Source: Candidatus Omnitrophota bacterium (GTDB lineage Bacteria > Omnitrophota > Gorgyraeia > Zapsychrales > Fredricksoniimonadaceae). Taken from it: a stretch of 64,000 bases of DNA. A model generated the notes under the pieces. The model was not told where the DNA came from. It made no database searches and saw only the letters and a list, made by a program, of their open reading frames with translations. The DNA lies in contig JAGWKL010000001.1 of the NCBI GenBank assembly GCA_028865345.1, forward strand, positions 157,489 through 221,488, read 5' to 3'. This document shows positions 1 to 64,000 of the stretch, one piece after another. Position 1 is the stretch's first letter. Every line of letters begins with the position of its first letter. The translations under genes were made by a program, and so were the position numbers.

Positions 1-940
1 GCCAATAGGCCGCCTGGCCCAACCCTAATCCCAACGCGATGATCCCCATATTCTCGACGCTGGAATACGCCAGCATCCTGCTGAAATCCTTCTGCCTTAA
101 TATAAAAACAGCGGCGACACCCAGAGACAGCACGCCCATGACCATGAGGATGGGCTCTATAAAGGAAGAAAGGTCGGCTCTGTTGCATATCTGGACCACT
201 CTTAAGATAGCCAGGATCGGGCATGCTGTCAAGGCGCCGGAAAGCAACCCTCCGATAGGGGCCGGGGACTGGGCATACGCATCAGGCTTCCAGGTATGCA
301 TAGGGGCCAAACCCATCTTGGTCCCGTAGCCGACAAGCAGGAATATAACACTCAACTTCAACCACGACGGCGTCAATACAGATGCGTGATTGAGAAGATC
401 ATTCAAAAACACGGTCTTAAAGTTGCCTGATGAAATAGCCAGCATAATGGTCCCCAAAAGGGCCAAAGCAATTCCTACCGAGCAGATCAAAACATATTTC
501 CAGGCAGCTTCCGTGTTCTGAGGACTGCGCTCAAAACTGATCAAAGGCGCACTCATCAGGGTTGTCGCCTCCAGGGCGACCCACAGCAACCCCATATGGG
601 CACTGACTGAAACCAGCGTCATGCTGGACAGTAAAAGCAGCAAGCATCCTGTAAAAATCCGGTTGCAAGCTCTTTCATTTTTCAAATAGCCCCACAGGTA
701 AACTGATACCGCGGCAAAAAGGATGCTGATGACAGTTAAAATCAGCTTGCCCAAAACATCCAACCCCAAAAATACCGGGCCGCTGCCGTTGTCCGGCATG
801 CCGCCGCTCCACAAGCCCAGCACTGCTGCCAAATGGATCGAGGCAACGCCTATCAGGAGAATCTTTCGAAGGCTGTTCTTAGGCAACACAAAAGCCAGCA
901 AGCCCCCTGAAAACGGCAGTAGGATCAGAAACAAAAGCAT
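1..940 (-). CDS. Hyf/Nuo antiporter-like membrane subunit (HyfF/NuoN/NuoM-like), 3'-partial and running off the window edge; this ORF is not in the supplied ORF track
   Basis: Manual reverse-complement translation from the ATG at 940-938. That ATG lies 2 nt after the TGA of the upstream gene. The frame reads MLLFLILLPFSGGLLAFVLPKNSL... and is polytopic and hydrophobic. It contains GTKMGLAPMHTWKPDAYAQSPAPIGGLLSG, which resembles the W/LPDA motif of NuoL/M/N. It ends ...AYSSVENMGIIALGLGLGQ, mirroring AYHSIENIGIIALGLGIG in the 659-aa neighbour. I saw no in-frame stop down to position 1. Confidence 0.55.
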   Translation of the reverse strand, partial: MLLFLILLPFSGGLLAFVLPKNSLRKILLIGVASIHLAAVLGLWSGGMPDNGSGPVFLGLDVLGKLILTVISILFAAVSVYLWGYLKNERACNRIFTGCLLLLLSSMTLVSVSAHMGLLWVALEATTLMSAPLISFERSPQNTEAAWKYVLICSVGIALALLGTIMLAISSGNFKTVFLNDLLNHASVLTPSWLKLSVIFLLVGYGTKMGLAPMHTWKPDAYAQSPAPIGGLLSGALTACPILAILRVVQICNRADLSSFIEPILMVMGVLSLGVAAVFILRQKDFSRMLAYSSVENMGIIALGLGLGQAAYW

Positions 941-942
941 TA

Positions 943-1581
943 TCAGTCCCTCAACGTTGTTAAATTAAGCGTATTGGTATCTTCGTAATCCTCGGTGATA
1001 TTATTGATCACGATGGACATCACCAGCACCGCCACAAAAATGTCCAATAATATCCCCATTTCGATCAAAAAAGGTGTTTTATCCAACAGCAACATGGAGA
1101 AAAGAAAAATACCATTCTCCATGACCAGATAACCGATGACCTGGGTAATGGCCTTGACCCTGCTGACCAACAGGAGCAATCCAATGGCAAAAATAGAGAA
1201 TGCCGCCGGTATAAATAAACGGGAAAAATACCGGTCAGGCAGCGTCAGCTTGGATGATATATAAAACGCCATCCCCACCAAAATACCGCCTAAAAGCATG
1301 GTCTTGCCGTATCCCAAAATCGTCGGGGCTTCCCGGCGCAGGCGCACGTGGCGGATGGCCCAGAATAAAAAGTTCGGCATCACAAAAACCTTCACGATCA
1401 AAGTCCCAAAGGCAATTGTCAGGACATGCCAATTAAGGCCGGCCCTGTCTACTTGCAAAGGGATGCTGCTTAGAACAAGAGATTGAAAAGCAAAAAGCTG
1501 GATGATGGTCCCTATACGGCTGCTGCCTAAAAGGACGATCCCTGAAAGAATGATGACAATTAAACTGATGTCCAGCCACAT
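943..1581 (-). CDS. small polytopic membrane subunit of a Hyf-type hydrogenase / complex-I-like module (HyfE-like, 212 aa)
   Basis: Fully hydrophobic 212-aa product of about 6 TM helices. Its size and its position between a NuoH-like and a NuoN-like gene match hyfE in the hyfBCDEF order. It is tightly coupled to the flanking genes. Confidence 0.5.
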   Translation of the reverse strand: MWLDISLIVIILSGIVLLGSSRIGTIIQLFAFQSLVLSSIPLQVDRAGLNWHVLTIAFGTLIVKVFVMPNFLFWAIRHVRLRREAPTILGYGKTMLLGGILVGMAFYISSKLTLPDRYFSRLFIPAAFSIFAIGLLLLVSRVKAITQVIGYLVMENGIFLFSMLLLDKTPFLIEMGILLDIFVAVLVMSIVINNITEDYEDTNTLNLTTLRD

Positions 1582-1582
1582 A

Positions 1583-2497
1583 TCAAGCGCCCTTTAATAA
1601 AATAACAATGAAACCCAGCGTGGCTAAAACAAAGGCCCCTATCAACAGATGCGGGACGCGGTTGAGGCGCAGACGTGCCATGACGGACTCAACCACACCG
1701 ATGGTAATACCAAGAACGCCCATCCCACAAAGAAAAAAAGTGACACCCGTCAAAGGAGATAAATGCGCGGGAACGAACAAACTGACCAAAACACTGCCCA
1801 AAACAAAGAGTTTGATATAACTTCCCCAAAGGATGAGCCCCAGATCATAGCCGCTGTGATCCAGGACCATGACTTCATGGATCATGGTCAATTCCAGATG
1901 GGTATTGGGGTCGTCGATCGGTATACGGGAATTCTCGACCAGCATGACCAGAAAGAAACTGACGGCGACCAGCACCAGCACCGGGCCCATGGAGAGCCAG
2001 GAAGAGAAAAATCCGGTATTCAGCATGTTGCATAAAACCAGGCTCTTGGAAACCATAACCAGCAGGATAAAATCCATGAAAAGGACAATTTCCGACAAGC
2101 AGGAAAAAGCCGCCTCACGGCTGGCGCCCATGCCCTCAAAACTTGATCCTGTATCCAGCGCTCCGATGATCAAAAAAAACCGCATCAATCCATAAAGGTA
2201 AATAAAAAGAAGCGCATCCCCCCAGAAATAAACAGGCGGAGCGATGCTGCCCCAAGGGACAAAAATACAGGAAGCCAGGGCTGTGGCCATAACTACCACA
2301 GGGGTAAGTTTAAAGACCCAGGACGTGGTCGTACTATAAACAACCCCCTTGCGAAAAAGTTTCGCAATATCGTACCATGGCTGCAACAGGGGCGGCCCCC
2401 ACCTGCCGGCAAAAAACGCCTTGGTTTTTCCGATCACTCCTAACAATAACGGAGAAAGGGCCAAAACAAATAATATATGGGAAAAAATGGGGAGCAT
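1583..2497 (-). CDS. NuoH/HyfC/HycD/EchB-family membrane subunit (304 aa)
   Basis: Size and hydrophobicity profile of respiratory complex-I subunit 1 / formate-hydrogenlyase subunit 4. The N-terminus MLPIFSHILFVLALSPLLLGVIGKTKAFFAGRWGPPLLQPWYD is typical. There is a 1-nt gap to the next gene. Confidence 0.7.
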   Translation of the reverse strand: MLPIFSHILFVLALSPLLLGVIGKTKAFFAGRWGPPLLQPWYDIAKLFRKGVVYSTTTSWVFKLTPVVVMATALASCIFVPWGSIAPPVYFWGDALLFIYLYGLMRFFLIIGALDTGSSFEGMGASREAAFSCLSEIVLFMDFILLVMVSKSLVLCNMLNTGFFSSWLSMGPVLVLVAVSFFLVMLVENSRIPIDDPNTHLELTMIHEVMVLDHSGYDLGLILWGSYIKLFVLGSVLVSLFVPAHLSPLTGVTFFLCGMGVLGITIGVVESVMARLRLNRVPHLLIGAFVLATLGFIVILLKGA

Positions 2498-2503
2498 GTC
2501 TTT

Positions 2504-4483
2504 TTAGGTCACCTTCCAGATCAAAATGAGAAACAGAAAAATAAAAATATAAAGCACATATATCTGTGCATAGCCGCACTGGATGCTTTTCATCCGGCCG
2601 CAAACTTCCTGCATCAGACGGTATATCCTGCGCCAAAAAAAATGTTCCGAGGCATCTATGACCTCCGAGGCCACAAGCACCTTTTCAGGAAAAATTTGTT
2701 GGGGGCGTGCCTTCGCGCGGCGCAAACACAGGACCTCGCGGAAGAGTTCCACGATGGGGCTGGCAAATGAAGAGGCCGTATATTGCATACGCGGCGAGGC
2801 GGCGGCATAGCCGCACCCCCATGTCCCGGATTTTGCCACTGACATATTTTTCATGGCCATCCTTCTAAATAAAACCAGAAAAATGGATATCCCGATAAGC
2901 ACAAACAAACTGAGGACCATCCATTGAACGGGACGTAAAATATTTGCCATGTCCGCGGTATTGGTTGCTGTCGGCAAAATACGCATGGCCCCTTGCAGGC
3001 AAAAAGACACCATCGTCTGGGGAAAAATCCCGATCCAAACGCAAACGCCGGCGAGAACGGCCATAGGGGCAATCATTGGGGCGGAATTCTCTTTCAAATC
3101 CGCCGCATGCTGTGACCTTGCCTGCCCCAAAAAGACCGTGCCGAAAGCTTTGGTAAAACACATGAGCGCCAGTCCCCCGATGAGCGCCAGGGCGATGATC
3201 GCAAGCCCTATTAAAATGACCGGCTCCATCGGAAAGCTGAAAACACCTTCAAAAAGGGCCCGGTATACCAGCCATTCGCTGATAAAACCATTGAAAAGAG
3301 GCAGGCCGCATATCGCCAAAGACCCTATTAAGAACAGCGCACCGGTCCAGGGCAGATACTTTAACAACCCGCCCAAATGGTCAATTTCTCCGGTATGCGT
3401 CTGCCGGATGACAGAGCCGGCGCTTAAAAAAAGCAGTCCTTTAAACATGGCGTGATTAAAAACATGTAAAAGGGCCCCGGCATAACCGATGACGGCGATG
3501 GTATGGTATTGGTTCAATTGCCCCCAAAGACCTATCCCCAACCCCAGGGCGATGATCCCGATATTTTCAATGCTGTGGTAGGCCAATAATTTCTTGATTT
3601 CGTGCTGGCCCAGGGCGTACAAAACACCCCCGACACCGGAGACGATGCCGATGGCCGTGAGCACCGCCGGACACCATGGGGGGAAATGCTTGACCATCAT
3701 GATCAAGCGGATGATGCCATAAATACCCATCTTGATCATCACCCCTGAAAGGACAGCGGAGACATGGCTGGGCGCCGCCGGATGGGCATGCGGCAGCCAG
3801 ATATGCAGGGGAATAAACCCGGCCTTGACCCCGAAACCGATCGTCCCTAAAACAAAAACAACGCCTGCCAGCATCAAGGGGAATTGGGCCGCTGACATCC
3901 GGCCAAAATCCATGGACCCGGCCTGGGTCCCCAAAAGAATGAACATCACCCATAAACACAATGTCCCTATATGGGCGGCGATCAAATAAAGCAACCCCGC
4001 TTGCCTTACCTCTTCATTGCCGTCATGATAAGTGATAAGGAAATATGAGGAAACCGACATGCCTTCCCATGCCAGTAAAAAAAGGACGGCGTTCCGGGCG
4101 GTGACGACCAGCATGAGGGACATCAAAAAAACAAGATACAAACAAAAATGGCCGGCAATGTCCTGTTGATGTTCCCCATTCCTTAAATAGCCGATTCCAT
4201 AAACTCCCGCCAGAAAACACAGCAGTGTGACGGCCAGCAAAAATAAGGCGCTGACAAAATCGATGCCGATTGTAACCTCTCCCCAGGGCAATGACCAAGG
4301 CAGCCGGTCGACAAAACTTTCCTGCCTGATGAGGGTATCCACCGCACTGATAAAAGCAGATCCGCAACCCAACGTCAAAAATACAAGAAATACATTTTCT
4401 GCCCAACGTGGCTTATGCCTTAATAAAGCAAGACAGAGAATGCCTGCGGATAAAAGGGCCAAACTGACGGAAAAAAGGATCAT
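2504..4483 (-). CDS. NuoL/HyfB/MrpA-family proton-translocating membrane subunit (659 aa)
   Basis: Large polytopic protein with the antiporter-like core, including ...FIPLHIWLPHAHPAAPSHVSAVLSGVMIKMGIYG... and AYHSIENIGIIALGLG. Its start overlaps the upstream gene in an ATGA arrangement. Confidence 0.7.
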   Translation of the reverse strand: MILFSVSLALLSAGILCLALLRHKPRWAENVFLVFLTLGCGSAFISAVDTLIRQESFVDRLPWSLPWGEVTIGIDFVSALFLLAVTLLCFLAGVYGIGYLRNGEHQQDIAGHFCLYLVFLMSLMLVVTARNAVLFLLAWEGMSVSSYFLITYHDGNEEVRQAGLLYLIAAHIGTLCLWVMFILLGTQAGSMDFGRMSAAQFPLMLAGVVFVLGTIGFGVKAGFIPLHIWLPHAHPAAPSHVSAVLSGVMIKMGIYGIIRLIMMVKHFPPWCPAVLTAIGIVSGVGGVLYALGQHEIKKLLAYHSIENIGIIALGLGIGLWGQLNQYHTIAVIGYAGALLHVFNHAMFKGLLFLSAGSVIRQTHTGEIDHLGGLLKYLPWTGALFLIGSLAICGLPLFNGFISEWLVYRALFEGVFSFPMEPVILIGLAIIALALIGGLALMCFTKAFGTVFLGQARSQHAADLKENSAPMIAPMAVLAGVCVWIGIFPQTMVSFCLQGAMRILPTATNTADMANILRPVQWMVLSLFVLIGISIFLVLFRRMAMKNMSVAKSGTWGCGYAAASPRMQYTASSFASPIVELFREVLCLRRAKARPQQIFPEKVLVASEVIDASEHFFWRRIYRLMQEVCGRMKSIQCGYAQIYVLYIFIFLFLILIWKVT

Positions 4484-5181
4484 GAACTGCTCTTCTCCTT
4501 GGGCCTGTCAGCTAACTTGGACTCCAGGATCCTGATTTCCCCCAATATCTGTTCCGGCGTAGATTTTTGCTGGAGGGATTGCCGCAAAGAACTGTTTTGT
4601 AAACAAAACGCCAGCCTGGCCAGAAGGGAAAGATGCTCTTTGACCGACGAGCTTAACAGCCCGAAAACTATCGAAACCGGATTCCCGTCCAGCGCCTTGA
4701 AATCAACCGGCCCCTTAAGGAAACACAGGGCGACCGCAGACTCCTGGACCTGTACGACCACGGGATTGCGCACATGCGGGATGGCGATCCCGCCGCCGAT
4801 GGCAGTAGACATCAATTCTTCGCGTCGCAACAACAGGCCGCACATCTCTTCCTTATTGATCTTGGCCGGCATAGGAAGGCGGTCCACCAAAGCCTGCAGC
4901 GCCTCTGTCCTGTTGGCGCCGGGAACATCATAGTGAATGCCTCCGTTCTTCAACGCATGATACAAGGTGCCGGGATGGCCGTTCTCTTTTTCCCCCAAAG
5001 CCAATATCTCAGCCGTCAGGTTGATTTTGTGGCCCAAGGTCCATTCCAGAAGTTCTATATAATTAAAATGGTATTGCCCATTAACCTTAACGCAGGGCAT
5101 TTTGTCCCTGGCAATCCATCGGTGGATGGTCGGCTCGGAGACATGAAGGATCTCCACGATATCACGCAGCGATATTTGCAT
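4480..5181 (-). CDS. fusion of an excisionase/MerR-like HTH DNA-binding domain with a PTS EIIA type-2 (PtsN / EIIA-Ntr-like) domain
   Basis: The N-terminus MQISLRDIVEILHVSEPTIHRWIARDKMPCVKVNGQYHF is an HTH_17-type motif. The C-terminal domain carries the EIIA-2 phospho-histidine signature GGGIAIPHVRN. An AGGAAG SD sits 5 nt upstream. The stop overlaps the start of the hyfB-like gene. Confidence 0.7.
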   Translation of the reverse strand: MQISLRDIVEILHVSEPTIHRWIARDKMPCVKVNGQYHFNYIELLEWTLGHKINLTAEILALGEKENGHPGTLYHALKNGGIHYDVPGANRTEALQALVDRLPMPAKINKEEMCGLLLRREELMSTAIGGGIAIPHVRNPVVVQVQESAVALCFLKGPVDFKALDGNPVSIVFGLLSSSVKEHLSLLARLAFCLQNSSLRQSLQQKSTPEQILGEIRILESKLADRPKEKSSS

Positions 5182-5377
5182 ATTTCTTCCTAAATGTTGG
5201 ATGGGTTGGTTGTCTTCTGGCCGGCTAAAGGTAGGCAGATGCGGTCATTACTTTGTGTTCCTCAATTCTATATTCCCCTATATGCGAATATAAGCATATA
5301 TTAACTCGCTTTGGGGACCCTGTCAAGAAAATGGAGGGCCATTGCCTGCCCCAGATTCGGGAGCGAAGCGCCCTTTT

Positions 5378-5704
5378 TTACTCTTTCCCGAGGGTCTTGA
5401 GCATTTTTTCTGAAGCCTTGAATTTTTTGCGCAGCATCACGGCGATGGGGCGTAAAACGTTGAAAATATCATGGTCCGCGATATCGTAGTAAACCGTGGT
5501 CTTTTCCTGGCGGGAGGTCAAAATCCCCGCATGGCGCAGGGCCAAAAGATGGCGGGAGGTGCTCGACTGGCCTATCTTGAATTTGCCGACAAGATCCCCG
5601 ACGCTCTTTTCCCCTGTTTTAAGCTCTTCGATCAGCTTCAGGCGGACCGGATGCCCCAACACTTTCAGGAAATCCGCCTTGATCTTATACACCATGTCCT
5701 GCAT
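5378..5704 (-). CDS. ArsR/SmtB-family transcriptional regulator
   Basis: 108 aa with the HTH region VGDLVGKFKIGQSSTSRHLLALRHAGIL, which is typical of ArsR. The start overlaps the 3' end of glgB by about 20 nt. Confidence 0.8.
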   Translation of the reverse strand: MQDMVYKIKADFLKVLGHPVRLKLIEELKTGEKSVGDLVGKFKIGQSSTSRHLLALRHAGILTSRQEKTTVYYDIADHDIFNVLRPIAVMLRKKFKASEKMLKTLGKE

Positions 5705-7679
5705 CGGGATCTTCTTTCACAGGTTCTTGAAGAAGCTGCAAAGCTTGTGCAGGGTCCGGATCGGGCACCGCAGGGCCTTTTAAAAATAAAACGCCCAAAG
5801 GCGGGATCGTCAACGGCAGCGAAAATGGCTTGCCGTGCATGGGTTTTTTCTGGGCATCGACACCGCCGCCGTTACCCTGGCCGCTGCCGCCGTAAGGCTT
5901 GGCATCCGAGTTCAACACTTCCAGCCAATGCCCTGCCTGCGGCACGCCGATACTGTAATTTTTAAGCGTCTGGGGCGTAAAATTGCATACGGCGAGGATG
6001 CGGGATTTTCCGTCGGCGGACTTGCGGATAAAACTGATGATGCTGTTATTGTAATCGCTGAAATCGACGTATTCAAACCCTTCCGGAGAAAAGTCCCTTT
6101 CATACAAGGCCGGCTCCTGACGGTAAAAACGGTTCAGGTCCTTGACCCATTGCTGGATGCCCTGGTGCGGGGCGTATTGAAGCAGGTGCCATTCAATGCT
6201 GTGCTCATATCTCCATTCAGCCCATTGGGCGAATTCCGATCCCATAAAATGGAGTTTCTTGCCCGGGTGCGCGAACATATACCCGAAAAGCAGGCGCAGG
6301 TTGGCCAATTTCTGCCACTGGTCCCCGGGCATTTTACCCGCCAAAGCTCCTTTGCCATGGGTGACCTCATCGTGAGAAAGGGACAGCAAAAAATTCTCGG
6401 AAAAAGCGTATAAAAATGAAAACGTCAAATCATTATGATGGTATTTGCGGTAAATGGGGTCCTTGCACATGTACACCAAGGTGTCGTGCATCCAACCCAT
6501 GTTCCATTTCATACCGAAGCCTAAACCCCCCACGAAGGTGGGGCGCGACACCCCGCCCCAGGCCGTCGACTCCTCTGCGATCATCTGCGTGTCGGGGAAA
6601 TTACCGTAGATCATTTCATTGAGCCTGCGCAGGAAAAAAATGGCTTCCAGGTTCTCCCGGCCGCCGTACTCATTGGGCACCCAGGCGTTCCCCCGGGAAT
6701 AATCCAGATATAACATGGAAGCAACGCCGTCGACACGCAAGCCGTCCGCGTGGTACTTGTCCATCCAGATCATGGCTGAAGAAATCAAAAATTCCCTGAC
6801 CTCATTGCGGCCGTAATTAAAAATCGCACTTTTCCAGTCGGGATGATAGCCTTTCCTGGTATCCGCATGCTCATACAGGTGCGTGCCGTCAAAATAGACC
6901 AGCCCATGCTCGTCGGTGGGGAAATGCGACGGCACCCAGTCCAGGATGACGCCAATACCCCGCTGGTGAAGGCAGTCCACCAGGTACATGAAATCCTGCG
7001 GCGTGCCGAAACGGCTGGTGGGGGAGAAATAGCCCAGGGTCTGGTATCCCCAGGAGCCGTCAAAAGGATGTTCCATGACCGGACAAAACTCGACATGGGT
7101 ATAGCCCATGTATTCCAAATAATCAGGCAGCTGTGCTGCCATCTCCCTGTAGGTCAACGGGCGCAGATTTTCTTCCACCACCCTTTTCCAGGAAGCCATA
7201 TGCAGCTCATAAATGGACATCGGCGCTTCCAAACTGTTCTGGCGATGCCGCTCTTTCATCCATTGCGTGTCCTTCCATTCATAATCATGGTCCCAGACAA
7301 TGGAGCCGAAATGGGGGGCCACTTCATTATAAAAAGCAAAAGGATCCGATTTTTCCACCTGATAATTCCGGGCATTGGAGACGATAAAATATTTATAGAC
7401 CTCGCCGCGGGCCAAGCCCGGAATGAAGCCTTCCCAAATGCCTGAAGAATCCAAACGGCGTTTTAAAGGGTGCGTGTGCCGTTGCCACTGGTTAAAATTG
7501 CCGACCACGGAGACGCTTTTAGCATTAGGCGCCCACACGGCAAAGTGCACGCCGGTCTTGCCGTCGACAACCGCAAGGTGCGCTCCTAACTTGTCGTAAA
7601 GCCTGAAATGGTTGCCTTCTTTAAATAAATAAACGTCGTGGTCCGTAATGAAAGATTCCGTCAATGGCTCTGTTTCCAT
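5685..7679 (-). CDS. glgB: 1,4-alpha-glucan branching enzyme (GH13)
   Basis: 664 aa with an N-terminal CBM48-like region (VHFAVWAPNAKSVSVVGNFNQW). It has GH13 catalytic motifs (GIGVILDWVPSHF, HADGLRVDGVASMLYLDY, EESTAWGGV, FMGSEFAQ). Confidence 0.9.
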   Translation of the reverse strand: METEPLTESFITDHDVYLFKEGNHFRLYDKLGAHLAVVDGKTGVHFAVWAPNAKSVSVVGNFNQWQRHTHPLKRRLDSSGIWEGFIPGLARGEVYKYFIVSNARNYQVEKSDPFAFYNEVAPHFGSIVWDHDYEWKDTQWMKERHRQNSLEAPMSIYELHMASWKRVVEENLRPLTYREMAAQLPDYLEYMGYTHVEFCPVMEHPFDGSWGYQTLGYFSPTSRFGTPQDFMYLVDCLHQRGIGVILDWVPSHFPTDEHGLVYFDGTHLYEHADTRKGYHPDWKSAIFNYGRNEVREFLISSAMIWMDKYHADGLRVDGVASMLYLDYSRGNAWVPNEYGGRENLEAIFFLRRLNEMIYGNFPDTQMIAEESTAWGGVSRPTFVGGLGFGMKWNMGWMHDTLVYMCKDPIYRKYHHNDLTFSFLYAFSENFLLSLSHDEVTHGKGALAGKMPGDQWQKLANLRLLFGYMFAHPGKKLHFMGSEFAQWAEWRYEHSIEWHLLQYAPHQGIQQWVKDLNRFYRQEPALYERDFSPEGFEYVDFSDYNNSIISFIRKSADGKSRILAVCNFTPQTLKNYSIGVPQAGHWLEVLNSDAKPYGGSGQGNGGGVDAQKKPMHGKPFSLPLTIPPLGVLFLKGPAVPDPDPAQALQLLQEPVKEDPDAGHGV

Positions 7680-9331
7680 ATTTCTCCGTATTGTTTAATC
7701 CAGTCTTCCTTGGCCCATTCATAACCCACATCACGGCCGGCTTTCTCGCTTTCATACCATTTGTGTTTTTCGATTTCCTGAACGACTTGAGGATCGTTGC
7801 ACAGGTCCTTGCTCAAACGATTTTGTGCCTGCGGCGCCATCGCGGGCTCTTTTTTACGCTCGAATGAAGACACATGCGGCTGAGAAGAGGTAAACGTTTT
7901 TCCTTTTCCAATGATCTCCATGCCCCGGCGGCAGAGCTCCTTGGCATAATCCGTCCATATCCCCTGGCCCCAATAACGGAAACAGCTCGTTTGGGACAAC
8001 AGAACATACAACAAGGCTTCTCGATAGGCCCTTGAATTTTTGTCGGCATCTTTTTGGTCGAACTTTTCATGGAACGCCGCGCTTAAATGGTTGATGGGAT
8101 CAAGCACGTCACTGTAGCCCTTGACCCAATTACGGTCATTGGTCCATGAGCCTTTATCAAGGTTGAACGAATGGTCTTGGGCCTGGAGTTGCGTGATGGC
8201 TTTATTGACAGCCTCCGGCTCGAATTTCTTGATCTTCTCCCAAATGCGGTGCTGGGAAATAGGCTGCAGGGGCGCATAGGCGCCGGGATTTAACCCCGAA
8301 TCCTCCAGAAATTCCAGGTATTCCGACCCGTTCAAAGCGACCGTGCCCTCTGTGGAAAGGCCCTGGATGCACTGCATGTACATGGGCGGAAACTCATTCA
8401 TCATGACCCCGCCGTTCTCACCGTCACCGATCTGGACGACAAAAGGCGGGACTTCTTTACCGCAATACTCCCGTCTGGACAATCCCCGCGCCTCAGGCAA
8501 CGGTTGCATCTGGGCCACCAGCTTGGTGTCGGAGCCCTGCGTCTTGATAAGACAGGTGATTTCCTGGGTCTCTCCCATCGAATTCTTGGCAACCAGTTTA
8601 TGCGGCAGATGAGGATTGCTGATCCCGCGGCCGTTGAGGTCTTCGACGGTGTGCTCCTGCACCATGAGCCACTCGTACCCGCACTCTTTCAAAGCTTTGA
8701 CATACTCATAGCAGACATCCGGATGGATGGGCAAATGCATCTCAGGCGCGGAAAATCCTTTGATGCGCTCTTCGGCTTCCTTGCCGAAAATGGAGGCAAA
8801 ATGCCGGCGGAAAGCCATCATATGCAGTTTGATGTCCGGTACCGGCGTCGAAGTGACGACGGAATGCGACCACATGGTCCCCATCCATTCCACATAAGGC
8901 CAATAGGTCTTGTCGCAAGTAATCCTCTTTAAATTCTCCAGTGCTTGGCCTCCATTGATCTGCCGCAGCCCCCAGAGCAGGTTGCCGGAATAATCCAGCA
9001 TGATACGGGGACTTTTGCCTGCGGCCACCAACTCCGGTATAAACCGGGACATGCGCTGATAACAGTCAAAAAACACGCCGGCATTATAATTGTCGCCGAT
9101 CCCCTGGTTCTCAAACATGTACTGAAGATTGGAAATCAGGCCGGCACGGTACAGGTCCCCTCCGCCCGCCGGAATCGTCGGCTGGTGCATATGTAAGGCG
9201 ATGCCGAACGCAGACCTGACTTTCTTAAAATCAATATTGGAACAGTTGCTGTACAGTTTTCTTTTTTTAGGAAGGACCGCTGCGCCGGTCTGAGAAAAAA
9301 TATTAGGTAAATTGTCGATGATGTCGTTCAT
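7661..9331 (-). CDS. GH57-family alpha-glucan-active enzyme (amylase / 4-alpha-glucanotransferase-like)
   Basis: 556 aa. The N-terminal GH57 signature HMHQP (...FGIALHMHQPTIPAGG...) is present. Its size and context are consistent with the GH57 family. Confidence 0.7.
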   Translation of the reverse strand: MNDIIDNLPNIFSQTGAAVLPKKRKLYSNCSNIDFKKVRSAFGIALHMHQPTIPAGGGDLYRAGLISNLQYMFENQGIGDNYNAGVFFDCYQRMSRFIPELVAAGKSPRIMLDYSGNLLWGLRQINGGQALENLKRITCDKTYWPYVEWMGTMWSHSVVTSTPVPDIKLHMMAFRRHFASIFGKEAEERIKGFSAPEMHLPIHPDVCYEYVKALKECGYEWLMVQEHTVEDLNGRGISNPHLPHKLVAKNSMGETQEITCLIKTQGSDTKLVAQMQPLPEARGLSRREYCGKEVPPFVVQIGDGENGGVMMNEFPPMYMQCIQGLSTEGTVALNGSEYLEFLEDSGLNPGAYAPLQPISQHRIWEKIKKFEPEAVNKAITQLQAQDHSFNLDKGSWTNDRNWVKGYSDVLDPINHLSAAFHEKFDQKDADKNSRAYREALLYVLLSQTSCFRYWGQGIWTDYAKELCRRGMEIIGKGKTFTSSQPHVSSFERKKEPAMAPQAQNRLSKDLCNDPQVVQEIEKHKWYESEKAGRDVGYEWAKEDWIKQYGEIWKQSH

Positions 9332-9334
9332 CGT

Positions 9335-11029
9335 CTACCTCCTTGTCTTCAAAAGTCTTTTGAGAGGCCCGGCTTTTTTCAAAGGCGTTTGTGCCTGATG
9401 ATCATCGAGATAATATTTGACGCAATTCATGTCCCCGAAAATATTGTCCCTGGATTCAACCTCTTTAAGCCAGGACTCGTTGATAGAATCCTCTTTTAAA
9501 TCATTGCATAACCTGTAAAACCGGTGCAGGTGCGTCTTGATCCTTTTTTCCGCGTAAGCCACGACGGTTTGTGCCTTCATGATAAACGGCCAGTCGCTGG
9601 CTTCCGCCAGAAGAAGTTCGCGCGCGGCCTGATTAAGGGCGCGGTAACGAAGAGCGGATTTGAGAGGTTTGCGGCCGAAATGGCCCCGGATCAAACCGGC
9701 ATTTTCCGATGCCACCTCTTTCATAAGCCTTCCGGCATCATGTAAATAAGGATATATCCAATCGTTGCAGTCTTCAAGCCAAAACTCGCTGAAGCCCTTA
9801 TACCCCCAACTCGAAAAGCCGGGCATGGCCACCTGATTGGTGGAATACTCTTTCAAATATTGCGACGGGGTCGCCATCTCAATGGTGTCCTGGTCATAAA
9901 AAATCTTCCGGGCCAGAAAGTCGATCCATTGAGGCCCCTCAAACCACCAATGACCGAATAATTCCGCGTCGTAGGGGGCCACGACGATCGGCTTGCGGCC
10001 CATCCTGGAAAAATAATGTTCGATCTGTTTCTGGCGGTTAAACATAAAGTTCCCGGCGTGAACAGCGGCCTTGTCGGCGGCCCTTTGCGGATTGTACGGA
10101 GCTTTTTCTTCCGTATCGCCGGTGATCCGCCAATACTTGATGCCGGTGTTGACACGGATGCCGTCGGGGTGGACATAGGGTTTGATATATTCAAAATCCA
10201 GCGCAAAGCCGATATCACGGTAATATTCCCGGTAGTCAGGATCGCCGGGATATCCCTCCTTGGCGCTCCAGACCTGCTTGGAACTTTCCCAGTCCCGCCC
10301 GAACGCGGCCACCCCGCTGGGGCAATAAACAGGGGCAAAAACACCGAACTGCGGCTGCGGGTCCGCGTTCATTATGCCGTGGGAATCGCAAAAGAAATAC
10401 GTGATGCCGGCTTCTTTTAACAGGCGATCCAGCCCCGGGTAAAAGCCGCATTCCGCAAGCCACATCCCTTTGGGGGCGACCCCGAAACAACGTCGGTATT
10501 GATCGATGCCGACGGCGATCTGGGCCTTGACAGATGACTCGTTGATGTTCAAATTGGGCAAAAAACCATGGGTGGCGCAGGAAGCAATGATCTCCAGGCA
10601 GCCGGCCTCCTGGAATTTCTTGAAAGCGTTAATGAGATTTTTATGGTAGCGGTTCACGAAGATGTCCCGGGCCTCGACAAACCGGTTGTAATACATAAGC
10701 GCGAGGCCCCGGAATTGCGGGTCATACGCTGTACGGTCCGACTCTTTAGCCGCCAGCTCAATAAGTTTATTGATGTGGCGCACGTAGCGTCCCTGCAGTA
10801 ACGGATCCATGAACATGGCCAACAGGGTCGGGCTGATCGACATGGTCAGGCGGAAATCGACCTCATCGCGCACAAGCAGCTCAAAGACCCGTAGTAAGGG
10901 GATATAGGTTTCGGTAATGGCCTCGAACAGCCAGTTCTCCTCCAGGAAATAATTTTCCTCCGGGTGGCGGACAAACGGCAGATGGGCATGAAGGACAAGG
11001 CTCAAATAGCCCCGGGGTTTTTTATTCAT
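9335..11029 (-). CDS. GH57-family glycogen branching enzyme (Thermus/Thermococcus GBE type)
   Basis: 564 aa. LVLHAHLPFVRHPE, TYIPLLRVFE, APYDAELFGHWWFEG and ELLLAEASDWPF align along the full length with what I recall of GH57 branching enzymes. I cannot verify that recollection. Confidence 0.8.
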   Translation of the reverse strand: MNKKPRGYLSLVLHAHLPFVRHPEENYFLEENWLFEAITETYIPLLRVFELLVRDEVDFRLTMSISPTLLAMFMDPLLQGRYVRHINKLIELAAKESDRTAYDPQFRGLALMYYNRFVEARDIFVNRYHKNLINAFKKFQEAGCLEIIASCATHGFLPNLNINESSVKAQIAVGIDQYRRCFGVAPKGMWLAECGFYPGLDRLLKEAGITYFFCDSHGIMNADPQPQFGVFAPVYCPSGVAAFGRDWESSKQVWSAKEGYPGDPDYREYYRDIGFALDFEYIKPYVHPDGIRVNTGIKYWRITGDTEEKAPYNPQRAADKAAVHAGNFMFNRQKQIEHYFSRMGRKPIVVAPYDAELFGHWWFEGPQWIDFLARKIFYDQDTIEMATPSQYLKEYSTNQVAMPGFSSWGYKGFSEFWLEDCNDWIYPYLHDAGRLMKEVASENAGLIRGHFGRKPLKSALRYRALNQAARELLLAEASDWPFIMKAQTVVAYAEKRIKTHLHRFYRLCNDLKEDSINESWLKEVESRDNIFGDMNCVKYYLDDHQAQTPLKKAGPLKRLLKTRR

Positions 11030-12111
11030 AGGATGTTTTTAAGTATTTTGGGAAAATAAACTGTTTTCTCCCGTTCGACACGCGTGTTGATATGCCGCTG
11101 TTCAACTCCATCCGATGATTGGGCGACAAATTTCAAAGGGACCTCGCCGTCAGGCAGCGCATACCGCAGGGAAAATGTCCCGTCCGGGTTTAATTTGATC
11201 CCTTGCTGGTTGAGCCAGACAGCGGCATCAGGTTCCGTCCTGCCATGCACAATCAATTCCGTGGCAATTTCAAAGAAAAACTTCCTTTTATTCAAACGGC
11301 CTTCGCTGCCCTGGAGCCCAAGGAATTTTTCACTGGCGCCCTGTTTTTCCGTCAGGGTCCTCTCTGAAGCGCCGGGATGGGTGCGCCGGATCAATTCGAT
11401 ACAGGTGACCAGAGGCAGGACCTTTTGCCACGGTATGCCGGCCGGTATCCCTTTGACAAGACCCGCCAGCGAAGTCCTGGGGACACCTCTTCGCCCTTTT
11501 GACTTGCTATGAAATAATTTTAAATAATAGGCGCGGATGTCGTGGGCGGTCAGGTGATAGATCCTCGGGTACTTAACGCCTTTGACCCGGCGGCCCTTTC
11601 CCGACGGCCCCTGCGTTAAAACCTGCTGAAATTCACCGGCCTGCCCCTGCATCAAACCTCGGCCGGGGTCTTCTTTGATGTCTTCCTGAATGTAGGGTTG
11701 GGATTCCCTGGACAATTTGATGTCCTGCCATATCAGGTCGTTTCTCTTCGAGGCGGTCTTGGCAGGGGTTTGCACCGTATTGGAACGCGTCAGGGCCGTA
11801 AAATGATTTTTGCCGCCGGCCACCCCCACTTCAACGCAATAACCGGCGTTGTCCTGCCCGACATTAATGTAAGCATCTTTAGTGGTCGGCCCCACTTCGA
11901 TGTCCCGCGCGGGGCTCACAGTCGAATGGACACGGAGGACGAACTTCAGGTCCTTTGTTTTCGATTTAAACTGTTGGTGCAACCGCTCCATGTCCTTGGG
12001 CGAATAATCCCAATACGCGTAAATGACATTGGGGTCGCGCGGCATAAGGACGCAGCGGGTACGCTGGCTTAAGGTCGGAAGCTCGGTTGAGTCAATTACA
12101 GACGGCGGCAT
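11026..12111 (-). CDS. conserved hypothetical protein, possibly a DUF4912-like protein often adjacent to GH57 genes
   Basis: 361 aa, soluble. The N-terminus ...DPNVIYAYWDYSPKDMERLHQQ... resembles DUF4912. It overlaps the start of the downstream GH57 gene by 4 nt, which suggests translational coupling. The family call is from memory only. Confidence 0.35.
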   Translation of the reverse strand: MPPSVIDSTELPTLSQRTRCVLMPRDPNVIYAYWDYSPKDMERLHQQFKSKTKDLKFVLRVHSTVSPARDIEVGPTTKDAYINVGQDNAGYCVEVGVAGGKNHFTALTRSNTVQTPAKTASKRNDLIWQDIKLSRESQPYIQEDIKEDPGRGLMQGQAGEFQQVLTQGPSGKGRRVKGVKYPRIYHLTAHDIRAYYLKLFHSKSKGRRGVPRTSLAGLVKGIPAGIPWQKVLPLVTCIELIRRTHPGASERTLTEKQGASEKFLGLQGSEGRLNKRKFFFEIATELIVHGRTEPDAAVWLNQQGIKLNPDGTFSLRYALPDGEVPLKFVAQSSDGVEQRHINTRVEREKTVYFPKILKNIL

Positions 12112-12122
12112 AAAGATACCCG

Positions 12123-13310
12123 TTATTGGTAAACATGCAAGGTTTCATCGGCAATAACATCCCAGGAAAAGGCCGTTTCCACCGTCAGGCGGCCGTTATG
12201 CCCCATCCAGCGGGCATGATCAAAATCATTAAAAAGGGTCCCGATGCCCCAGGCAATGGATTGGGGATTGTCCTGTATTTTGAGGCCGTTGACATCATGC
12301 CAGATGATTTCATTTGGGCCGCCGTTGACGGTGGCCACCACCGGCTTGCCGGCGCTCCAGGCTTCCAAAATGACAATGCCGAAGGGCTCATTGCGGCTGG
12401 GCACGCACACGCAGTCCGTGGATTTAAAAAGATCCCTTAAAGCCTCAGGGCTTTGCTTGCCTAAAAACCGGGTGGCATGGGCCACGCCCATCCTGGCGGC
12501 CTGGCCCTCTGTCTCGGCGCGCATCTCCCCGTCGCCTGCAAAGACAAACTTGGCGTTGGCATAATAATGTAAAATGTAAGGTATGGCGGAGACAAGCAGG
12601 TCCGGGCCTTTTTGATAAACCATGCGCCCGACGATGAGCACCATCGGGTCTAGGGGGCCAATGCCGTACTGGCGCTTGACGTCCCCGCAATCGATCCAGC
12701 TGTCAAAATCCGAGCAGCGGATGCCGTTATAAACAACATCCGTTTTGTCTTCGGGAATGTTATAGATCCACGTCACCTCATTTTTCAAGGCATTGGACAC
12801 GGTAATAACGCGGTCGCTGGAGTAGGATCCCCTCCATTCCAGGTGCCGGACACGCCTGGAATTGCCTTCAAAGAAATTATTTCCGCAGCGGCCGTACTCG
12901 GTTGAATGGATGGTAAAAACGGTCTTGTGGCGCCTGGCCTTATTGATCCATTCCAGGGCCAAGGCCGTCAGCCAGTCATGCCCATGGATCACGTCAAAAT
13001 GACCGATGTAATTTTCCGTGGCCAGAAAGGCATCCGTAAAAGAACGGCACATGTTAGCGACTTCTTCTATGAAATCAGGATGGGGGGAAAACGGGCAACG
13101 GTGATAATGAACGCCATGGATGCATTCGTACTGAGGATGGTCTTGGCGCGCCATGCGCGTAAATATATGAACCTCATGGCCTTTGCGCTCTAAGGCACAG
13201 GCAAGCTCCGTGACATGCAAACCGATGCCACCGACAAATACCGAGTGAACAGCCTCCCAGGAAAACAACCCGATCCTCATATCTAACCCTTTGTTACTAA
13301 AAGAGTTCAA
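12123..13310 (-). CDS. GT4 (GT-B fold) glycosyltransferase, likely the alpha-glucan / glycogen synthase of the cluster
   Basis: 395 aa. The N-terminal GT4 signature is RIGLFSWEAVHSVFVGGIGLHVTELACALERKGHEVHIFT. The C-terminal retaining-GT motif is ...NEPFGIVILEAWSAGKPVVAT... . Confidence 0.75.
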   Translation of the reverse strand: MNSFSNKGLDMRIGLFSWEAVHSVFVGGIGLHVTELACALERKGHEVHIFTRMARQDHPQYECIHGVHYHRCPFSPHPDFIEEVANMCRSFTDAFLATENYIGHFDVIHGHDWLTALALEWINKARRHKTVFTIHSTEYGRCGNNFFEGNSRRVRHLEWRGSYSSDRVITVSNALKNEVTWIYNIPEDKTDVVYNGIRCSDFDSWIDCGDVKRQYGIGPLDPMVLIVGRMVYQKGPDLLVSAIPYILHYYANAKFVFAGDGEMRAETEGQAARMGVAHATRFLGKQSPEALRDLFKSTDCVCVPSRNEPFGIVILEAWSAGKPVVATVNGGPNEIIWHDVNGLKIQDNPQSIAWGIGTLFNDFDHARWMGHNGRLTVETAFSWDVIADETLHVYQ

Positions 13311-13399
13311 GGGAAAATGATTATATCAAATCTTATTAATATTACAATTTATTTTAAGGACGGGGCCCCAGTCTGGGGACAGGCAGCGGGAAAATCCTA

Positions 13400-14542
13400 T
13401 TATTGCCAGAGCACGGAGTCAAAGCCAAGAGTGCCTGTGCATAAAATCCTGGCGATCCCTATGGAGGTAATGGCTAAAAACACTACAAAAGCTGCCTGAA
13501 GGACCGCTCCCAACCTTTTATTAAAACCTTTCAGACGCTCTATGGCCATCACTGCCAGCATCAACAGCACAGGGCAAAAGAACAACGAAGTCCGGGGGCA
13601 AACAAAGGGATATTTATGTATAGCCCCGAATATCAAATGCAGCCAAAATACGGCAAAAGCGGCCGGAACAACCGATTTAAATTCAAATCCATCCTTTTTA
13701 AACCTGCCCCAAAAAGCGGCCAGCATGTATACCAGACCCATTCCCATAAAAAGCCGGGACGGGCCCCTCATCCAATGGGGCCTTTCGGCAAACCAACGGG
13801 AGATCAAATTATTCAAATTTTTCCCTAAACTGCCGAAAAAGGCCCTCGGGGAATCAAAAGAAATAAAATAATCGTGCCAATAAACACTCAGATTATTTCT
13901 GGTAACGCTGACGTCAAAACAATAAAACACCAAAAGGGCCGATACGGCAACGCACGTATAAAGGACCAGCGGCCGCCATTGCCCTGTCCTCTTGCCGCAC
14001 AACCATAAATTCCATAAAAATAAAGGTATCCAGAACACGGATGGGTAGGAAACAAAACAAAGAAACGGCAGGACGTACCACCAGCGGCTTAAACCCCGGT
14101 ACAAACACCATAAACACAAGGCCGCAGCCAGGACATCCATGGAATATTGCTTTAATTCGGACGCATAATATACCAGCATGACCGATGCCGGCCAGCACAG
14201 GATATAAAGGCCAAGAGCGGCGCGGTCTTTGAATTCCCTGGAGGCAATGCCAAGCCACACCCCGAAAGCCGTCACCATGCAGGCAAAGGGCAGAAACCTC
14301 AAGGCCCAAAGTTGAAAATGAAAATATCCGGAAAACCGCTGGATCATCCAAAGATAAAAACGCGGAAAGGCCTGAAGATCAAGTAATGGTTTTGAGAATA
14401 AATCAACGGTGGAATAATTTTTAATGTTAAGAAAAATGCAATATTCATCGTTCCATAAAGGGCGCCGGTTGAAATAATGGAGGGTGATGAGAAAAAGATA
14501 CCAGCCGGCCAGGGACAAGCTGACATAGCGTAAAGTTTTCAT
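13400..14542 (-). CDS. polytopic membrane protein, possibly a GT-C-fold glycosyltransferase (ArnT/PMT-like)
   Basis: 380 aa with about 10 TM helices. An acidic motif RRPLWNDEYCIF in the first predicted periplasmic loop resembles the DE / DExRY motifs of GT-C enzymes. This is a weak call. Confidence 0.35.
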   Translation of the reverse strand: MKTLRYVSLSLAGWYLFLITLHYFNRRPLWNDEYCIFLNIKNYSTVDLFSKPLLDLQAFPRFYLWMIQRFSGYFHFQLWALRFLPFACMVTAFGVWLGIASREFKDRAALGLYILCWPASVMLVYYASELKQYSMDVLAAALCLWCLYRGLSRWWYVLPFLCFVSYPSVFWIPLFLWNLWLCGKRTGQWRPLVLYTCVAVSALLVFYCFDVSVTRNNLSVYWHDYFISFDSPRAFFGSLGKNLNNLISRWFAERPHWMRGPSRLFMGMGLVYMLAAFWGRFKKDGFEFKSVVPAAFAVFWLHLIFGAIHKYPFVCPRTSLFFCPVLLMLAVMAIERLKGFNKRLGAVLQAAFVVFLAITSIGIARILCTGTLGFDSVLWQ

Positions 14543-15013
14543 TTAATGATGGCAGCCGCCCGCGCCATGCACATGGCCGTGGGCCAGTTCTTCGGGCGTG
14601 GCCGGCCTTTTGGCGACGATCTCGACGGCAAAGGTCAAATCCTGCCCTGCCAGAGGATGGTTGCCGTCCAGGGTGATCTCATCGCCGTTGATGGCGGTGA
14701 TGGTGACCGGTGAGAAATCTTGCGCACGCCCCACTTCGAACATATCCCCGACTTTTATTTCGCGGTTGGGCAGGCGTGAACGGTCGACCTTATAAACGAG
14801 GCCTGCGTCATAAAGGCCGTAAGCGTCCTTGGCGGCAATGGTCACTGTTTTTTTCTCAAGAGGCTGCATGGCAAGCAATATCGTCTCCAAACCGGGGATG
14901 ATCTGGCCCTGGCCGGAAATAAAAATCAGCGGTTTGCCTTTGGCTGAGGCATCGACAACCTCGCCTGCCTTGGCCGTCAATACATAATCAAATGAAATCA
15001 CCTGGCTTTCCAT
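14543..15013 (-). CDS. slyD: FKBP-type peptidyl-prolyl isomerase SlyD with a metal-binding His/Cys tail
   Basis: 156 aa with an FKBP domain and an IF insert. The C-terminal tail ELAHGHVHGAGGCHH resembles E. coli SlyD. Confidence 0.85.
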   Translation of the reverse strand: MESQVISFDYVLTAKAGEVVDASAKGKPLIFISGQGQIIPGLETILLAMQPLEKKTVTIAAKDAYGLYDAGLVYKVDRSRLPNREIKVGDMFEVGRAQDFSPVTITAINGDEITLDGNHPLAGQDLTFAVEIVAKRPATPEELAHGHVHGAGGCHH

Positions 15014-15070
15014 GGGAAAGCATTATAACCTTCTCTTGCGCGTTGGCAAGCGATGATTTAATATGAGACG

Positions 15071-15964
15071 ATGGTTTCTCGAAACCCCAGAGTCCCGAGC
15101 CGCTTTGACCGGGGGGTGCGAACGGTCCTGGTCGGGCTTTCATCCAACATCGTCCTGGCCGCCGTCAAGGTCGCCGCCGGCATCCTGGGAAATTCTTACG
15201 CTTTGACCGCCGACGGCATTGAATCCACCCTTGATATTTTCTCCTCGGCGGTGGTCTTGGGAGGCATCAAGATCTCCGAGCTGCCCGCCGATGAAAACCA
15301 TCCTTACGGGCACGGCAAGGCCGAATCCCTGGCCGCGATGACCGCCTCCTCGGTCCTCATGATGGTAGGCCTCGGTATTGCGGTCAGAAGCTCGCTTGAT
15401 ATCCTTGAACCCCACCATACCCCCGCGGTGTTCACCCTCATCATCCTGGCCGCGGTCATCATTATCAAGAACGGGCTCTTTAAGAGGATATTTTCCGTCG
15501 GAGAATCGATCAACAGCCTGTCCATCAAGACGGAAGCCTGGCACCACCGGTCCGACGCCTGGTCATCGGCGGCCGCCTTTATCGGCATATCCATCGCCAT
15601 CCTGGGAGGCAAGGCTTATCAAAGCGCGGATGATTGGGCCGCACTGGCGGCCAGCGGGATCATTATTTTTAACGGCCTTCACATGCTTAAGGCAGCGGTT
15701 GCGGAAATCATGGACCAGGCGCCCGATCCCCAAACTGAGGAAACGATCCGCACGATCGCCGGAAAGGTGGCAGGGGTGGCCGCCATCGAGAAATGCAAGG
15801 TGCGCAAAAGCGGACTCGATTTATTTGTAGACATCCATGTGGAAGTGGCCGGTACCATGCAGGTCCACGAAGCCCACCTGATCGGTCATAACGTCAAGGA
15901 CGCGCTTATGGCATCAACTCTTGGTATCGCCGACGTACTGGTGCACATCGAACCGGCAAAATAA
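15071..15964 (+). CDS. cation diffusion facilitator (CDF) family divalent-metal efflux transporter
   Basis: 297 aa with a 6-TM N-terminal domain and a cytoplasmic C-terminal domain. It has typical CzcD/FieF features, including HPYGHGKAESLAA and WHHRSDAWSS. Confidence 0.9.
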   Translation: MVSRNPRVPSRFDRGVRTVLVGLSSNIVLAAVKVAAGILGNSYALTADGIESTLDIFSSAVVLGGIKISELPADENHPYGHGKAESLAAMTASSVLMMVGLGIAVRSSLDILEPHHTPAVFTLIILAAVIIIKNGLFKRIFSVGESINSLSIKTEAWHHRSDAWSSAAAFIGISIAILGGKAYQSADDWAALAASGIIIFNGLHMLKAAVAEIMDQAPDPQTEETIRTIAGKVAGVAAIEKCKVRKSGLDLFVDIHVEVAGTMQVHEAHLIGHNVKDALMASTLGIADVLVHIEPAK

Positions 15965-15996
15965 ACAGGGACGTCTCTCCAAAAAGGCAAAAAGAT

Positions 15997-16039
15997 GACG
16001 GACACTTTTATTAAAATAAAAGTGTCCGTCACTTTTCTT
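15997..16039. terminator. bidirectional intrinsic terminator between the convergent CDF gene (+) and the Cys-rich small gene (-)
   Basis: Perfect 16-bp inverted repeat GACGGACACTTTTATT-aa-AATAAAAGTGTCCGTC at 15997-16030. It is followed by ACTTTTCTTATTTT on the plus strand and preceded by a T-rich stretch as read on the minus strand. Confidence 0.6.
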
Positions 16040-16241
16040 ATTTTACCGCTTTAGGCGCGCTGAAGGGGCAATATTGATGGTGCCCGTACGCACAAGAACC
16101 GCCGCAATGAGACCAGGCAAACCACATACCGGCGGCAAAAATAAAAGCCCCGATGATGAGCCCGGCCAGCAGTTTCATGCCGCAACAGCAACCGCAGCCT
16201 TTTTTGGTTGAACAGCTTTCTTCTTTCTTTTCTTCGGCCAT
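16038..16241 (-). CDS. small Cys-rich membrane protein (67 aa); last gene of the efflux operon
   Basis: A strong SD (AAGGAGG) lies 5 nt upstream of the ATG. The product has an N-terminal CSTKKGCGCCCG cluster, one TM helix (LLAGLIIGAFIFAAGMWFAW) and a C-terminal HCGGSCAYGHHQYC. No family was recognised. Confidence 0.5.
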   Translation of the reverse strand: MAEEKKEESCSTKKGCGCCCGMKLLAGLIIGAFIFAAGMWFAWSHCGGSCAYGHHQYCPFSAPKAVK

Positions 16242-16270
16242 AATATCCTCCTTGGAATGGTATGGATTTA

Positions 16271-17374
16271 TTATGTCATTCTTTTGCTGAAACGTCGAAT
16301 ACTAAAAACCAGGACCAGCACCGCCATCAACAGCAAAGGCCAGACCTGGCCGATCAAATCAAAAAATCCCAGGCCTTTAAGGATAATCCCGCGCACGATG
16401 ATCAGAAAATAGGTCATGGGGATAAAATAACCGATATGGTGCACCCACAAGGGCATCGCTTCCCGGGGGAATATGAAACCCGAAAGCAAAATCGAGGGCA
16501 TGGCAAAAAACATGACGATTTGCGAGGCCTGCTGCTGGTTGTCCGCCACCGTCGAGGCCCATAACCCTATCCCTAAGCACACGATCAAAAAAATTAAGGT
16601 CATCACAAACAAGGTCACCACACTGCCGTGGATGGGAACGGCGAACAACACATGCATGACCGTGATGATGCTCGCGGCGATGATGACCCCGATGGCGATA
16701 TAGGGAAGTATTTTGCCCAGGATGAGCTCATAAGGCTTGATCGGAGTCACCAAAAGCTGCTCGATATTGCCCCTCTCTTTCTCGCGCACGATGGCCGAGG
16801 CCGTGATCATGGGGACCAAAAACTGCAGGACCAGGCCGACCAGGCCCGGAAGCATGAAATAGGTGCTTTTCAAATCAGGGTTGTACCAAAGCCGCGGCCG
16901 GAAATCGATGGGCAAGACCTGCACGGGGATCAAATGTTCATCCTGCATAAAGGCATTGACGATCGCCTGGCTGGAATTGAGCGCAACGGAAGCCGGTGTG
17001 TTGTCCGTTCCGTCGATGATCATTTGCAGTTGGGCGCCCTTTTTCTTTAATAAATCACCGGCAAAATTAGGGGGAATGACAAGAACCGCCTTGGCCATGC
17101 CTTTGTCCAAAGCCGTGTAGCACTGGCGTATGGAATTGGCGTTGACCTTGACGGTAAAATACTGGCTTTGCGTGAAAGCATCCACCAGGCGGCGGCTTAA
17201 ATACGTGCGGTCCTGGTCATAGACGTAGGTGGACAAATGCTTGACATCGGTATTAATGCCGTAGCCGTAGATCATCAGCTGCATGATCGGCATTATGACA
17301 ATCAGCATGAGCGTGCGCCGGTCACGCAAAATATGGATGAATTCTTTGAAGGCAATGGCCTTGATGTTACGCAC
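16271..17374 (-). CDS. ABC-2-type transporter permease
   Basis: 367 aa with an N-terminal cytoplasmic/periplasmic domain and 6 C-terminal TM helices, typical of ABC-2 exporter permeases. It overlaps the ATPase gene by 8 nt. Confidence 0.8.
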   Translation of the reverse strand: MRNIKAIAFKEFIHILRDRRTLMLIVIMPIMQLMIYGYGINTDVKHLSTYVYDQDRTYLSRRLVDAFTQSQYFTVKVNANSIRQCYTALDKGMAKAVLVIPPNFAGDLLKKKGAQLQMIIDGTDNTPASVALNSSQAIVNAFMQDEHLIPVQVLPIDFRPRLWYNPDLKSTYFMLPGLVGLVLQFLVPMITASAIVREKERGNIEQLLVTPIKPYELILGKILPYIAIGVIIAASIITVMHVLFAVPIHGSVVTLFVMTLIFLIVCLGIGLWASTVADNQQQASQIVMFFAMPSILLSGFIFPREAMPLWVHHIGYFIPMTYFLIIVRGIILKGLGFFDLIGQVWPLLLMAVLVLVFSIRRFSKRMT

Positions 17375-18344
17375 GATTCCCTCTTTCTTGCTCGGCGGCC
17401 GGTGGATTGAAATTGCCTCGCTTTATCCCTTGAGACAAATCGGAAAACACGTCTTCCAGCGACGCGGGGATGGATTTTATGACGGCGATCTCGATACCTT
17501 CTTTGTCGGCAGCGGCCCTGACGCGCTCTTCAACCGCCTGGCGGTCCGTCACATTCAAATTCAACGTTGTCCCGTACACCGTGACCCCGGCAACCCCTTC
17601 CAGGGACGAGAAAAAATGCGAGGCTTTCATCAAAGGACGGCACGTTACTTCCAGGATCTGGCCCTGCAGCGCCTCCTTGAGGTCCGACGGGCGCCCGATC
17701 TTCAGTATCTTCCCCTGACTAATAAAAGCAATGTTGTTGCAGCGCTCGGCCTCCTCCATATAATGGGTGGTCACAAACAGGGATGTGCCGCCTTCCGCCA
17801 GCTGGTAAAGAAGCTCCCAGATCGCCCGCCGGGACAAAGGGTCAAGGCCGGCTGTGGGTTCGTCCAGAAAAATGATCTTGGGCCGGTGTAAAATGGCATT
17901 GGCCACGGCCAGTTTTTGTTTCATACCGCCGGAAAGGTCTCCGGCCAGCCGCCTTTGGAAAGGGTCCAGTCCCGTAAGCTCCAAGACCTCTTTAATGCGA
18001 CCCAGGAGCGCCGCGCCTTCCAATCCGTAGATCCGGCCGTAAAAATTGAGGTTCTCGACGACATTCAAATCCGAATAAAGGCTGAAGCGCTGAGACACAT
18101 AGCCGATGACGGTCTTGATCTGCTCCGGCTGGGTCTCGACGTCGAAGCCGCCCACCTGCCCCCCGCCGCTGGTAGGCGCCAGAATGCCGCAGAGCATGCG
18201 GATGGTGGTGCTCTTGCCCGCGCCGTTGGCCCCTAAAAATCCGAAGATGGCTCCATAAGGAATGGCAAAAGAAATTTCATCGACGGCGGTGAACTTCCCG
18301 AATTTCCTGGTCAATTTGTCCGCGCTGATGGCGATATCCGGCAT
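17367..18344 (-). CDS. ABC transporter ATP-binding protein
   Basis: Walker A GANGAGKST, signature LSGGMKQKL and Walker B IIFLDEPTAGLD are present. It has a C-terminal extension domain. Confidence 0.9.
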   Translation of the reverse strand: MPDIAISADKLTRKFGKFTAVDEISFAIPYGAIFGFLGANGAGKSTTIRMLCGILAPTSGGGQVGGFDVETQPEQIKTVIGYVSQRFSLYSDLNVVENLNFYGRIYGLEGAALLGRIKEVLELTGLDPFQRRLAGDLSGGMKQKLAVANAILHRPKIIFLDEPTAGLDPLSRRAIWELLYQLAEGGTSLFVTTHYMEEAERCNNIAFISQGKILKIGRPSDLKEALQGQILEVTCRPLMKASHFFSSLEGVAGVTVYGTTLNLNVTDRQAVEERVRAAADKEGIEIAVIKSIPASLEDVFSDLSQGIKRGNFNPPAAEQERGNRA

Positions 18345-18353
18345 AAAATTCCT

Positions 18354-19031
18354 TTAATCAAATCTTACATCCGCGAAGGTTCCGGCATGAAGATATTGAT
18401 CGGGATGATCGACGGTGACTTTTACGGCGATGGTCTGGGTGGCGCGCTCTTCAGGGGTCTGCACGTTGCGCGGCGTGAATTCAGCCTTGTCGGCGATAAA
18501 GGTGATATGCCCCCTGTAAGGCTTCCCGGCGCCGTCTACCATAATGGAGGCGCTCTGGCCGAGGCTCAACTGGTGCACCAGGGCCTCGGACACATAGACC
18601 TTGATCCACTGATCCCTGATGTCTCCGATAACAACCACCCCTCCGCCTTGGGGGACGATCTCGCCGGTCTCAACGTCTTTGACCAAAACAACGCCGTCGA
18701 CCGGGGCAATGATCTGCTGGTCTTCCATGGTCAGCCGGTCATGTTCCACCGACTGCTGGTCAGCGCCGCCGTTTTTATAAAGCACTTCGGCGCGGTCATA
18801 ATCTTTTTTATCCTGATCAAATCGGTCGAGGGTCGCCAGAAGCTCACCCTTTTTAACATAATCTCCTTCGTCAACGTTGAGGGTCGTCAGGCGGCCGGCC
18901 ACCTTGGCGCCCAACACATGCTCGGTCAATTCCATGGTCCCGGAAAAGGTCATATGCTTGATGTCTTTAGGCTGGCTGCAGCCGCATATCAAAACGGCCG
19001 CCAATATCCCGATGAGCATGCGCACGGTCAT
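18354..19031 (-). CDS. HlyD/RND-adaptor-like periplasmic membrane-fusion lipoprotein (short form)
   Basis: 225 aa. The lipobox LICGCS is present. Biotinyl-lipoyl-like and beta-barrel hairpin segments are present (GELLATLD, APVDGVVL). Confidence 0.7.
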   Translation of the reverse strand: MTVRMLIGILAAVLICGCSQPKDIKHMTFSGTMELTEHVLGAKVAGRLTTLNVDEGDYVKKGELLATLDRFDQDKKDYDRAEVLYKNGGADQQSVEHDRLTMEDQQIIAPVDGVVLVKDVETGEIVPQGGGVVVIGDIRDQWIKVYVSEALVHQLSLGQSASIMVDGAGKPYRGHITFIADKAEFTPRNVQTPEERATQTIAVKVTVDHPDQYLHAGTFADVRFD

Positions 19032-20359
19032 TCTTCCTCCTTAAAATTAACCAACTTTCTTAAACCCCCTTGGGCATGAAGCAGATCGATGTAGGCCATG
19101 ATCCATGCGGCCCGGGCCTCATGATCATCATCTTCAGCCAAAGCCAATTGTGCTTTGGCTTGCACCACCGCCAACACCGTCCCGCTGCCCACCTGCCGGG
19201 CCTGCAAGGCTATCAACAAAGACCGTTGGGCTGTCCGTCGCTGTTGAGCCTTTGCCTGCCTTAAGTCATCGGCCTCTTCAATGGCCGCACGGGCCTTGGC
19301 GATATTGACCTCCTGCTGCTGGGTGGCATCCTCAAGATTTTCCCGGGCCTCTTTGACCTGGGCCCTGGCTTCCTTTAACCGGGCTTGGGTTCTCCCGCCT
19401 TCCCAAATGGGGACAGAGACAGTCAAGCCAACATCGTAGGTATTGCTCCCGCGTTCGGGGGAAGCTCCCGCACGGCCGTATTCGGCGCTGCCTGATATTT
19501 TGGGCAAGAAATCCGCATAGGCGGTTTTCTGGTCGGCCTTAAGCGACTCAAGCTGCCAGGTAGCCATGACCACATCGGCATTCGCCCGGGCCCCGGAATT
19601 GCCCTGTGCGTTTTTTTCCATGGCCTTTAAAAAATCGTTATCGTCGACGAATACCAAAGCTCTGCCCAACGGTATTTGCAGGGCCGCCTCCAGGTCCAGA
19701 CAGGCATCTTGCGCCTGCTGCCCGGCCTGGGCCAATAAATATTGAGTTTGCTCTAAATCTGATCTGTCCTTACTGGTATCCAGCTGCGTTCCTGTGCCCT
19801 GGCTGAGACTCTCCTGGCTTAACCCATAGGCCATGCGGTCCCTTGCCAAAAGGGCTTGCAGGAGCTTGACGGTCTGCTGCTTGCGTTGGGCATCAATAAA
19901 CAGGTCCGCTACCAGGGCCAAAACATCCTCACGTGTTTTTCCCGATTCTGCTTCGGAGAGCTTTTCTCCCTTTCGGGCCGCTTGAAATCTTGCAAGAGCG
20001 GAAAAATCGAAAATCGCCATGGTCACACGGGGCCTGGCATCAAAATTGTTATATGGCCCTACGTGGGGGTGCAAACCGGGGAGGGATAAGCCTTCCGAGC
20101 GCAAGTCCGCGGTCTGGCGTCCGCCGCTGACCGTGCCGTCAAAGTGCGGCAGTAAATCCGCCTGCGACTCAGCAATGCGGGCAATGGCCTGCTCAACGCG
20201 GGCATTGGCCATCAGCACCTGCAGATTGATGGTATCCGCGCTTTGCAAAGCTTTTTCCAAGGTCAACCGGAGAGGGGCCGCAGGGCCCTGCCGGGCCATC
20301 AGGGGCCCGGCGAAGCATCCGGACAAAAAAACCAAAGTAAAAATTTTGGTCTTATTCAT
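19028..20359 (-). CDS. TolC-family outer-membrane efflux protein
   Basis: 443 aa with a signal peptide and two repeated coiled-coil / beta-barrel TolC halves. It is the first gene of the four-gene exporter operon. Confidence 0.8.
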   Translation of the reverse strand: MNKTKIFTLVFLSGCFAGPLMARQGPAAPLRLTLEKALQSADTINLQVLMANARVEQAIARIAESQADLLPHFDGTVSGGRQTADLRSEGLSLPGLHPHVGPYNNFDARPRVTMAIFDFSALARFQAARKGEKLSEAESGKTREDVLALVADLFIDAQRKQQTVKLLQALLARDRMAYGLSQESLSQGTGTQLDTSKDRSDLEQTQYLLAQAGQQAQDACLDLEAALQIPLGRALVFVDDNDFLKAMEKNAQGNSGARANADVVMATWQLESLKADQKTAYADFLPKISGSAEYGRAGASPERGSNTYDVGLTVSVPIWEGGRTQARLKEARAQVKEARENLEDATQQQEVNIAKARAAIEEADDLRQAKAQQRRTAQRSLLIALQARQVGSGTVLAVVQAKAQLALAEDDDHEARAAWIMAYIDLLHAQGGLRKLVNFKEEE

Positions 20360-20433
20360 GGATTTTATTCTAATCTTTTAAACAGTACAATTCAACCAAC
20401 CCGGTCAGAAGTTTTTCTTTGGGAATTACGGCC

Positions 20434-20761
20434 CTACCTTGCGATCCCGACTGTTTCCTGGAAATATTTTTTAAATTCAACAGCGTCAAGCATAAATTCC
20501 GCGACAGCCTTACGTGAAAGAGAAAGTCCGCCCCGGGGAAGGCCCTCCTCTTGACTGCGGTACTTGGTCATGGCCCCGCAGGCAATGGATCAATTGCCCT
20601 TCATCCGTAAGGTCCCCTTTTTCGACCCTAAGCCTTTTATGCCGCTCAAAGGCCTTCTCAGGAGAGCGTACGAACGCGGTGACGTGGTTCCCTCTTTCTA
20701 ATCCCTGCAAAACGACTTCGCGGCCGGTGCGGCCGGTGGCGCCGATAACCAATAGTTTCAT
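20434..20761 (-). pseudogene. remnant of an NmrA-like / NAD(P)H-binding SDR-family gene with an internal deletion and frameshift
   Basis: The 83-aa ORF begins with a Rossmann motif MKLLVIGATGRTGREVVLQGLERGNHVTAFVRSPEK... and degenerates after GHD. The conserved C-terminus ...EEGLPRGGLSLSRKAVAEFMLDAVEFKKYFQETVGIAR* is read in a different frame, ending at 20434. The whole remnant spans about 330 nt, against about 630 nt expected. Confidence 0.55.
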
Positions 20762-20780
20762 GGCTGCCTCCTGTCCTGAA

Positions 20781-21332
20781 TTACTTCTTGCCGCCGACTG
20801 CGCAAAGCATGTCCGAATGGATGTTAAGCCCGATGTTGGTCATATTGTAAAGGTGTTCACTGGCCACCAGCCAGACGATCTCGCAGATCTGGCGTTCGGA
20901 ATAATGTCGGGCCATGCGCGCAAATACCTCCGGGGCCGCTTTTTTATCCATGGTCAAGCGGGTCGCATAGTCCAGGGCCGAACGTTCGGCATCGGAAAAG
21001 AGAACGCTTGTGGCATACTGGTCCAAAGCATCGAATTTGGCCCGGTCCATCGAAGTCTGGATCACGAACGACCGGGCTATGTCGACGCAAAAAGAACAGA
21101 CATTCATGCGTGCCACCTGGGTACGGATGAGCATGGCCGTCTCCGGCGGTAGTGACAATTGCTTATCCAACTCGCTGATCTTGGAGTAGAAAAGGCCGAA
21201 AGCCGGCGGCAGGCGCGCGCTGAACACCATAAGCGGGGTGAGCACCTTGCCGAACCGTTTACGCGTGAAATGATAGGCCAGCTTCAACATCAGGCCCGGG
21301 GGATTTTCGACAGGGGGAAGAAATGCTTGCAT
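20781..21332 (-). CDS. carboxymuconolactone decarboxylase (CMD / AhpD-like) family protein
   Basis: 183 aa, soluble. The CxxC-type region (VCSFCVDIA) and its length fit the AhpD/CMD superfamily. Confidence 0.6.
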   Translation of the reverse strand: MQAFLPPVENPPGLMLKLAYHFTRKRFGKVLTPLMVFSARLPPAFGLFYSKISELDKQLSLPPETAMLIRTQVARMNVCSFCVDIARSFVIQTSMDRAKFDALDQYATSVLFSDAERSALDYATRLTMDKKAAPEVFARMARHYSERQICEIVWLVASEHLYNMTNIGLNIHSDMLCAVGGKK

Positions 21333-21374
21333 ATAACCATCTCCTTGCTTGTATCATTAGTTACATATATGAAC

Positions 21375-21391
21375 AATTCACTATGTGAATT
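21375..21391. promoter_or_regulatory. perfect palindrome in the divergent MarR/CMD promoter region (candidate MarR operator)
   Basis: AATTCACtatGTGAATT at 21375-21391, within the 111-nt divergent intergenic region. Confidence 0.45.
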
Positions 21392-21443
21392 ATACATCGA
21401 TAAATCCTATGCGCAAAGTGTATTTTTATGGTATGATGAATCC

Positions 21444-21944
21444 ATGCCGCTTCATAGCAACCTGAAAAATGACCTGAAAGGCCGGGGACAAATCGCTTTT
21501 CTTCTGTCCCAAATCGGCGCCCATGTGGCGTATAAATTCGCGGAAAAAATCCGGCCGCTGGGCCTTTCCCCGGCCCACGGGGGGATCATCAGGTTCTTGG
21601 GCCGATCCGGCGGCATCAGCCAGAAAAAACTCTGTACAGGGCTTGCCATTCTTCCCAGCCGCCTGGTCGTGTTGATGGATGAACTCGAAGAAAAAAAGAT
21701 TGTAGAGAGGCGTAAAGACCCGAAGGACCGGAGAAACTATGCCCTTTATTTGACCAAAAAAGGCGCGCATCTGCTGGGCGGGTTGAAAAAAATCGCCGGT
21801 GAGCATGGCGATCAGGTGTGCAAAGGTCTCAAGAAATCAGAACAAAAAATATTGGGAGAGATCCTTTCCAAAATTATCGAAGCCCAAGGCCTTACGCCGG
21901 GTATCCATCCTGGGTTTAAACGCCTGGGAAAGCCCGAATGTTGA
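21444..21944 (+). CDS. MarR-family transcriptional regulator
   Basis: The 167-aa product starts at the ATG at 21444; the ORF-track start at 21159 lies inside the divergent gene. The MarR winged-helix is recognisable (LSPAHGGIIRFLGRSGGISQKKLCTGLAILPSRLVVLMDELEEKKIVERRKDPKDRR). Confidence 0.8.
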   Translation: MPLHSNLKNDLKGRGQIAFLLSQIGAHVAYKFAEKIRPLGLSPAHGGIIRFLGRSGGISQKKLCTGLAILPSRLVVLMDELEEKKIVERRKDPKDRRNYALYLTKKGAHLLGGLKKIAGEHGDQVCKGLKKSEQKILGEILSKIIEAQGLTPGIHPGFKRLGKPEC

Positions 21945-21965
21945 CAGGGCTCAGCGATCTAAGAT

Positions 21966-24773
21966 CTACAAGCTATTTCCTTCCATGTTGTTCTTGAGAA
22001 AGGCCAGGGCCTGTTCTTCCGGCATAGGCTTGCCGAAAAGGAACCCCTGGAAATAATCACATTGCTTGCGGGCCAGGTTCTTGAGTTGATGGTCATGCTC
22101 CACCCCTTCGGCGATCACGCCGAGGTTGAGGTGATGGGCAAGCTCAATAATGGTAGCTGTCATGGCCATCTCAACCCCTTCGTTCATCAGTTCTTTAATG
22201 AAAAACCGGTCGATCTTCAAGGTCGTGATGGGCAGGCGCTGAAGATGACTTAAAGAAGAATACCCCGTGCCAAAATCGTCCAGGGCGACCCTGACCCCCA
22301 TGTCCCTGATCTTTTGAAGGATCTCGATGGAAGCATCGAAAGAACCGATAAAGATGCTTTCCGTGACCTCGATTTCAAGAAACTCCGGCGGAAATCCCGA
22401 TTCCAGCAGGGCATTGCTGATAACAGGGATGATGGCGTCCGTCCTCAGCTGGACGACAGAAATATTGACGGACATGACGATCTCATCAAATCCCATAGTG
22501 TGCAATTTTTGACCCGTGCGGCAGGCCTCTTTCAAGACCCATTCCCCGATCGCCACGATCAATCCCGTCTCTTCGGCAATGCCGATAAAATCATTGGGGT
22601 ACACCAGGGTGCCGTCGGACTTAAACCATCGCAGCAGCACTTCGAAGCCCCTCACCGCCCCGTCCGCCACAGCGACGATCGGTTGATAATAAAGCTTGAA
22701 TTCGTTCTTGGCCAGGGCTCCTCTTAAGCCTCTTTCTATCTGCATCCTGGCCACGGCCCGGTCATTCATTGTCCCGTTAAAGAAACAAAAAGCGTTGCGG
22801 CCCGCGTCCTTGGCCGCATTCATGGCGGTGTCCGCGTTCTTCAAAAGCTCCTCCAGGTTATCGCCATCCTCAGGGAAGGTGGCTATACCGACGGAAGCCG
22901 TAATAAAGAGGTCGTGGTCCAATATCATGCGCGAACAATTCATTTTTTCGCGGATCCGCTCGGCGATGTGCTGGGAGCTCTGGGCATCTTCAAGGCCGTT
23001 TAGAAATACGATAAACTTGTCCGCCCCGAGGCGGGCGATGGTGTCCACCTCGCGGACGCACTCCGCAAGCCTGACAGCCGTGTCCTTGAGCAATTCGTCC
23101 CCCACCGAATGCCCCAAGGTGTCATTCACATTCTTAAAATGGTCAAGGTCGACAAAAAGGATGGCGCAGGAAATGTTGCCGCGCCTGGCGTGGGAAAGCC
23201 CCAGGTTGGCCCGTTCAAAAAACAGCGTGCGGTTGGGGAAGGTGGTCACCGCATCATAATAGGAAAGGGTCCAAAATTTATTTTCGAGCTGTTTATGCTC
23301 AGTGACATCTTCCGCGGAACCTAAAATCTGCCAGGGCTTCCCCGAAGGGGTGCGCGAAAACACCACATCGCGGCTCCTGAGCCAATGCCAGGCACCCTGC
23401 GCATCCTTCATCCGGTATTCGATCTCGCGGACCCTCCCGTCCTGGGCCAGCAGTTGATGGTGTTCCATAACGGCGGCATAATCATCGGGGTGCAAAATAT
23501 TGTCAAAAAGCTCTTTTTCCATTTCTTCGATCGCCTGCTGGGTATATCCCAGCAAATCGGTGAGGCCCCGGTTGCAATAAATGTTTTTCTTCTCAAGGAG
23601 ATCGTAAACATAAATCAAACTGGGAGTGGCGTTCAAAACACTTTCGATGAAATGCCTGCCTTGGGCAAGGGCCTCCTGCGCCTGTTGATATTCCGTAATA
23701 TCGACGGCGACCCCCAAAACGCAGGGGGAGTCGATCCCTGAAGCCGTAAACGGGACCTTGGTGGTCGCCAAAAACCTCGTCCGGCCCTCGGTATCGGTAA
23801 TGGGTTCCAGCGGAATGAATTTGGATTTCCCGGAGCGCATGACTTCCAGGTCGTCTTTAAGAAAATGCCGGACCTGTGTCCTGGATTTGATGAAATCCTC
23901 GTCTTTTTTGCCGACCAGGCCTTCCACCGTGGTCCCGTAAGCATCGGCAATGGCTTTATTGCCCAGGACAAAGCGGCCCTCGATGTTCTTGGCAAAAATA
24001 AAATGAGGGACAAGGTCGATGATCTGCCGAAGGCGCTGTTCATTGAGCTCGATGGTCTTGGCATCCTTTCTACGGTCGGTGATATCGAGAAGGGAAACCA
24101 GGACTCTGGAAAGGTCTTCTTCATGGCCGGGCATGACAGTCATCCGGAGGATAAATTCCCTGGGCTCACCGCTGATCGAAGCTATTGAACGCTCGCCATC
24201 CCAATGGGTGGTGCCGTTGGCCAAGGCAATCAGCTGCTCTTTAAACGATTCATAAGAGGTTTCAGTAAAATAACAATCCAACGTTTTACTCATTTCGTCC
24301 TTACTTTTACGGTCTGTCAGACGTAAGGCCTCTTGGTTGCAGTCCCTTATTGTCACCCATGATGCACATTGCCTGACCGCTTGGGGGTTTTTCTGGAAAT
24401 ATTCTCTCCAATCGATGTCGCCAATCTCCCTCTGCCGGTCAAAGAACTCTTTGACCTTTGAAAAATCCTCTTCTACGATCGATACGGCGGCATTATCGAA
24501 AAGGTGGCGGTACTTGCGTTCGCTGTCCCTCAGCCTGTAGGTGGCTGTACGGAATAACAGGTATAAAATGACCGAAGTGACTAATACGTACAGGAGGGCC
24601 TTTAAGTCTTCGGCCCCTTTAAAAGAACTGCTGTCCTTAAACAAAAGGGCCAGGATGTTATTGGAAGTATATATCCATAAAAGGGTAAGGATGGCATAAG
24701 GAAAAATGATCTTGATGGGGACCAACCGCGAACCGGCTTGACGAGCATCTTCTGTCTTCATCCACATAGGCAT
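21966..24773 (-). CDS. membrane-anchored multi-PAS sensor with a degenerate GGDEF domain and an EAL phosphodiesterase domain
   Basis: 935 aa with N-terminal TM helices and several PAS/PAC modules. The GGDEF domain has a degenerate GG(D/E)EF position (RLGADKF). The EAL domain has FEVLLRW, DDFGTGYSS, AEGVE and QGFLFGKP. Confidence 0.8.
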   Translation of the reverse strand: MPMWMKTEDARQAGSRLVPIKIIFPYAILTLLWIYTSNNILALLFKDSSSFKGAEDLKALLYVLVTSVILYLLFRTATYRLRDSERKYRHLFDNAAVSIVEEDFSKVKEFFDRQREIGDIDWREYFQKNPQAVRQCASWVTIRDCNQEALRLTDRKSKDEMSKTLDCYFTETSYESFKEQLIALANGTTHWDGERSIASISGEPREFILRMTVMPGHEEDLSRVLVSLLDITDRRKDAKTIELNEQRLRQIIDLVPHFIFAKNIEGRFVLGNKAIADAYGTTVEGLVGKKDEDFIKSRTQVRHFLKDDLEVMRSGKSKFIPLEPITDTEGRTRFLATTKVPFTASGIDSPCVLGVAVDITEYQQAQEALAQGRHFIESVLNATPSLIYVYDLLEKKNIYCNRGLTDLLGYTQQAIEEMEKELFDNILHPDDYAAVMEHHQLLAQDGRVREIEYRMKDAQGAWHWLRSRDVVFSRTPSGKPWQILGSAEDVTEHKQLENKFWTLSYYDAVTTFPNRTLFFERANLGLSHARRGNISCAILFVDLDHFKNVNDTLGHSVGDELLKDTAVRLAECVREVDTIARLGADKFIVFLNGLEDAQSSQHIAERIREKMNCSRMILDHDLFITASVGIATFPEDGDNLEELLKNADTAMNAAKDAGRNAFCFFNGTMNDRAVARMQIERGLRGALAKNEFKLYYQPIVAVADGAVRGFEVLLRWFKSDGTLVYPNDFIGIAEETGLIVAIGEWVLKEACRTGQKLHTMGFDEIVMSVNISVVQLRTDAIIPVISNALLESGFPPEFLEIEVTESIFIGSFDASIEILQKIRDMGVRVALDDFGTGYSSLSHLQRLPITTLKIDRFFIKELMNEGVEMAMTATIIELAHHLNLGVIAEGVEHDHQLKNLARKQCDYFQGFLFGKPMPEEQALAFLKNNMEGNSL

Positions 24774-24902
24774 GCGCCGTTCTAAAGAACCACTTAAATA
24801 TCTCTTATGAAGTAATAAAGTATACCCTTTTCGTCGCTAAATGTCCAGCGGTCTGACATATTCCTATTGCCTGGCGGGGCAACCTGAGTTATGATTTGAA
24901 CC

Positions 24903-25946
24903 ATGCTCTGGCTTAGAAAGGTCACCTTCTATATTTTTGCCCTGATCTACCTTGTGCTATGCCCATTGATCGTGGCCCGCATGCTGGGCTTCGTCATCAA
25001 TCCGCTGACCCACCGGCTCGTGAAAACCGGCCTCATCTATGTGTCCACAAACCCGCCCGGCGCCGCCGTTTATGCCGATGGGCGCAGGGCCCGCCAAAGA
25101 ACACCGATGGCCCTGAGAGACCTGACCCCGGGAGAGCATTTTATCCGCCTCGAGCTGGCCGGTTATAATGATTGGAAACGGCACATTCCCGTCAAGGGCA
25201 ACAAAGCAACAGTCGCCTCCGGCATCCTGCTTATACCGCAGGAATGGTCCATTCAAACGATCTCAGAAGGGCCTTATCAAAACATCTTTCCGACCGGCCG
25301 GGACATTCTGGTTGCCGCCAATCCCCTTCTGAAAGATATCAGTATAATTTATACCGCCCCAAGCCTTCAGGGGACGCCTCTATTTCTTGCCCATTCTATT
25401 TACGCCGGCGGAAAGCTGGTATGCTTGTATAATGCGCCCCCCAGCCCGTTTATCCTGTTACAGGCGGACATCAAAGACAAATCCAAATTTTTATGGATCA
25501 ACCTGAATGAAAAGCCGCCGGTTATTGAAGACGTAAGCGATCTTTTCCCTGAAATCCCGAGTCGGGTTTCCTGGAACAACGCCGATGATGCCGACCTCTT
25601 TGCCTTTTACCCTTCCTCCATTTACCGTATTAACGTTAATGCCAAAGCCATTTATCCTCAAGACCCCCAAGACCTGCCTGAAAAAATCAACCAACGTCCC
25701 GTTGAAACCCAGCAGGAGGCGTTCCTGATCAATAACAACCATGACCTGATCGTTCGACGGGGCCGTTGGATACGGCTTTACCCCCAAAACGATTTCGGCG
25801 GCTCTCACGTGTATGCGATCGCCCAATCCAAACCGTCGACCAACATATATTTCGAAAGTAAAACCGGAGAATTGTTCTATTTGGATGAAACGGGGCGCTT
25901 ATGCGCTGTGCAGATTTTACCTCATCATTTCAATCAAGGAGGATAG
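24903..25946 (+). CDS. membrane-anchored PEGA-domain protein
   Basis: 347 aa with an N-terminal TM helix. The PEGA-domain pattern is VSTNPPGAAVYADGRRARQRTPMALRDLTPGEHFIRLELAGYNDWKRHIPV. Confidence 0.55.
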   Translation: MLWLRKVTFYIFALIYLVLCPLIVARMLGFVINPLTHRLVKTGLIYVSTNPPGAAVYADGRRARQRTPMALRDLTPGEHFIRLELAGYNDWKRHIPVKGNKATVASGILLIPQEWSIQTISEGPYQNIFPTGRDILVAANPLLKDISIIYTAPSLQGTPLFLAHSIYAGGKLVCLYNAPPSPFILLQADIKDKSKFLWINLNEKPPVIEDVSDLFPEIPSRVSWNNADDADLFAFYPSSIYRINVNAKAIYPQDPQDLPEKINQRPVETQQEAFLINNNHDLIVRRGRWIRLYPQNDFGGSHVYAIAQSKPSTNIYFESKTGELFYLDETGRLCAVQILPHHFNQGG

Positions 25947-26030
25947 TGTCCGCCTGCCCCCGGCAGCTTATATATCAACAGCCAGGCTTCCTTCAGCGGC
26001 AGCGGGGAAGATAACGGACAGAAAAATAAT

Positions 26031-27677
26031 ATGAAATTTCATTATTCCAAAGAGAACCTGAATCGGCACGAAGCAAAACTGCAAAGGTTCCTGGAGATAT
26101 TGCCGGGCGCCGCCAGCTGGACGACCCTGCTGGGGCTGGTTTTTCTCTCCATCAGTTTCCCCTTTACGGCGGCTTGCCTGATCGTGGCTTTTTACCTGTC
26201 CTGGATCTTAAGGCTTTTGTATTCCACCATTTTCCTGGTGCTTTCCTACACCCTGCTCAACATCGAGAAGGATACCGATTGGATGCGGCGCATCCATGGC
26301 ATTGACAACCTGTCTGCTTATCTGAGAGGAATTTCCACCCGGAAATTCGGGTCTCACTGGCAAAAACAACTGTCTCATAAAATCCACCTGCGCCAATTGG
26401 ACCGGCTGCTGATGAGCAAGAACATGCCGCCCCAATCCGGCGACATTCACCATCTGGTCATCTTCCCGGTCATCAAGGAAGGCCTTGACATCCTGGGACC
26501 TGCCATAGACGCCGTCAGCCTCCAGCACTTTCCCCTCAAACGGATGGTCGTTGTCCTGGCCCTGGAAGAACGCGCCAGCCCGACGGTCCAGGCCGCGGTG
26601 TACGAACTGGAGAAAAAATATAAAAATGTCTTCCTGGATTGTGTCACCGTCGTGCACCCCGCCGCTGTCCCGGGCGAAGCCAGGGTCAAGGGGGCCAACA
26701 TCACCTGCGCGGCCAAACAGGCCGCAAGGTTCTTCGATGAGCGCCGGATTCCTTTTGAGAACGTGATCGTCTCCTGTTTTGACGCGGACACCGTCGTAAG
26801 CCCCAATTATTTCGTCTGCCTGACCTATCACTTCATGGTCTGCCCAGAGCGTTTGCGCGCCAGCTTCCAGCCCATCCCGGTCTACCACAACAATATATGG
26901 AACGTGCCCGGCTTTGCCCGGGTGGTGGAAACGGGCTCCTCATTTTATCAATTGATCGAATCTACTAATCCTGAAAAATTAGTCACCTTCTCCAGCCACA
27001 GCATGAGCTTCGAAGCTTTGGTCGACGTGGATTACTGGCCAGTGGACATGATCTCCGACGATTCGGCTATTTTCTGGAAAGCCTACATCCACTACGACGG
27101 GCAATACCGGGTGGTTCCCATGTACGTGACCTTGTCCATGGATGTGGCCTCTTCGGACAACTGGTGGAAAACGATGAAGAGCATCTATAAACAGAAGCAG
27201 CGCTGGGCCTGGGGGGTGGAAAATTTCCCCATCGTCACGCGGGCCTTCCTGAAATCAAAGAAAATACCCCTCTATGACAGGCTGCGCCTGGGTTTCAAAC
27301 TTTTTGAAGGGCACATGTCCTGGTCCACTTCCGGCTTTATTCTCTCCTTCATCGGCTGGCTGCCTCTTGTTTTTGCCCGCCGTGAATTTGCCTCGTCGGT
27401 GGCTTATTATAACGTGCCTGATATTACCACCACGATCTTTTCCCTGGCTTTTTTTGCGATATGCGTCAGCATCATACTCTCTCTGTCTCTGTTGCCAAAA
27501 ACAAAAATACGCTACCGGTGGCTCATCAAATTAGGCCATGCTTTTGAATGGCTGATGGTGCCTTTCATCCTGCTTTTTTTCAGCGCCATGCCGGCCCTGC
27601 ACGCCCAGACGAGGCTGATGTTAGGCAAATACCTGGAATTTTGGGTGACGGACAAAAAAAGAATCCCCCGTCCATAA
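26031..27677 (+). CDS. processive GT2-family membrane glycosyltransferase (cellulose/hyaluronan-synthase-like)
   Basis: 548 aa. There are N-terminal TM helices and a GT-A core with the DxD motif CFDADTVV. The processive-GT2 motif is QKQRWAWG. Four or five C-terminal TM helices follow. Confidence 0.65.
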   Translation: MKFHYSKENLNRHEAKLQRFLEILPGAASWTTLLGLVFLSISFPFTAACLIVAFYLSWILRLLYSTIFLVLSYTLLNIEKDTDWMRRIHGIDNLSAYLRGISTRKFGSHWQKQLSHKIHLRQLDRLLMSKNMPPQSGDIHHLVIFPVIKEGLDILGPAIDAVSLQHFPLKRMVVVLALEERASPTVQAAVYELEKKYKNVFLDCVTVVHPAAVPGEARVKGANITCAAKQAARFFDERRIPFENVIVSCFDADTVVSPNYFVCLTYHFMVCPERLRASFQPIPVYHNNIWNVPGFARVVETGSSFYQLIESTNPEKLVTFSSHSMSFEALVDVDYWPVDMISDDSAIFWKAYIHYDGQYRVVPMYVTLSMDVASSDNWWKTMKSIYKQKQRWAWGVENFPIVTRAFLKSKKIPLYDRLRLGFKLFEGHMSWSTSGFILSFIGWLPLVFARREFASSVAYYNVPDITTTIFSLAFFAICVSIILSLSLLPKTKIRYRWLIKLGHAFEWLMVPFILLFFSAMPALHAQTRLMLGKYLEFWVTDKKRIPRP

Positions 27678-27723
27678 GTTTGACGAGAGATTCGGGAAGG
27701 AAGACAGCGACACTTTTCGGTTC

Positions 27724-28113
27724 CTAGGCCATCGTCACGGTCTTCTTGGGAGATACGTTTTTAAGCCAGTGCAAATTGATCCTCAATGTATGGCAATATG
27801 CCACCTGCATCAGACGGCGGCAGTGGTTCACGTACAGGACCCCCTTGACCCGGAAAAAGAATTTCTCATCGCGGGTGGCGCTGTCAAAAGATTTTTTGAT
27901 ATAGACCCGCGGGATGGATTGTTTTTCTTCACGTTGGACTTCGGCGGCCACATAAATGAAATTCTTGCGCACGTCCGTGACGCACTCTTTTTCCTCGGCA
28001 TGCTCGCGCAGGGTGATGACCTTGCCCCGGCCCTCCAAAATTGCGGTCGTTTTATGAAAAATATCGCGCATAGGCGATTCCTTTGTGCCTGATACCATTT
28101 CGTTAAAATCCAT
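27724..28113 (-). CDS. hypothetical small soluble protein (129 aa)
   Basis: Clean ORF convergent with the GT2 gene. No family was recognised with confidence. Confidence 0.3.
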   Translation of the reverse strand: MDFNEMVSGTKESPMRDIFHKTTAILEGRGKVITLREHAEEKECVTDVRKNFIYVAAEVQREEKQSIPRVYIKKSFDSATRDEKFFFRVKGVLYVNHCRRLMQVAYCHTLRINLHWLKNVSPKKTVTMA

Positions 28114-28295
28114 CTGAAAAGCTCCCTCAATCCCTGCTGTTTATGGCCTCTAAACGAAGTGTAGCATGTCCATTGATGAAAACAAGGCCCCGGAGCCTTC
28201 TTTAAGAAAGCGCTTTCCTGATTTGTTGCCGACGGGAAATAAAACGAGAAGTTTGTTGGATCAAGAAATTATCAAGAAAATAAGAACGGCGGAGC

Positions 28296-28315
28296 CAAAA
28301 GGCCTGATGCCCAGG
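28296..28315 (-). terminator. possible weak intrinsic terminator after plsY
   Basis: The minus-strand RNA would form CCUGACGccugggCAUCAGG followed by CCUUUUGG, immediately after the plsY stop. The stem has a mismatch and the U-run is short. Confidence 0.25.
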
Positions 28316-28317
28316 CG

Positions 28318-28950
28318 TCAGGTTTTTGGGCGGAAGAGAGAGACCCTGTTTTCCTGGCCTTTGACCAGGCGCCTGATGTTGGGACGGTGCCGGAAAACGA
28401 TCAAAATGCACAGGATGATGGCCAGGAGTTTCAAGACAAAAGGCGCTTCAAAAACCACCATCAAAACGGGCAGCGCCACCGCGGCGGTGATCGATGCCAG
28501 GGAAACAAAACCTGAGGCCAGAAATATGACCGCCCATATCAAGGTTGCCAACCCTAAAATGATCCTCAAGCCGGGCAATTGGACGGCCAGTCCGGTCAAA
28601 ACCCCGAGGCTCGTGGCCATGCCTTTGCCGCCTTTGAAGCCCAAAAACACCGTCCAGTTGTGTCCCGCCACTGCGGCCACGGCGATAAGGACCAGGGACA
28701 CCGGATCATTCAAGCCAAAAGCATCGGCCAAAAGAGTGACAGGGATGATCCCCTTGATGATGTCCAGGAGCAAAACCGCCGTCCCCGGCCCTTTGCCCAG
28801 GACCCGGAAGGCATTGGTGGCCCCCATATTACCGGAGCCGTGCTCGCGGATGTCGATTTTCTTAAGCACCCGGCCGAAAATATACGCCACCGGAATAGAA
28901 CCGATCAAATAAGCAAGCACGACATTAACGGCCAGAAATAGCGGATTCAT
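28318..28950 (-). CDS. plsY: glycerol-3-phosphate acyltransferase PlsY
   Basis: MNPLFLAVNVVLAYLIGSIPVAYIFGR... with the GSGNMGATNAFR motif. I take the ATG at 28950 as the start because the longer ORF-track N-terminus overlaps pgsA. The start is uncertain. Confidence 0.8.
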   Translation of the reverse strand: MNPLFLAVNVVLAYLIGSIPVAYIFGRVLKKIDIREHGSGNMGATNAFRVLGKGPGTAVLLLDIIKGIIPVTLLADAFGLNDPVSLVLIAVAAVAGHNWTVFLGFKGGKGMATSLGVLTGLAVQLPGLRIILGLATLIWAVIFLASGFVSLASITAAVALPVLMVVFEAPFVLKLLAIILCILIVFRHRPNIRRLVKGQENRVSLFRPKT

Positions 28951-29494
28951 TGATGGCTTTGATCCCTTCCTTGATATAAACCACGCCGGAAATAAACGTG
29001 ACCACGAGGGCCACATACCAAAACACAAAGGTGAATTTCATCTGCAGCAATACCCCCAATACGCACACGATCTGCAAAAACGCCGTAAGCTTGCCTGCCC
29101 GGTTGGCCTCGATTTCCAGTTTCCCGGTCGTCAACTGGATGATCATCGACCCCAGCAATAATATCACATCGCGGCTGATGATGCCTACGACAAACCATAA
29201 GGGGAAATCGATTTGGGAAAAATATGCCCTTTTGATATACAGGCAGATGAAGGCGCTGATCAAAAGCATCTTGTCCGCCAGGGGGTCAAGAATGGCCCCG
29301 GCCCTGGTTTTCTGCCCGCGGGTCCTGGCGATATAACCGTCGATGATATCGGAGGCGACCGCCAGCAAAAACAGCCCCAGAGCCACCCAGCGCAGGATTG
29401 GATGGCGGGACGAAATATACATGACCGTGGCGATAAAGAAAGGGACGATCAGGATGCGGCCGACGGTCACTTTATTTGCGAACGTTAACGCCAT
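28925..29494 (-). CDS. pgsA: CDP-diacylglycerol--glycerol-3-phosphate 3-phosphatidyltransferase (CDP-alcohol phosphatidyltransferase family)
   Basis: 189 aa with the CDP-OH phosphatidyltransferase signature DIIDGYIARTRGQKTRAGAILDPLADK. Confidence 0.85.
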   Translation of the reverse strand: MALTFANKVTVGRILIVPFFIATVMYISSRHPILRWVALGLFLLAVASDIIDGYIARTRGQKTRAGAILDPLADKMLLISAFICLYIKRAYFSQIDFPLWFVVGIISRDVILLLGSMIIQLTTGKLEIEANRAGKLTAFLQIVCVLGVLLQMKFTFVFWYVALVVTFISGVVYIKEGIKAINESAISGR

Positions 29495-29584
29495 ACTAAA
29501 AACCTTTCGACGAGCGAGAAATAGGGCCTTTTACTAAAAACCTTTCGACGAGCAAGAAATAGGGCCTTTTACTAAAAACCTTTC
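29495..29584. repeat. tandem direct repeat, 2.4 copies of a 38-nt unit, filling the whole intergenic space
   Basis: Units at 29495-29532 and 29533-29570 (ACTAAAAACCTTTCGACGAGC[G/A]AGAAATAGGGCCTTTT, one mismatch) plus a partial third copy at 29571-29584. A related motif CCTTTCGACAAGCAAGAAACAGGG recurs at 32420-32443 upstream of lepA. Confidence 0.8.
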
Positions 29585-29935
29585 TTAATTGACCCATTCC
29601 AGTTTGACCTTATGGTCCGGACACCAGACCATGTCAGGGCTGAAACGCTCTCCGTTCTCGGGGCAATATTTAACCGAATGCTCCGGCGCCAACGCCGTAT
29701 TGATCGAACGCAGGGCCGACCGGGCATCGGGGTTCCTCTCCACTTGTTGCTCCAGGTTTTTCAACTGCGACGCCGATACCGGTTTATTGGTCAACCCCTC
29801 AGTCACCGTCGTTAAAGCTGAAATGGTTTCGGCGCGGGACGGACCAGGTTTCGGTTTGGGCGGGGCTGTCTGACAACCGGATAGGAATATGAGCGCCATG
29901 CCTGTGAATACCTGTATCCGGAAAAATTTCTTCAT
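29585..29935 (-). CDS. hypothetical lipoprotein (116 aa)
   Basis: Signal peptide with lipobox IFLSGC, a Pro/Lys-rich linker, and C-terminal Cys residues (KYCPENGERFSPDMVWCPDH). Its stop overlaps the lepB start. Confidence 0.5.
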   Translation of the reverse strand: MKKFFRIQVFTGMALIFLSGCQTAPPKPKPGPSRAETISALTTVTEGLTNKPVSASQLKNLEQQVERNPDARSALRSINTALAPEHSVKYCPENGERFSPDMVWCPDHKVKLEWVN

Positions 29936-30597
29936 CGTAAAATTCCGATGCGGTTCAAGGGCCAGAAGATGACGTCTGCTTTGCCGATGATGTTCGTTAC
30001 GGGAACAAATCCCCAGTAGCGGCTGTCATAGCTGGAGGCGCTGTTGTCCCCCATTACGTACACATATCCCTTGGGCACGTGAACGACCTCGCCTTCGGCG
30101 CCGTAATCGCCGCGGTTAAAATAATACGTTTTTGTCAGGCGCGGGTCGGTGTCCTTTTTGCCGTTGATGTAAACAAACCCGTTTTTGATCTCGACCGTCT
30201 CGCCGCCGACGGCAATAAGGCGTTTGATGAAATCCTTGGTGGGGTCCATCGGATAAACAAAAACAATGATGTCGCCTGTTTGGGGTTCTCTAAATCCGGG
30301 CAGGCGCATCCTGGTCAAAGGCAACAGGGCCTTGGGCCAGCGGACCGACAACAGCGGCCTGCTTCCCGCCAATCCGATATCCCAAAACATGGGGGGCAGG
30401 ATCTGCGGCCCGTAGGTCCATTTGTCGACGAAAAGATGGTCCCCTACAATAAGGGTGGGGATCATGGACCCGCTGGGGATCTTAAAAGGCTGCAGGATAT
30501 AACTGCGGATCAACACCGCCAGGACGAAGGCAATAAGAATAGACTCCACCCATTCACGCACGGCTGATTTCGGTTTTCGGTTTTTGGGCATATGCAC
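29932..30597 (-). CDS. lepB: signal peptidase I
   Basis: 221 aa with an N-terminal TM, the catalytic Ser box IPSGSMIPTL, and Lys-box and GDN motifs (VMGDNSASSYDSRYWG). Confidence 0.9.
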   Translation of the reverse strand: MHMPKNRKPKSAVREWVESILIAFVLAVLIRSYILQPFKIPSGSMIPTLIVGDHLFVDKWTYGPQILPPMFWDIGLAGSRPLLSVRWPKALLPLTRMRLPGFREPQTGDIIVFVYPMDPTKDFIKRLIAVGGETVEIKNGFVYINGKKDTDPRLTKTYYFNRGDYGAEGEVVHVPKGYVYVMGDNSASSYDSRYWGFVPVTNIIGKADVIFWPLNRIGILR

Positions 30598-30616
30598 CTT
30601 TCCTGAGAAAATGCGG

Positions 30617-32401
30617 TTAAATTTTTAACGCGGCCAGGAACGCCTCCTGGGGCACTTCCACGCGGCCGATCGTCTTGAGCTTCTTCTTGCCTTCCTTCTG
30701 TTTCTCCCATAACTTGCGTTTGCGGGTGATGTCTCCGCCGTAGCATTTGGCCGTGACATTTTTACCTGCCGGTTTGACGCGGGCCGAGGCAATGATCCTG
30801 CCGTCGGCCGCCGCCTGGATGCGCACCTCGAACAATTGCTGGGGAATGAGTTCTTTGAGCTTGGTGACTAAGGCCGACCCTTTTTCATACGCGCGCTCTT
30901 TGTGCACCATACACGAGAATGCATCGCAAGGCTCGTCGTTGATCAGGACCTCCAGGCGCGTGATCGCCGCGGGGGCATAGTCCTTAAACTCATAATCGAT
31001 GGACCCATAGCCGCGGGTGGCGGATTTGATCATGTCATTGAAATCCACGATCACTTCGGAAAGCGGGATATCAAAGGTGATCTTCATGCGGTCACCCACG
31101 AATTCGCTTTTTTGAAACACCCCGCGCTTCCTTTTGGAAAGCTCCATGACCGCGTCCATATAGGTGACCGGCGTAAAGATAGACACGGCCAAAACCGGCT
31201 CCTCCATGCGGGCGATCTCCGATCCGTTGGGCAAATCCGACGGGTTCTCCAGATCCATGGCACAACCGTCGCGCTTGATGACTTTATAACCGACATTGGG
31301 CGTCGTTAAAATCAAATTCAGGTTGTATTCGCGTTCGAGGCGCTCCTGCACGATCTCCATGTGCAGAAGCCCTAAAAAACCGCAGCGAAAACCATAACCG
31401 AAGGACTGCGAATTCTCATGCTCGTAAACAAAACTGGGGTCGGATAAGCGCAATTTATCGATGGCCTCGCGCAGCGGCGCGTAGTCAGAAGCATTCACCG
31501 GGTAAACTCCGCAAAACACCAACGGCTTTAATTGGCGGTAACCTTCCAAAGGCTTAGGCGTCGGCCGCGCCGGCTGGGTGATGGTGTCGCCGACACGCAC
31601 TTCCTTGGGGTCATGCAAATTGCAGGTCATATACCCGACTTCCCCGGCGGAAAGCCCTTTGACCGGTTGGATGCCGGGACCGAAGATGCCTACCTCCTGC
31701 ACGTCAAATTCTCTTGCCACGTTCATGAAACGGATGCGCGCGCCCGGGGTGATCGAACCTTCAAACACACGGATATAAATGATGATGCCCTTGTAAATAT
31801 CGTACTTCATGTCAAAGATAAGGGCCTTCAGGGGCGCCTGAGGGTCGCCTTCCGGCGGCGGGATGAATTCCACGATTTTCTCAAAAAGTCCGTCGATGTT
31901 CAGTCCCTCCTTGGCGGAAACCAATTGGATGTCCTGGGCCTTGAACTTGAGGATTTCGGTAAACTGCCGCCTGGCCTCATCGATGTCGGCGTTGGCGATA
32001 TCGATCTTGTTGATGACCGGCAGGATCTCCAGGTTATTGTCGATGGCCAGATAATAATTGGCGATGGTCTGCGATTCCACCCCCTGGGTCACATCGACCA
32101 ACAAGAGCGCCCCCTCACAGGCGCGCAGGGACTTTTCCACCTCGTATGAAAAATCCACGTGGCCGGGCGTGTCGATCAGGTTAAAGATGTAGTCCTGGCC
32201 GTCTTTGGCCTTATAATTCAGGCGGACCGCCGAGGCCTTGATGGTGATCCCGCGTTCGCGCTCCAGGTCCATGTCGTCCAGCATTTGGTTATGGAACTTG
32301 CGCTCGTCGATGGCGCCGGCAAACAACAAGAACCTGTCCGCCAGGGTGGACTTGCCGTGATCGATATGGGCAATTATAGAGAAATTCCTGATATTTTTCA
32401 T
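30617..32401 (-). CDS. lepA: translation elongation factor 4 (LepA)
   Basis: 594 aa. The GTPase G1 motif is AHIDHGKST. DTPGHVDF and NKID are present. The LepA-specific C-terminal domain ends ...GRVEVPQEAFLAALKI. Confidence 0.95.
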   Translation of the reverse strand: MKNIRNFSIIAHIDHGKSTLADRFLLFAGAIDERKFHNQMLDDMDLERERGITIKASAVRLNYKAKDGQDYIFNLIDTPGHVDFSYEVEKSLRACEGALLLVDVTQGVESQTIANYYLAIDNNLEILPVINKIDIANADIDEARRQFTEILKFKAQDIQLVSAKEGLNIDGLFEKIVEFIPPPEGDPQAPLKALIFDMKYDIYKGIIIYIRVFEGSITPGARIRFMNVAREFDVQEVGIFGPGIQPVKGLSAGEVGYMTCNLHDPKEVRVGDTITQPARPTPKPLEGYRQLKPLVFCGVYPVNASDYAPLREAIDKLRLSDPSFVYEHENSQSFGYGFRCGFLGLLHMEIVQERLEREYNLNLILTTPNVGYKVIKRDGCAMDLENPSDLPNGSEIARMEEPVLAVSIFTPVTYMDAVMELSKRKRGVFQKSEFVGDRMKITFDIPLSEVIVDFNDMIKSATRGYGSIDYEFKDYAPAAITRLEVLINDEPCDAFSCMVHKERAYEKGSALVTKLKELIPQQLFEVRIQAAADGRIIASARVKPAGKNVTAKCYGGDITRKRKLWEKQKEGKKKLKTIGRVEVPQEAFLAALKI

Positions 32402-32742
32402 ACGTTCGCTTTAAAGCACCCTTTCGACAAGCAAGAAACAGGGAATATTGATGGAAAAATTGCGGATATTCTTCATTGGTCATTCCAGGATTCGCGGCGG
32501 GTCCTGGCTCGGCCCTGACGTTTCGCTGCTCCTTAGGCGGGTTCGGTGCCAATAGCCATATAGAACCGGGGGTTCCCTGGTTCGCCGCCTTGTGCAGGTA
32601 CCGTGCGCTGCGAAACATCAATGCCTCGCCACCCGACGAATAAAATAGTCATAAAAAATAAATTTATCTTTGAAATCCATGCGTTGAGACGAAGCAGCTA
32701 TTCATCGTCACGCGCGAACAAAAAGAACAAATTCCTATCGTC

Positions 32743-33414
32743 TTACAATTGGATCAATCGCATGATCTTGTCAACGGTACCTTCGACCGTCAGGCCGGTC
32801 GAATCAACGGTGACGGCGTCGGGCGCTTTTTTCAGGGGGCCGACGGCGCGGTTGAAATCCTTGTGGTCGCGTTCCTTCATGTCCACGCGCAACTGGTCCA
32901 AATCGACGTCCTTGCCGGCCGCGACAAGCTCCCGCCAGCGGCGCTGCACGCGCTCTTCCACATCCGCGTCCACATAAAATTTATAACGGGCATCCGTAAA
33001 AACCACCGTGCCCTGGTCGCGCCCGTCGGTGACTACCGAACGCGCCAGACCTATGGCCCTCTGCCAGGTCACCATCAGGCTCCTTACTCCCGGGGTCTTA
33101 GCGGCATAATGGGTATTGTTGGTCACCTCCACCTCGCGGATCTGTTTGGAAACATCCTCGCCGTCCAAGGTGACATTCAATGAGCCGTCGGGCATTTCTT
33201 TAAAATCAATTTTGGTATTGCGGGCCAGGGCCGTCAGGGCTTCCTCGTCGGAAAGGTCCATTTTCAGGCGCAGGGCCTTGACGGTCAGCGCCCGGTACAT
33301 GGCCCCGGTATCAAGATAGGAAATGCCCAACCGCCTGGCCAGGGCCTTGGCCACGGTACTTTTGCCCGCACCGGCGGGACCGTCTAAGGTGATTACGAGA
33401 TGTTGTGCCGGCAT
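32743..33414 (-). CDS. cmk: cytidylate kinase
   Basis: 223 aa with the P-loop ITLDGPAGAGKSTVAKALARRLGISYLDTGAMYR, which is typical of Cmk. Confidence 0.9.
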   Translation of the reverse strand: MPAQHLVITLDGPAGAGKSTVAKALARRLGISYLDTGAMYRALTVKALRLKMDLSDEEALTALARNTKIDFKEMPDGSLNVTLDGEDVSKQIREVEVTNNTHYAAKTPGVRSLMVTWQRAIGLARSVVTDGRDQGTVVFTDARYKFYVDADVEERVQRRWRELVAAGKDVDLDQLRVDMKERDHKDFNRAVGPLKKAPDAVTVDSTGLTVEGTVDKIMRLIQL

Positions 33415-33417
33415 AAT

Positions 33418-34272
33418 TTAACCCAAACGTCTGCGTTTCTCCTTGGCTGTTTTAAAAATGTCCGTCAGCGCCTCAGCGTCACGACCCACGATGGCCTTGC
33501 GCATGGAGGCCAGGACCTTGACCGCCTCATCCAGCGCTCTCAGCACCGGTTTATGGTTGGTCAATGCAATGTCCCGCCATACCACGGGGTCCGAAGCGGC
33601 AATTCTGGTGGCATCTTTAAGTCCTTGAGGGGCACAGTCTAAAAAATTGTCCGGGATGGCCTTCATGAGGGCAAAGGCCATCAAATGCGGCAGATGGCTG
33701 ACATGGGCAAGGACTTGGTCGTGTTCCTCAGGACTCATGATTTTGACCGAAGAGCCCAATTGCGTCCAGAACTGCTTGACCTTCTCGCGGGCCAAGCGAT
33801 TGGTCCTTTCGGTCGGGGTCATTACGCACACGCCCCCTTCATAAAGCTGGGCATTGGCGGCCCCGGGCCCTCTCTTCTCGGAGCCGACCAAGGGGTGGGA
33901 CCCCACAAAAAGCAGCGAATGCGGCAATACTTTTTCCGCACGCTCGACAACGGCGCTCTTGGTCGATCCCAAATCCGTGATGATGCAACCGCGCCGGTGT
34001 TCATGCCCCAAAGTTTCGATCAAATCCAGGATCGTATTGACGGGAGTGGCCAAAACAATCAGGTCCGCGCCGACCGTCCCTTTATTGAAATCCAGGCTCC
34101 CCTCATCAATGGCCCCTAAAGCCTTGGCCTCTTTGAGTGACGCCTCCTGCCTGCCGATACCGACGACCTCGCGGGCCAGGCCTTTCTTTTTGACGGCAAG
34201 CCCCAGGGAAGCGCCCATCAGCCCCACCCCCACGATCGCCACTTTTCTAAAAAGCTCTTTGCGGTTAAACAT
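33418..34272 (-). CDS. tyrA: prephenate (arogenate) dehydrogenase
   Basis: Rossmann motif VAIVGVGLMGASLGLA with a TyrA-family core. I take the start at MFNRKEL, where an AAGGA SD lies 7 nt upstream; the longer ORF-track start overlaps aroF. Confidence 0.85.
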   Translation of the reverse strand: MFNRKELFRKVAIVGVGLMGASLGLAVKKKGLAREVVGIGRQEASLKEAKALGAIDEGSLDFNKGTVGADLIVLATPVNTILDLIETLGHEHRRGCIITDLGSTKSAVVERAEKVLPHSLLFVGSHPLVGSEKRGPGAANAQLYEGGVCVMTPTERTNRLAREKVKQFWTQLGSSVKIMSPEEHDQVLAHVSHLPHLMAFALMKAIPDNFLDCAPQGLKDATRIAASDPVVWRDIALTNHKPVLRALDEAVKVLASMRKAIVGRDAEALTDIFKTAKEKRRRLG

Positions 34273-34282
34273 AATTTTGTCC

Positions 34283-35299
34283 TTAAATATCCCGGTCCAC
34301 GGCCTTGGCCACACGCTTGGCAGAAGCCATCAGTTCCTGGAATTTGTCCGGCATGAGCGATTGCGCACCGTCGGACAGAGCCTCTTCAGGGTTATCATGC
34401 ACTTCGACCATCAGGGCATCGCAACCGGCGGCGACACCGGCGCGGGCGCCGGCAGCCACATACTCCCACGATCCTGTGCCATGGCTGGGATCGACCACCA
34501 CCGGCAAGTGGGACAGGCGTTTGGCCACGGCGACCGCGTTGATGTCCAGCGTATTACGGGTGGCGGTCTCAAAGGTGCGGATGCCGCGCTCGCAAAGCAT
34601 GACATCGAAGTTGCCGTTGGCCAAAAGATACTCGGCGGACATGAGCCACTCCTTGACGGTGGCGCTCATCCCACGCTTGAGCATCACGGGTTTTTTGGTG
34701 CTGCCCACCTCTTTGAGCAAAGAAAAGTTCTGCATGTTGCGCGCGCCTATCTGCAATATGTCGACGTATTTAGCGACCAGCTCCACCTGCCGGGTGTCCA
34801 TGACTTCAGAAATCGTGCAAATGCCCACCTCCTTGCCCACGGCCTGAAGGATCTTCAGACCTTCCTCGCCCAGGCCCTGGAAATCATAAGGGGACGTACG
34901 CGGCTTAAAAGCCCCTCCGCGCAAAATATCGGCGCCCAGGACCTTGACGAGTTTGGCAATGGCGGCCATCCCTTTATAATTTTCGATCGAGCAGGGTCCG
35001 GCCATCACCGCGATCTTTTTGCCACCGACGGTGACATTGTACGGCAATTTAATGACCGTATTTTCACTTTTAAATTCGCGGGACACCAGTTTGTAAGGAG
35101 CAAGAACCTGCAAGACCTGGTCCACACCGGGAAAAACCTCCAGGGGAATGACCCGCAAAGCGTCTTCCGGCCCGATAAATCCGATCACCGTCCGCTCCAC
35201 CCCGCGTGAGATATTGGCCTTCAGGCCCAGCTTGCCGGCGCGCTCGATGATATGTTGAACATTGGCCTCGGTGGCATCCGGGCGCAGAATGACGATCAT
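34283..35299 (-). CDS. aroF: 3-deoxy-7-phosphoheptulonate (DAHP) synthase, type I-beta with N-terminal regulatory domain
   Basis: 338 aa. An N-terminal ACT/FL-like domain ([21 protein letters not shown]...) is followed by a KDO8P/DAHP-synthase TIM barrel ([20 protein letters not shown]). Confidence 0.9.
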
Positions 35300-36378
35300 A
35301 ATATTTCTCCCAGTGTTTTGATAAAACGCTTGTTTTCCGCGGGCGTGCCGATGGAGGTGCGTATGTAGCCTTTCAGCCCCCAGACGGCCATGTCGCGGAC
35401 AATGACGCCCTTGTTAAGCAAAGCATCGGCTATGACGCTGCTGTCGGCCCCTGCCCGGACCAGGATAAAATTGGTAAAACTTTCTTCAAAAGCGATGTTC
35501 ATGGCCTTCAGGCTCCGGTAAAGGTAAAGCCGTTGAGCGTGAATCTCCTGGGCGATCTTACGGTAATACGGCTCGTCGGCAAGGACCGCCGCGGCCGCAG
35601 CCTGGGCCATGCTGTTGACGTTAAACGGTTCCCGCAGGCGGTTTAAAATATCAATGATGTCCCGACGGGCTATCCCGTAACCGATGCGCAACCCCGCCAA
35701 ACCGTACATTTTGGAAAAAGTGCGGGCCACCATCAGGTTGGGATATTTTTTCATTAACCCTAACGTATCCGGATAGTCGTCGGCGTGCACGTATTCAAAA
35801 TAAGCCTCGTCGAAAAATACCAAAATATTTTTGGGCACCGAGCGCAGGAAGTCCTCTGCCTGACGCTGAGTGATATACGTCCCGGCCGGATTGTCGGGAT
35901 TGCCGATAAAGATGATCCTGGTGCGGCCGTTGACTTTTGCCCTCATGGCTTGGAGGTCATAGCGGAAGCTTTGAAGCGGCACTTGATGCAGCCTTGCGCC
36001 GGAAAGGATGGATGCGATCTCATAGACCAAAAACGAGGGCTTGGCGATAATGACCTCACCGCCTTTGGCCGCAAAAGCCCTGACCGCCAAACAAATAATC
36101 TCATCCGAACCGTTGCCGAAAAGCAACTGGTCATCATCGACATTAAACTTCCTGGCCAGGCCGCGTCGCAATATAAAACACCCTCCGTCCGGATAACGGT
36201 TGACTTCGCGGGCAGCACGGGCCATTGCCGCCAAAACCTTTGGGGAAGGCGGATAGGGATTCTCATTGGAAGCGAGCTTGATGACGCTTTTAAGGCCAAG
36301 CTCGCGCCTGACCTCATCAATGGGTTTTCCAGGGACATACGGTTTAGTCTTAAAAATATATGGGTTTGCCGCCTGCAT
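35296..36378 (-). CDS. hisC: histidinol-phosphate / aromatic aminotransferase (class II)
   Basis: 360 aa with [14 protein letters not shown], the PLP-Lys region [15 protein letters not shown], and HisC-family length. Confidence 0.9.
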
Positions 36379-36506
36379 CTTCTTGGGCCTTCTTTTAAGT
36401 TAAAACAAGACAGAGCATTATAAAGGCATCAAAAGAGGCTGTCAACCCTTGCCGAAGGACTTAACCGTCTTTTAATATTCTCTTAATTGTATCGGAGTAT
36501 AAGTAT

Positions 36507-37568
36507 GTGTTACACTTACTCTATATGGACTATACAAAGGTTATTCCTCTTCTTAACAAGGCCATCGAATGCCGTGCCACTGATATCCATCTGGTGGTGG
36601 AAAGGCCCCCGGTCTTCAGGATCAACGGAAGCTTAAGCGCGTCTGATCTGCCGCCCTTAAAATCCGAAGACATCCAAAATCTGTTGTTCGATATGATGAC
36701 CGAGGCCCAGCGTAAAACTTTTATGGAAATTCAGGACATCGATCTTTCGTATATCGGCATTAAGAATTTTAATTTCCGCGTGAACGGCCACTTTGAAAAA
36801 GGCCGCCCCGCGGCCAACATCCGCATCCTGCCGACAGTCATCCCAACAGCCGAGCAATTAGGCCTGCCGGCCATCGTCGAAAGACTGGCGCATAAACGTA
36901 AAGGGTTTATCATCATCTGCGGGTCGGCCGGCAGCGGAAAAACCACGACCATGAATTATATGGTGGATTGTATCAACCGGGCCAGGCCTTTTAAGATCGT
37001 GATGATCGAGGACCCCATTGAACACGTGCATGAGTCCCGCAAGAGCCTGATCATCCAGCGCGAGGTCGGCACCAACACCCGGTCTTTTGCCAGCGCGCTC
37101 AAGCATGCCCTGCGCCAGGACCCGGATGTCGTGGTGGTGGGTGAGATCCGTGATGCCGAGTCCATTTCCATGGCGTTGACCACGGCGGAAACCGGACACC
37201 TGGTATTGACCACCCTGCACGCGCCGGACACCGTAGAATCCATCAACCGTATCCTGGATGTCTACCCGCCGGGCAAGCAGGACCAGATCCGCTCCCAACT
37301 GGCTGAAAACCTTACCGCCGTTATCGGCCAAATCTTGATCCCGCTCCCCGGGAAGGAAGGGAGGATTTTAGCCACGGAGGTCCTTGTCCCCACCCTTTCC
37401 ATACGCAATATCATCCGCCGGGGGGCATTGCTCGAGATCCGCGGGCAGATGGCGACGGCGGACGAAGGCATGTACACCTTCGAACAATGCCTGTCGCAAA
37501 TGATAAAAACCGGCATCATCACCAAGGAATACGCCAAAGAATTCAGCAAATTCCCTAATTATTTGTAA
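36507..37568 (+). CDS. pilT: type IV pilus retraction ATPase PilT
   Basis: Walker A GSAGSGKTT, Asp/His boxes, and the PilT-specific AIRNLIREG-like motif (SIRNIIRRGALLEIRGQM). The start may be the downstream MDYTKV ATG at 36525. Confidence 0.9.
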   Translation: MLHLLYMDYTKVIPLLNKAIECRATDIHLVVERPPVFRINGSLSASDLPPLKSEDIQNLLFDMMTEAQRKTFMEIQDIDLSYIGIKNFNFRVNGHFEKGRPAANIRILPTVIPTAEQLGLPAIVERLAHKRKGFIIICGSAGSGKTTTMNYMVDCINRARPFKIVMIEDPIEHVHESRKSLIIQREVGTNTRSFASALKHALRQDPDVVVVGEIRDAESISMALTTAETGHLVLTTLHAPDTVESINRILDVYPPGKQDQIRSQLAENLTAVIGQILIPLPGKEGRILATEVLVPTLSIRNIIRRGALLEIRGQMATADEGMYTFEQCLSQMIKTGIITKEYAKEFSKFPNYL

Positions 37569-37574
37569 CCCCTA

Positions 37575-38447
37575 TCAAACTTTCAAAATAAGAGGATTAA
37601 AGGCCTTGGCCGCCACGATCACCCTGCTGCCGACGGCCAGACCGGAAATTTCTTCATCACCGGCCACGACCTTGGTCAAGTGGTTGCCGACGCACAAAGT
37701 CAGAATATTGACGACCCCGTCCCTTTGGATGTCAATAATCTGTCCCGTGAACCTGAATTTCCCGCTGAGTTCGCGGTTTATGAAAACATCCTGGGGAGAG
37801 CCGCTTGCGGTGATCCTGCCCTGTTCAATGACAAAGATTTTTTGCGACATTTTGAACACTTCCGACAGATCATGACTCACCAGGATGGTCGTGATCCCGG
37901 TTTTCCGCCAGGCCTTGATGATTTCATCCTGCACATCTAAACGCGCATGAAGATCCAGGCCCGACAAAGGCTCATCCAAAAGCATCATCTTAGGCTTGCT
38001 TAACAAGGCCCGGGCCAGGGCCACCCGCCGCTTTTGTCCGCCGGACAGTTGGCTTGGCTTGCGGTCTTCCATGCCTTTTAGGCCCATGACGGCCGTCCAC
38101 TCATAGATCATGTCGTGGTCTGCTTTATCGCCGCAGGCATACTCCAAATTCCGACGCACCGTCATGTGGGGAAAAAGACCGTCGTCCTGAAAAACGAAGC
38201 CCGTTCTTCTCTGCTGGACGGGAAGGTCGATCTTCCGGCGGCTGTCGAACCAGATTTCACCGTCGACCTCTATATACCCCTCCTGCGGCCGGGTCAATCC
38301 TGCCAGCATCCGCAGGAGTGTGGTCTTGCCGGCTGCGGATTTGCCGAAAAGGGCTACAAACTCGCCCCTGTCGATGTTCAAATCCACATCGATCCATTCC
38401 TGTCCTTGCGGCGTATGCATCCGCCTTTTTAAACGCAGCCTGATCAT
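37575..38447 (-). CDS. modC: molybdate ABC transporter ATP-binding protein with C-terminal TOBE/Mop domain
   Basis: ABC motifs GKSAAGKTT, LSGGQKRRVALARAL and LLDEP, plus a C-terminal molybdate-binding TOBE domain. Confidence 0.85.
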   Translation of the reverse strand: MIRLRLKRRMHTPQGQEWIDVDLNIDRGEFVALFGKSAAGKTTLLRMLAGLTRPQEGYIEVDGEIWFDSRRKIDLPVQQRRTGFVFQDDGLFPHMTVRRNLEYACGDKADHDMIYEWTAVMGLKGMEDRKPSQLSGGQKRRVALARALLSKPKMMLLDEPLSGLDLHARLDVQDEIIKAWRKTGITTILVSHDLSEVFKMSQKIFVIEQGRITASGSPQDVFINRELSGKFRFTGQIIDIQRDGVVNILTLCVGNHLTKVVAGDEEISGLAVGSRVIVAAKAFNPLILKV

Positions 38448-38449
38448 GG

Positions 38450-39121
38450 TCAGAAAATTTTGAGAGTACGGCGGTTTAAATAATAAAATAAAAACAGGAC
38501 GACAAAAGAAATCATCACCAGGACCAGGGCATACATCCCTGCGGTGCCGTAATTCAGCGCCTCGACCTCATTGTAAATGGCGATGGACGCAAGCCTGGTC
38601 TGTCCGGGGATATTGCCGCCGATCATCAGCACCACCCCGAATTCGCCGATGGTGTGAGCAAAGGCCATGACAACGCCTGTCAGCAGGGCCGGCCTGATAT
38701 TGGGCAAAATCACGCGATACAATGTCTCCCAAGGTCCTTTGCCCAAACAATACGATGATTCAATTAATGCCGACGGGAAATTCTGAAAGCCCGCCTTGAT
38801 CGGATTGACCATAAAGGGAAGGCTGAAAAGCAGGGAAGCGATGACAAGTCCGGTAAAACTGAAAACCACCCTTAGCCCAAAGGCGGACTGCAGGAAATGC
38901 CCCAGGAAATATTGGGGACTGAAGGCGACCAAAAGGTAAAAACCCACCACCGTGGGCGGCAGGACCAGCGGCATGCTGACCAGGGTCTCTACGATGTATC
39001 TGAATCTATTCGGAGAAAAGGCGATCCAATAAGCCAATGGGATACCGATGACAAAAAGGATGGCGGTGACAACAAGGGCCAATTGAAAGGTCAATAATAA
39101 AGGCTGTAAATCGTAGTGCAT
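38450..39121 (-). CDS. modB: molybdate ABC transporter permease
   Basis: 223 aa, 5-6 TM, with an EAA-like loop (ALIESSYCLGKGPWETLYRVILP). Confidence 0.85.
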   Translation of the reverse strand: MHYDLQPLLLTFQLALVVTAILFVIGIPLAYWIAFSPNRFRYIVETLVSMPLVLPPTVVGFYLLVAFSPQYFLGHFLQSAFGLRVVFSFTGLVIASLLFSLPFMVNPIKAGFQNFPSALIESSYCLGKGPWETLYRVILPNIRPALLTGVVMAFAHTIGEFGVVLMIGGNIPGQTRLASIAIYNEVEALNYGTAGMYALVLVMISFVVLFLFYYLNRRTLKIF

Positions 39122-39526
39122 CTATGCCTCTTTATAAAGAGATACCTCGTTGGTCTTGACCAGCCATTCCACCAGGTCCCCCTCGGCCAGCCCCAACTTT
39201 TTGGTCGAACGCGTGGTGATGACAGAAACTATTTCTTTGTTTTTATAATCAAGAAAGATCTTGGAGAGGATATCGGACACGTCGATCTTTTTGACCGTTG
39301 CCTGGAATCTGTTGCGCAGGCTGATCAACCCACAGAGGCCCTTGGCGATGGAAACTTCCGTTTCCTTGAACAGCAGAGCAACCTGTCCGCCTTCCTTTAA
39401 ATACCCGGCCGTGGCCGGCGTCTCCAGGACAATGGAAGAAAAAAGATCCCCGTCTACGTCGATGGTAACCAACGACATATGCGGGGAGGTCTCGATTGCA
39501 ACGATCTTGCCGGTCAGTTTATTCAC
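39122..39526 (-). CDS. molybdopterin/molybdate-binding Mop (tandem TOBE) protein
   Basis: 134 aa made of two TOBE repeats (SARNRFQATV-like segment), similar to the ModE C-terminus or molbindin. It lies between modA and modB. Confidence 0.65.
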   Translation of the reverse strand: MNKLTGKIVAIETSPHMSLVTIDVDGDLFSSIVLETPATAGYLKEGGQVALLFKETEVSIAKGLCGLISLRNRFQATVKKIDVSDILSKIFLDYKNKEIVSVITTRSTKKLGLAEGDLVEWLVKTNEVSLYKEA

Positions 39527-40305
39527 TTGGGCAAACTATAGCCGTATTTTTTAAATGTCGCCCGCGCCGGGGCTGAAAACAAAAAATCGTAAAATTTTTT
39601 GGCCTCCGGGGCATGCGGGGCGTATTTTAGCACAACAGCCCCCTGCGCGATAGGCTTATAGCTTCGCGGATCCACTTCAACCCAACGGCCTTTGCCCTTC
39701 ATATTGGGAGAAAGAACAATAGACTCGGCGGTAAAACCGACATCCGCGGCGCCTGTCGTAATAAATTCGTTGGTTTGAGCAATGCTTTCCCCGTAAACCA
39801 GCTTGGGAATGATCCCCGGATACAGATGGGCGTATTTCATGGCGTTGACCGCTTGACGGCCGTACGGCGCCAGTCGGGGATCGGCAAGGGCGATCTTCTT
39901 GACCCCGGCTTCGCCTAAGCCACCCAGGCCCTTGGAGAGGTCCTCATTCCTCATGGTCCAAAGGACCAGGACACCGTACGCATACACCTTGGGCGGCCGC
40001 AAGGACAATCCTTCTTTGAAAACCGCTTCTGGATACTTCATGTCCGCGGATAGAAACACATCAAAGGGTGCTCCGTTGGCAATTTGGGAGGTCAGCTTTC
40101 CTGATGACGCGATCACTGTTTTGACATCGATCCCGGTTTCCCTGGTGAATTGGGCTTTCAGATCATCCAGCGTAAATTGCAGGTTGGCCGCAGCGGCCAC
40201 CGTGATCCCTCCTGCCGCCCTTGCCGGCATGGGCAAAAATCCTAAAAACAACCCTACGATTAATAATTTTTTCATCATCTTCATAAACGGGTCCTTCCTT
40301 TCCAT
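39523..40305 (-). CDS. modA: molybdate ABC transporter periplasmic substrate-binding protein
   Basis: 260 aa with a signal peptide and the ModA fold signature (ITVAAAANLQF..., FDVFLSADMKYPE). Confidence 0.85.
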   Translation of the reverse strand: MERKDPFMKMMKKLLIVGLFLGFLPMPARAAGGITVAAAANLQFTLDDLKAQFTRETGIDVKTVIASSGKLTSQIANGAPFDVFLSADMKYPEAVFKEGLSLRPPKVYAYGVLVLWTMRNEDLSKGLGGLGEAGVKKIALADPRLAPYGRQAVNAMKYAHLYPGIIPKLVYGESIAQTNEFITTGAADVGFTAESIVLSPNMKGKGRWVEVDPRSYKPIAQGAVVLKYAPHAPEAKKFYDFLFSAPARATFKKYGYSLPK

Positions 40306-40308
40306 AAA

Positions 40309-41616
40309 CTAAAATTTAAAGGTCAATTGGGAGTATACCCAGTCGGCATCATCGTCGGCACCGGTATCTCTGACATAACCGCCGCAGAAGAAATGCGCAT
40401 AGCCGGTCTCGAATTTGAGGTTTTTGGTGAAATCATAAAAGAATCTCAGTGACGTTTCTGACCCCACATAATAACTGCGGTGCCCGCTGGTCATTGTTCT
40501 TAGCGCCGTACCGGACGAATCGTACCAAGAATCATTCTTACTTTGCAGCCAGAAAAAATCGATCTGCGGCTTAAAACGAAGCTTCTTCGTCGGTGAAAAT
40601 ACAACATTCAATTCCGGGTTGCGCATATTTTCCCAGCGGAAAAAATCCATCTCCCCGTAAGGCTCATGGACGGTCTGGTAAAGAGGGACAAACGTGTTGC
40701 TGACATTCCCATGGGGGGACTTGTTCCCGGACGCTTCATCATAGGAAAGATTGACCCTGGGGCTCCAGGCCCAACTATGAAGGTCCTTTTCGATATTGGC
40801 ATGAAACGCATAAGCCTTGATTTCTTTTGTGCCGGTGATGGCGCTGCCCGTACGTCCCCATTGATAAGGGACCTCCACATCCAAACTGGTCGTGGGCGTC
40901 AATTTCAACTTGATACGAGCTCCGGCTGTCTCGCGATGGATATCGTTGGTGCCCCTGGTGTCATCCTGGTTGAGAAAATACCATTCGATCAAAGGGGAAA
41001 CAGCATTCTTCTGCCATCCGCTGTAAATCCCGGAAAGGAGCTCATGGCCGTTGGAAATATTAAATTTCTCATTGCGGTATTGGACGTTCTGTCCGTAAAG
41101 AAGGTCCGAATATAATCCGTCGTGATGGTAATGGATGACCGCCCCGTCCCAGGAACGGACCGCGTTCGACCAGGTCGGCGAGGCGATCAACCGCTTTGCC
41201 CCGTAATTCATTTCCTGACGGCCCATCTTCACATCAAAATCCGAACCTGCCAATTTGTAAAAGTCCACGAAAGCCTGGTGCAGGTCAAAACTGTCGGTCT
41301 GGCCTGAAACAGCCTTGGTCAAATAAGGCCAGTCCCTGGCATCCAGCCCTTCCACGAAAACTCGGGCGATCTTGTTCAAATATTCATCTTCCAGATCAGC
41401 GGCAGCGTTGAGTTTAAGACGGTTGAAAAATTGCGTGGCGTTGTCTTTCCTGCTTTCATTAAAATTAAAGTTATACCGGTATTCATACCGTAACCTCTCT
41501 TGGCCCCCAATCTTATAATCCCAATGCAGATATTGCCCCCCGTCGTCGGCCAATGCGGGTATTGCCAGCGGCACCAGGACGATCAATACTGCTAAAACCT
41601 GATGAAAGCCCCTCAT
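40309..41616 (-). CDS. outer-membrane beta-barrel porin encoded directly upstream of modA (possible oxyanion-specific porin)
   Basis: 435 aa with a signal peptide MRGFHQVLAVLIVLVPLAIPALA and alternating amphipathic beta-strands. The C-terminal ...YSQLTFKF ends in the aromatic residue typical of OMPs. An AGGGAGGAG SD is present. Confidence 0.5.
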   Translation of the reverse strand: MRGFHQVLAVLIVLVPLAIPALADDGGQYLHWDYKIGGQERLRYEYRYNFNFNESRKDNATQFFNRLKLNAAADLEDEYLNKIARVFVEGLDARDWPYLTKAVSGQTDSFDLHQAFVDFYKLAGSDFDVKMGRQEMNYGAKRLIASPTWSNAVRSWDGAVIHYHHDGLYSDLLYGQNVQYRNEKFNISNGHELLSGIYSGWQKNAVSPLIEWYFLNQDDTRGTNDIHRETAGARIKLKLTPTTSLDVEVPYQWGRTGSAITGTKEIKAYAFHANIEKDLHSWAWSPRVNLSYDEASGNKSPHGNVSNTFVPLYQTVHEPYGEMDFFRWENMRNPELNVVFSPTKKLRFKPQIDFFWLQSKNDSWYDSSGTALRTMTSGHRSYYVGSETSLRFFYDFTKNLKFETGYAHFFCGGYVRDTGADDDADWVYSQLTFKF

Positions 41617-41705
41617 TCGAGAACTCCTCCCTGACCGCTTTTTTAAGGTCGGTCTTTTGCTTGGGCTTCCAGGTTTGTCCGGTCAGCTTTAGCCGCGAAA
41701 TCGTT

Positions 41706-41864
41706 TCATGCAGTTTGTCTGCTTTGTATTCCTACGCGGATCTTTTCCTTCTTTTCTATTTGAATGATCTGGCCGTTATGGACAATGATTTCGACCGAGC
41801 CATATCTGATCTTTTTTAAATCTTTCAAAATATCTTTTATTTGTTTAATTTTGGACGGCAGCAT
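41706..41864 (-). CDS. DUF2292 (YezD-like) small protein
   Basis: The core RYGSVEIIVHNGQIIQIEKKEKIRV matches the DUF2292 signature as I recall it. I take the start at MLPSK, where an AAGGGTGA SD lies upstream; the longer ORF-track N-terminus overlaps tetR. Confidence 0.45.
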   Translation of the reverse strand: MLPSKIKQIKDILKDLKKIRYGSVEIIVHNGQIIQIEKKEKIRVGIQSRQTA

Positions 41865-42444
41865 GATCACCCTTGGGCTTGACGATTCCATTCGACCATA
41901 TGTCCAAAACCGCATCCAACGCCTGTTCAAAGGTAAGGCCCTCCTGCTCCAGGAACCGTGGGTTGGTCACGGCTTTCACGGCCCCTAAGTAGGCCTCCGT
42001 GGCGATGGAAGCATTGACTTGGCGGAAGACCCGGTTTTTGCTGCCTTTCCTGACCAGCAAATGGATGCTCAAAATTTTCTCATTTCTAAAATGCAGGAAC
42101 TCTTCCCAAAGCAAAGGCAACTCAACGGGAATTTCCCTGAAAAAATGTTCAAACCAGGGGCCCAGCTGTTTACGCAAAAGTAAGACGCTGTCGGAAAAAA
42201 TCCGTAAAGGGTCATGGTCGGCTTTCTCTATATTACTAAAGCCCTTATCCAATTGCTGCCGCAGGCGTTGGACCAAAGCCCTGGCAATTTCGTCTTTGCC
42301 GTCAAACAGCTTATAGATCGTGTTCTTGCTCACATGCAGATCGCCGGCAATCTCGTCCATGGTCACCTTACGGTAACCGAACGCGATCATCCGTTTTTCG
42401 GCGGCATTAAGGACTTTGTCTTTCAAGGGATCGTTTATACGCAT
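41845..42444 (-). CDS. TetR/AcrR-family transcriptional regulator
   Basis: TetR HTH MDEIAGDLHVSKNTIYKLF. I use the ATG start at 42444 (MRINDPLKDKVL...). The ORF-track start at 42492 is a TTG lying inside the operator palindrome. Confidence 0.8.
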   Translation of the reverse strand: MRINDPLKDKVLNAAEKRMIAFGYRKVTMDEIAGDLHVSKNTIYKLFDGKDEIARALVQRLRQQLDKGFSNIEKADHDPLRIFSDSVLLLRKQLGPWFEHFFREIPVELPLLWEEFLHFRNEKILSIHLLVRKGSKNRVFRQVNASIATEAYLGAVKAVTNPRFLEQEGLTFEQALDAVLDIWSNGIVKPKGDHAAVQN

Positions 42445-42454
42445 AAGCACATAT

Positions 42455-42481
42455 AATACTAATTTAGTATTTTTAGTATTA
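42455..42481. promoter_or_regulatory. candidate TetR operator: 17-bp perfect palindrome plus a third half-site, overlapping a TATAAT box
   Basis: AATACTAAtTTAGTATT at 42455-42471 and a repeated TTAGTATT at 42473-42480. They lie 11-37 nt upstream of the tetR ATG, and a TATAAT overlaps as read on the minus strand. Confidence 0.5.
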
Positions 42482-42525
42482 TATCTGAACAAATTCCATT
42501 GTCAAATAAAAAAGGAGCTGCCCAA

Positions 42526-43584
42526 TTAAATGTCGGGATAAGAACCAAGTATCTTGAGGAATTTACACATGCCCTCAAGCTGGTCCAGAGCGCGGGCCAC
42601 GCGGGGATCATCCTGATGGCCTTCGCAGTCGACGAAGAAATAGTAATCCCAGGCCTTCCTTTTGGAAGGCCTCGATTCTATCTTGGTGAGATTGATCTTA
42701 TGTTTCATAAAGGGGGTGAGCATGGCATGCAAAGCGCCCACCCTGTCCTTGATGGAAAAAACCAGCGATGTGCGGTCGTGTCCGGTCGGCGCCACTTCCA
42801 TGGTCGAAATCACCAGGAAACGCGTGATATTATGGGCGCTGTCCTGGATATTTTTCTTTAGAATGGTCAGGCCGTACAGCGAGGCCGCGACCAGTGAGGC
42901 GATGCAGGCGGCATTTTTCTTTTTAGCCACCAGTTGGGCCGCCCTCGTGCTTGACTCAACGGGGATGATATGGGCCTTGGGCATGTTGTGCATGAGCCAT
43001 TGGCGGCATTGCCCTAAAATTTGGGGATGGGAATAAATTTCCTTGATTTGGGTTAAAGTACCTTTGGACATCAGATAGTGCGTGACATCCAGTAAAACCT
43101 GAGAACAGATCTTGAGCTCGGAATCAACCAGCAAATCCATGGTATGGGTGACGACCCCCTCGATGGAATTCTCGATGGGAACGACCCCATAATCACAATC
43201 CGCATTTTCGACCCTGCTGAAGACCTCGGCCACATTGCCGCAGGCCACATGCTCGACGGACGAGCCGAACTTCTTTAAGGACGCCAGGTGCGAAAAAGTG
43301 GCTTCAGGCCCCATGTACGCGATGCGCAAAGGCTTCTCCAGGGCGAGAGACGCCGACATGACCTCGCGGTAGATCGCCTCCACAGCCTCGTCCTTGATAG
43401 GGCCGGCGTTGAGCTTCTTGATGCGTTTAAGCACATCCTGTTCACGGTCAGGCGCGTAGATGTGCCTGCCGTTCTTGATCTTCTCTTGGCCTATGGACAA
43501 AGTAATGGCCGCACGGTCATTTAATAGCCGGATGATCCTGCCGTCCAACTCGTCTATTTTCTTACGCAAATGACTTAGGTCCAT
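42526..43584 (-). CDS. pheA: bifunctional chorismate mutase / prephenate dehydratase (P-protein)
   Basis: 352 aa. An N-terminal CM_2 domain (LRKKIDELDGRIIRLLNDRA) is followed by a PDT domain and a C-terminal ACT domain (TSLVFSIKDRVGALHAML). Confidence 0.9.
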   Translation of the reverse strand: MDLSHLRKKIDELDGRIIRLLNDRAAITLSIGQEKIKNGRHIYAPDREQDVLKRIKKLNAGPIKDEAVEAIYREVMSASLALEKPLRIAYMGPEATFSHLASLKKFGSSVEHVACGNVAEVFSRVENADCDYGVVPIENSIEGVVTHTMDLLVDSELKICSQVLLDVTHYLMSKGTLTQIKEIYSHPQILGQCRQWLMHNMPKAHIIPVESSTRAAQLVAKKKNAACIASLVAASLYGLTILKKNIQDSAHNITRFLVISTMEVAPTGHDRTSLVFSIKDRVGALHAMLTPFMKHKINLTKIESRPSKRKAWDYYFFVDCEGHQDDPRVARALDQLEGMCKFLKILGSYPDI

Positions 43585-43604
43585 ATTCTCCCTGGGTACT
43601 GATT

Positions 43605-44285
43605 TTATTCTTCGCCGCCCGATGAGGCGCGTGACTGGCCGCTGGTTTCCTGACTGACCGTTTGTTCCTGCATCTGTTCAACAGCCCCACCGGCCCCGTC
43701 TGCCGCCGGCAACTGTTGGGGCGCCTGCCCCTCCTGCGCCTTCGGCGCATCGATACCCAACTGGTTGAACTCCTCGATCTTGGGCAGGTCTTCGAGGGAC
43801 CTCAGACCGAAATATTCCAGAAACTCCTTGGTGGTACCGAATAAAAACGGCCTGCCGGGGACTTCCTTGCGGCCCACGATTTTAATGAGCCCCTTGTTGA
43901 GCAAATGCGCGATGGTGCCGTCGGAGTTGACCCCGCGGATGATCTCCACCTCGGCGCGGCCCACCGGCTGCTTATAGGCAATGATCGCCAGGCTTTCAAG
44001 TGCCGGTCTGGAAAGTTTTTCCTTGGTCTTGGTCTTATAAAATTCGCGGATATAGGGCGCCGCGTGGCTGTTGGACAACATCTGAAAGCCGCCGGCGATC
44101 TCCACGATCACCATGCCGGCCTCGCGATTGACATATTCTTCCTGCAACTGTTTGATCAAATCCTGTATCTGGGGCCTTTGAAGCTCAGGAAACACTTCCT
44201 TAAATTGGTCCAGCAGCACGGGCTTTTCGCTGACAAACAGCAACGCCTCAATGGCGCTTTTATAATTTTTTATGTGCTCGTCCAT
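43605..44285 (-). CDS. scpB: segregation and condensation protein B
   Basis: Tandem winged-helix ScpB core (IEALLFVSEKPV..., ESLAIIAYKQPVGRAEVEIIRGV) with an acidic Gln-rich tail. The start is taken at MDEHIK; the ORF-track start at 44339 is also possible. Confidence 0.8.
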   Translation of the reverse strand: MDEHIKNYKSAIEALLFVSEKPVLLDQFKEVFPELQRPQIQDLIKQLQEEYVNREAGMVIVEIAGGFQMLSNSHAAPYIREFYKTKTKEKLSRPALESLAIIAYKQPVGRAEVEIIRGVNSDGTIAHLLNKGLIKIVGRKEVPGRPFLFGTTKEFLEYFGLRSLEDLPKIEEFNQLGIDAPKAQEGQAPQQLPAADGAGGAVEQMQEQTVSQETSGQSRASSGGEE

Positions 44286-44343
44286 CTTGCTCCTTATATC
44301 CTGATTATCCGGCCCCGCCCTCGGCCACCCGATAATCATCTAT

Positions 44344-44970
44344 CTAAGCGGTCTTCCTTTGCTTATAGATTTCGTTCAGCAATTCCCCGGAGGTTGTCAA
44401 TTGGCCGCAACGCTCCAGGGCCTTCTTGATCATCTCCTGGGCTTCCGCCTTTTTATACTGCAGCTGCAACAAAATATGCAACGCCTCCTCTTCGATGTCG
44501 CTAAGCGCCGCCGGCGTTTCTGTCACCACGCGGTCCTGCATCAGGATGAACTTGCCCATCTTACCCTGCAGTTTGGCGACGATCTCACGGGCTTTCTGCT
44601 CCCCGATGCCGGGCAGGCCCTTCAAATATTTGGTGTCCCCCTTGTCAATGGCCTGGGCGATCTCGCCGATGGCGCGGTTGAGGGCCTTGACCGCCGCCCG
44701 AGGGCCTATGCCGGAAACCTTGATGAATTCCAGAAAAAAATCGCGCTCAACTTCATTCAAGAACCCGACCAGTACAGGCATACCGCTCGCCGGGGTCATC
44801 TGATAATAATGATACGTGATCAAACGGACATTGCCATCGCTATCTTGATTTTCTTTGACGCGTTGCAGTACGGAGACGGGCGTCAGGATCTCATAACTTA
44901 AGCCCCCGGCCTCAAGGGTCACGGATGCCTGCCCTTGACGGGCTATTTTGCCTTTGACTGCCGTGATCAT
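44344..44970 (-). CDS. ruvA: Holliday junction branch-migration complex subunit RuvA
   Basis: 208 aa with an OB domain, two HhH motifs (GIGPRAAVKAL, LPGIGEQKAREI) and a C-terminal domain III. Confidence 0.9.
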   Translation of the reverse strand: MITAVKGKIARQGQASVTLEAGGLSYEILTPVSVLQRVKENQDSDGNVRLITYHYYQMTPASGMPVLVGFLNEVERDFFLEFIKVSGIGPRAAVKALNRAIGEIAQAIDKGDTKYLKGLPGIGEQKAREIVAKLQGKMGKFILMQDRVVTETPAALSDIEEEALHILLQLQYKKAEAQEMIKKALERCGQLTTSGELLNEIYKQRKTA

Positions 44971-45452
44971 ATCAATTTATACCGCATCATGTGCGCCTGT
45001 CCCAGGGCCAGGCTCAACGCGTCGCTGGCATCTAATTTAAACGATGGCGATTTGATATTCAATACTCTTTTGACAAATTCCTGGGCCTGGGCCTTGGTGG
45101 CATTGCCGTTGCCCATCAAGGCCTGCCGGATGCGCTTGGCGCTTTGCTCGACAAGTTGGATCTTCTGCTGGGCGACGCTTAGGCAAATCACCCCGCGCAC
45201 ATGTCCCAAGACCGGGGCCGTGGCAGGATGTTTATAATGGGCATATAATTTTTCCAGGACCACGACATCAGGATGGTGCGCCTTAAGGATGGCCGTTATG
45301 TGCAGGTGCACTTTCAAAAGCCTGCGTTCAAAAAGGTCTTTGGACTCAGGCTCAATGGTGCCCGCCTCCAGGACCCTGACGCCGCCGTTTTCCAGGTCGA
45401 CGACGCCGTAGCCCGTGGTGACAAGACCGGGATCAACGCCCAAGATACGCAT
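44967..45452 (-). CDS. ruvC: crossover junction endodeoxyribonuclease RuvC
   Basis: 161 aa beginning MRILGVDPGLVTTGYGVV, with the RNase H-like catalytic acidic residues. Confidence 0.9.
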   Translation of the reverse strand: MRILGVDPGLVTTGYGVVDLENGGVRVLEAGTIEPESKDLFERRLLKVHLHITAILKAHHPDVVVLEKLYAHYKHPATAPVLGHVRGVICLSVAQQKIQLVEQSAKRIRQALMGNGNATKAQAQEFVKRVLNIKSPSFKLDASDALSLALGQAHMMRYKLI

Positions 45453-45455
45453 ACA

Positions 45456-46208
45456 TTATCCGGCGGATATTTTGGCCATTTCCTCGTTGGAAATATCGAA
45501 ATTGGCATGCACGTTCTGGATGTCCTCGTGCTCTTCCAGGGCTTCCATTAATTCCAGGATGTTACGGGCGTCATTGCCTTGGACCTTGACCGTGGAACTG
45601 GGGATCATGGTCACCTCGGCCGAAGCCAGTTCTATTTTCTTGGCTGTCATGGCGTTCTTGACCGCCTCAAAAACGCCCGGGTCGCAATACACATCAAACG
45701 TGTCGTCCTCGGCCTTGATATCGTCGGCGCCGGCTTCCAGGGCAGCTTCCATCACGGCATCCTCGCCGGCCTTGGATTTTTCTACGGAAATCAACCCTTT
45801 TTTACTGAACAGCCATGCGGTGGAACCGGCACCTGCCATGGAGCCGCCCTTCTTGCTTAAAAGATTTCGGATCTCGGAGGTGGTACGGTTTTTATTGTCC
45901 GTCAGGCCTTCGATGAGCATGGCCACCCCGCCCGGGCCATAAGCATCAAAGACCACCGTCTCAAAAACGATACCCGGCAATTCTCCGGTACCTTTTTTGA
46001 TGGCGTTTTCCACATTACTGGAAGGCATGTTGTATTCACGCGCCCGCGCCACGGCCGCGCGCAGACGGATATTGCTTTCCGTATTGCCGCCGCCGTCCTT
46101 GGCCGCCGCGGTGATCTCTTTGCTGATCTTGGTAAAAACCGCTCCGCGCTTGGCGTCTTCCGCGCCTTTTTTATGTTTGATCTTTGCCCATTTTGAATGA
46201 CCTGACAT
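45456..46208 (-). CDS. yebC: YebC/PmpR-family DNA-binding regulator
   Basis: 250 aa beginning MSGHSKWAKIKHKKGAEDAKRG..., the canonical YebC N-terminus. Confidence 0.9.
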   Translation of the reverse strand: MSGHSKWAKIKHKKGAEDAKRGAVFTKISKEITAAAKDGGGNTESNIRLRAAVARAREYNMPSSNVENAIKKGTGELPGIVFETVVFDAYGPGGVAMLIEGLTDNKNRTTSEIRNLLSKKGGSMAGAGSTAWLFSKKGLISVEKSKAGEDAVMEAALEAGADDIKAEDDTFDVYCDPGVFEAVKNAMTAKKIELASAEVTMIPSSTVKVQGNDARNILELMEALEEHEDIQNVHANFDISNEEMAKISAG

Positions 46209-46285
46209 TATACCCCCTATTGCTTCGACTTCGTTAAGTTAGTTCATATTCGATGACTTAACACCCTAGCGTAGTAAATATAAAA

Positions 46286-46620
46286 AAGCAGTTCAATAAG
46301 CCGAGTTCTGTAACCCTTATGAAGGGCGATGGCCATTTGACTCACATCCGCCCATTAAAAGCGGATATCTTGCAGCCTACCCGAGACTATGACGGAACGG
46401 ACCACCCCGTGCCGTTTAACGGCTTGTCTCCTATTTGGCATTGCTCCATGCAGAGATTGCTCGTTTCACTCTCCCTAAAAGGGAGCATCGTCACTGTAGC
46501 TCTGATCCTCATCGGAATTGCTTCCGACGGTCCCGCATTACCGGGATGCATTATCCTTTGGAGCTCGGACTTTCCTCTGCGACGCCATGGGCATCGCAGC
46601 AGCCATCTTGACCTGCTTTT
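46286..46620 (-). ncRNA. rnpB: RNase P RNA (bacterial type A)
   Basis: The minus-strand transcript contains the universally conserved P4 strands GAGGAAAGUCCGAGCUCC (near the 5' end) and ACAGAACUCGGCUUA (near the 3' end). The P3 hairpin is CUGCGAUGCC-CAUG-GCGUCGCAG. P1 pairing is AAGCAGGUCAAG / CUUAUUGAACUGCUU. Length is about 335 nt. The two plus-strand ORFs called over this region are spurious. Confidence 0.85.
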
Positions 46621-47006
46621 TTAAGAACTTGACGGACCAGCGCATCCGCCTCTTTATTCAATTCACGAGGCACATGCATGATTTGAAACGACCTAAAGCC
46701 CGCAACCAGATGCTTGATCTGGTCAAAAAGCGGCCTTATGTTTTCATGCTTGACCTTATACTCCCCGCCCAACTGCCTGCACATCAATTCACTGTCGCTT
46801 TTAACGCTGACGTCATCCGCCTTTAAGATCAACGCCTCCTGCAGGGCATAGATCAGGGCCGTGTATTCCGCGACATTATTAGTCCCCCGGCCGATGGCGC
46901 GGCCAAAAGTTTTGACGGTCCGCCCGTCTTCTTTGATGACCACCCCGACGGCCGCCGGCCCCGGGTTCCCCGAAGCGCCGCCGTCGGTAAAAATTTCCAG
47001 TTTCAT
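46551..47006 (-). CDS. rnhA: ribonuclease HI
   Basis: 151 aa with an RNase H fold and catalytic DEDD residues (MKLEIFTDGGASGNPGPAAVGVV..., NNVAEYTAL, MHVPRELNKEADALV). The last ~21 codons overlap the 5' end of rnpB on the same strand. Confidence 0.8.
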   Translation of the reverse strand: MKLEIFTDGGASGNPGPAAVGVVIKEDGRTVKTFGRAIGRGTNNVAEYTALIYALQEALILKADDVSVKSDSELMCRQLGGEYKVKHENIRPLFDQIKHLVAGFRSFQIMHVPRELNKEADALVRQVLKKAGQDGCCDAHGVAEESPSSKG

Positions 47007-47734
47007 AATTCATCGGCCAGATACAGCATCCTGGCGCACTGGTCACAGGTGACGATCTCTTCGTATTTCTTCAACTCATTGATGACCTGCTCGGTCAGGT
47101 GCATGAAGCACCCGCCGCAGGCATGATCAACGACTTTAACAATGCCCAGACCGTCTTTGTTGTTTAAAATGCGCTCGTAGCGGCTCAAATAGTCCGGCCT
47201 GACTGAAGGCAGGATGCGGTCACGCTGGGAGACCTTGACCTTCAACTGGTCGGCGATGACCAGCATCTCATCATCGAACTTCTTTTTGGCGGCCGCAAAA
47301 TCTTTCTCGTATTGAGCGACCAGGGCCTTTTCCGCTTCCACGGACCTTTTGGCGGCGTCCACTTCGTCGTAGCCCAGGAGTATCTTTTCTTCGACGAGAG
47401 ATTTATCGGCCTTCAAATTTTCGATTTCAAGCAACCGGGCCTGGTATTCCTTGTTGGTCTTCAGAAGGTTTAATGAAGCGTCCGCCTTGGCGATCCCCTC
47501 TTCCTTGGCCTTCAGGTCCAGCTCCAGTTCTTTCTGGCTGACCTGTATCGTCTTTAGTTTATCTTCCAGGCCCTTGAGCCTGTTCTTTTTGGATTCGAAT
47601 TCGGTCTTTAACACATCCAGCTCGGCGGGTTTATCCCGTAATTCGCGTTTGAAACGGAAAATCTCTTCGTCCACCACCTGCAGCTCGACGAGTTTTCTGA
47701 TCTGGTCCTTCAAATTTTGGCCGGCCACCGCCAT
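47003..47734 (-). CDS. COG1579-type coiled-coil protein with C-terminal C4 zinc ribbon
   Basis: 243 aa with a long coiled-coil and a terminal CGGCFMHL...CDQCARMLY. This arrangement next to rnhA/rnpB is common for this family. Confidence 0.65.
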   Translation of the reverse strand: MAVAGQNLKDQIRKLVELQVVDEEIFRFKRELRDKPAELDVLKTEFESKKNRLKGLEDKLKTIQVSQKELELDLKAKEEGIAKADASLNLLKTNKEYQARLLEIENLKADKSLVEEKILLGYDEVDAAKRSVEAEKALVAQYEKDFAAAKKKFDDEMLVIADQLKVKVSQRDRILPSVRPDYLSRYERILNNKDGLGIVKVVDHACGGCFMHLTEQVINELKKYEEIVTCDQCARMLYLADEL

Positions 47735-47767
47735 ATATGTCCCTCAAACGTTAGGGGAAAATCATAT

Positions 47768-47844
47768 TGGTGGACTCAGAAGGACTTGAACCTTCGACCT
47801 TCGCCATGTGAGGGCGACGCTCTAACCAGCTGAGCCATGAGTCC
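47768..47844 (-). tRNA. tRNA-Val (anticodon CAC)
   Basis: The minus-strand 77-nt sequence GGACUCAUGGCUCAGCUGGUUAGAGCGUCGCCCUCACAUGGCGAAGGUCGAAGGUUCAAGUCCUUCUGAGUCCACCA folds as a cloverleaf. It has a 7-bp acceptor, a D arm, an anticodon stem UCGCC/GGCGA with loop CUCACAU, a T arm GAAGG-UUCAAGU-CCUUC, and an encoded CCA. Confidence 0.85.
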
Positions 47845-47873
47845 ATAAAATATTTTTTCAGACTAAGTTTTTC

Positions 47874-47901
47874 ATTATAGTATATTTATCATTATACTCA
47901 A
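47874..47901 (-). promoter_or_regulatory. candidate sigma70-type promoter for tRNA-Val
   Basis: Read on the minus strand there is TTGAGT, then 16 nt, then TATAAT, placed about 30 nt upstream of the mature tRNA 5' end. Confidence 0.35.
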
Positions 47902-47954
47902 TGAATTTCTTCTTCGAGGGCCTGTGGCTGGGGCCCGTCCCCAGGCTCGAAGAC

Positions 47955-48629
47955 CTAGAAGCCCCTTTGGAACAGCAGCCGCAAATGCTGCACTTCATTG
48001 AGCGTATACTGCGGCTGGGCCAAGAGACTTTGATCAATAATTTTAGAGGAAGGCATGAACAATTGCAGCACGTACTGGCGTGAGGCGCCGATAAGATTCT
48101 GGATCTCTTTTAAGTCCTCTTCGGAACATAAGGGCCTGACCAGCGTTGTCCTGAACTGATGGCGCAGGCCGCTGTTGATGATCAAATCAATGCTGGATTT
48201 GATGCGGTCGAAGTCAATCTTGATACCGACGGCCTTTCCATAATTGGCCGGAGAAGTCTTTAAGTCCATGGCAATAAAATCCACCAGCTTGCGTTCAATG
48301 ACAGAGGCCAGAACATCAGGATTGCTGCCGTTGGTGTCCAGCTTGACCGCGTAGTGCATGGATTTTAATTGCCTAAGGAAATCCGCCAACCCCTGCTGGA
48401 TGGTAGGCTCCCCGCCGGTGACCACCACTCCTTCCAGGCGGCCTTTGCGTGATTCCAGGAACTCCAGGACCATCGATTCATCAAGCGGTTCCTCAAAGAG
48501 CTTAGGGCATGCCAGCTGGGAATTATAGCAGTAGCCGCAGCGGAAATTACAACCCTGCGTAAAAACAATGGCCGCCATTTTCCCCGGATAATCGATGAGA
48601 GAAAATTGCTGGAATCCCCCTATGCGCAT
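47955..48629 (-). CDS. nrdG: anaerobic ribonucleoside-triphosphate reductase activating protein (radical SAM)
   Basis: Radical-SAM cluster motif CNFRCGYCYN and the NrdG-family core. I take the start at MRIGGFQQF, which overlaps the nrdD stop by about 10 nt. Confidence 0.8.
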   Translation of the reverse strand: MRIGGFQQFSLIDYPGKMAAIVFTQGCNFRCGYCYNSQLACPKLFEEPLDESMVLEFLESRKGRLEGVVVTGGEPTIQQGLADFLRQLKSMHYAVKLDTNGSNPDVLASVIERKLVDFIAMDLKTSPANYGKAVGIKIDFDRIKSSIDLIINSGLRHQFRTTLVRPLCSEEDLKEIQNLIGASRQYVLQLFMPSSKIIDQSLLAQPQYTLNEVQHLRLLFQRGF

Positions 48630-50722
48630 AAATGGTAGGTCGCGCGCTTCTTGAACTCCTCCTTCTTGCCCTTGTTCCATTGCTTGACCGGCCGCAAATA
48701 CCCCACAACACGGGAATAGACCTCACATTCGCAACCGCACGTCCCGCACTCCGGATGTTCCCCGGCCAGATAGCCGCAGCTCGGGCAGACACTGAAGGTG
48801 GGCGTGATGGTAAAGTACGGCAAACGGTATTGCTGGCAAATACAACGCACCAGGCTCTTTAACGCCGTCGCATCAATGATGCGCTCTCCCACAAAACCAT
48901 GCAATACCGTGCCGCCGGTATAAAGCGTTTGCAGGGCATCCTGATGGTCCAATGCCTCGAAAATATCGTCGGTATGCTCCACCGGCAAATGGGTGGAGTT
49001 GGAATAAAACGGCTCATGCCCCTGTGTATAACGCTCTTCGTTGGCGCAGATGATATCAGGAAACATCCCCTTGTCCAATTTCGCCAGACTGTAGGAGGTC
49101 CCTTCGGCCGGTGTGGCCTCCAAGTTATAAATATTACCCGTCTCCTTCTGGTAATCCAATAATTTGTTTCTCATGAATTCCAGCACGCGCACGGCGAAAT
49201 CTTTGCCCTGGGGGCCGGAGATATTCTGGCCCAACAAATTCAAGCAGGCCTCATTCATCCCCAAAAGACCGATGGTCGAAAAGTGGTTTTTCCAATACTG
49301 GTCAAAACGTTTCTTGATATTGCGCAGATAGAACTTGATATACGGATATAAATTCTCCTCGGTAAACTGCTCCAGCACCTTGCGCTTGATCTCCAGGCTT
49401 TGCCTGGCCAGGTCCATTTTCTCTGCCAGCATCGCTAAAAATTCAGTTTCGTCCTTTGCCAAGTACCCGAGACGCGGCAGGTTGATGGTGACGACTCCTA
49501 TGGAGCCGGTCAACGGTGAGGCCCCGAACAGCCCCCCGCCCCGGCTGCGCAGCTCGCGGTTGTCCAGACGCAGGCGGCAGCACATGCTGCGCGCGTCCTC
49601 GGGGCTCATATCGGAATTGATAAAATTCGAAAAATACGGAATACCGTATTTGGCCGTCATCTCCCAGAGCAGGCCCAGGTTGGGGTTGTCCCAGTCAAAA
49701 TCCTTGGTCATATTATACGTCGGGATGGGAAAGGTGAACACGCGGCCTTTGGCATCCCCGGCAAGCATTGCCTCAAGAAAAGCCTTATTGAACATGTCGA
49801 GCTCTTTTTGGAATTCACCGTAGGTCTCTTTTTGTACCTGGCCGCCGATGATGACGCCCTGATGGACGAAATAGCTGGGAACGGTCAAATCCATGGTGAT
49901 ATTGGTAAACGGCGTCTGGAAACCGACGCGGGTGGGCACATTGATATTGAATACGAATTCCTGCAGGACCTGCTTGACGCCTTCATAAGAAAGCCCATCG
50001 TAACGGATGAAGGGGGCCAAGAGCGTGTCAAAATTCGAAAAGGCCTGGGCGCCGGCGGCTTCCCCTTGCAACGTATAGAAAAAATTGATGATCTGCCCCA
50101 GTGCCGTGCGCAAATGCTTGGCCGGTTTGCTTTCCATTTTCCCTGAAACGCCCTTGAAGCCCTGGATCAACAGATCCTGCAAATCCCAACCCACGCAATA
50201 AACACTGAGCAGCCCCAGATCATGGATATGAAAATCGCCGTTTTGGTGCGCTTCCTTGACAGGAACAGGATAGATTTTGTTCAACCAGTAAATTTTGCTG
50301 ACCTCGGATGAGATATAGTGATTTAACCCCTGAAGGGAGTAGGCCATATTGCTGTTCTCATTGACGCGCCAGTCGTTCTGCCGCAGGTATTGGTCCACGA
50401 GGTCGGTGTTGAATTTTGAGGCGATGGCGCGCATCTCGGCATGCTGCTGGCGGTAAAGGATATAGGCCTTGGTGGTTTTGCGGTAGGGGGAAGAAATCAG
50501 GACATCCTCGACAATGTCCTGGATATTTTCCACCGTCGGACTCTCGGGGAACATCTGCTGGGCGATGTTGACCACCCTGACCGCGAGCTTTTGGGCGACT
50601 TCCAGATCAAATTCTCCGGTGGCCTGTCCGGCTTTGGCGATCGCCCGGACGATCTTCTGAGGGTCAAAATTTTCTGATTTCCCATTGCGTTTGACAATCG
50701 TGGTAAACAAGCTGACAGCCAT
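48620..50722 (-). CDS. nrdD: anaerobic ribonucleoside-triphosphate reductase (class III), glycyl-radical enzyme
   Basis: 700 aa. The N-terminal ATP-cone is MAVSLFTTIVKRNGKSENFDPQKIVRAI. The C-terminal Zn-ribbon is CPSCGY...CGTCGCEC. The glycyl-radical motif is SRVVGYLRPV. Confidence 0.9.
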   Translation of the reverse strand: MAVSLFTTIVKRNGKSENFDPQKIVRAIAKAGQATGEFDLEVAQKLAVRVVNIAQQMFPESPTVENIQDIVEDVLISSPYRKTTKAYILYRQQHAEMRAIASKFNTDLVDQYLRQNDWRVNENSNMAYSLQGLNHYISSEVSKIYWLNKIYPVPVKEAHQNGDFHIHDLGLLSVYCVGWDLQDLLIQGFKGVSGKMESKPAKHLRTALGQIINFFYTLQGEAAGAQAFSNFDTLLAPFIRYDGLSYEGVKQVLQEFVFNINVPTRVGFQTPFTNITMDLTVPSYFVHQGVIIGGQVQKETYGEFQKELDMFNKAFLEAMLAGDAKGRVFTFPIPTYNMTKDFDWDNPNLGLLWEMTAKYGIPYFSNFINSDMSPEDARSMCCRLRLDNRELRSRGGGLFGASPLTGSIGVVTINLPRLGYLAKDETEFLAMLAEKMDLARQSLEIKRKVLEQFTEENLYPYIKFYLRNIKKRFDQYWKNHFSTIGLLGMNEACLNLLGQNISGPQGKDFAVRVLEFMRNKLLDYQKETGNIYNLEATPAEGTSYSLAKLDKGMFPDIICANEERYTQGHEPFYSNSTHLPVEHTDDIFEALDHQDALQTLYTGGTVLHGFVGERIIDATALKSLVRCICQQYRLPYFTITPTFSVCPSCGYLAGEHPECGTCGCECEVYSRVVGYLRPVKQWNKGKKEEFKKRATYHLCA

Positions 50723-50774
50723 CTTTTACCCTCCTTAGTAAATAAAGCAGTTTGCCTCTTGGCCTTAATCCCGC

Positions 50775-51008
50775 CTAAATCTCAAAAACTTCGTTTCCTT
50801 TGCATAATTCGTCTTCCACCAGTTTCTTGGCTTGCTGCCAGTCCTCCTGGTCATGCCCGTGCTGGCCGCCCCGATTCTCATAAAGCTCGTACGCCTTCTT
50901 TTCTATCATTTTGATGTAGGTCTCAAAATTGAGGATGGAACTTTTAGTCTGCGGCTTGGGCTTAACGCTCTCGATGGCTTTTTTGACTCTCTTGTCGATG
51001 ACCTTCAT
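50775..51008 (-). CDS. DUF2934-like small protein (77 aa)
   Basis: The C-terminal half IEKKAYELYENRGGQHGHDQEDWQQAKKLVE matches the DUF2934 signature as I recall it. An AAAAAGGAG SD lies upstream. It sits between the candidate NrdR boxes and nrdD. Confidence 0.45.
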   Translation of the reverse strand: MKVIDKRVKKAIESVKPKPQTKSSILNFETYIKMIEKKAYELYENRGGQHGHDQEDWQQAKKLVEDELCKGNEVFEI

Positions 51009-51062
51009 GACCGTTCTCCTTTTTTAATAAAGCACTACCTGTTGATAATAGGAGATGGTATG

Positions 51063-51108
51063 ACCACTACATATTGTGGTTAATCTTAATACCACCCCTT
51101 GACGTGGT
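51063..51108 (-). promoter_or_regulatory. candidate tandem NrdR boxes upstream of the DUF2934-nrdD-nrdG unit
   Basis: Read on the minus strand there are two ACCAC-N8-GTGGT palindromes 28 bp apart. ACCACAATATGTAGTGGT is a close match to the NrdR-box consensus acaCwAtATaTwGtgt. ACCACGTCAAGGGGTGGT is more degenerate. Confidence 0.45.
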
Positions 51109-51120
51109 AAATCAGTACAA

Positions 51121-51140
51121 CTACGTAGAAAACTACGTAG
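51121..51140 (-). terminator. possible intrinsic terminator of the cytochrome operon
   Basis: Two copies of the self-complementary octamer CTACGTAG separated by AAAA, 3 nt after the TAA of the 19-haem gene. The transcript would form an 8-bp hairpin (CUACGUAG-UUUU-CUACGUAG) followed by UUGUACUGAUUU. Confidence 0.4.
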
Positions 51141-51143
51141 GCC

Positions 51144-53933
51144 TTATTTGTACCCGAAGATCATGGTAAAAATAATGCACACGACCAAAACGAGCCCAAG
51201 GCTCAGGGCCGTCCAGCCGAAGATCCGGATGGCCAGAATTTTCCCCGGCGACAAAGGCTCTGCCAAATTCTTTTCGAGTTCGCCGCGGGCGACCAAGGCT
51301 TCATATTCCTTGGGCCGTTCGCGCTTTAAATCCTCGATGGACATGCGTCCGGTAAAGATCACCGTGTCCATAGGAAATTTCTCCGGCCTGAAATGGGTGT
51401 TGAAGAAATGCACCGTAAAAATAAACCCGGCAGCCAGCAAAGCCTCATCGCTGTGGACGATGGTGGCCACATTGATGACCCATCCGGGCAATACATGCGT
51501 GAAGGCTTCGGGAAACCAAAGCATCAATCCCGAGGTACCGATGACCATGACCCCCCAAAGCACGGCAAAATAATCAAATTTTTCCCAATATGTCCACCGC
51601 CCGTATTGCGGATATGGCCCTTTGCCCATGTACCATTTCACTGTGACTAAGAATTCACGCCAGTCTTTTTTTGTAAAAAGAATGGTATCGGGTCCGAAAA
51701 GCATCTCTTTGAAACTTCTTTTCTCAAGTCGTTTTTGGAGAAAGACCTGCCTCAAATGCGCAAAGAAGATGCCCAAAAGGGTCACCGCGGCACAACGGTG
51801 CAGGAACCCTGAAACCGCATAGCCGCCCAAAAGCTTCGAGATGAACAGCGCCCACGGCGTGTACGAAAATTTCAGCGTCATACCGGTGATCGTCAAGGTC
51901 AGGAAGCTGCAGATCATGATGATATGGAGGACCCGGTAAAATACAGGGAAACGCACATATTGTTTTTCCGTCGAGACAATATGTTTTTGAGGATAAAGCC
52001 TTCTCATTTCCAGGGATTTGGGCAGCCACAAAAGCGTATGGAAAAGGCTGACGCTGAATGTCCCCACCAGTAAAGCGGTCATGGCCCAAAAAGTCCAGAA
52101 TATCCAAGGGTATTTCTTGGGGTCATGGTGGGTGGCGTGGGTCAAATAACCGGCAAAACGCCTGTTGGCGCCCGCGTGGCACTTTTGACATGTATGGACG
52201 ATGTTCCAGTAACTCAAGGTCGATCGGGGATCTGTCACAGGAAAGATCTCATGGGACCCGTGGCAATCCTGGCATTTAGCGGCTTTCGCATACCCGAGTT
52301 TAGAAATTTTTCCATGCACAGTCTGGAAATAGGTCGAGGCGATCGCCTGATGGCATTTGCCGCACGTATTCATAATATCGAATCTAAAGGCGTTCTCGTC
52401 CGTCCTTTTAATGGTGTGCGCGGTATGACAATCATTGCAGGCAGGCAGTCGGGCCGAATCCTTGTGCCGGCCTATGGCATGGACGCTTTTCATGTACTTT
52501 TCATAAACGCCCTGATGGCATTGGGAGCAGGTCCTGGCAATGTTCCTGCGGTTCACGGTGGACCGCGGATCAGCGGCGGGCAGTTGTTCGTGGGCGGTGT
52601 GACAGCTGACACAGGTGGCGGCCACGACCAGCCCGCTTTCCAAAAGCCCCTGGCCATGGATGCTTTCAATGTAATTCGTGGTGATATTATGTTCCGGGCC
52701 TTTGTAAAGTACCGCCGCCTTATGACCTTCCCTGTGGCAGCGGGCGCAAAGAGCAGGGATATTGGTCGGATAGGTGGGCGACCTGATGTCCTTGTGGGAC
52801 AAAATTCCGTGGGTGCCGTGGCATACCCTGCACGACGGGGCATTAGGATTTCCCTGGCTCCATAATTTCCCGTGCGTCCCTCGCCGGTACGCCGCCACTT
52901 GTTGGCTGTGGCAGATGGAACAATCCACTCTTTTAGTGATCGTCTCACAGGGCCGGGTGTGGGAGGCAGAGACCTGGGTATGGCACTGGGCGCAGGCGAC
53001 CTTGGCATGGACTGAACCGTTGAATTGCTGTTCGTCGATGAAAAGCGACCGGTGGTCTTTGGAAGAGACGATTGTTTTCTTGCCGTGGCAGGTCAGGCAA
53101 TCTTGGTTGGCTTCTCCCATTGGATAATAGACCCGGCGTATCTTGTGGGGCTGGTGGCAATCCACGCACACAGGGATGACCTGCGGGTTCTTTTCCCATA
53201 ACTTGCCGTTGATGATCTTGCGATGGACACGCTCAATCTGGCTGTGGCATTGCAGGCAGGTCTTGACGATGTTGGCACGGGCAATGGACGAACGCGGGTC
53301 GGTGAAAGGAAGAATATCATGGGCCCGATGACAGGAGGCGCAGGTAGCGGTGACGTTGAGCCCTTTTTTAAGAAGAGCCTCCCCGTGCATGCTGTCGGAG
53401 TAATTTTCCAATATATGCTTCTCGGGGATCTGCCTTTGTTGCGAAACCGGCTTGCCCTCGCTATGGCAGGAACCGCAGACAAAAGGAATGTGAAACGGCG
53501 CCACCGTCGAATTTGGGTCTTTTACGGGAAGAATATAGTGGTTGCCGTGGCAATTGAAGCATTCCGGGGCCAGTTTGTCCCCGCGTGCCCGTGCCCGGCC
53601 GTGAATGCTGTCGGAAAACAGCGCCTCCTGCCGTGTGTGGCAGCGCCCGCAATCCACCAGGGCCACTGCCGTCTTATGCGGGAAATCACTGCCGACTAAA
53701 TCCGTATGACAATCCGTACAAAGTTGTTTGCCGTGAACAGACGCCTGGAATTTATCCTGGTCAACGAACGGCGCCTGGGTCGCATCTCCATGGCAGGCCA
53801 GACAATCGTCATTGGTCGCAGCGCTTTTGACGGCCGCAGGAGGACTTGCGGGGGCGCTCTGGGCATGAACGGTCCATGGTACGGTCAGCAGTACCAGTAT
53901 AAGAATAAAAGATTTTGGAATTCGGACGCCCAT
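51144..53933 (-). CDS. fusion of a periplasmic 19-haem cytochrome c domain with a C-terminal polytopic dihaem cytochrome-b-type membrane domain (CbcL-like architecture)
   Basis: The start is taken at MGVRIPKSFILILVLLTVPWTVHA, the signal-peptide Met at 53933; the ORF-track N-terminus overlaps the upstream gene. There are 19 CxxCH motifs, from CLACH to CQKCH. About 6 C-terminal TM helices carry intramembrane His (FHTLL, LHII, FLHRC, FAHL, IVHSD, TVHFF), as in HydC/FdnI/PhsC-type cytochrome b. Confidence 0.8.
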   Translation of the reverse strand: MGVRIPKSFILILVLLTVPWTVHAQSAPASPPAAVKSAATNDDCLACHGDATQAPFVDQDKFQASVHGKQLCTDCHTDLVGSDFPHKTAVALVDCGRCHTRQEALFSDSIHGRARARGDKLAPECFNCHGNHYILPVKDPNSTVAPFHIPFVCGSCHSEGKPVSQQRQIPEKHILENYSDSMHGEALLKKGLNVTATCASCHRAHDILPFTDPRSSIARANIVKTCLQCHSQIERVHRKIINGKLWEKNPQVIPVCVDCHQPHKIRRVYYPMGEANQDCLTCHGKKTIVSSKDHRSLFIDEQQFNGSVHAKVACAQCHTQVSASHTRPCETITKRVDCSICHSQQVAAYRRGTHGKLWSQGNPNAPSCRVCHGTHGILSHKDIRSPTYPTNIPALCARCHREGHKAAVLYKGPEHNITTNYIESIHGQGLLESGLVVAATCVSCHTAHEQLPAADPRSTVNRRNIARTCSQCHQGVYEKYMKSVHAIGRHKDSARLPACNDCHTAHTIKRTDENAFRFDIMNTCGKCHQAIASTYFQTVHGKISKLGYAKAAKCQDCHGSHEIFPVTDPRSTLSYWNIVHTCQKCHAGANRRFAGYLTHATHHDPKKYPWIFWTFWAMTALLVGTFSVSLFHTLLWLPKSLEMRRLYPQKHIVSTEKQYVRFPVFYRVLHIIMICSFLTLTITGMTLKFSYTPWALFISKLLGGYAVSGFLHRCAAVTLLGIFFAHLRQVFLQKRLEKRSFKEMLFGPDTILFTKKDWREFLVTVKWYMGKGPYPQYGRWTYWEKFDYFAVLWGVMVIGTSGLMLWFPEAFTHVLPGWVINVATIVHSDEALLAAGFIFTVHFFNTHFRPEKFPMDTVIFTGRMSIEDLKRERPKEYEALVARGELEKNLAEPLSPGKILAIRIFGWTALSLGLVLVVCIIFTMIFGYK

Positions 53934-53935
53934 AC

Positions 53936-55759
53936 CTAATCTCTGCTGCGGCCATGAAGCCACGACCAATTGCCCGGATAAACATCGGGATCGAAAATGA
54001 CGAAATATCCGTGCCAGATGATAATGGTGACACAGGCCAGAATGGCCTCGTACAAATGGACCGTCCTGACCACATCATAAAACCATTTGGGAAACATCCT
54101 TAAAAACCAAACTTCACTGAACATCAATACACCGGTCGCCACCATCACCAGGGAACCCCACAGCAGGGCCCAGTACTCTAATTTCTGCACATAACTATAA
54201 ACACCGTCGGGCTTTGGCTTGTCTTTACACCGGCCGAAATAATATTGGAAGCCCTGAAAAAGCTGTGTAAAATCCTCTTTTCTGATGCTTAAAGCTTTTA
54301 ACTGCCAGAGGCCTTTTTTCGTGAAAAACAAATAATAGAGGTGATAGAGTGCCAGGGCACAAAATACAAGGCCTGTGCCGCGATGCCCCCATCTCAACCA
54401 GTCATTGTGCCCGAAAAACATGAAGGACCACCAGGTTTGCGGGTACTTCAGGGAAAACCCGGTGTAGGCCAAAATGATAAAGGTCGCCGTTAAAATAAAA
54501 TGCTGACATCGTTCATTGAAACCCATGCACTCCCTGCCCTGCTGCAGAGAATGGCGGTAATGCGCCGCAGCTTTCTTGGAAAAATCAAGAACGTTATGCA
54601 ATAAGAGAATGCCCGAGACAAAAAAGATCAGGAAAACATAAAAGCACCGCACCCAATCGTTGACAGGATTGCCTCCGTTCTTAAGCCCCCCATGGACCAA
54701 ACCTTGCGCCACCCGCGCCCCGATGCCCGGGTGGCATTGACCGCAGGTCTTCTCCAGGTTCCTGGGGTTGATCGTCGAACGCGGATCCGATGACGGAAGG
54801 ATCTCATGCGCCCCGTGGCAGGACGCGCAATTGGCCGCGGTCAGCGTCCCCTGCTGCATCGCAAGACCGTGATAGCTTTGCATATAGCTACCCAATACAT
54901 TGCCGGGAAGGCCGTAGGCGGCATTGATGCGTTGGGCTGCATGGCATTGACCGCAGGTCTGCGGGATGTTCGCCGAGGAGACCATCGACGATGCCCTTTG
55001 GACCGCTTCGATGTTGTGCTCTCCATGGCAATCGGTACAGACAGGGGTGTCCCTGCTGCCCGCGGCCAATGCCTGCCCGTGGATTCCGCGAGCATACTGC
55101 TTGTATTCTTCCTTATGGCACTTACCGCAAGTCTCGGGGATATTGACCCAGTATAAGCGGGACAATCTATTGGCGGGCTTATTAATGTCGTGCGCCCCAT
55201 GGCAATCGCTGCACACGGCGGCCTTCATGTCCGTCCCTTTTTGAAACTCAAGCCCGTGAACGCTCTTCAAATAGGTCTTGCCTTCCTTGGTCAAAAGAGC
55301 GCTGTGTAGTTTCTGATGGCATCCCGAGCACGTGAGAGGGATGTTCTTGCGGTTGACCGGTGAACGAGGGTCATCGGCCTCTAATATCGCGTGAGGGTCC
55401 CCGTGGCAGGCCGTGCAGGAAGTCTCCGACGAAAAGACTGCGGCCATGCCCCTGGCATGGTCGCTGCGGCTAACGCCCAAGGCTTCTTTCTCATGACAAA
55501 CGGCGCAATCGACTTTTCGGAGTTTGTCAGCGTGAGGAAGCCCCTTGATGTCCTTATGGCAATCGATGCAGTCTAACGTTTGATGGACAGAATTGTTAAA
55601 GGCCTTTGGGTCAATAGCCGGGGCATTGTCCGCATGGCAGCTAAGGCAATCCTGGTTGGTCAGCTTAACTGGCGCTTGGGGAGCTTGCTGGGCCGTGGCA
55701 CAAACGCTCACCAGAACCGATAAAAAAAAGGTCCCTGAAAGACCTATGGTGTTTTTCAT
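53936..55759 (-). CDS. paralogous fusion of an 11-haem cytochrome c with a cytochrome-b-type membrane domain
   Basis: Signal peptide MKNTIGLSGTFFLSVLVSVCATAQQ; the start is taken there, and the ORF-track start at 55843 overlaps the upstream gene. There are 11 CxxCH motifs, then a C-terminal 5-6 TM domain homologous in pattern to that of the 19-haem protein (WVRCFYVFLIFFVSG..., His in TMs). Confidence 0.8.
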   Translation of the reverse strand: MKNTIGLSGTFFLSVLVSVCATAQQAPQAPVKLTNQDCLSCHADNAPAIDPKAFNNSVHQTLDCIDCHKDIKGLPHADKLRKVDCAVCHEKEALGVSRSDHARGMAAVFSSETSCTACHGDPHAILEADDPRSPVNRKNIPLTCSGCHQKLHSALLTKEGKTYLKSVHGLEFQKGTDMKAAVCSDCHGAHDINKPANRLSRLYWVNIPETCGKCHKEEYKQYARGIHGQALAAGSRDTPVCTDCHGEHNIEAVQRASSMVSSANIPQTCGQCHAAQRINAAYGLPGNVLGSYMQSYHGLAMQQGTLTAANCASCHGAHEILPSSDPRSTINPRNLEKTCGQCHPGIGARVAQGLVHGGLKNGGNPVNDWVRCFYVFLIFFVSGILLLHNVLDFSKKAAAHYRHSLQQGRECMGFNERCQHFILTATFIILAYTGFSLKYPQTWWSFMFFGHNDWLRWGHRGTGLVFCALALYHLYYLFFTKKGLWQLKALSIRKEDFTQLFQGFQYYFGRCKDKPKPDGVYSYVQKLEYWALLWGSLVMVATGVLMFSEVWFLRMFPKWFYDVVRTVHLYEAILACVTIIIWHGYFVIFDPDVYPGNWSWLHGRSRD

Positions 55760-55815
55760 CAAACCGCTAACCGTCATATGCGCCCGTAAATAATCCCAGA
55801 CGTATGCCGCCTGTT

Positions 55816-57324
55816 TCATCCCCCCGTATGACAGTCCGAGCAATTGGTCGTCTTCCAGGAATCGTCATCATAAAACGGATGCTGGAATTCCAGGCCGTTG
55901 ATGCTCTTTTGCACGGCGGTGCCGCTGCCCTGTTCGACGATGATATGGCAAAGAGTGCATTTGCGCTCAATGACTTTTCCATCGGCGGACTTATGCTCAT
56001 TGTCGTGGCACCGGAAACACCCCCGTGAAATCATGTGCCCGATGTTGTCCGGATAATCGTCCCAACGCGATTTCATTTCCGGAAAGAAATTTTGTTCGTA
56101 CAGCAGGGTGATTTCTTCAACAGCCTGCTCAACGGCAGGGCGGTTCTTGGTGTAATAAGCAAAGTACTTTTGTTTGTAATAGTCCGTTAATTTCGAACGG
56201 ATCTGCTTTTCGGCCTGACTTGTAGAATTATATTTATCGCCGAGAACTTCGACCCCCTCCGACTTTATCATGGGAATTGATGGACTGATCTTCCCCTGGG
56301 CCAGGGCCCGGTTCATCAAGACATCAGGCGCTTCAAAGCGGTGGGCGGCGCGGTTATGGCAATCGATGCAATCCATTCTCCTGATCTTGTCCTGAGGGGG
56401 ATTGACTTTTTTGTAAGGAGAGTTCTTGGACGTATAGATCGTGACCTTCCCCGATTTGTCCACCGTCTTGACCCAGCTGATATGCTGGCGTTTGGCGTCG
56501 TCGGCGACGTAGAAGATCTCATTATTGAAATACATGTGCGCGTGAATGCCGGCCTCGCCGTTTTTCCCGTTCCCGACACGCATCAACAGGTTGATTCTCC
56601 AAGGCGGGGTTTGGCTGGGATCATCCGCGTAATAAACCTTGTTGAGCAAAATGGCGCTGAAAGGCTTACCCGGCCAATGGCACTGTTCACAGATCTCCTT
56701 GGCCGGTCTCAAGGTGTTCAGGGGAGCCGGGGTCGGACGCTGATATCTGCCGTCAAAAGTCTTAACGAGCATTTTGGTCCCCGCCACTTTATAACGCAGG
56801 TACCAGTTGGCACCGGAACCCACATGGCACTCAACACACCTGACCCGTTCGTGGGGAGAATGGTTGTGCGTGTCATATTCGGGCTTCATGATCTGATGGC
56901 AGGTGAGCCCGCAAAATTGGGTCGATTCCGTATAATTAAAAGCCCTATAGGAACCGATGGCGGTCATGACCAGCAGGGTGACCGTGCCGATCATGAAGAT
57001 AACAACAGCGTTTTGGTGGGTCGCTAAAGAAAGATCGATGACGATGGGCTTGGGCTTTCCTTCTTTCGAGCCGCGCAAAAGCCGCCCGCGTTTCAAGGAG
57101 GCCCCTATCGGGATCAGTATAAGCCCGACAATGAGAAATGGCGGCAAGAAGACATAGGTGAGCAGCCCTAAATAAATGCTGGACTTAGGGGAAGCAAAAT
57201 CGATCGCGAACAAAAAGAGCTCGCAAAGAAGCACGAACAAAGACAGCCCCACACCGATATAGGTAATGTTGTTGTAAAAGCTATCGGAGAACCGCTGTTT
57301 CTTCTTTTTGAGCTCATTGTCCAT
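55816..57324 (-). CDS. inner-membrane multihaem cytochrome c with 3 N-terminal TM helices and 7 haem motifs (ImcH / NapC-NirT-CymA-like role)
   Basis: 502 aa with three hydrophobic helices in the first 130 aa. There are six CxxCH motifs (CVECH, CEQCH, CIDCH, CFRCH, CTLCH, CSDCH) and one CX3CH (FCGLTCH). Confidence 0.7.
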   Translation of the reverse strand: MDNELKKKKQRFSDSFYNNITYIGVGLSLFVLLCELFLFAIDFASPKSSIYLGLLTYVFLPPFLIVGLILIPIGASLKRGRLLRGSKEGKPKPIVIDLSLATHQNAVVIFMIGTVTLLVMTAIGSYRAFNYTESTQFCGLTCHQIMKPEYDTHNHSPHERVRCVECHVGSGANWYLRYKVAGTKMLVKTFDGRYQRPTPAPLNTLRPAKEICEQCHWPGKPFSAILLNKVYYADDPSQTPPWRINLLMRVGNGKNGEAGIHAHMYFNNEIFYVADDAKRQHISWVKTVDKSGKVTIYTSKNSPYKKVNPPQDKIRRMDCIDCHNRAAHRFEAPDVLMNRALAQGKISPSIPMIKSEGVEVLGDKYNSTSQAEKQIRSKLTDYYKQKYFAYYTKNRPAVEQAVEEITLLYEQNFFPEMKSRWDDYPDNIGHMISRGCFRCHDNEHKSADGKVIERKCTLCHIIVEQGSGTAVQKSINGLEFQHPFYDDDSWKTTNCSDCHTGG

Positions 57325-57329
57325 TCGCC

Positions 57330-59495
57330 CTACCAGTTAAAGCCTAATTTCATCAAAAAGATATTGGCTGAATAATTCCCCGACCCCACCGTGGGATTGT
57401 CCTTATAAGCCGCGTATTCATACTGGGGGCCTATTTTCAACCACTTGTGCCAGGTCCAGTCAAGGCTGGTAGTATAATTGAACATCTTAAAGTCAGACCC
57501 ATAAGGCACGCCTATGCCGGAATCGACATAATTGTTTGAGATCGTATAGGACGCGGTATTGGTCCAAACCCAATTCTCCGTTGGACTATACGTGGTCGAA
57601 AAAAGGAAGCTGTTGTCCCCTGAATTAAAATCGGGGATATAGGAAGGCCCGCCCTCGGCCGATGTCCCTGCCGAAGATGCCGCGATCGTCCTGACATAAT
57701 TTTCCACGTGCGAATACGAGAGCATCAATAAAAGCGTATCGATGGGCTGCAGCGTGATATCGTAGGTGAATGCTGATGTCAGCATATGATTTTCAGAGAT
57801 GTTATAATTCCCGTCTGCAGGGAGAGGATCTGAAGAACCGCCGGCCGATGGATCCAACTGAGGATTATAGACCGTATCGGAGAATTGGTATTTCAATGAG
57901 TTTTGCAGCCAGTGAAACGGTTTCCAGGTCAGTGTCGAAGTTTCGTCCACCCCTTTTTCCCTTAAGGAACTCATCAGAACAAGCCCGCTGGCAGAAGGAT
58001 TTGAAATTGTATCATATCCGCTGTACTGATCATGGACCCTGGCCTGGGTCGAAAAAATAATAAACCGGTTGGGATAAGTCCTGGCTCCCACGGTCCATGA
58101 TTCTTTCTGAGTTCTATTGAGCCTCTCCAAGTTAGAAAAAGTATTACTCGTTGAGCCCCCGGGAAGAGCAGTATAGGACTCATCGACCCAGTTCCTGTCC
58201 TGCTGCCATTCACCGTCCATATACACGCTGGTATGGGGAATGCCATAAAACCGCAGCCCCACATGCTCCCCGGTTTGGTCTTCACGGTTCTTCATACTGG
58301 CGTCATCTTCCCCTGTAGTACCAGCTGCATAATAGGCGGAATCACCCTCACTACCCTTATGCTCATATTTGACGTCGGTAAGAAAATCCACATTTTTCGT
58401 CAAATTGGAATTCAGGTTTCCCACCAAGACATGGTCATCTTCCGAAGCACTTGAATAATTCCATCCGGAGGTGCCAGACGTTACAGGGGTATAAACAACG
58501 CCGTCTGTAGATGAGAATTCCGCCTGCTGCATCAGGTCCGTGTCATGGATATGGTTATAATGGTATCCGACCGCGGCGTAGGTGTTGTCGTTGAGCATCC
58601 ATTTTTCCGCCCTCACCCCTGCGCCGAAGAGCTTGGCATTCGGGGATTCATTATATGTATTAAGTTGATTGGGGGTTGAAGTGGTGTCATTAAGATACTG
58701 CATATACTGGACATCATTATTGTAATCAAATTCCGCTTTTTGATCTGCCTTGATGGTCACTCCCGCGATCTTCTTCTTTTCTTTCAGGGTGATGGTGTCC
58801 ACATAACTATTTAACGACTCCCATGCAGGGCCGATTTTCCTTTCGGCGCCGGATGCGGTCTGTCCGGCCGCATAGACCGGGGTCCATTCTAAAAGCGACT
58901 TATCGCCGTTCTTGGTATTGTGCTCATAGGCTATGTCCAAATAAGGATCGCTGATCGGCCCTAAGCCTGCTTCCAATTTAAAATAACTGATGTCCATCTG
59001 TAAAGCAGGACTGTTAGCCTGGTACCCTTGATATTGAGAGGAAATTGAACCATAATTCGTATAACTGGCGGGAGGAGGATTACCGGCGGTGTTAGTAACG
59101 ACCTGGTTCGGATAAAACCCGCCTGTCCCATCATACCATTTTCTAAAGGCGTTATAGTCTACCCGCAAAAAGCCCACGTCCCCGTCCTGCAGGACCAAAT
59201 GGCCGGTGCCCGTGTCGGTCCCCGGGAATGCACTGCCTTGCACTTCCAAGGATATATTCTTATTAATATCTTTAACAAATGAGATATTGCTTATTCCTCC
59301 ATTGTTGTCCGTATTGGCCTGCATCCAGTTAAGGGCTTCGAACTTGCCCACATTGCCCTTGACGCTGGCATATTGTACCGGTTCAAGAGTGATGCTAAAA
59401 GGCGTGGTATCCGCATCCTGGGCCAATGCCAGATATCCCACCTGCGTCATGTACGCTGCCACCATGATTGAGAGTAAAATACGAAAGATTTTCAT
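57330..59495 (-). CDS. large outer-membrane beta-barrel protein (MtrB/MtoB/PioB-like porin of a porin-cytochrome conduit)
   Basis: 721 aa with signal peptide MKIFRILLSIMVAAYMTQVGYLALAQ. It is rich in Gly/Thr/Asn/Tyr with alternating amphipathic strands. The C-terminal ...LMKLGFNW ends in an aromatic residue. It is flanked by multihaem cytochromes. Confidence 0.6.
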   Translation of the reverse strand: MKIFRILLSIMVAAYMTQVGYLALAQDADTTPFSITLEPVQYASVKGNVGKFEALNWMQANTDNNGGISNISFVKDINKNISLEVQGSAFPGTDTGTGHLVLQDGDVGFLRVDYNAFRKWYDGTGGFYPNQVVTNTAGNPPPASYTNYGSISSQYQGYQANSPALQMDISYFKLEAGLGPISDPYLDIAYEHNTKNGDKSLLEWTPVYAAGQTASGAERKIGPAWESLNSYVDTITLKEKKKIAGVTIKADQKAEFDYNNDVQYMQYLNDTTSTPNQLNTYNESPNAKLFGAGVRAEKWMLNDNTYAAVGYHYNHIHDTDLMQQAEFSSTDGVVYTPVTSGTSGWNYSSASEDDHVLVGNLNSNLTKNVDFLTDVKYEHKGSEGDSAYYAAGTTGEDDASMKNREDQTGEHVGLRFYGIPHTSVYMDGEWQQDRNWVDESYTALPGGSTSNTFSNLERLNRTQKESWTVGARTYPNRFIIFSTQARVHDQYSGYDTISNPSASGLVLMSSLREKGVDETSTLTWKPFHWLQNSLKYQFSDTVYNPQLDPSAGGSSDPLPADGNYNISENHMLTSAFTYDITLQPIDTLLLMLSYSHVENYVRTIAASSAGTSAEGGPSYIPDFNSGDNSFLFSTTYSPTENWVWTNTASYTISNNYVDSGIGVPYGSDFKMFNYTTSLDWTWHKWLKIGPQYEYAAYKDNPTVGSGNYSANIFLMKLGFNW

Positions 59496-59515
59496 GTCTT
59501 GTTCCTCTCTCTAAG

Positions 59516-60298
59516 TTAATAACGAAAATAATGATCAAAATTAGACCCATGAGGCGCAGAATGACAACCCGCGCTCCAGCATGTTCCATAAACAAAATCA
59601 TTATAAATATGCTGAGCACTGGTACCGTTCTGGCCATGGCCATAAGGGAAATTATTCATGGCATGGCAGCGTAAACACAGGTTATAATCCCGCGCGATCA
59701 GCATTTTGTCATTAACCGACCCGTGCACCTGGTGGCAGGACGTACAACCGTCCTTCATGGCATCATGCTCCCAGATATACGGCCCTCGTTTGTCGCTGTG
59801 GCATTTGAAACAGACATCGTTAACACCGTTCTCTGACGTAGCCGTCCAGGGACGGACATCTATCCCATGGGCGTCGTGGCAGTCGGTGCAGCTCATCTTA
59901 CCTTCCAGGACAGGATGATGGTAAGGCAGACGGAATTGCATCTTTTTATCGGTATGGCAGGTAAAACAGACCTCCGGATCATTTTTGGGGTTGATGATAT
60001 TGTTCGTCCCTCCCGAGGCATCCACGTGGATACTGCCCGGACCATGGCAGGTCTCGCAATCCTGGGCGCCGGTGGTTTCGTTCTTGATATGGAGACGCCC
60101 ATGCGTCGAAAGCTTGTATTCACGGCCTTCTTTTTCATGACATGTCACGCAGGTATCCATGCCCACATACGTGGCTTTCTTCAAATACAACATCTCGTTG
60201 ACCTTGTTCTGATCCGCCCGGGCAACTGAAATTCCCCCGGCCCAAAACAATCCCATTGCCAGCCCCAAGAGAACCATCCACGATTTTTGACCGATCAT
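59516..60298 (-). CDS. periplasmic 8-haem cytochrome c (MtrA/MtoA/PioA-like)
   Basis: 260 aa with signal peptide. There are seven CxxCH motifs (CVTCH, CETCH, CFTCH, CTDCH, CFKCH, CTSCH, CLRCH) plus one CX4CH (CWSAGCH). The haem density is about one per 30 aa. Confidence 0.8.
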   Translation of the reverse strand: MIGQKSWMVLLGLAMGLFWAGGISVARADQNKVNEMLYLKKATYVGMDTCVTCHEKEGREYKLSTHGRLHIKNETTGAQDCETCHGPGSIHVDASGGTNNIINPKNDPEVCFTCHTDKKMQFRLPYHHPVLEGKMSCTDCHDAHGIDVRPWTATSENGVNDVCFKCHSDKRGPYIWEHDAMKDGCTSCHQVHGSVNDKMLIARDYNLCLRCHAMNNFPYGHGQNGTSAQHIYNDFVYGTCWSAGCHSAPHGSNFDHYFRY

Positions 60299-60362
60299 AA
60301 GATGCCTTTCTGTTTATCCGTAAGATACTTGCCTTCCCTAAAAATAAGGTTTACACCTGTCC

Positions 60363-60632
60363 TTACTTCTTAATCGGCCCCACTTGTTTATACGTATCAG
60401 CGGTTGGCTTCTGAGCACCTGCCGCTTTGATGACGGCCTTGCCATAATCATTGGGATCATGCTGGCCGTCCGCTTTTTTAGGCATTCTATCCACGTGACA
60501 ATCGATGCACTTGGGCCTTGAATCAGGATAGGCTGCCTTGTAGGCCTTGATCTGCGCAAAATCAGCCCTGGCTGCCGCGCTCCAAAGGACCAGGCCAAAA
60601 GTGAAGCTTAAAACGACCGCTGTTTTCATCAT
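60363..60632 (-). CDS. small periplasmic monohaem cytochrome c (MtoD-like position)
   Basis: Signal peptide MMKTAVVLSFTFGLVLWSAAARA and a single CIDCH. The start is uncertain; the ORF track extends to 60662, which would overlap the hemA stop by 4 nt. Confidence 0.55.
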   Translation of the reverse strand: MMKTAVVLSFTFGLVLWSAAARADFAQIKAYKAAYPDSRPKCIDCHVDRMPKKADGQHDPNDYGKAVIKAAGAQKPTADTYKQVGPIKK

Positions 60633-60658
60633 AGTTCTCATAAGCTCCTCCTTAATGT

Positions 60659-61702
60659 TCACATCTGAGACATTTGATTTATCAAAGAAACCTTTTCCAG
60701 GGCCCCGAAGAATTCACCAATTTTCTGGGCGATCATTTCTTCGACCGTTCCCACCGCCGACAGGCGCTTTCGGGTGTTGCCTTCGACGATCCTGTCCAAA
60801 TCATCCACGGTCACAAGCGTGACATTTGTCATACCGCCCACCTCGGGAGCGACATTGCGGGGCATGGAAATGTCGATCAATACCAACGGCCGCGCTGTCC
60901 TTGTTTTCATGACCGTATCAACCAGGTCACGTTCGATCAAATGGTGAGTGCAGCTGGCCGAGCAAATGCACACATCCGCCTGGGACAAAACTTCCCTCAT
61001 TTCCCAAAAGCCAACGGCTGTACCGCCGCTTTCACGGGCCAGTTCCTGGGCATTTTCCATTGTCCTGTTCATGATATAAATGTCGGCGACACCCTTTTTA
61101 GCCAATTGCTCAACCGCCAGACGTCCCATTTTTCCCGAACCCACGATCAACACGGTCTTGCCTTGCAGCGTGCCCAGGACATTTTGCGCCATCACGACCG
61201 ACGCCCAGCTTACCGATGAGCCGCCGAAATCGATGGACGTCTCATGGCGCGCTTTCTTGCCGGTCTGCACAACAAGATTGGAAAGGATATTGAAAGTTTT
61301 GCCCATCATGCCGTGCGCGCGTGAAAATTCAAACGCTTCCTTGACCTGCCCCAGGATCTGTTTTTCCCCGATGATCAGGGAATCCAGGCCCGTGGTCACG
61401 CGCAACAAATGCTCCACGGCTTGACTGCCGGTGAAGGTATAGAAATGGCCCGTTAAATCTGCCTGCGGAGGGATTTTCTTGATCTTAAAAATTGCATCAA
61501 TGAGCGCTTGAGGCCGGCCCTCAATGCTGTTAGCGTAAATCTCCGTTCGATTACAGGTCGATAAAACAAACGCTTCCGCAATGCGGGGATCATTTTGAAG
61601 CTCGCTTAAAAGCAATTCGCGCTCGATGGGCTGCAGGTAAAATTTCTCTCTGACATCTATTGAGGAAGTTTTATGATTTATACCGACGGCCAGAATATTC
61701 AT
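60659..61702 (-). CDS. hemA: glutamyl-tRNA reductase
   Basis: 347 aa with the catalytic-Cys motif VLSTCNRTEIY, a Rossmann NADPH domain (VLIVGSGKMGRLA) and a C-terminal dimerisation helix. Its start overlaps the stop of the receiver gene (ATGA). Confidence 0.9.
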   Translation of the reverse strand: MNILAVGINHKTSSIDVREKFYLQPIERELLLSELQNDPRIAEAFVLSTCNRTEIYANSIEGRPQALIDAIFKIKKIPPQADLTGHFYTFTGSQAVEHLLRVTTGLDSLIIGEKQILGQVKEAFEFSRAHGMMGKTFNILSNLVVQTGKKARHETSIDFGGSSVSWASVVMAQNVLGTLQGKTVLIVGSGKMGRLAVEQLAKKGVADIYIMNRTMENAQELARESGGTAVGFWEMREVLSQADVCICSASCTHHLIERDLVDTVMKTRTARPLVLIDISMPRNVAPEVGGMTNVTLVTVDDLDRIVEGNTRKRLSAVGTVEEMIAQKIGEFFGALEKVSLINQMSQM

Positions 61703-62079
61703 AGGTTGCCTTTGGGCGACAAAAGACGGTTGATCGTCGGAACAAGGCGGCGATCCAGGTCGCTTTTGTCGATAAAATCCTCCACATCCTTATGCCTTCC
61801 TAAGTCCTTCATGTCCTGCTTGGCATACATGGTCAAAATAATGATGCCGCAGGAATCATCCTGGCGTTTGATAAGGGAGGCCAGCTCCAGGCCGCTGATG
61901 CCCCTCGTTAAATGGATATCGATAATCACAACCTTAGGACGCCGCCTCAGGGCGATATCAATGCCCTCCTGGCCTGTCACGGCTTCCAAAATGTCCGCTT
62001 TGACGCCTTTCATAAGGATGAATCTCTTCATCGCTTCCCGGAACTCTTTGTGATCTTCGACGATCAATATGTTCTCCAT
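61699..62079 (-). CDS. stand-alone CheY-like response-regulator receiver protein
   Basis: 126 aa. The REC fold begins MENILIVEDH, with the phospho-acceptor Asp in VVIIDIHL and the conserved T/K. Confidence 0.85.
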   Translation of the reverse strand: MENILIVEDHKEFREAMKRFILMKGVKADILEAVTGQEGIDIALRRRPKVVIIDIHLTRGISGLELASLIKRQDDSCGIIILTMYAKQDMKDLGRHKDVEDFIDKSDLDRRLVPTINRLLSPKGNL

Positions 62080-62183
62080 AAATTTCTCATCGTTAAGGCA
62101 CGCTTCGCACTAATTAGAAGATACAGGAAGAGGGAAGGAATGAAAATTCGGTGAACTACTTAAGGAGGTACGTAGTATCACTT

Positions 62184-62215
62184 AAAAAGAGAACCTGTCC
62201 CCAGAACCGGGGACA
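62184..62215 (-). terminator. candidate intrinsic terminator after the histidine kinase / LuxR-RR pair
   Basis: The minus-strand transcript would form the hairpin UGUCCCC-gguucu-GGGGACA followed by GGUUCUCUUUUUAAG. It lies 20 nt after the LuxR-RR stop. Confidence 0.45.
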
Positions 62216-62234
62216 AAAGTGCTGCGGATTCGGG

Positions 62235-62879
62235 CTAAATCAACCCTTTGGCAATAGCGTATTTGACAAGGCCGGCGGCAGTCTTAATGCCCAGCTTGTG
62301 GATCAGCCGGCTGCGGTGGGTCTCAACGGTGCGGATGCTGATTTTTAATGAGGAGGCGATGTTCTTATTGGCGGCCCCCTTGACGATCATGGCCAGGACC
62401 TGCTTCTCACGGTTGGTCAATATCTGCAGGGAAGGGACATCGCCTCCTTCAATGGAACGCACATACTGCTCGGTGATGTATTCGGAAATCGCCGGTGAAA
62501 CAAAATTCTTGCCCTTCATAACAAGTTTAATGGCCATCACCAGCTGATCAAAAGCGCCGTCTTTGAGAATGTAGCCGCTGGCGCCGTGGGCCATCGCATA
62601 TTTGAAATGGTCGATGTCTTTTTGCATGGTCAATATCAGGACCTTTAATTTGGGATACCTTTGGCGCAATTCTTTGAGCGTCTCCAGGCCGTCCATTTGA
62701 GGCATGGACAGGTCCAATACCACACAATCGGTTCTGGCGGTTTTCAGCTTTTCCAGAAGGACTTCGCCGTTACCCGCCTCAGCCACCACTTTAAAGTCCT
62801 GGCTTTTGTCCAATAAACCCCTTAAACCCGCACGCAACATGGCATGGTCATCGGCGAGGATCACCCGGATTGCGCTCAT
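62235..62879 (-). CDS. NarL/FixJ-family response regulator (REC + LuxR-type HTH)
   Basis: 214 aa. The REC domain is RVILADDHAMLRAGL...DCVVLDLSMP. The LuxR HTH is LTNREKQVLAMIVKGAANKNIASSLKISIRTVETHRSRLIHKLG. Confidence 0.9.
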   Translation of the reverse strand: MSAIRVILADDHAMLRAGLRGLLDKSQDFKVVAEAGNGEVLLEKLKTARTDCVVLDLSMPQMDGLETLKELRQRYPKLKVLILTMQKDIDHFKYAMAHGASGYILKDGAFDQLVMAIKLVMKGKNFVSPAISEYITEQYVRSIEGGDVPSLQILTNREKQVLAMIVKGAANKNIASSLKISIRTVETHRSRLIHKLGIKTAAGLVKYAIAKGLI

Positions 62880-63943
62880 ATCTTCGTTCCCTTCACTGGA
62901 ATGTTAATAAGGATATCCGTCCCTTTTTTCAATGTCGACTGCAACTCTATGCGACCGCCTAAAAGCATGACCCTTTCCTTCATAGTCACCAGGCCCAGGC
63001 CCGTGGACCGGGAAGTCGCCACAAACCCTTTGCCGTTGTCGGAAATGCGGATCTTCAACTGGTCTTTGGCCACACGGACATCGACTCTGACGAGGCTTGC
63101 GGCGGCATGCTTGATGATATTGCCCATGGCCTCCTGGATGATACGGTATATATTAATGGCTTCGGCGTTAAACTTCAAGCTATCGATCTTATTGTGACGG
63201 AACTCTATCTCCAGGGACTTGGAGCGGTTGATTTCGTTGAACATCAATCTCAAGGCGGTGGTGAGTCCAAGCGTATCCAGCGTTGATGGCCTCATGCGCA
63301 TGGCCAGGTTGCGGGACTTTTCAATGATGCTGCCCAAATAGGCTATGATCTTCTCATGCTCTTTGCGCTCCTGGGAATTTCTTTTGGGATCCGGCAACCA
63401 TGCCGACTGGATCAGGATCTTCAAGGTGGCCAGCGATTGCCCCAGATCGTCATGGATGTCCCGCGCGATGCGGTTGGCTTCGCTCTCCTGCGCCTGGATG
63501 ATGCGCTGGGGGATGGCCTTGATCTCCTCTTCCATCAATTTGCGCGGGGTTATTTCCGTGCGGATGGAAACGTATTGGAACGGCTTGCCTTTATTGTTAA
63601 GAAAGGGAACGATGGTCGTATCCACCCAATAAATCGAGCCGTCCTTGGCCTTGTTGCGGATCTCGCCTTGCCACACCTTGCCATGGGCGATCGTACGCCA
63701 CAAGTCCCGAAAAAATTCCTTAGAATGGTAACCGGAATTGATGATCCGGTGGTCCCGGCCTAAAAGCTCTTGGCGGGTATACTTGGAAATCTCGCAAAAT
63801 TTATCATTGGCGTAGACGATCTTGCCGGTCTGGTCGGTAATGGCCACGATCGATGACACATCCAGGGCAAACTTAATATCCGTCAGTTCCTTGAGGGTCT
63901 TCTCGAGGGCGTATCTTTGGTAAAACGAACCGGGTATTGGCAT
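62876..63943 (-). CDS. cytoplasmic PAS-domain sensor histidine kinase (HisKA_3 / NarX-DegS type)
   Basis: 355 aa. An N-terminal PAS domain (SIVAITDQTGKIVYANDKFCEISKYTRQELLGRDHRII) is followed by a HisKA_3 H-box IARDIHDDLGQSL and HATPase_c motifs (ISDNGKGF, GLGLVTMKER). Its stop overlaps the LuxR-RR start. Confidence 0.85.
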   Translation of the reverse strand: MPIPGSFYQRYALEKTLKELTDIKFALDVSSIVAITDQTGKIVYANDKFCEISKYTRQELLGRDHRIINSGYHSKEFFRDLWRTIAHGKVWQGEIRNKAKDGSIYWVDTTIVPFLNNKGKPFQYVSIRTEITPRKLMEEEIKAIPQRIIQAQESEANRIARDIHDDLGQSLATLKILIQSAWLPDPKRNSQERKEHEKIIAYLGSIIEKSRNLAMRMRPSTLDTLGLTTALRLMFNEINRSKSLEIEFRHNKIDSLKFNAEAINIYRIIQEAMGNIIKHAAASLVRVDVRVAKDQLKIRISDNGKGFVATSRSTGLGLVTMKERVMLLGGRIELQSTLKKGTDILINIPVKGTKI

Positions 63944-64000
63944 AATTTAAAGGCAATTATACCACGACCGTCTTTAAAAACCATACCTAGTTTTGACAAA

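Follow-up and report, generated by a model that had tools for sequence, protein, structure and literature searches.

What kind of complex is encoded by an operon that carries a hydrogenase-like or complex-I-like membrane arm and is headed by a gene for a sensor of the phosphotransferase system (PTS), and what does that leading gene do? We addressed this question in a Candidatus Omnitrophota bacterium (GCA_028865345.1, contig JAGWKL010000001.1, positions 157,489-221,488). This 64-kb stretch of DNA is referred to below as the window, and all coordinates are given within it unless stated. Domains were called by Pfam and NCBIfam scans, and the relevant features are as follows.

1-940, minus strand: EhrD, HyfF/NuoN-like subunit, cut by the window edge (NF005044 HyfF, 221 bits)
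943-1581, minus strand: EhrC, HyfE-like subunit, 212 aa (NF008556 HyfE, 96 bits; weak PF00420)
1583-2497, minus strand: EhrB, NuoH/HyfC-like subunit, 304 aa (PF00146 NADHdh, 128 bits)
2504-4483, minus strand: EhrA, HyfB/NuoL-like antiporter-type subunit, 659 aa (PF00361, 178 bits; NF005086 HyfB, 593 bits)
4480-5181, minus strand: HTH-EIIA protein, 233 aa (Pfam PF12728 HTH_17 and PF00359 PTS_EIIA_2)
5269-5300, minus strand: AT-rich operator-like element, two crossing 7-nt inverted repeats
5298-5326, minus strand: predicted sigma-70-type promoter of the ehr operon, 10 of 12 consensus matches
5335-5352, minus strand: weak terminator-like hairpin and T-run from a consensus scan, between the ArsR gene and the ehr promoter
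5378-5704, minus strand: ArsR/SmtB-family regulator, 108 aa (PF01022 HTH_5; NF033788, 73 bits against a cutoff of 55)

The window holds the 5' part of a tightly packed operon of 11 genes, which begins with HTH-EIIA, EhrA, EhrB, EhrC and EhrD and continues past position 1 with EhrL, EhrS and EhrA2-B2-C2-D2. The content beyond the edge was read from contigs L001-L003, which are 99.9% identical to the window across 11 kb. The stop of HTH-EIIA and the start of EhrA share a 4-nt ATGA overlap, and the following junctions as far as EhrD have gaps of 6, 1 and 2 nt. For EhrD, 313 of 474 codons lie within the window, and the complete protein of 474 aa is found in L001 (10642-12066). An earlier, sequence-only reading of this DNA had described 1-940 as a clear but unlisted open reading frame and as the fourth gene. 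Frame 940-2 is indeed open for all 313 codons with no in-frame stop, and the gene was absent from the tracks because the frame runs off the window edge, so that its apparent omission is an edge artefact; it is the fourth membrane gene but the fifth gene of the operon. The same reading's gene order and domains held up in the scans, as did its description of the leading gene as an HTH-EIIA(Ntr-like) fusion with an intact phospho-His, and of the membrane genes as resembling hyfB-C-E-F without hyfD (these are the best NCBIfam matches, and no HyfD was found).

Family assignment of the complex

Judged by its sequence, the locus is the front part of an Ehr (energy-converting-hydrogenase-related) operon and no Hyf hydrogenase. 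It clusters NuoL-, NuoH-, HyfE- and HyfF-like subunits with NuoD- and NuoB-like ones, and its large subunit is related to those of group 4 hydrogenases without having the NiFe-binding cysteines. The order A-B-C-D-L-S is common to 50 of 53 related loci. Ehr is a known family whose function is not yet determined; four papers credit its definition to Coppi 2005 and to Marreiros et al. 2013 (PMC13194489, PMC7894505, PMC6349859, PMC10284858), and two of them describe its large subunit as a group-4-hydrogenase relative without NiFe cysteines (PMC6349859, PMC10284858). An example is Geobacter sulfurreducens ehrA-1, B, C, D, L, S (GSU0739-0745), which has the same six subunit types in the same order, a large subunit without the CxxC NiFe motifs and a small subunit in which the cluster cysteines are retained. 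The window operon differs from it in adding a second, paralogous A-B-C-D set after EhrS, and in its lineage the NuoI-like domain described below no longer has its ferredoxin-type clusters.

The large subunit, EhrL, decides the assignment. It is NuoCD/HycE-like, and in an alignment to E. coli HycE (7Z0S_E) all four NiFe cysteines are replaced (CGIC by AGDT and DPCYSC by NLSYAG). A group 4 [NiFe] hydrogenase is recognized by the CxxC motifs L1 RxCGxCxxxH and L2 DPCxxCxxR in its large subunit, and EhrL does not carry them. Since the NiFe ligands are absent, the complex cannot be a hydrogenase. The loss extends to nearly all of 56 EhrL relatives, with a cysteine at the first L1 position in only two, and the altered site is a conserved feature in its own right: across the 56 sequences, 13 of the 15 positions of GPVHAGIIEPGHFRF never vary and the other two alternate between V and I, and AGD(T/S)xxGH is likewise conserved.

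The sequence-only reading had favoured an energy-converting hydrogenase, and a true Hyf-type (hydrogenase-4 / formate hydrogenlyase-2) [NiFe] enzyme with its catalytic subunits past the window edge does have some evidence on its side. The membrane genes are closest to HyfB, HyfE and HyfF, and the best solved-structure matches of EhrL and EhrS are HycE (E = 7e-48) and HycG (E = 2e-33) of the E. coli FHL. Against this, besides the replaced cysteines, we found no formate dehydrogenase, HycB/HyfA, separate HycB/HycF-type ferredoxin subunit or hyp genes in the 20-kb locus, and the NCBIfam Hyf equivalog cutoffs were all missed (e.g. HyfB at 593 against 667 and HyfE at 96 against 136). The cysteine motifs rule out a Hyf hydrogenase at the level of sequence, and we give this explanation practically no weight. 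What follows position 1, where HyfG/HyfI-like catalytic subunits had been anticipated, is the NiFe-less EhrL and EhrS. An Ehr-type complex had been named, beside an Mrp antiporter, as the alternative should such subunits be lacking, and the operon is of that type.

Two further candidates were rejected. An Mrp antiporter is ruled out by the NuoH-, NuoD- and NuoB-like genes, and no MrpE/F/G-type or other small membrane genes occur further in the operon. Respiratory complex I is ruled out because NuoA/J/K and NuoE/F/G/I subunits are absent from the locus; EhrL also falls below the NuoD equivalog cutoffs, and at the quinone site Tyr87 and His38 of T. thermophilus Nqo4 are replaced by Gly and Ile. 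Ehr shares with Mrp and the complex I membrane arm the PF00361 antiporter-type subunits with their TM5 Glu, TM7 Lys and TM12 Glu/Lys, but unlike Mrp it lacks MrpE/F/G, and unlike complex I it lacks NuoA, NuoE-G and the quinone-site residues. The E. coli Hyc/Hyf systems are regulated by FhlA/HyfR. They share with the window-type Ehr the HyfB/C/E/F-like membrane subunits and the EPGHFR loop (7Z0S), whereas Ehr is without the NiFe ligands, the HycB/HycF Fe-S chain, formate dehydrogenase and HyfD.

Iron-sulfur sites and the state of the complex

EhrS is a NuoB-like small subunit with a fused NuoI-like N-terminal domain. Its C108, C111, C175 and C205 align with the cluster cysteines of HycG and MbhJ, giving it the four cysteines for a proximal [4Fe-4S] cluster that characterize group 4 small subunits, and these are kept in 56 of 57 sequences, the exception having Ser at Cys205. 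The NuoI/HycF-like domain has at least 8 cysteines in most phyla; in the window lineage and a relative (L008) it is Cys-poor and has a 25-residue deletion. In the window EhrS it retains one Cys and no CxxCxxCxxxC motif, so that both ferredoxin-type clusters are lost and the NuoB-type site is the only cluster site left in the complex of this lineage. The N-terminal domain matched no NuoI or HycF family, and the best PDB hit for the window sequence, E. coli NuoI, was non-significant (E = 0.71); its NuoI-like nature therefore rests on the family alignment and on a relative, L039.

The membrane part of the complex is well preserved. EhrA has the TM5 Glu, TM7 Lys, TM8 Lys and TM12 Glu motifs, and the antiporter-type charged residues are all kept both in A-B-C-D and in A2-B2-C2-D2, which are paralogous and 46-57% identical. 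In comparison with the sister species L087, dN/dS was 0.07-0.12 in all eight genes tested, from HTH-EIIA through EhrA2 and including EhrL and EhrS. Thus, purifying selection acts on all eight tested genes of the operon.

These values bear on whether the operon is a decaying relic whose complex became non-functional in the window lineage once the Fe-S wire was gone. The loss of both ferredoxin-type clusters would fit such decay, as would the absence from this lineage's EhrL of Cys485, which is conserved elsewhere. In addition to the low dN/dS and the key charged residues retained in both membrane sets, however, four assemblies all carry intact reading frames and synteny is kept in L087, and we regard decay as very improbable. 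By homology, the Ehr complex would move ions across the membrane, and in the window lineage few if any electrons would reach it through a ferredoxin-type wire.

The HTH-EIIA protein and its association with ehr genes

The protein encoded by the leading gene has two domains joined by two linker helices: an HTH_17 domain at residues 5-47 (nt 5169-5041), which scores 36.2 bits with PF12728 where the cutoff is 27, and an EIIA-2 domain resembling PtsN at residues 79-214 (nt 4947-4540), which scores 90 bits with PF00359. In the AF2 model (pLDDT 88, pTM 0.85), residues 5-50 form a helix-helix-strand-strand-helix winged HTH, and the best Foldseek matches of the protein are PtsN. The HTH_17 domain is strongly conserved, with W22, P29, F39 and W47 invariant among homologues. 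The equivalent of the phospho-His is His136 in the motif GIAIPH (codon 4776-4774), which aligns with the PtsN active-site region and is conserved in 201 of 202 homologues.

PtsN/EIIA(Ntr) provides the closest solved structures (PDB sequence matches 2A0J, 3URR and 1A6J), and the two proteins have the EIIA-2 fold and the phospho-His motif GxAIPH in common. HTH-EIIA differs from PtsN in its N-terminal winged HTH, in being the first gene of its target operon, in length (233 aa against about 160 aa for the stand-alone protein) and in falling below the PtsN equivalog cutoffs (TIGR01419, 58.6 against 138.7; NF008145, 42.8 against 221). In MtlR, LicR and LevR, too, a single polypeptide combines a DNA-binding domain with a PTS phospho-acceptor domain. 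Compared with them, HTH-EIIA has no PRD, EIIB-like or AAA+ domains and is a minimal two-domain protein with an excisionase/MerR-type HTH_17.

The association of this gene with ehr is real and general. The HTH-EIIA gene lies beside ehr genes for 73 of 75 homologues from many phyla, directly followed by EhrA in 71 of the 75 and linked without directly preceding EhrA in the other two of the 73. All three loci that we anchored on EhrL instead also have it upstream, and it heads ehr operons in bacteria of more than 10 phyla. Cultured carriers include Fontivita pretiosa B-254 (L054) and Desulforhabdus sp. TSK (L039). The connection that the window first suggested, of a complex-I-like module with the gene of a PTS-type sensor, is far more general than it appeared there. 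The two orphan genes (L040 and L060) have unrelated neighbours and no alternative partner complex. Apart from the seven-gene cassette, no neighbouring gene is conserved that might point to a substrate; the largest additional cluster, SulP in Omnitrophota, covers five loci. The 64-kb window has no HPr, NPr or EI genes; in one relative (L022), an HPr-like ORF lies directly upstream. The searchable literature on Ehr makes no mention of the leading gene, reports no PTS link to Ehr and contains no paper naming both PtsN/EIIA and Ehr.

Operators and the regulation of the operon

Of 77 regions upstream of HTH-EIIA genes, 24 contain the pattern TGTCC-N5-TGTCC, located near -49 relative to the ATG, against a background of 6 matches in 2.38 Mb; L018 and L054 are among the loci with such a promoter. 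This operator is conserved in most phyla and covaries with the recognition-helix residues K17/Y20 (54/62 versus 3/18, raw counts in which kinship is ignored). It is absent in the window's own clade, where another element occupies the promoter. The predicted promoter reads TTGACA (5326-5321)-N17-TAATAT (5303-5298), and L087 has the same arrangement (TTGACA-N17-TATTAT). The inverted repeat TATATGC-N8-GCATATA, located by the sequence-only reading at exactly 5300-5279, overlaps the -10 and is crossed by a second one, TATATTC-N10-GAATATA, at 5292-5269. Together they form TATATGC-t-TATATTC-GCATATA-ggg-GAATATA, a series of 8-bp periodic NATATKYN half-sites spanning -10 to about +25.

Dinucleotide shuffles of the 196-nt intergenic region gave P = 0.16 for at least one such inverted repeat and P = 0.039 for at least two, so the TATATGC repeat alone is only marginally above chance. 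The 64-kb window has no second copy of the AT-rich pattern, and 2.49 Mb of sequence from other loci has none; it is the best-conserved intergenic block in the sister species, and a related element stands in the same place in L087 and L008. The repeat is probably a real operator, better read as 8-bp periodic ATAT half-sites, with HTH-EIIA or ArsR as candidate binders. A hairpin was ruled out because the two repeat pairs cross instead of nesting. The terminator-like hairpin at 5335-5352 has 5 pairs and a loop of 8, and shuffles give about as many such sites. Rfam found nothing meaningful in the 118-nt leader or in 1-6000, the single match being a vertebrate lncRNA (E = 0.36).

Operators of the ArsR/SmtB family typically cover the promoter and consist of imperfect inverted repeats rich in AT. 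The ArsR gene of the window is the last of an upstream glycogen-gene cluster, overlapping the end of glgB by 20 nt; in L087 its counterpart adjoins the ehr promoter, and in L008 it stands at the head of the cluster. There the operon runs malic enzyme-CitMHS-SulP-HTH-EIIA-ehr, and the element again lies in the promoter that comes first after ArsR, as it does in L087. Because the element stays next to ArsR even in L008, whose operon starts with malic enzyme, the repeat at 5269-5300 may belong to this upstream-encoded repressor and not to HTH-EIIA. These ArsR proteins resemble each other closely (E = 3e-55), while the recognition helix of the HTH is not the same (P/H in the window, E/N in L008). 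On the other hand, HTH-EIIA is present in all three operons, which leaves room for self-regulation, and the comparison covers three species only; we put ArsR as the binder at slightly less than an even chance.

A separate consideration is whether HTH-EIIA acts mainly as a PtsN-like partner that binds Ehr and gates ion flow according to its phosphorylation state, the HTH being secondary or serving protein contacts. PtsN is a known regulator of cation transport: in unphosphorylated form it binds and inhibits the K+/H+ antiporter YcgO (PMC11808508), and it controls the Kdp system (PMC9239096). The ATGA overlap couples HTH-EIIA translationally to EhrA, suggesting matched synthesis of the two. Such a role in the main is nonetheless unlikely in our view, given the strongly conserved HTH_17 residues and an operator that is conserved at a fixed distance from the gene, and whose covariation with the recognition helix points to DNA binding. 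The partner role and the DNA-binding role are compatible with each other.

Our preferred explanation, which we hold as a whole with somewhat better than even confidence, is that the 11-gene operon encodes an ion-moving Ehr complex with a dedicated HTH-EIIA regulator switched by phosphorylation of His136. The winged HTH would bind an operator at the operon's own promoter, and the PtsN-like EIIA domain would switch this binding when HPr or NPr phosphorylates His136; the EIIA domain possibly also contacts the complex directly. Ehr levels would thereby be tied to the PEP/PTS state of the cell. A bolder version, which we offer as speculation and consider rather doubtful, is that Ehr in this Omnitrophota lineage has turned into a redox-independent ion translocator, a complex-I scaffold whose two membrane arms are stacked or serve as alternatives, and that Ehr in more than 10 phyla is an unrecognized output of the regulatory PTS, with HTH-EIIA sensing HPr/NPr, controlling transcription and docking on the complex.

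Ehr complexes are widespread, with more than 8000 EhrL-like proteins among the matches scored in one search, and annotations routinely mislabel them as 'hydrogenase' or 'NADH-quinone oxidoreductase'; such loci should not be counted as hydrogenases in metagenomic surveys. A near-universal sensor-regulator with a recognizable operator offers the first concrete experimental handle on the conditions under which cells use Ehr, and it points to the PTS and the PEP/energy state, not to H2 or formate. The window lineage, in which the ferredoxin-type clusters are lost and strong purifying selection is retained, is a natural experiment that bears on the relation between redox-driven pumps of the complex I family and redox-independent Mrp-type antiporters. 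If the bolder version is true, Ehr would belong to PTS-governed cation or energy homeostasis and not to hydrogen metabolism.

The ehr operon and its continuation past position 1

The low-coordinate end of the window carries five minus-strand genes, and their order, Pfam and NCBIfam domains and junctions confirm the operon proposed in the sequence-only reading. From the regulator gene HTH-EIIA through EhrD, a 4-nt overlap is followed by gaps of 6, 1 and 2 nt; because the junctions overlap or nearly abut, these genes form a single operon.

Genes and promoter elements of the ehr region (window coordinates, except where contig L001 is named)
5326-5298, minus: ehr promoter TTGACA-N17-TAATAT, consensus match
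5300-5269, minus: AT-rich element, two 7-nt inverted repeats at the ehr promoter
5181-4480, minus: HTH-EIIA, 233 aa; PF12728 HTH_17 (36 bits), PF00359 PTS_EIIA_2 (90 bits)
4483-2504, minus: EhrA, 659 aa; PF00361; top NCBIfam match HyfB (593 bits)
2497-1583, minus: EhrB, 304 aa; PF00146 (NuoH family)
1581-943, minus: EhrC, 212 aa; HyfE (96 bits)
940-1, minus: EhrD, 313 open codons; HyfF (221 bits)
After EhrD in L001-L003, L001 12074-13543: EhrL, NuoC/NuoD-like, 489 aa
After EhrL in L001-L003: EhrS, NuoB-like, 227 aa
After EhrS: second membrane set, NuoL-like 661, NuoH-like 306, HyfE-like 214 and HyfF-like 473 aa
L001 19315-20639: Ppx/GppA-HD gene, 3' of the second membrane set

All Hyf matches fall under the curated NCBIfam equivalog cutoffs, and by sequence the membrane genes are hyfB-C-E-F-like, not equivalogs. 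The gene noticed earlier at 1-940 is real, its 313 codons being free of stops; it is missing from ORF lists solely because it crosses the window edge. Downstream content was read from three MAG contigs (L001-L003), found by exact-protein look-up and 99.9% identical to the window across 11 kb, with L001 position 11581 corresponding to window position 1. There, EhrD reaches 474 aa, and the second membrane set has likewise overlapping or abutting junctions. The two sets share 54, 57, 46 and 47% identity (NuoL-, NuoH-, HyfE- and HyfF-like, respectively), and because identity is only 46-57% we regard them as old paralogues. The nearest relatives of set 1 are the ehr genes of the Omnitrophota loci L007, L008 and L010; those of set 2 are the ehr genes of L013. 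A sister species (L087) has the same layout and a regulator about 75% identical. The downstream Ppx/GppA phosphatase has an HD domain. In E. coli, a link between PtsN and the control of polyphosphate has been reported (bioRxiv 10.1101/2021.10.15.464621); the tie may be coincidence.

Against L087, the window lineage gives dN/dS values of 0.07-0.12 in eight genes, the regulator plus EhrA1, B1, C1, D1, L, S and A2; dS is close to saturation, which makes these values rough. They indicate purifying selection on the ehr genes. In each membrane set, the antiporter-type charged motifs (Glu in TM5, Lys in TM7, Glu in TM12) are retained. On these two grounds, we rejected the reading of the operon as a relic.

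Remodelled large and small subunits

The sequence-only reading favored an energy-converting hydrogenase and proposed extending the contig to look for catalytic subunits or a formate dehydrogenase. Large and small subunit homologues do follow, without NiFe ligands. The top solved-structure match of EhrL is E. coli HycE (7Z0S_E, E = 7e-48), and in that alignment EhrL has SVAGDTVIGH at L1 where HycE has RVCGICGFAH, and NLSYAG at L2 where HycE has DPCYSC, so that 0/4 NiFe cysteines are kept. Where Nqo4 has the complex-I quinone residues Tyr87 and His38, EhrL has Gly and Ile. With all four NiFe cysteines replaced, and the gene content of L001-L003 lacking hyp genes, a HycB-type subunit and any formate dehydrogenase, the hydrogenase reading was rejected.

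The remodelled site is strongly conserved among 56 EhrL homologues from related loci: in GPVHAGIIEPGHFRF, 13 of 15 positions do not vary and the remaining two alternate between V and I; A-G-D-T/S-x-x-G-H is conserved; and the C-terminal motif is NLSY[C/A]GHDL. Residue 485 in this motif (NLSYCGHDL) is Cys in 49/56 proteins and Ala in seven Omnitrophota-clade sequences. In EhrS, the NuoB/HycG cluster cysteines C108, C111, C175 and C205 are kept in 56/57 homologues. Its N-terminal 100-140 residues form a NuoI/HycF-like domain, which in most phyla carries ferredoxin-type CxxCxxCxxxC motifs with at least eight Cys (in L039 it matches the HycF family, E = 4e-20). This domain has a 25-residue deletion in the window and L008 and is nearly Cys-free throughout the window's clade. 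Loss of Cys485 is thus correlated with that of the EhrS ferredoxin-type cysteines, the same clade having lost both. These alignments indicate that the window lineage's complex has lost its NiFe and ferredoxin-type cluster sites. As judged from its genes, the operon encodes an Ehr complex and fits the published definition of that family, which is without assigned function (PMC6349859, PMC10284858, PMC7894505, PMC13194489).

The HTH-EIIA regulator and its link to ehr

The EIIA domain is nearest to PtsN both by sequence (2A0J, E = 1e-13) and, in an AF2 model (pLDDT 88, pTM 0.85), by fold, with 3URR, 1A6J, 2A0J and 4GQX leading the Foldseek matches; the protein scores under PtsN equivalog cutoffs. 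The modeled N-terminus is a winged HTH (helix-helix-strand-strand-helix). His136, in GIAIPH, is present in 201 of 202 family members, and by this sequence comparison the regulator and its His are conserved. At Foldseek ranks 13-49, the EIIA model also matches the regulatory cytoplasmic domains of band 3, AE2 and NDCBE, eukaryotic anion exchangers of the SLC4 family; these matches would fit a role of the fold in capping and regulating ion transporters.

A scan with one genome per species gave 80 loci in Omnitrophota, Planctomycetota, Verrucomicrobiota, Lentisphaerota, Kiritimatiellia, Desulfobacterota, Acidobacteriota, Spirochaetota, KSB1, Fibrobacter, Binatia, Hydrogenedentota and others. Downstream sequence of 1.5 kb or more is available for 75 HTH-EIIA genes, and 71 of these have EhrA at most 400 nt away on that side. 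L055, which starts with EhrL, and L059, an ORF-calling artefact, are also ehr-linked, giving 73/75; the earlier suggestion of a PTS link to a complex-I-like module is therefore supported, and far more broadly. Only L040 and L060 are orphans. The former (3405-8301) neighbors peptidase U32, GT2 and TauE; the latter (9947-20232) neighbors an ABC-type system and an MscS-like protein, with three TGTCC sites upstream. The six-gene ehr set is complete in 50/53 loci with enough sequence, and in the reverse direction HTH-EIIA directly precedes EhrA in 3/3 EhrL-anchored loci. No other conserved neighbors of HTH-EIIA-ehr loci were found.

Several loci vary in content. In Omnitrophota, L009 (574-16375) holds two complete HTH-EIIA-EhrABCDLS operons in tandem, from different sub-lineages. 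A tandem EhrA (NuoL-like) pair follows the regulator in nine loci (L017, L041, L054, L059, L061, L065, L068, L073, L076), recalling the ehrA-1/ehrA-2 naming in Geobacter sulfurreducens. A SulP/STAS anion transporter directly precedes HTH-EIIA in several Omnitrophota (L007, L008, L010, L012), and in L008 (4770-10000) the post-ArsR operon begins with an ACT-malic enzyme, then a CitMHS-family transporter; these neighbors hint at a possible dicarboxylate or anion transport link. The only PTS partner adjoining any examined locus is an HPr/NPr-like ORF upstream of HTH-EIIA in L022 (5726-6082; E = 5e-11 to B. subtilis HPr).

Operators and proposed control

In most phyla, a TTGACA -35 box lies upstream of HTH-EIIA, with a TGTCC-N5-TGTCC direct repeat just past the -10. 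The strict repeat occurs in 24/77 upstream regions, clustered around -49 from the ATG (background, 6 matches per 2.38 Mb). TGTCC(A)-N5-TGTCC(A) is found across many phyla, no more than 150 nt upstream of the HTH-EIIA start codon (L016-L086, e.g. L018, L042, L074, L077), about 800-fold over background, and an inverted GGACA often sits between -35 and -10 of these promoters. Two or more half-sites accompany 54 of 62 regulators whose recognition helix (SEKTxYRW) carries K17/Y20, versus 3 of 18 others (Fisher's test, 4e-8, not corrected for phylogeny). The operator is thus conserved and covaries with the recognition helix, which supports self-regulation by HTH-EIIA.

The window regulator has P17/H20 and no TGTCC upstream. 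The repeat TATATGC-N8-GCATATA noticed earlier is found at exactly 5300-5279, within the AT-rich element. The two inverted repeats of the element cross instead of nesting and therefore do not make a hairpin; the element is equally readable as 8-bp periodic NATATKYN units. It is marginal against shuffles (P of at least two inverted repeats = 0.039), and occurs once in the window and nowhere in 2.49 Mb of other loci. A related element occupies the same position in L087; in L008 one lies at the post-ArsR promoter, heading malic enzyme-CitMHS-SulP-HTH-EIIA-ehr. HTH-EIIA would be one candidate binder; the product of the ArsR gene just upstream is a serious rival, given the high similarity among the ArsR proteins and the differences between the HTH helices. 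The ArsR gene overlaps the glgB end by 20 nt, and a glycogen/alpha-glucan cluster (5685-12111) lies upstream of the ehr operon on the same strand.

Genes of the glycogen cluster (window coordinates)
5685-7679, minus: GlgB-like CBM48/alpha-amylase
7661-9331, minus: 556-aa protein without Pfam match
9335-11029, minus: GH57 with BE_C domain
11026-12111, minus: DUF4912

The literature searched did not mention the HTH-EIIA-Ehr link; the founding Ehr papers (including Marreiros 2013) lay outside that search. The Ehr family is already known; the regulator link is new as far as searched, and this lineage's Fe-S-poor Ehr version with a double membrane set is also new. We propose that the Ehr complex translocates ions and that HTH-EIIA binds its own promoter, with HPr/NPr phosphorylating His136 and thereby switching DNA binding. 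Phosphorylation would perhaps also switch a direct contact of HTH-EIIA with the complex, in the way that PtsN acts on the K+/H+ antiporter YcgO (PMC11808508) and the Kdp system (PMC9239096).

Follow-up and report, generated by a model that had tools for sequence, protein, structure and literature searches.

We found that the 67-aa open reading frame at positions 16038..16241 on the minus strand of the window (the whole stretch of 64,000 nucleotides analysed here) is a genuine gene under purifying selection, and that its product belongs to an undescribed and uncharacterised family of small proteins, found so far in Omnitrophota only. From the composition of the protein and the context of its gene, from which we infer metal binding, topology and partner identity alike, our preferred reading is that it may be a membrane-anchored, metallothionein-like metal binder and neither a subunit nor a substrate of the neighbouring ABC exporter; we hold this reading tentatively, at somewhat less than an even chance. 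Annotation systematically overlooks small membrane proteins; this family, kept by purifying selection throughout an uncultured phylum, has no Pfam or NCBIfam entry and no structural relative.

The product of the ORF (MAEEKKEESCSTKKGCGCCCGMKLLAGLIIGAFIFAAGMWFAWSHCGGSCAYGHHQYCPFSAPKAVK) is a small Cys-rich single-pass membrane protein, as judged from the ORF list, homologues, alignments, dN/dS and an AF2 model. The features originally described for it, a CGCCCG cluster, one hydrophobic helix and a His/Cys tail, are all present. The CGCCCG motif occupies residues 16-21 and is part of a CC / CGCCCG cluster in the N-terminal tail (residues 1-22), and the C-terminal tail carries H45, C46, C50, H54, H55 and a C58-P59 motif. 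The AF2 model contains a single helix from about residue 19 to 46 with a pLDDT of 85-90, both tails being disordered. Comparison with homologues gave a pS of 0.69 versus a pN of 0.23 and a dN/dS of about 0.19 for the small gene. The transmembrane (TM) segment is its most constrained part (pN/pS 0.21), and 12 consecutive residues of the TM helix are invariant in the alignment of the window's subfamily. A chance ORF was rejected, since the conservation of the frame and the dN/dS of about 0.19 in homologues lie far beyond what such an ORF would display. Both the ORF and its Cys pattern, whose presence in relatives the original prediction had made its touchstone, are conserved at syntenic loci. 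The gene is single-copy, syntenic and phylum-wide, and a motif search revealed no paralogue in the window.

The homology search for small proteins that had been proposed proved productive: representatives of 12 close clusters were found and, with a profile, those of 49 more distant ones, nearly all 55-97 aa long, and a further search gave 77 matches. The members start with M-[ST]-E-E-K-K-[ED], followed by CC...CC(C) and then KK, continue with one TM helix containing a conserved Gly, and end with K..C...(M)CP and a His- or Met-rich tail, some of these C-terminal tails reading MGKMCPMGGNMGGGSMM. In the family alignment, M1 and C18 are invariant, and 90% or more of the sequences retain C10, K23, G38, C46, C58 and P59. 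Among 112 members, the N-terminal tail consists of 18% C, 18% K, 16% G, 15% S and 12% E; it contains a mean of 4.5 Cys, whose number and spacing vary freely, and a CC pair in 111/112 cases. The C-terminal tail of the same members is composed of 10% C, 9% P, 8% M and 6% H, with a CP motif in 108/112, and nearly all members have two Cys about 8-15 residues apart after the helix. K and R residues flanking the helix average 2.4 on the N side versus 1.4 on the C side. This positive-inside signal is modest, the N-terminal tail also carrying about 3.6 acidic residues, and it weighs against a firm assignment of topology. Locus L033 encodes a 257-aa protein in which an N-terminus (MTEEKKECCETKSCC) and TM segment like those of the small family are followed by a SIMPL/DUF541 domain. 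As this domain is known from periplasmic proteins, for example BP26 and YggE, the fusion fits a topology with the N-terminus inside and the C-terminus outside (N-in/C-out).

Neither the window protein nor any of 58 aligned members matched Pfam or NCBIfam; the members, scanned with hmmscan down to E<=5, gave only scattered noise below threshold, such as CopL_fam in 3/58 (E=0.003). A profile search of the PDB with the family yielded matches at E>1 only, all to TM helices. This lack of homology to any known metal-binding family in Pfam, NCBIfam and the PDB is a point against a metal-binding function. Related loci were searched with a narrower alignment (A3), the broad alignment (A2) containing no conserved stretch of 7-10 columns. 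A variable-gap DNA pattern starting with ATGA gave 62 metagenome matches, only about 13 of which are true family members. Many of the others correspond to ribosomal protein L7/L12-like and other N-termini with TGYTGY out of frame, and the scan also caught CsoR/RcnR-like repressors starting with MSEEKKDCCCG (L077, L084). All organism names attached to small-gene loci lead to Omnitrophota; for group c, the taxonomy was assigned indirectly, through a neighbouring ribonucleotide reductase.

Within the window's subfamily, the small gene is most constantly accompanied by a cation-efflux gene of the CDF type (FieF/MamB-like; positions 15071..15964, plus strand), which is convergent with it and at most 200 nt away in nearly all loci. 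Its product contains Cation_efflux and ZT_dimer domains and reaches 209.7 bits with TIGR01297; its best scores are with the FieF and MamB/MamM iron-type models, yet below their cut-offs. The second stable neighbour in this subfamily encodes a SlyD-type FKBP peptidyl-prolyl isomerase (14543..15013, minus strand; PRK10737 match) with a metal-binding His/Cys tail (HGHVHGAGGCHH), and has the same orientation as the small gene. Where the CDF gene is missing, in more distant relatives (L013, L018), slyD directly follows the small gene. Compared with its counterpart in a distant-relative context, SlyD shows 62% identity and the same tail, and SlyD proteins with an HGHVHGxGGCHH tail occur in groups a and b. 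In group c, the order is TetR, small gene, HtrA, and the small gene is translationally coupled to the TetR gene, whose product resembles AcuR/CurR-type regulators and not known metal sensors. Genes for a cupredoxin and FTR1, or for NnrS, lie near this TetR-small-HtrA version, and an ArsR-type regulator adjoins the small gene in L004. The CDF gene, being convergent, is not co-transcribed with the small gene, and it is not beside it in groups b and c or in L030; both observations count against a metal binder that works with the CDF protein. Moreover, since all loci come from one phylum, the conservation of neighbours may reflect inherited synteny and not functional coupling.

According to our preferred reading, that of a membrane-tethered metal binder, the protein would insert N-in/C-out. 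Its cytoplasmic N-terminal tail of about 22 residues, acidic, Lys-rich, 18% Cys and with vicinal CC pairs, would form a membrane-tethered thiolate site able to bind ions of soft or borderline metals, for example Zn, Cd, Cu(I) or Fe(II). The conserved TM helix with its invariant Gly could mediate self-association, docking onto a membrane partner, or both, the FieF-like CDF protein next door being the leading partner candidate in the window's subfamily. The periplasmic tail, with K..C...(M)CP and His or Met, could provide a second site, either metal-binding or redox-sensitive. The protein would then buffer metal at the membrane, or pass it on to proteins that export it (CDF) or act as chaperones (SlyD). 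A metal-binding peptide or a metallochaperone linked to the CDF exporter was among the functions originally proposed, and it appears the best-fitting one: it agrees with the Cys/His/Met chemistry and with the persistence of CDF and SlyD as neighbours, while the convergent orientation of the CDF gene and the CDF-less distant relatives leave the link to the CDF protein in doubt. If this reading is true, the family offers a peptide short enough to synthesise, on which metal binding can be tested directly. SlyD acts as a folding helper for protein E of phage phiX174 and, by analogy, might do so for the small protein; this would require a cytoplasmic conserved Pro and so conflicts with the preferred N-in/C-out topology.

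The closest functional analogue is PacL1 (Rv3269) of M. tuberculosis, a small single-pass membrane protein that binds Zn and serves as a chaperone/scaffold for a metal efflux pump (PMC9374683). Like the protein studied here, it has a short metal-binding motif and a gene beside that of a metal efflux pump. PacL proteins have an N-terminal TM segment, cytoplasmic Glu/Ala repeats and a C-terminal His/Asp motif, and are encoded in an operon with a P1B-ATPase (PMC9374683). The small protein, in contrast, has no sequence similarity to PacL, its Cys cluster is N-terminal with a second, Cys/His/Met tail beyond the helix, and the pump encoded next to it, convergently, is a CDF and not a P1B-ATPase of the same operon. 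It does not belong to PacL / DUF1490, having no Pfam match and no Glu/Ala repeats, and no P-type ATPase at its locus. A second likeness is to PF12669, whose members consist of a TM helix followed by a C-terminal Cx3-5Cx2-3Cx6-8C motif and are encoded downstream of feoB (PMC8749426). These proteins of about 50-60 aa share with the small family one TM helix, a Cys-rich segment, a position beside a metal transporter gene and a presumed metal-binding role. They differ in that PF12669 is found in Firmicutes and Bacteroidetes after feoB, whereas the small family occurs in Omnitrophota without feoB, has the reversed order, with the main Cys cluster before the helix, and contains vicinal CC pairs. PF12669 matched neither the window protein nor the 58 aligned members (E<=5) by hmmscan, and the gene tables, for those small-gene loci that have them, contain no FeoB domain. 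If the small protein is a membrane-tethered metal binder working with CDF and SlyD, it would join PacL and the FeoB-associated Cys-rich proteins as a third, unrelated case in an emerging class of small proteins that are anchored in the membrane and act as partners of metal transporters.

Metal pumps and sensors can also carry Cys-rich N-terminal metal-binding extensions, for example CCCDGAC in ZntA. The N-terminal tail of the small protein resembles these and metallothioneins in its C (18%), G (16%), S (15%) and K (18%) contents and in its CC, CGC and CCC runs, but the protein is membrane-anchored and far shorter. No match to the bacterial metallothioneins SmtA/BmtA was found in Pfam, NCBIfam or the PDB, and the TM helix also sets it apart from these proteins, whose fold is soluble and Zn-finger-like. 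In MerF, MerT and MerE, small membrane proteins, vicinal Cys pairs at the cytoplasmic face of the membrane pass on a soft metal; these proteins have two or three TM helices, are encoded in mer operons and share no sequence similarity with the small protein, and no mer genes are present here.

Redox sensing or Fe-S binding would be equally possible tasks for the Cys clusters, a point against metal binding as their purpose. MgrB, AcrZ, MgtS and KdpF are single-pass proteins of <70 aa that use their conserved helix to dock onto a larger membrane protein, and MgrB has two functionally important periplasmic Cys. By comparison with MgrB, the helix of the small protein could bind and modulate a larger membrane protein (a transporter, a sensor or a PAS-GGDEF-EAL protein), C46 and C58 acting as a thiol-disulfide switch that follows the redox state of the envelope, and the N-terminal Cys cluster as a second redox or Zn switch. 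The strong conservation of the helix with its 12 invariant residues is typical of small proteins that dock onto a partner, and the paired Cys after the helix, together with the coupling to TetR beside the envelope-stress protease HtrA in group c, point in the same direction. We nevertheless consider a regulatory or redox-sensing role unlikely: there is no identifiable partner, no sensor kinase is consistently found near the small gene, and the Cys/Gly/Ser/Lys N-terminal tails and Met/His-rich C-terminal tails look more like metal ligands. Moreover, MgrB, AcrZ, MgtS and KdpF are not homologous to the small protein and have no Cys-rich cytoplasmic tail.

Alternatively, a dimer formed through the TM helix could gather at least eight N-terminal Cys around an Fe-S cluster, making the protein a membrane-anchored cofactor mini-protein for electron transfer or iron sensing beside a Fe(II)-type CDF. 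Each chain does provide at least four conserved N-terminal Cys, the CDF protein scores best with the iron-type models (below their cut-offs), and Omnitrophota are mostly anaerobic. Fe-S sites usually display CxxC or Cx2Cx2C spacing, and the vicinal CC and CGC arrangements seen here are atypical. Since the number and spacing of the Cys vary freely, a flexible thiolate cluster fits better than a defined Fe-S site, and we regard Fe-S binding as improbable. More speculative still is an elaboration of metal binding itself, to which we give little credence, in which the family would be a trans-membrane metal relay. Through its helix with the invariant Gly, the protein would oligomerise and couple the periplasmic Cys/His/Met site to the cytoplasmic thiolate cluster, thereby feeding, gating or sensing for the FieF/MamB-like CDF and the metallochaperone SlyD. 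Omnitrophota include magnetotactic members, and families that magnetosome formation also employs (CDF, HtrA-type protease and MamF/MmsF-like protein) occur in all three gene contexts, so that the small-protein family might conceivably join a phylum-specific iron/metal or biomineralisation module.

Upstream of the small gene lies, on the minus strand, the exporter operon, encoding OEP/TolC (19028-20359), an HlyD adaptor (18354-19031), an ABC ATPase (17367-18344) and an ABC-2 permease (16271-17374). The gene order TolC-HlyD-ATPase-permease-67-aa ORF, as first described, agrees with the minus-strand ORFs and with Pfam and NCBIfam, and the distance of 29 nt between the permease stop and the start of the small ORF was also correct. 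As this gap holds no terminator, calling the small gene the fifth of the operon is fair for the window. The same arrangement, with the small gene 13-60 nt after the permease, on the same strand and with no intervening terminator, was found in about 14 related loci. Such co-transcription would suit an accessory subunit of the exporter, as AcrZ is for AcrB, but the comparison across relatives largely refutes this possibility, which we rate as very improbable. L011 has lost the ABC operon except for about 40 nt from the 3' end of the permease gene, and its small gene is intact. In eight loci (L024, L025, L028, L029, L031, L053, L057, L078), 0.8-7.5 kb of unrelated genes separate the operon from the small gene; five have inserts of 1.3-7.5 kb, four of these with DUF1475/DUF1295/CMAS/amine-oxidase genes, and three have gaps of 0.8-1.0 kb. 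Groups b and c as well as L030 and L094 have no ABC exporter in the vicinity of the small gene; the loci concerned are L013, L018, L067, L015, L017, L070, L030 and L094. Co-occurrence and co-transcription thus do not extend across relatives, and the link between exporter and small gene is a lineage-specific juxtaposition and not a functional unit. The idea of an exported or modified peptide (a RiPP or bacteriocin precursor with an MSEEKKE leader and a Cys/Ser/Thr-rich core, secreted by the exporter next door) has the conserved N-terminal heptapeptide and the segment after it in its favour, but is the least probable of all and was abandoned: the gene persists without the operon or away from it, is single-copy and phylum-wide, none of about 30 loci has a modification enzyme or a C39-peptidase ABC transporter, the window's transporter is of the ABC-2 type (DrrAB / YbhFSR-like), and the hydrophobic helix, not the leader, is best conserved, unlike a variable RiPP core. 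A lesson for genome scanning is that a small gene that looks like the last of an operon can be autonomous and merely abut it.

The expression signals indicate that the small gene is such an autonomous gene, with its own strong RBS, its own terminator and, probably, its own promoter. A Shine-Dalgarno sequence AAGGAGG (16247..16253, minus strand) stands 5 nt before its ATG, and a strong one precedes every homologue. That this is the best RBS in the region is roughly right and not unique, because the HlyD gene, alone among the region's genes, has an equally good one. Sequence inspection and comparison with relatives revealed a TCGACG-17 nt-CATAAT site with a TG (extended -10) at 16270..16298 on the minus strand, overlapping the last codons and stop of the permease gene, which may be the small gene's own promoter. 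L011 keeps this promoter-like element despite the loss of the remaining ABC operon, and -10-like boxes (TGnCATAAT / TGATATAAT) occur 25-50 nt upstream of the small gene in unrelated contexts.

Downstream, the features support a predicted bidirectional intrinsic terminator in the window genome (15991..16036, both strands), common to the small gene and the convergent CDF gene. The palindromic hairpin described originally is confirmed: the core (15996-16031) consists of a perfect palindrome of 16 bp around a 4-nt TAAA loop, the stem measures 16-17 bp including 6 G-C pairs, and the whole lies inside the 73 nt separating the two stop codons. A stable stem-loop between convergent genes, followed on each strand by a T-run (CTTTTTGCCT on the minus strand, CTTTTCTTAT on the plus strand), is what characterises Rho-independent terminators. 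The folding energy is -27.6 / -26.5 kcal/mol (z about -8.8), and 0/200 shuffles fold as well. For positions 14400-21500, Rfam gave nothing but sub-threshold hairpin look-alikes. A conserved terminator element was rejected, the small-gene/CDF junctions of relatives showing overlapping stop codons, no hairpin, or palindromes unrelated in sequence. In most of its contexts, the small gene has a strong SD together with a -10-like box and is followed by a hairpin.

The five genes described in the original prediction lie on the minus strand in the order of an OEP/TolC-family outer-membrane efflux protein (19028-20359), a short HlyD-type adaptor (18354-19031), a DrrA/NodI-type ABC ATPase (17367-18344) and an ABC-2 permease (16271-17374), all four assigned with Pfam and NCBIfam, and finally, 29 nt past the permease, a 67-codon ORF (16038-16241) for which neither Pfam nor NCBIfam gave a match. 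This small ORF faces a convergent CDF cation-efflux gene (15071-15964, plus strand), beyond which is found a SlyD-type FKBP gene (14543-15013, minus strand) whose product carries the tail HGHVHGAGGCHH. The stop codons of the small ORF and of the CDF gene are 73 nt apart, and between them lies a 16-bp perfect palindrome (15996-16031) that has TAAA as its loop and a T-run on either strand. Its folding energy is -27.6 / -26.5 kcal/mol, none of 200 shuffled sequences folded equally well, and no known RNA was found in Rfam for this region. The locus had thus been described accurately, from gene order and spacing to the convergent CDF gene and the palindrome. The small ORF is indeed preceded by a strong Shine-Dalgarno sequence (AAGGAGG, with the ATG beginning 5 nt later), and calling it the best ribosome-binding site of the region was roughly right, although that of the HlyD gene is as good. 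Second to the generic CDF model, the best-scoring models for the CDF protein were those of the magnetosome proteins MamM (162 bits) and MamB (153 bits), below the curated magnetosome-protein threshold (cut-offs of 350), and it also scored against the MntE and FieF models, which suggests a transporter of the Fe/Mn/Zn type rather than of the ZitB/CzcD type. Upstream of the exporter operon, we noted a 183-aa ORF with a CSFC motif and no Pfam match (20781-21332, minus strand) and a divergent ORF with a MarR domain (21159-21944, plus strand, listed length 261 aa). Both could be regulators of the exporter operon; as listed they overlap by about 170 nt, so that at least one of their starts is probably mis-set.

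The small ORF is a gene. The homology search among small proteins that had been proposed as a check recovered, by word-indexed search, 12 relatives of 58-71 aa sharing 49-100% identity, three of which are annotated, all named Candidatus Omnitrophica by their sources. A profile built on these 12 sequences found 49 representatives at E<=1e-3 among 1.84 billion cluster representatives, all but one 40-97 aa long, and 77 matches came from a second search, based on an alignment of 58 sequences. In group a, the subfamily to which the window's protein belongs, 16 distinct coding sequences show nearly saturated synonymous sites (pS 0.69 vs pN 0.23) and a median dN/dS of about 0.19. The hydrophobic segment is the most constrained part, with a pN/pS of 0.21 compared with 0.34 in the N-tail and 0.54 in the C-tail. 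A strong Shine-Dalgarno sequence precedes every homologue. Scanning one genome per GTDB species yielded 12 loci, all labelled as Candidatus Omnitrophota or as "uncultured Planctomycetales" MAGs, the latter with the same gene order. In group c, the most divergent gene context of the family, the ribonucleotide reductase encoded on the contig has its named best hits only in Omnitrophota (62-73% identity). Judged by both the labels and these hits, the family looks specific to Omnitrophota.

The family alignment defines a signature that starts with M-[ST]-E-E-K-K-[ED], followed by a variable Cys/Gly/Ser/Lys stretch with CC ... CC(C), then (K)K, a hydrophobic segment of about 20 residues in which one Gly is near-invariant, K..C, a spacer of 5-15 residues, (M)CP and a short, mostly K-terminated tail. 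M1 and C18 are invariant, and C10, K23, G38, C46, C58 and P59 are at least 90% conserved. Across 112 members, the N-tail is composed of 18% Cys, 18% Lys, 16% Gly, 15% Ser and 12% Glu and contains a CC pair in all but one (111/112), while the C-tail contains 10% Cys, 9% Pro, 8% Met and 6% His, with CP present in 108. The N-tail is thus metallothionein-like in composition. At least two His are found in 52 of these C-tails, the window protein being of this type, and at least three Met in 30, e.g. MGKMCPMGGNMGGGSMMESK. AlphaFold2 run with the family alignment predicts a single helix at residues 19-46 (pLDDT 85-90) and disordered tails, and no match to family members was obtained in Pfam, NCBIfam or PDB chains. 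Lys and Arg are more abundant on the N flank of the helix than on the C flank (2.4 vs 1.4). In addition, locus L033 (387-1160, minus strand of the locus) encodes a 257-aa protein in which an N-terminus of similar kind, MTEEKKECCETKSCC, and a TM helix precede a SIMPL/DUF541 domain. Known SIMPL/DUF541 proteins such as BP26 and YggE are periplasmic. The charge excess and the L033 protein both favour a cytoplasmic N-terminus, and under such a topology the thiol-rich tail would stand in the reducing compartment and the Met/His/two-Cys tail in the periplasm. The Cys-rich tail plus helix may also be a portable membrane-anchor module. A DNA pattern scan also matched two other kinds of protein in loci L077, L084 and L083: one beginning with MSEEKKDCCCG (L077, start ~10917, minus strand; also L084), which reads as a CsoR/RcnR-like repressor, and one of 105 aa beginning with MSEEKKECCGHDECGCGHEHDHECGCG. 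These are apparently metal-related soluble proteins with similar Cys-rich N-terminal tags.

As the proposed comparison with relatives required, we mapped the neighbours of the small gene in about 45 loci, of which roughly 30 are distinct. In group a, whose helix motif is GAFIFA[AS]GMW, about 14 distinct loci show the order of the window, i.e. ABC-2 permease, small gene, convergent CDF gene. In this group the convergent CDF gene is no more than 200 nt away from the small gene, save in L030, where the small gene is solitary between a divergent PEGA gene and ppx/ppk, and in L094. Inserts of 0.8-1.3 kb are found in L025, L053, L057 and L078, and in L024 (1462-8925), L028 (2843-8985), L029 (3453-8874) and L031 (2134-7563) a larger block of 5.5-7.5 kb stands between the permease and the small gene. 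This block encodes DUF1475, DUF1295, CMAS, amine-oxidase, (DUF1365) and CMAS proteins, the two CMAS being methyltransferases; such a cyclopropane-fatty-acid-synthase-like cluster is a permease/small-gene insertion in several Omnitrophota genomes. It is also found in L094 (1911-7035), where MscS, the small gene, an FMN reductase, CDF and FKBP genes follow it, with no ABC operon within the 8 kb examined upstream. In L011 (3400-3530, ENA contig_137503), a natural deletion variant, the exporter operon is wholly missing save ~40 nt from the 3' end of the permease gene, and the small gene and CDF gene are retained. This remnant, preceded by a hairpin with T-runs, contains a promoter-like TCGACG-17-TGgCATAAT. 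The L011 contig is rich in errors, its CDF gene being split over three frames and its PEGA and GT2 genes also by frameshifts, which are probably long-read errors.

Two other groups carry the small gene in different surroundings. In group b (L013, L018 and L067; 40-43% identity), neither the exporter nor the CDF gene is found nearby. The small gene comes last in an array (L013 4879-7962; L018 4842-7968; also L067) formed by a ParA-like ATPase, a MamF/MmsF-like protein and three further genes, and is followed by a terminator and a SlyD gene orthologous to that of the window (62% identity, identical tail). The ATPase is ParA/MinD-like with an AMPK1_CBM/CBM_48 domain, the MamF/MmsF-like protein is a membrane protein, and the products of the three further genes, of 140-170 aa, matched nothing above threshold in Pfam or NCBIfam, one having weak sub-threshold EF-Tu domain 2 hits. 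In group c (L015, L017 and L070; 31-34% identity), the small-gene start is overlapped by the stop codon of a TetR gene, closest to AcuR/CurR models, with a hairpin and then an HtrA/DegP protease gene downstream, and cupredoxin and FTR1 genes, or NnrS, upstream. Because of the deletion and inserts in group a and the contexts of groups b and c, the small gene is independent of the ABC exporter. Fifth gene of the operon is a fair description of the window, but the juxtaposition is lineage-specific and does not make a functional unit.

CDF and SlyD, both from metal-handling families, are the recurrent neighbours, although this conservation may be inherited synteny since all loci come from one phylum. 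Our tentative reading, against which the convergent orientation of the CDF gene also counts, is that the small protein is a membrane metal binder with N-in/C-out topology. A thiolate cluster in the N-tail would bind metals of the soft or borderline class on the inner side of the membrane, and the strongly constrained helix would drive oligomerization and/or dock on a membrane partner, for which CDF is the prime candidate in group a. The outer tail would be either another metal-binding site or a redox switch, and the protein would buffer metal or pass it to efflux and chaperone proteins. PacL1 and its CtpC pump (PMC9374683) follow a comparable logic, as does the FeoB-associated Cys-rich protein in the role presumed for it (PMC8749426). 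When tested for membership, the family could not be placed in PF12669 or PacL/DUF1490, nor among bacterial metallothioneins, RiPP precursors or pump accessory subunits, and it shares with the compared ones only a general design: small size, one helix, a metal-ligand-rich tail and proximity to a metal transporter. A conserved two-Cys tail could also belong to an MgrB-like redox or regulatory small protein, which we consider unlikely, and it is more doubtful still that the cysteines hold an Fe-S cluster or another cofactor. An accessory subunit of the exporter would fit the position next to the permease, but the loci lacking an exporter make this very improbable, and an exported or RiPP peptide is hardly credible. 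These small Cys-rich membrane proteins thus form a well-defined family that is undescribed, has no annotation and looks restricted to one phylum.

The small gene is mostly the last one ahead of a hairpin. Boxes resembling a -10 element (TGnCATAAT or TGATATAAT) recur in unrelated contexts at 25-50 nt upstream, the L011 remnant among them, so that the small gene probably has its own transcription besides read-through. The clean terminator highlighted in the window is local rather than conserved, since the downstream hairpins of relatives differ in sequence and the small gene and CDF gene overlap or almost touch in L001, L003 and L012. Long AT-rich bidirectional terminators seem to have been reinvented repeatedly at this junction. 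Perfect palindromes, unrelated to that of the window and longer, are found there in L004 (~45 bp, 2596-2716) and L007 (24 bp, 1874-1942). Finally, G+C-rich hairpins without a T-run, e.g. CCCCTCCCctggcGGGAGGGG, lie between the permease stop and the small-gene ribosome-binding site in L003 (7944-8000) and L007 (1596-1657), and may be processing or attenuation sites uncoupling the small gene from the exporter operon.

Follow-up and report, generated by a model that had tools for sequence, protein, structure and literature searches.

The locus described here, from the MAG of an uncultured Candidatus Omnitrophota bacterium, raises the question of whether multihaem cytochromes, a beta-barrel and a haem-synthesis enzyme encoded side by side could form a route for electrons across the cell envelope and, if so, in which direction the electrons would travel. 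In the 64-kb stretch of DNA analysed (the window), eight tightly packed minus-strand genes were found, transcribed from position 62079 to 51144. A preliminary description had listed these ORFs, assigned each to a family and counted 46 haem motifs over five proteins. All eight were present and their assignments were upheld, most being refined by domain, structure or architecture matches, and the recount gave an identical total, with 1 motif in a monohaem cytochrome, 8 in a protein designated c8, 7 in an ImcH-like protein, 11 in cbc11 and 19 in cbc19. Since CXXCH is absent from all remaining ORFs of 50 aa or more in the whole window, the clustering of haem motifs is not due to chance.

Gene spacing suggests that the eight genes are co-transcribed as one operon. 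The receiver and hemA genes share an ATGA overlap (-4); hemA and the monohaem gene overlap by 4 nt with a GTG start or are separated by 17 nt with an ATG start. The following junctions measured 64 nt (monohaem/c8), 20 nt (c8/porin) and 5 nt (porin/imcH); imcH and cbc11 are joined by an ATGA overlap or lie 38 nt apart, according to the start chosen, and cbc11/cbc19 are 2 nt apart with the gene caller's start from a 99.3%-identical genome. N-termini resembling Sec-type signal peptides, as read only by hydropathy and AXA, were present in the monohaem protein, c8, the barrel, cbc11 and cbc19.

The c8 gene (59516-60298, minus strand, 260 aa) encodes 7 CXXCH motifs and a C-terminal CX4CH. Its product matched MtrA (6R2Q chain A) with E = 2.5e-34 and scored 163.6 bits against TIGR03508 (DmsE family), under the cut-off of 192.2. 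By sequence it is an MtrA homologue, predicted to be periplasmic; the score below the limit of the curated DmsE/MtrA family and the 8 haems in place of 10 count against the conduit reading given below. The adjacent gene (57330-59495, minus strand) encodes the 721-aa protein that had been called an outer-membrane beta-barrel, with 26-28 strands expected if it were MtrB-like. The protein is not recognisable as MtrB from its sequence and no Pfam or NCBIfam model covers its family, PF11854 (MtrB_PioB) being weakly matched by 4 of 65 distant family members. A confident AlphaFold model bore out the barrel assignment, showing about 26-28 strands in an MtrB-like fold, and its best match among solved structures was MtrB, 85% of which was aligned; the last residue of the protein is aromatic (…GFNW). 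The c8 gene lies directly upstream of the barrel gene in 21 of 26 loci, Verrucomicrobiales and Syntrophales among them, and this adjacency spans three phyla. A similar and probably homologous module, 8-haem plus porin, has been known from Verrucomicrobia since 2017.

Three genes encode predicted inner-membrane quinol oxidoreductases. The first (55816-57324, minus strand, 502 aa) specifies a 7-haem protein with 3 TM helices, a NapC/NirT-like region, a CX3CH next to TM3 and 6 CXXCH motifs, which matched PF03264 (35.6 bits, cut-off 24.1) and NrfH (2J7A_C, E = 3.4e-4). Its architecture equals, residue for residue, the published definition of ImcH and the motif coordinates of the Omnitrophica ImcH homologues, which were reported together with CbcL homologues in 2018; assignment as an ImcH-type protein is based on this architecture and the literature list rather than on alignment with GSU3259. 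Downstream, cbc11 (53936-55843, minus strand, 635 aa) encodes a periplasmic domain with 11 CXXCH motifs joined to a HydC/FdnI-like dihaem cytochrome b with 5 TM helices (PF01292, 55.1 bits, cut-off 30.1). The true start of cbc11 is probably at 55819 or 55777, and its counterpart in locus L025 has 613 aa from the gene caller's start. The last gene, cbc19 (51144-53969, minus strand, 941 aa, true start probably at 53933), encodes 19 periplasmic CXXCH motifs and a cytochrome b with 6 TM helices, which scored just below the PF01292 cut-off (29.7 against 30.1 bits). Both fusions share the CbcL/MtrH/MtoC architecture, and the haem spacing of cbc19 is nearly the same as in published 19-haem CbcL homologues, such as that of Caldithrix (920 aa).

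Comparison with relatives showed one core order, kinase-regulator followed by receiver-hemA-monohaem-c8-porin-X-imcH, that is shared by about 15 related genomes. Slot X is interchangeable, being occupied by the CbcL pair, by an NrfCD-like module (4-haem cytochrome, NrfC-like FeS protein and NrfD) or by a Rieske/cytochrome b module (9-haem cytochrome, Rieske protein and cytochrome b), and relatives with a swapped X retain c8, the barrel and imcH. That this position can hold other kinds of quinol-oxidoreductase module instead of the CbcL pair reinforces the earlier view, which is upheld, that the quinol-side module is expanded, and argues for coupling to the quinone pool.

The monohaem cytochrome gene lies at 60363-60662 (minus strand) and gives 99 aa from GTG; the more likely start is the ATG at 60641, behind AAGGAGG, which gives 92 aa. 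The protein is small and predicted to be secreted, with one CXXCH and 2 His in total. In all 20 homologues the only conserved His residues are that of the haem motif and one other, so bis-His ligation is probable. It matched nothing in Pfam or NCBIfam and gave no significant hit in the PDB, and similarity to solved cytochromes, MtoD included, was not detectable. One to three copies occur per cluster in relatives.

The hemA gene (60659-61702, minus strand, 347 aa), previously placed in the operon, overlaps the receiver gene, and its product matched TIGR01035 well above the cut-off (346.8 against 209.55 bits). The match covers model positions 1-341 of 416 and that to PDB 1GPJ (E = 1.9e-51) residues 4-325 of 404; by both comparisons, this short glutamyl-tRNA reductase lacks the C-terminal dimerisation domain. 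The catalytic-Cys motif STCNRTE is present. Linkage of hemA to the cluster was observed in 14 of the first 23 loci, including loci where barrel identity is as low as 27-28%. Just upstream of the conduit operon lies ccsBA, for cytochrome c maturation; resB-ccsA is found upstream in the 99.3%-identical genomes and 6 further relatives.

The first gene of the operon (61699-62079, minus strand, 126 aa) encodes a stand-alone CheY-like receiver that matched PF00072 only (63.1 bits), with no output domain; its residue set is intact, with E8/D9 (acidic pocket), D54 (phospho-acceptor), T83 and K105, and the receiver is conserved in 9 loci. Upstream are a PAS sensor histidine kinase (62876..63943, minus strand; PAS_9, HisKA_3, HATPase_c), found directly upstream of the cluster in loci L001-L004, L007, L010, L012 and L013, and a NarL/LuxR-type response regulator (62235..62879, minus strand; Response_reg and GerE) with conserved synteny, a candidate regulator of the operon. 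The pair is separated from the receiver by a terminator-like hairpin (62194..62217, minus strand; 10-bp stem with 5 G-C pairs, then the T-run TTCTCTTTTT), which is consistent with the upstream operon boundary originally drawn, and it probably has its own transcript, apart from the conduit operon.

An operator-like motif (62154..62181, minus strand), GTGATACTACGTA-N5-CTTAAGTAGTT, lies some 75-100 nt ahead of the start codon of the receiver gene and contains an imperfect inverted repeat TACTAC…GTAGT. This motif aligns in the window and 7 related loci although receiver identity is 42-74%; it is located 14-26 nt past the regulator stop in 7 loci and about 100 nt past it in L001. The 7-mer CTACGTA occurs at three places in the window, all flanking the operon, giving 5 strand-counted matches against 1.14 expected. 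Immediately past the cbc19 stop, tandem palindromes CTACGTAG-TTTT-CTACGTAG (51121..51140) share the core of the upstream motif and are possibly a second operator or a weak terminator. They are followed by a small ORF and then nrdDG, and L001 and L002 have equivalent copies in the interval from the last cluster gene to nrdD.

Taken with a moderate degree of confidence, the operon would encode a complete cell-envelope electron conduit with its haem supply, most likely a two-component outer-membrane conduit in the style of MtoAB/PioAB, with several quinol oxidoreductases feeding it; respiration directed outward, to Fe(III) or humic acceptors outside the cell, is favoured. Electrons would leave the quinol pool through the ImcH-type protein and the two CbcL-type fusions, three quinol:cytochrome c oxidoreductases, each probably suited to its own redox-potential window, as is the case in Geobacter. 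The small monohaem cytochrome would shuttle them through the periplasm to c8, which would be threaded into the roughly 26-strand barrel and carry them across the outer membrane. Because neither the operon nor the rest of the window encodes an extracellular cytochrome, the outermost haem itself, as in MtoAB/PioAB-type modules, would pass electrons to acceptors in soluble or colloidal form, for example Fe(III) complexes, humic quinones or fine mineral particles. Co-expression of hemA, for the first committed step of haem synthesis, would cover the at least 46 haems needed per protein set. The PAS kinase and NarL-type regulator probably control expression through the conserved TACTACGTA-containing site, with the stand-alone receiver as a possible second phosphoryl acceptor. 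What the analysis shows directly is the gene content, the family and fold assignments and how the arrangement is conserved; complex formation, co-transcription, the direction of flow and the substrates are inferred from these.

Several observations bear on direction. In Geobacter, ImcH is needed to reduce high-potential acceptors; ImcH has so far been found in Fe(III) reducers only, and ImcH with CbcL, as in this operon, is the Geobacter pairing. These three points favour outward flow. So do the anaerobic genes nrdDG, a conserved neighbour of the cluster, and the proposal that a similar Verrucomicrobia module reduces humic substances. CbcL/MtoC homologues are known from reducers and Fe(II) oxidisers alike, which weakens the argument.

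Among characterised systems, modules without an extracellular cytochrome are typical of Fe(II)-oxidising PioAB/MtoAB, and the absence of such a cytochrome counts against outward flow. We consider it rather unlikely that the conduit runs inward, with c8 and the barrel taking electrons from Fe(II) or reduced humics outside the cell, or from a mineral or another cell, in Mto/Pio-style lithotrophy or electron uptake. The monohaem protein would carry electrons in like MtoD, and CbcL/ImcH would reduce quinone or an oxidase would receive the electrons. The order monohaem-MtrA-like-barrel-inner-membrane cytochrome parallels mtoD-mtoA-mtoB-cymA; the Mto/Pio synteny claimed in the preliminary description holds for the organisation and the MtrA/MtrB-like pair, but not for the monohaem protein, which is not detectably MtoD-like, nor for CymA, in whose place ImcH stands. 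The Rieske/cytochrome b module of some relatives could support reverse electron flow, and the 99.3%-identical genome encodes a cytochrome bd oxidase about 5 kb upstream. However, this oxidase, the only one seen nearby, is quinol-dependent and does not accept electrons from cytochrome c, so that electrons from Fe(II) at circumneutral potential would have to be driven uphill to quinone, and a downhill branch is not in evidence. The 74 kb inspected (the window and about 10 kb beyond) contained neither a cbb3/aa3 oxidase nor genes for carbon fixation.

MtrAB-type modules can also serve surface reductases, as DmsEF wires DMSO reductase. By analogy, c8 and the barrel might wire a surface enzyme or partner encoded elsewhere, a cupredoxin-type protein being one candidate: in the Verrucomicrobiales locus L024 the gene after the homologous pair codes for a 747-aa product carrying Copper-bind and Big_7 domains, and He et al. 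noted that some of the homologous clusters in Verrucomicrobia include multihaem cytochromes that are extracellular. This we regard as improbable, since no such gene lies beside the barrel in any Omnitrophota locus or in the window. Least probable is a role in iron handling instead of energy conservation, in which iron outside the cell or in the periplasm would be reduced or oxidised for uptake and magnetite biomineralisation in magnetotactic Omnitrophota: 4 of 23 related loci (L005, L006, L007 and L009) come from the nDJH MAG series, whose naming is that of a magnetotactic-bacteria genome data set, but this share may be sampling bias, most loci being from ordinary groundwater, lake or soil MAGs, no magnetosome-family domains were found in the scanned ORFs of at least 150 aa outside the locus, and three quinol oxidoreductases with 46 haems would be a large cost for assimilatory iron reduction.

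The find is less novel than first thought because the parts were known before from Omnitrophica and Verrucomicrobia. Each component belongs to a familiar type, and what is new is how they are arranged and in which phylum. The new points are imcH beside a pair resembling MtrAB, hemA inside the operon, the exchange of modules and the conserved operator-like motif.

Eight consecutive ORFs were present on the minus strand between 62079 and 51144, as the preliminary description had listed them: a stand-alone receiver (61699–62079), hemA (60659–61702), a monohaem cytochrome (60363–60662), an 8-haem cytochrome designated c8 (59516–60298), a 721-aa barrel (57330–59495), an ImcH-like protein (55816–57324), and two multihaem fusion proteins designated cbc11 (53936–55843) and cbc19 (51144–53969). 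A recount of CXXCH-type motifs gave the same figures as claimed, 46 over five proteins, with 1 CXXCH in the monohaem protein, 7 CXXCH and 1 CX4CH in c8 (260 aa), 1 CX3CH and 6 CXXCH in the ImcH-like protein (502 aa), and 11 and 19 CXXCH in cbc11 and cbc19, respectively. None of the other ORFs of at least 50 aa in the 64-kb window contained a CXXCH motif. The junctions are short, consisting of ATGA overlaps and gaps of 2, 5, 17–20, 38, and 64 nt that vary with the start codon chosen; for two genomes that share 99.3% identity with the window (GCA_028866185.1 and GCA_028870875.1), the gene calls agree on the monohaem protein (92 aa), cbc11 (613 aa), and cbc19 (929 aa); and a strong terminator-like hairpin (62217–62194) separates the receiver gene from a kinase-regulator pair upstream (PAS kinase, 62876–63943; NarL/LuxR-type regulator, 62235–62879). 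The operon boundaries first proposed therefore look right, and the observation as a whole proved real and correctly read. A scan for sigma-70 promoters was uninformative (18 sites versus 13.7 expected). Origin as a foreign island was rejected, there being no compositional sign of it (G+C of 0.48–0.55, like the rest of the window) and the flanks being syntenic in relatives.

The receiver has PF00072 as its sole Pfam match, and its phospho-acceptor set is intact. HemA matched TIGR01035 with 346.8 bits (cut-off 209.55) and contains the GlutR_N and Shikimate_DH domains and the active-site motif STCNRTE; judged by these features, it is a clear glutamyl-tRNA reductase. The matches end early, at position 341 of 416 in TIGR01035 and at residue 325 of 404 in the M. 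kandleri structure 1GPJ, indicating that the C-terminal dimerisation domain is missing. Since the cluster-linked copies are about 348–359 aa long in 12 of 14 relatives (L003 and L017, both loci in other genomes, have longer ORF calls of 459 and 398 aa, respectively), the short form is characteristic of the lineage rather than an artefact of truncation. Two short hemA genes were observed within 12 kb in the related locus L005 (7511–8563 and 19378–20436), one in the cluster and the other adjoining ATP-synthase-like genes; in some genomes at least, the cluster-linked hemA may thus be an additional paralogue.

The monohaem protein belongs to no Pfam or NCBIfam family; in a comparison with PDB sequences, E was never below 0.16 and no class I cytochrome was matched. 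Among 20 homologues, the CXXCH motif and only one His besides that of the motif are kept and the Met after the motif is not conserved, which suggests bis-His ligation. Identity with MtoD, the class I monohaem shuttle of Sideroxydans, was rejected because there was no significant similarity; a functional analogy is possible. Homology to the PSCyt1 domain that is fused to distant barrels was likewise rejected (8 bits or less).

In comparison with MtrA of the solved MtrCAB complex (6R2Q chain A), c8 gave E = 2.5e-34, with residues 101–254 aligned to the C-terminal part of MtrA (173–325) and six haem motifs included. The MtrA-type identity ascribed to c8 was thus supported by homology but not by the family profile, since the score against TIGR03508 (MtrA/DmsE/PioA/MtoA decahaem) was 163.6 bits, under the curated cut-off of 192.2, and c8 has 8 haem sites as against the ten CXXCH of the decahaem family. 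The alignment to MtrA suggests that two central haems are missing. The c8 gene adjoins the barrel gene in 21 of 26 loci, with a gap of 20 nt in the window.

The barrel sequence recurs unchanged (100% identity) in a Candidatus Omnitrophica MAG, where it is listed as a hypothetical protein. It had no Pfam or NCBIfam match at E ≤ 0.01, PF11854 and TIGR03509 included, and the profile of its family did not retrieve MtrB (6R2Q_B) by sequence. Of the earlier claim of an MtrB-like porin, the part that stood is the predicted fold, with about 26 strands, a width sufficient for a multihaem cytochrome, and MtrB as the best structural match; membership of MtrB/PioB at the sequence level was rejected, so that the link is one of fold alone. 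PF11854 was matched by 4 of 65 distant barrel relatives, with a best E of 4.3e-6.

In twenty of these 65 sampled relatives, each about 800 aa long, an MtrB-sized barrel has a monohaem domain, PSCyt1 ('Planctomycete cytochrome C'), fused to its N-terminus; examples are the barrel of a Verrucomicrobiales locus, L024:8001–10418 (MAG contig JAQGOY010000195.1), and the barrel-family proteins P0264, P0292, and P0296, among others. In L024, the fused barrel is flanked on one side by a c8 homologue and on the other by a protein of 747 aa that has cupredoxin (Copper-bind) and Big_7 domains. With a monohaem domain at the N-terminus of a barrel, such proteins look like a large-barrel counterpart of the fused cytochrome-porin Cyc2, the barrel of which is much smaller; they differ from it in being MtrB-sized and in still being paired with an 8-haem cytochrome, and the barrel of the window is unfused. 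No published description of a PSCyt1-fused, MtrB-sized barrel was found.

The c8 homologue of L024 shows 38.5% identity and the identical pattern of 7 CXXCH and a CX4CH and adjoins the barrel homologue; this locus has no hemA, ImcH, or CbcL, which, together with the fused PSCyt1 domain, distinguishes it from the operon. Novel porin-multiheme cytochrome c clusters have been described in Verrucomicrobia, with a porin of at least 20 strands and proposed extracellular electron transfer (EET) to humics (He et al. 2017, mSphere, PMC5615132). As in the operon, the porin there adjoins a periplasmic cytochrome, the eight haem sites of which are conserved, and both belong to the PVC superphylum. Since L024 has homologues of both c8 and the barrel, the operon module and that of He et al., compared by description, are probably one PVC-wide module. 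When Opitutus terrae and other named Verrucomicrobia were sought among the c8 homologues, the best 120 were mostly metagenome proteins, and the few named ones were from Verrucomicrobiota. A 2026 preprint reports additional, divergent porin-cytochrome clusters in Verrucomicrobiota and Acidobacteriota.

The 502-aa protein following the barrel had been listed as an inner-membrane cytochrome with three transmembrane (TM) helices and seven haems. The NapC/NirT profile PF03264 matched residues 106–194 above its cut-off (35.6 versus 24.1 bits), and comparison with NrfH (2J7A_C) gave E = 3.4e-4. Hydropathy peaks lie at residues 23–41, 53–71, and 106–124, a CX3CH motif at 138 near the third TM helix, and CXXCH motifs at 163, 212, 319, 436, 456, and 495. 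The ImcH family is defined by three N-terminal TM helices, a NapC/NirT region, one CX3CH and six CXXCH motifs, and a length of 495–519 aa (Levar 2014; Zhong and Shi 2018), and by sequence the layout of the protein is precisely that of ImcH from Geobacter and its homologues. Three ImcH and three CbcL homologues were already listed in Candidatus Omnitrophica, the ImcH homologues with motifs at 135, 159, 208, 317, 434, 454, and 494 (Zhong and Shi 2018). Because the published accessions (OGX39360 and others) were absent from the database clusters looked up, the tie to that list is drawn from the identical motif layout. The best 120 of 6932 homologues were mostly metagenome proteins, every named one being from Omnitrophota; the database cluster concerned has a representative 99% identical to the protein and includes a Candidatus Omnitrophica MAG member.

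The two remaining proteins matched PF01292 with 55.1 bits (cbc11, above the cut-off of 30.1) and 29.7 bits (cbc19, marginally below), and formate-dehydrogenase gamma-like matches to TIGR01583 were obtained. The CbcL/MtrH/MtoC family is characterised by an N-terminal multihaem c domain of 3–23 motifs fused to a HydC/FdnI-type cytochrome b, and by sequence both proteins are fusions of this type. Family members have six TM helices in the C-terminal half; a simple hydropathy scan gave 6 for cbc19 and 5 for cbc11. The haem intervals of cbc19 (28, 23, 30, 28, 45, 28, 30, 23, 35, 24, 30, 28, 45, 28, 30, 25, 30, and 28) are nearly equal to those of a listed 19-haem Caldithrix homologue.

Scanning for barrel homologues, with one genome per species, yielded 23 loci, nearly all from Omnitrophota MAGs and one from Syntrophales. 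Their conserved core consists of PAS kinase-LuxR regulator, followed by receiver-hemA-monohaem (1–2 copies)-c8-barrel-X-imcH, and this order is kept even at 27–28% barrel identity (L012, L013, and L017). Three variants of slot X were confirmed by Pfam: two CbcL-type genes, placed after imcH (window, L002, and L010); a 4-haem membrane cytochrome with an NrfC-like 4Fe-4S protein and NrfD (L001, L004, and L007); and a 9-haem cytochrome with a Rieske protein and a cytochrome b (L005, L018, L017, and L023). Modules between the barrel gene and imcH were located at L001:12137–14617, L005:12253–15143, L018:9425–12308, and L007:12099–15194. The second variant is of the NetBCD (Aeromonas/Vibrio) or NrfBCD type; it is absent from the window, which has the two CbcL-type genes downstream of imcH instead, and c8 itself gave a weak, sub-threshold match to NetB. 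As read from these gene contents, ImcH and the outer-membrane pair stay constant while the quinol-oxidoreductase module beside them changes; of the comparative evidence, this swapping speaks most strongly for a connection of the outer-membrane pair to the quinone pool. No surface multihaem lipoprotein adjoins the barrel in any Omnitrophota locus, and in this respect the operon differs from the Pcc (OmbB-OmaB-OmcB) and Ext systems of Geobacter.

In the relatives with swapped modules, an extra monohaem or c554-like tetrahaem cytochrome was often also present. L005, L006, L007, and L009 come from isolates nDJH6bin18, nDJH13bin20, nDJH2bin18, and nDJH2bin13, a naming that belongs to a data set of magnetotactic-bacteria genomes and raises the question whether the conduit is enriched in magnetotactic Omnitrophota.

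Within the 10 kb beyond window position 64000, the 99.3%-identical genomes contain a radical SAM gene, ccsA, resB, a lipoprotein-like gene, cydBA, and another receiver. In one of them, L025, which shares 11.1 kb with the window at this identity, the region 2534–9970 contains the second stand-alone receiver, cydAB (cytochrome bd), a 254-aa lipoprotein-like protein, resB, ccsA, and a 228-aa radical SAM protein. The resB and ccsA genes represent System II cytochrome c maturation, and the resB-ccsA-radical SAM block occurs upstream of the cluster in six further relatives. With hemA in the cluster and this block upstream, haem-precursor synthesis, cytochrome c maturation, and the apocytochromes are genetically linked. 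The radical SAM gene as a haem-pathway enzyme was rejected, its matches being generic and sub-threshold. On the other side, nrdD-nrdG (47955–50722), encoding the anaerobic ribonucleotide reductase system, lies directly downstream of the operon; nrdDG flanks the locus, on either side, in most relatives (L002, L004, L007, L010, L012, and L013), and nrdD only was found in L001. The annotated nrdG ORF overlaps the 3′ end of nrdD by 61 nt (48620–48680).

An intergenic block, CGTGrTACTACGTA-N5-yTTAAGTAGT, lies between the regulator and receiver genes, in the operon's promoter region, at 62181–62154 in the window and in seven relatives. The motif containing TACTACGTA/CTACGTAG was found at 62154–62181 and 51121–51140 of the window and in L001–L004, L007, L010, L012, and L013. 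In the 64-kb window, the 7-mer CTACGTA is confined to three places, one in the 62181–62154 block and two in tandem at 51121–51140, with 5 matches on both strands versus 1.14 expected; the tandem CTACGTAG palindromes directly follow the cbc19 stop codon. Further copies in the relatives are almost exclusively intergenic within the locus, ahead of hemA, imcH, cbc11, nrdD, and the kinase gene. The motif is a plausible candidate operator of the adjacent NarL/LuxR-type regulator, and its distribution hints at a small regulon including nrdDG. Directly 3′ of the palindromes, between cbc19 and nrdD, is a minus-strand ORF of 77 aa (50775–51008; MKVIDKRVKK…EDWQQAKKLVEDEL…).

The remainder of the window is of housekeeping character (glycogen metabolism, ABC transporters, aromatic amino-acid synthesis, ruvAC, lepA, RNase P RNA, and tRNA-Val), and no magnetosome genes, other hem genes, or further cytochromes were found among the window ORFs scanned. 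NuoH/L/K-like membrane subunits (Oxidored_q2, NADHdh, and Proton_antipo_M) are encoded at 943–4483, preceded by a gene for a protein with HTH and PTS-EIIA domains; the region 943–5181 belongs to a module of the complex I, Mrp, or hydrogenase type that runs off the window start. Four ORFs have no Pfam family, namely 7661–9331 (556 aa), 13400–14542 (380 aa), 20514–21152 (212 aa), and 28166–28912 (248 aa), the first two embedded in a glycogen cluster with GH57 branching enzyme, GH13, glycogen synthase-like GT, and DUF4912 genes. A 935-aa PAS-PAS-GGDEF-EAL protein for cyclic-di-GMP turnover (21966–24773) is encoded next to a MarR-type regulator and a TolC/HlyD/ABC-2 export system (16271–20359).

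Among known systems, the operon resembles MtoAB, PioAB, and MtrAB without MtrC (Sideroxydans, Rhodopseudomonas, and Shewanella) in that the gene of an MtrA-homologous cytochrome is directly upstream of a large barrel gene. It shares with MtoAB/PioAB the lack of a dedicated surface cytochrome and the presence of a small monohaem cytochrome and an inner-membrane multihaem quinol oxidoreductase in one cluster. It differs in the 8 instead of 10 haems of c8, which falls below the family cut-off, in a barrel unrecognisable as MtrB/PioB by sequence, in a monohaem protein unrelated by sequence to any solved cytochrome, in having ImcH and two CbcL-type proteins as inner-membrane partners in place of CymA, and in including hemA and a receiver gene. 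Geobacter sulfurreducens has ImcH (GSU3259) and CbcL (GSU0274) of the same domain architectures, also both in one organism; there, however, imcH is monocistronic and CbcL has 9 haems, whereas imcH here follows the barrel gene by 5 nt and the CbcL-type proteins have 11 and 19.

By this comparison, electrons would pass from the quinol pool through ImcH and the CbcL-type proteins to the monohaem shuttle, then to c8 within the MtrB-like barrel, and to the exterior, the outer-membrane part being a two-component module of the MtoAB/PioAB type. Outward flow is the direction we favour, with moderate confidence. ImcH is needed in Geobacter for reduction of high-potential acceptors (Levar 2014) and has to date been recorded in metal reducers only (Zhong and Shi 2018); ImcH with CbcL is the Geobacter pairing; the conserved neighbours have anaerobic functions; the nearby oxidase is limited to the bd type, which is fed by quinol and not by cytochrome c; and the similar, probably homologous module of Verrucomicrobia was proposed to reduce humics. 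These points weigh against the same conduit running inward, which we regard as unlikely, although the operon is similar to the Mto system of Fe(II) oxidation in its gene order and in lacking a surface cytochrome, and CbcL/MtoC proteins function in either direction (Zhong and Shi 2018). The compact pair of 8-haem cytochrome and barrel is a candidate for a minimal trans-outer-membrane wire.

Several features of the locus are new. The first is the physical linkage of imcH to an MtrAB-like pair: mtrAB or mtoAB adjoining any imcH was not found by Zhong and Shi (2018), and for EET research the locus offers a natural case of this arrangement. The second is the interchangeable inner-membrane modules, a natural swap experiment in which three quinol-oxidoreductase modules occupy one slot beside an invariant ImcH and outer-membrane pair. 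The third is the inclusion of hemA in the operon, close to ccsBA, under a two-component system and an operator-like motif that are both conserved, so that haem supply (hemA and ccsBA) is tied genetically to one specific cytochrome pathway; no mention of glutamyl-tRNA reductase was found in the top-ranked porin-cytochrome and EET literature. The fourth is a large unannotated barrel family with a predicted MtrB-like fold, some members of which are fused to a monohaem domain. 'Metal-reducing cytochromes' were detected by FeGenie in 10 of 23 Omnitrophia species by Seymour et al. (2023), where the locus was not described.

Taken jointly, the observations can be read as a self-contained, co-regulated unit for making and using cytochromes, combined with a barrel from a PVC-wide sister lineage of MtrB/PioB, a reading that we put forward only tentatively. 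The short HemA, CcsBA, and the whole quinol-to-surface conduit may be switched on together; the switch may be a redox-sensing PAS kinase and the NarL-type regulator acting via the conserved TACTACGTA site; and the barrel may fall in an unrecognised PVC-wide sister lineage of MtrB/PioB that includes the monohaem-fused, MtrB-sized barrels. If this is true, the 'Cyc2-like' design would have been invented a second time, independently, in the fused barrels.

Omnitrophota, which occur widely in groundwater, lakes, and sediments, are often seen as ultra-small, host-dependent cells, and to our knowledge none has been cultured. A conserved, complete, and apparently co-regulated EET route would provide part of the phylum with a concrete respiratory niche, either the reduction of Fe(III) or humics or an exchange of electrons with minerals or partner cells, and the locus would suggest electron acceptors for enrichment cultures. 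The joint reading, if true, would mean a metal- or humic-respiring or electron-exchanging lifestyle for these mostly tiny-celled bacteria.
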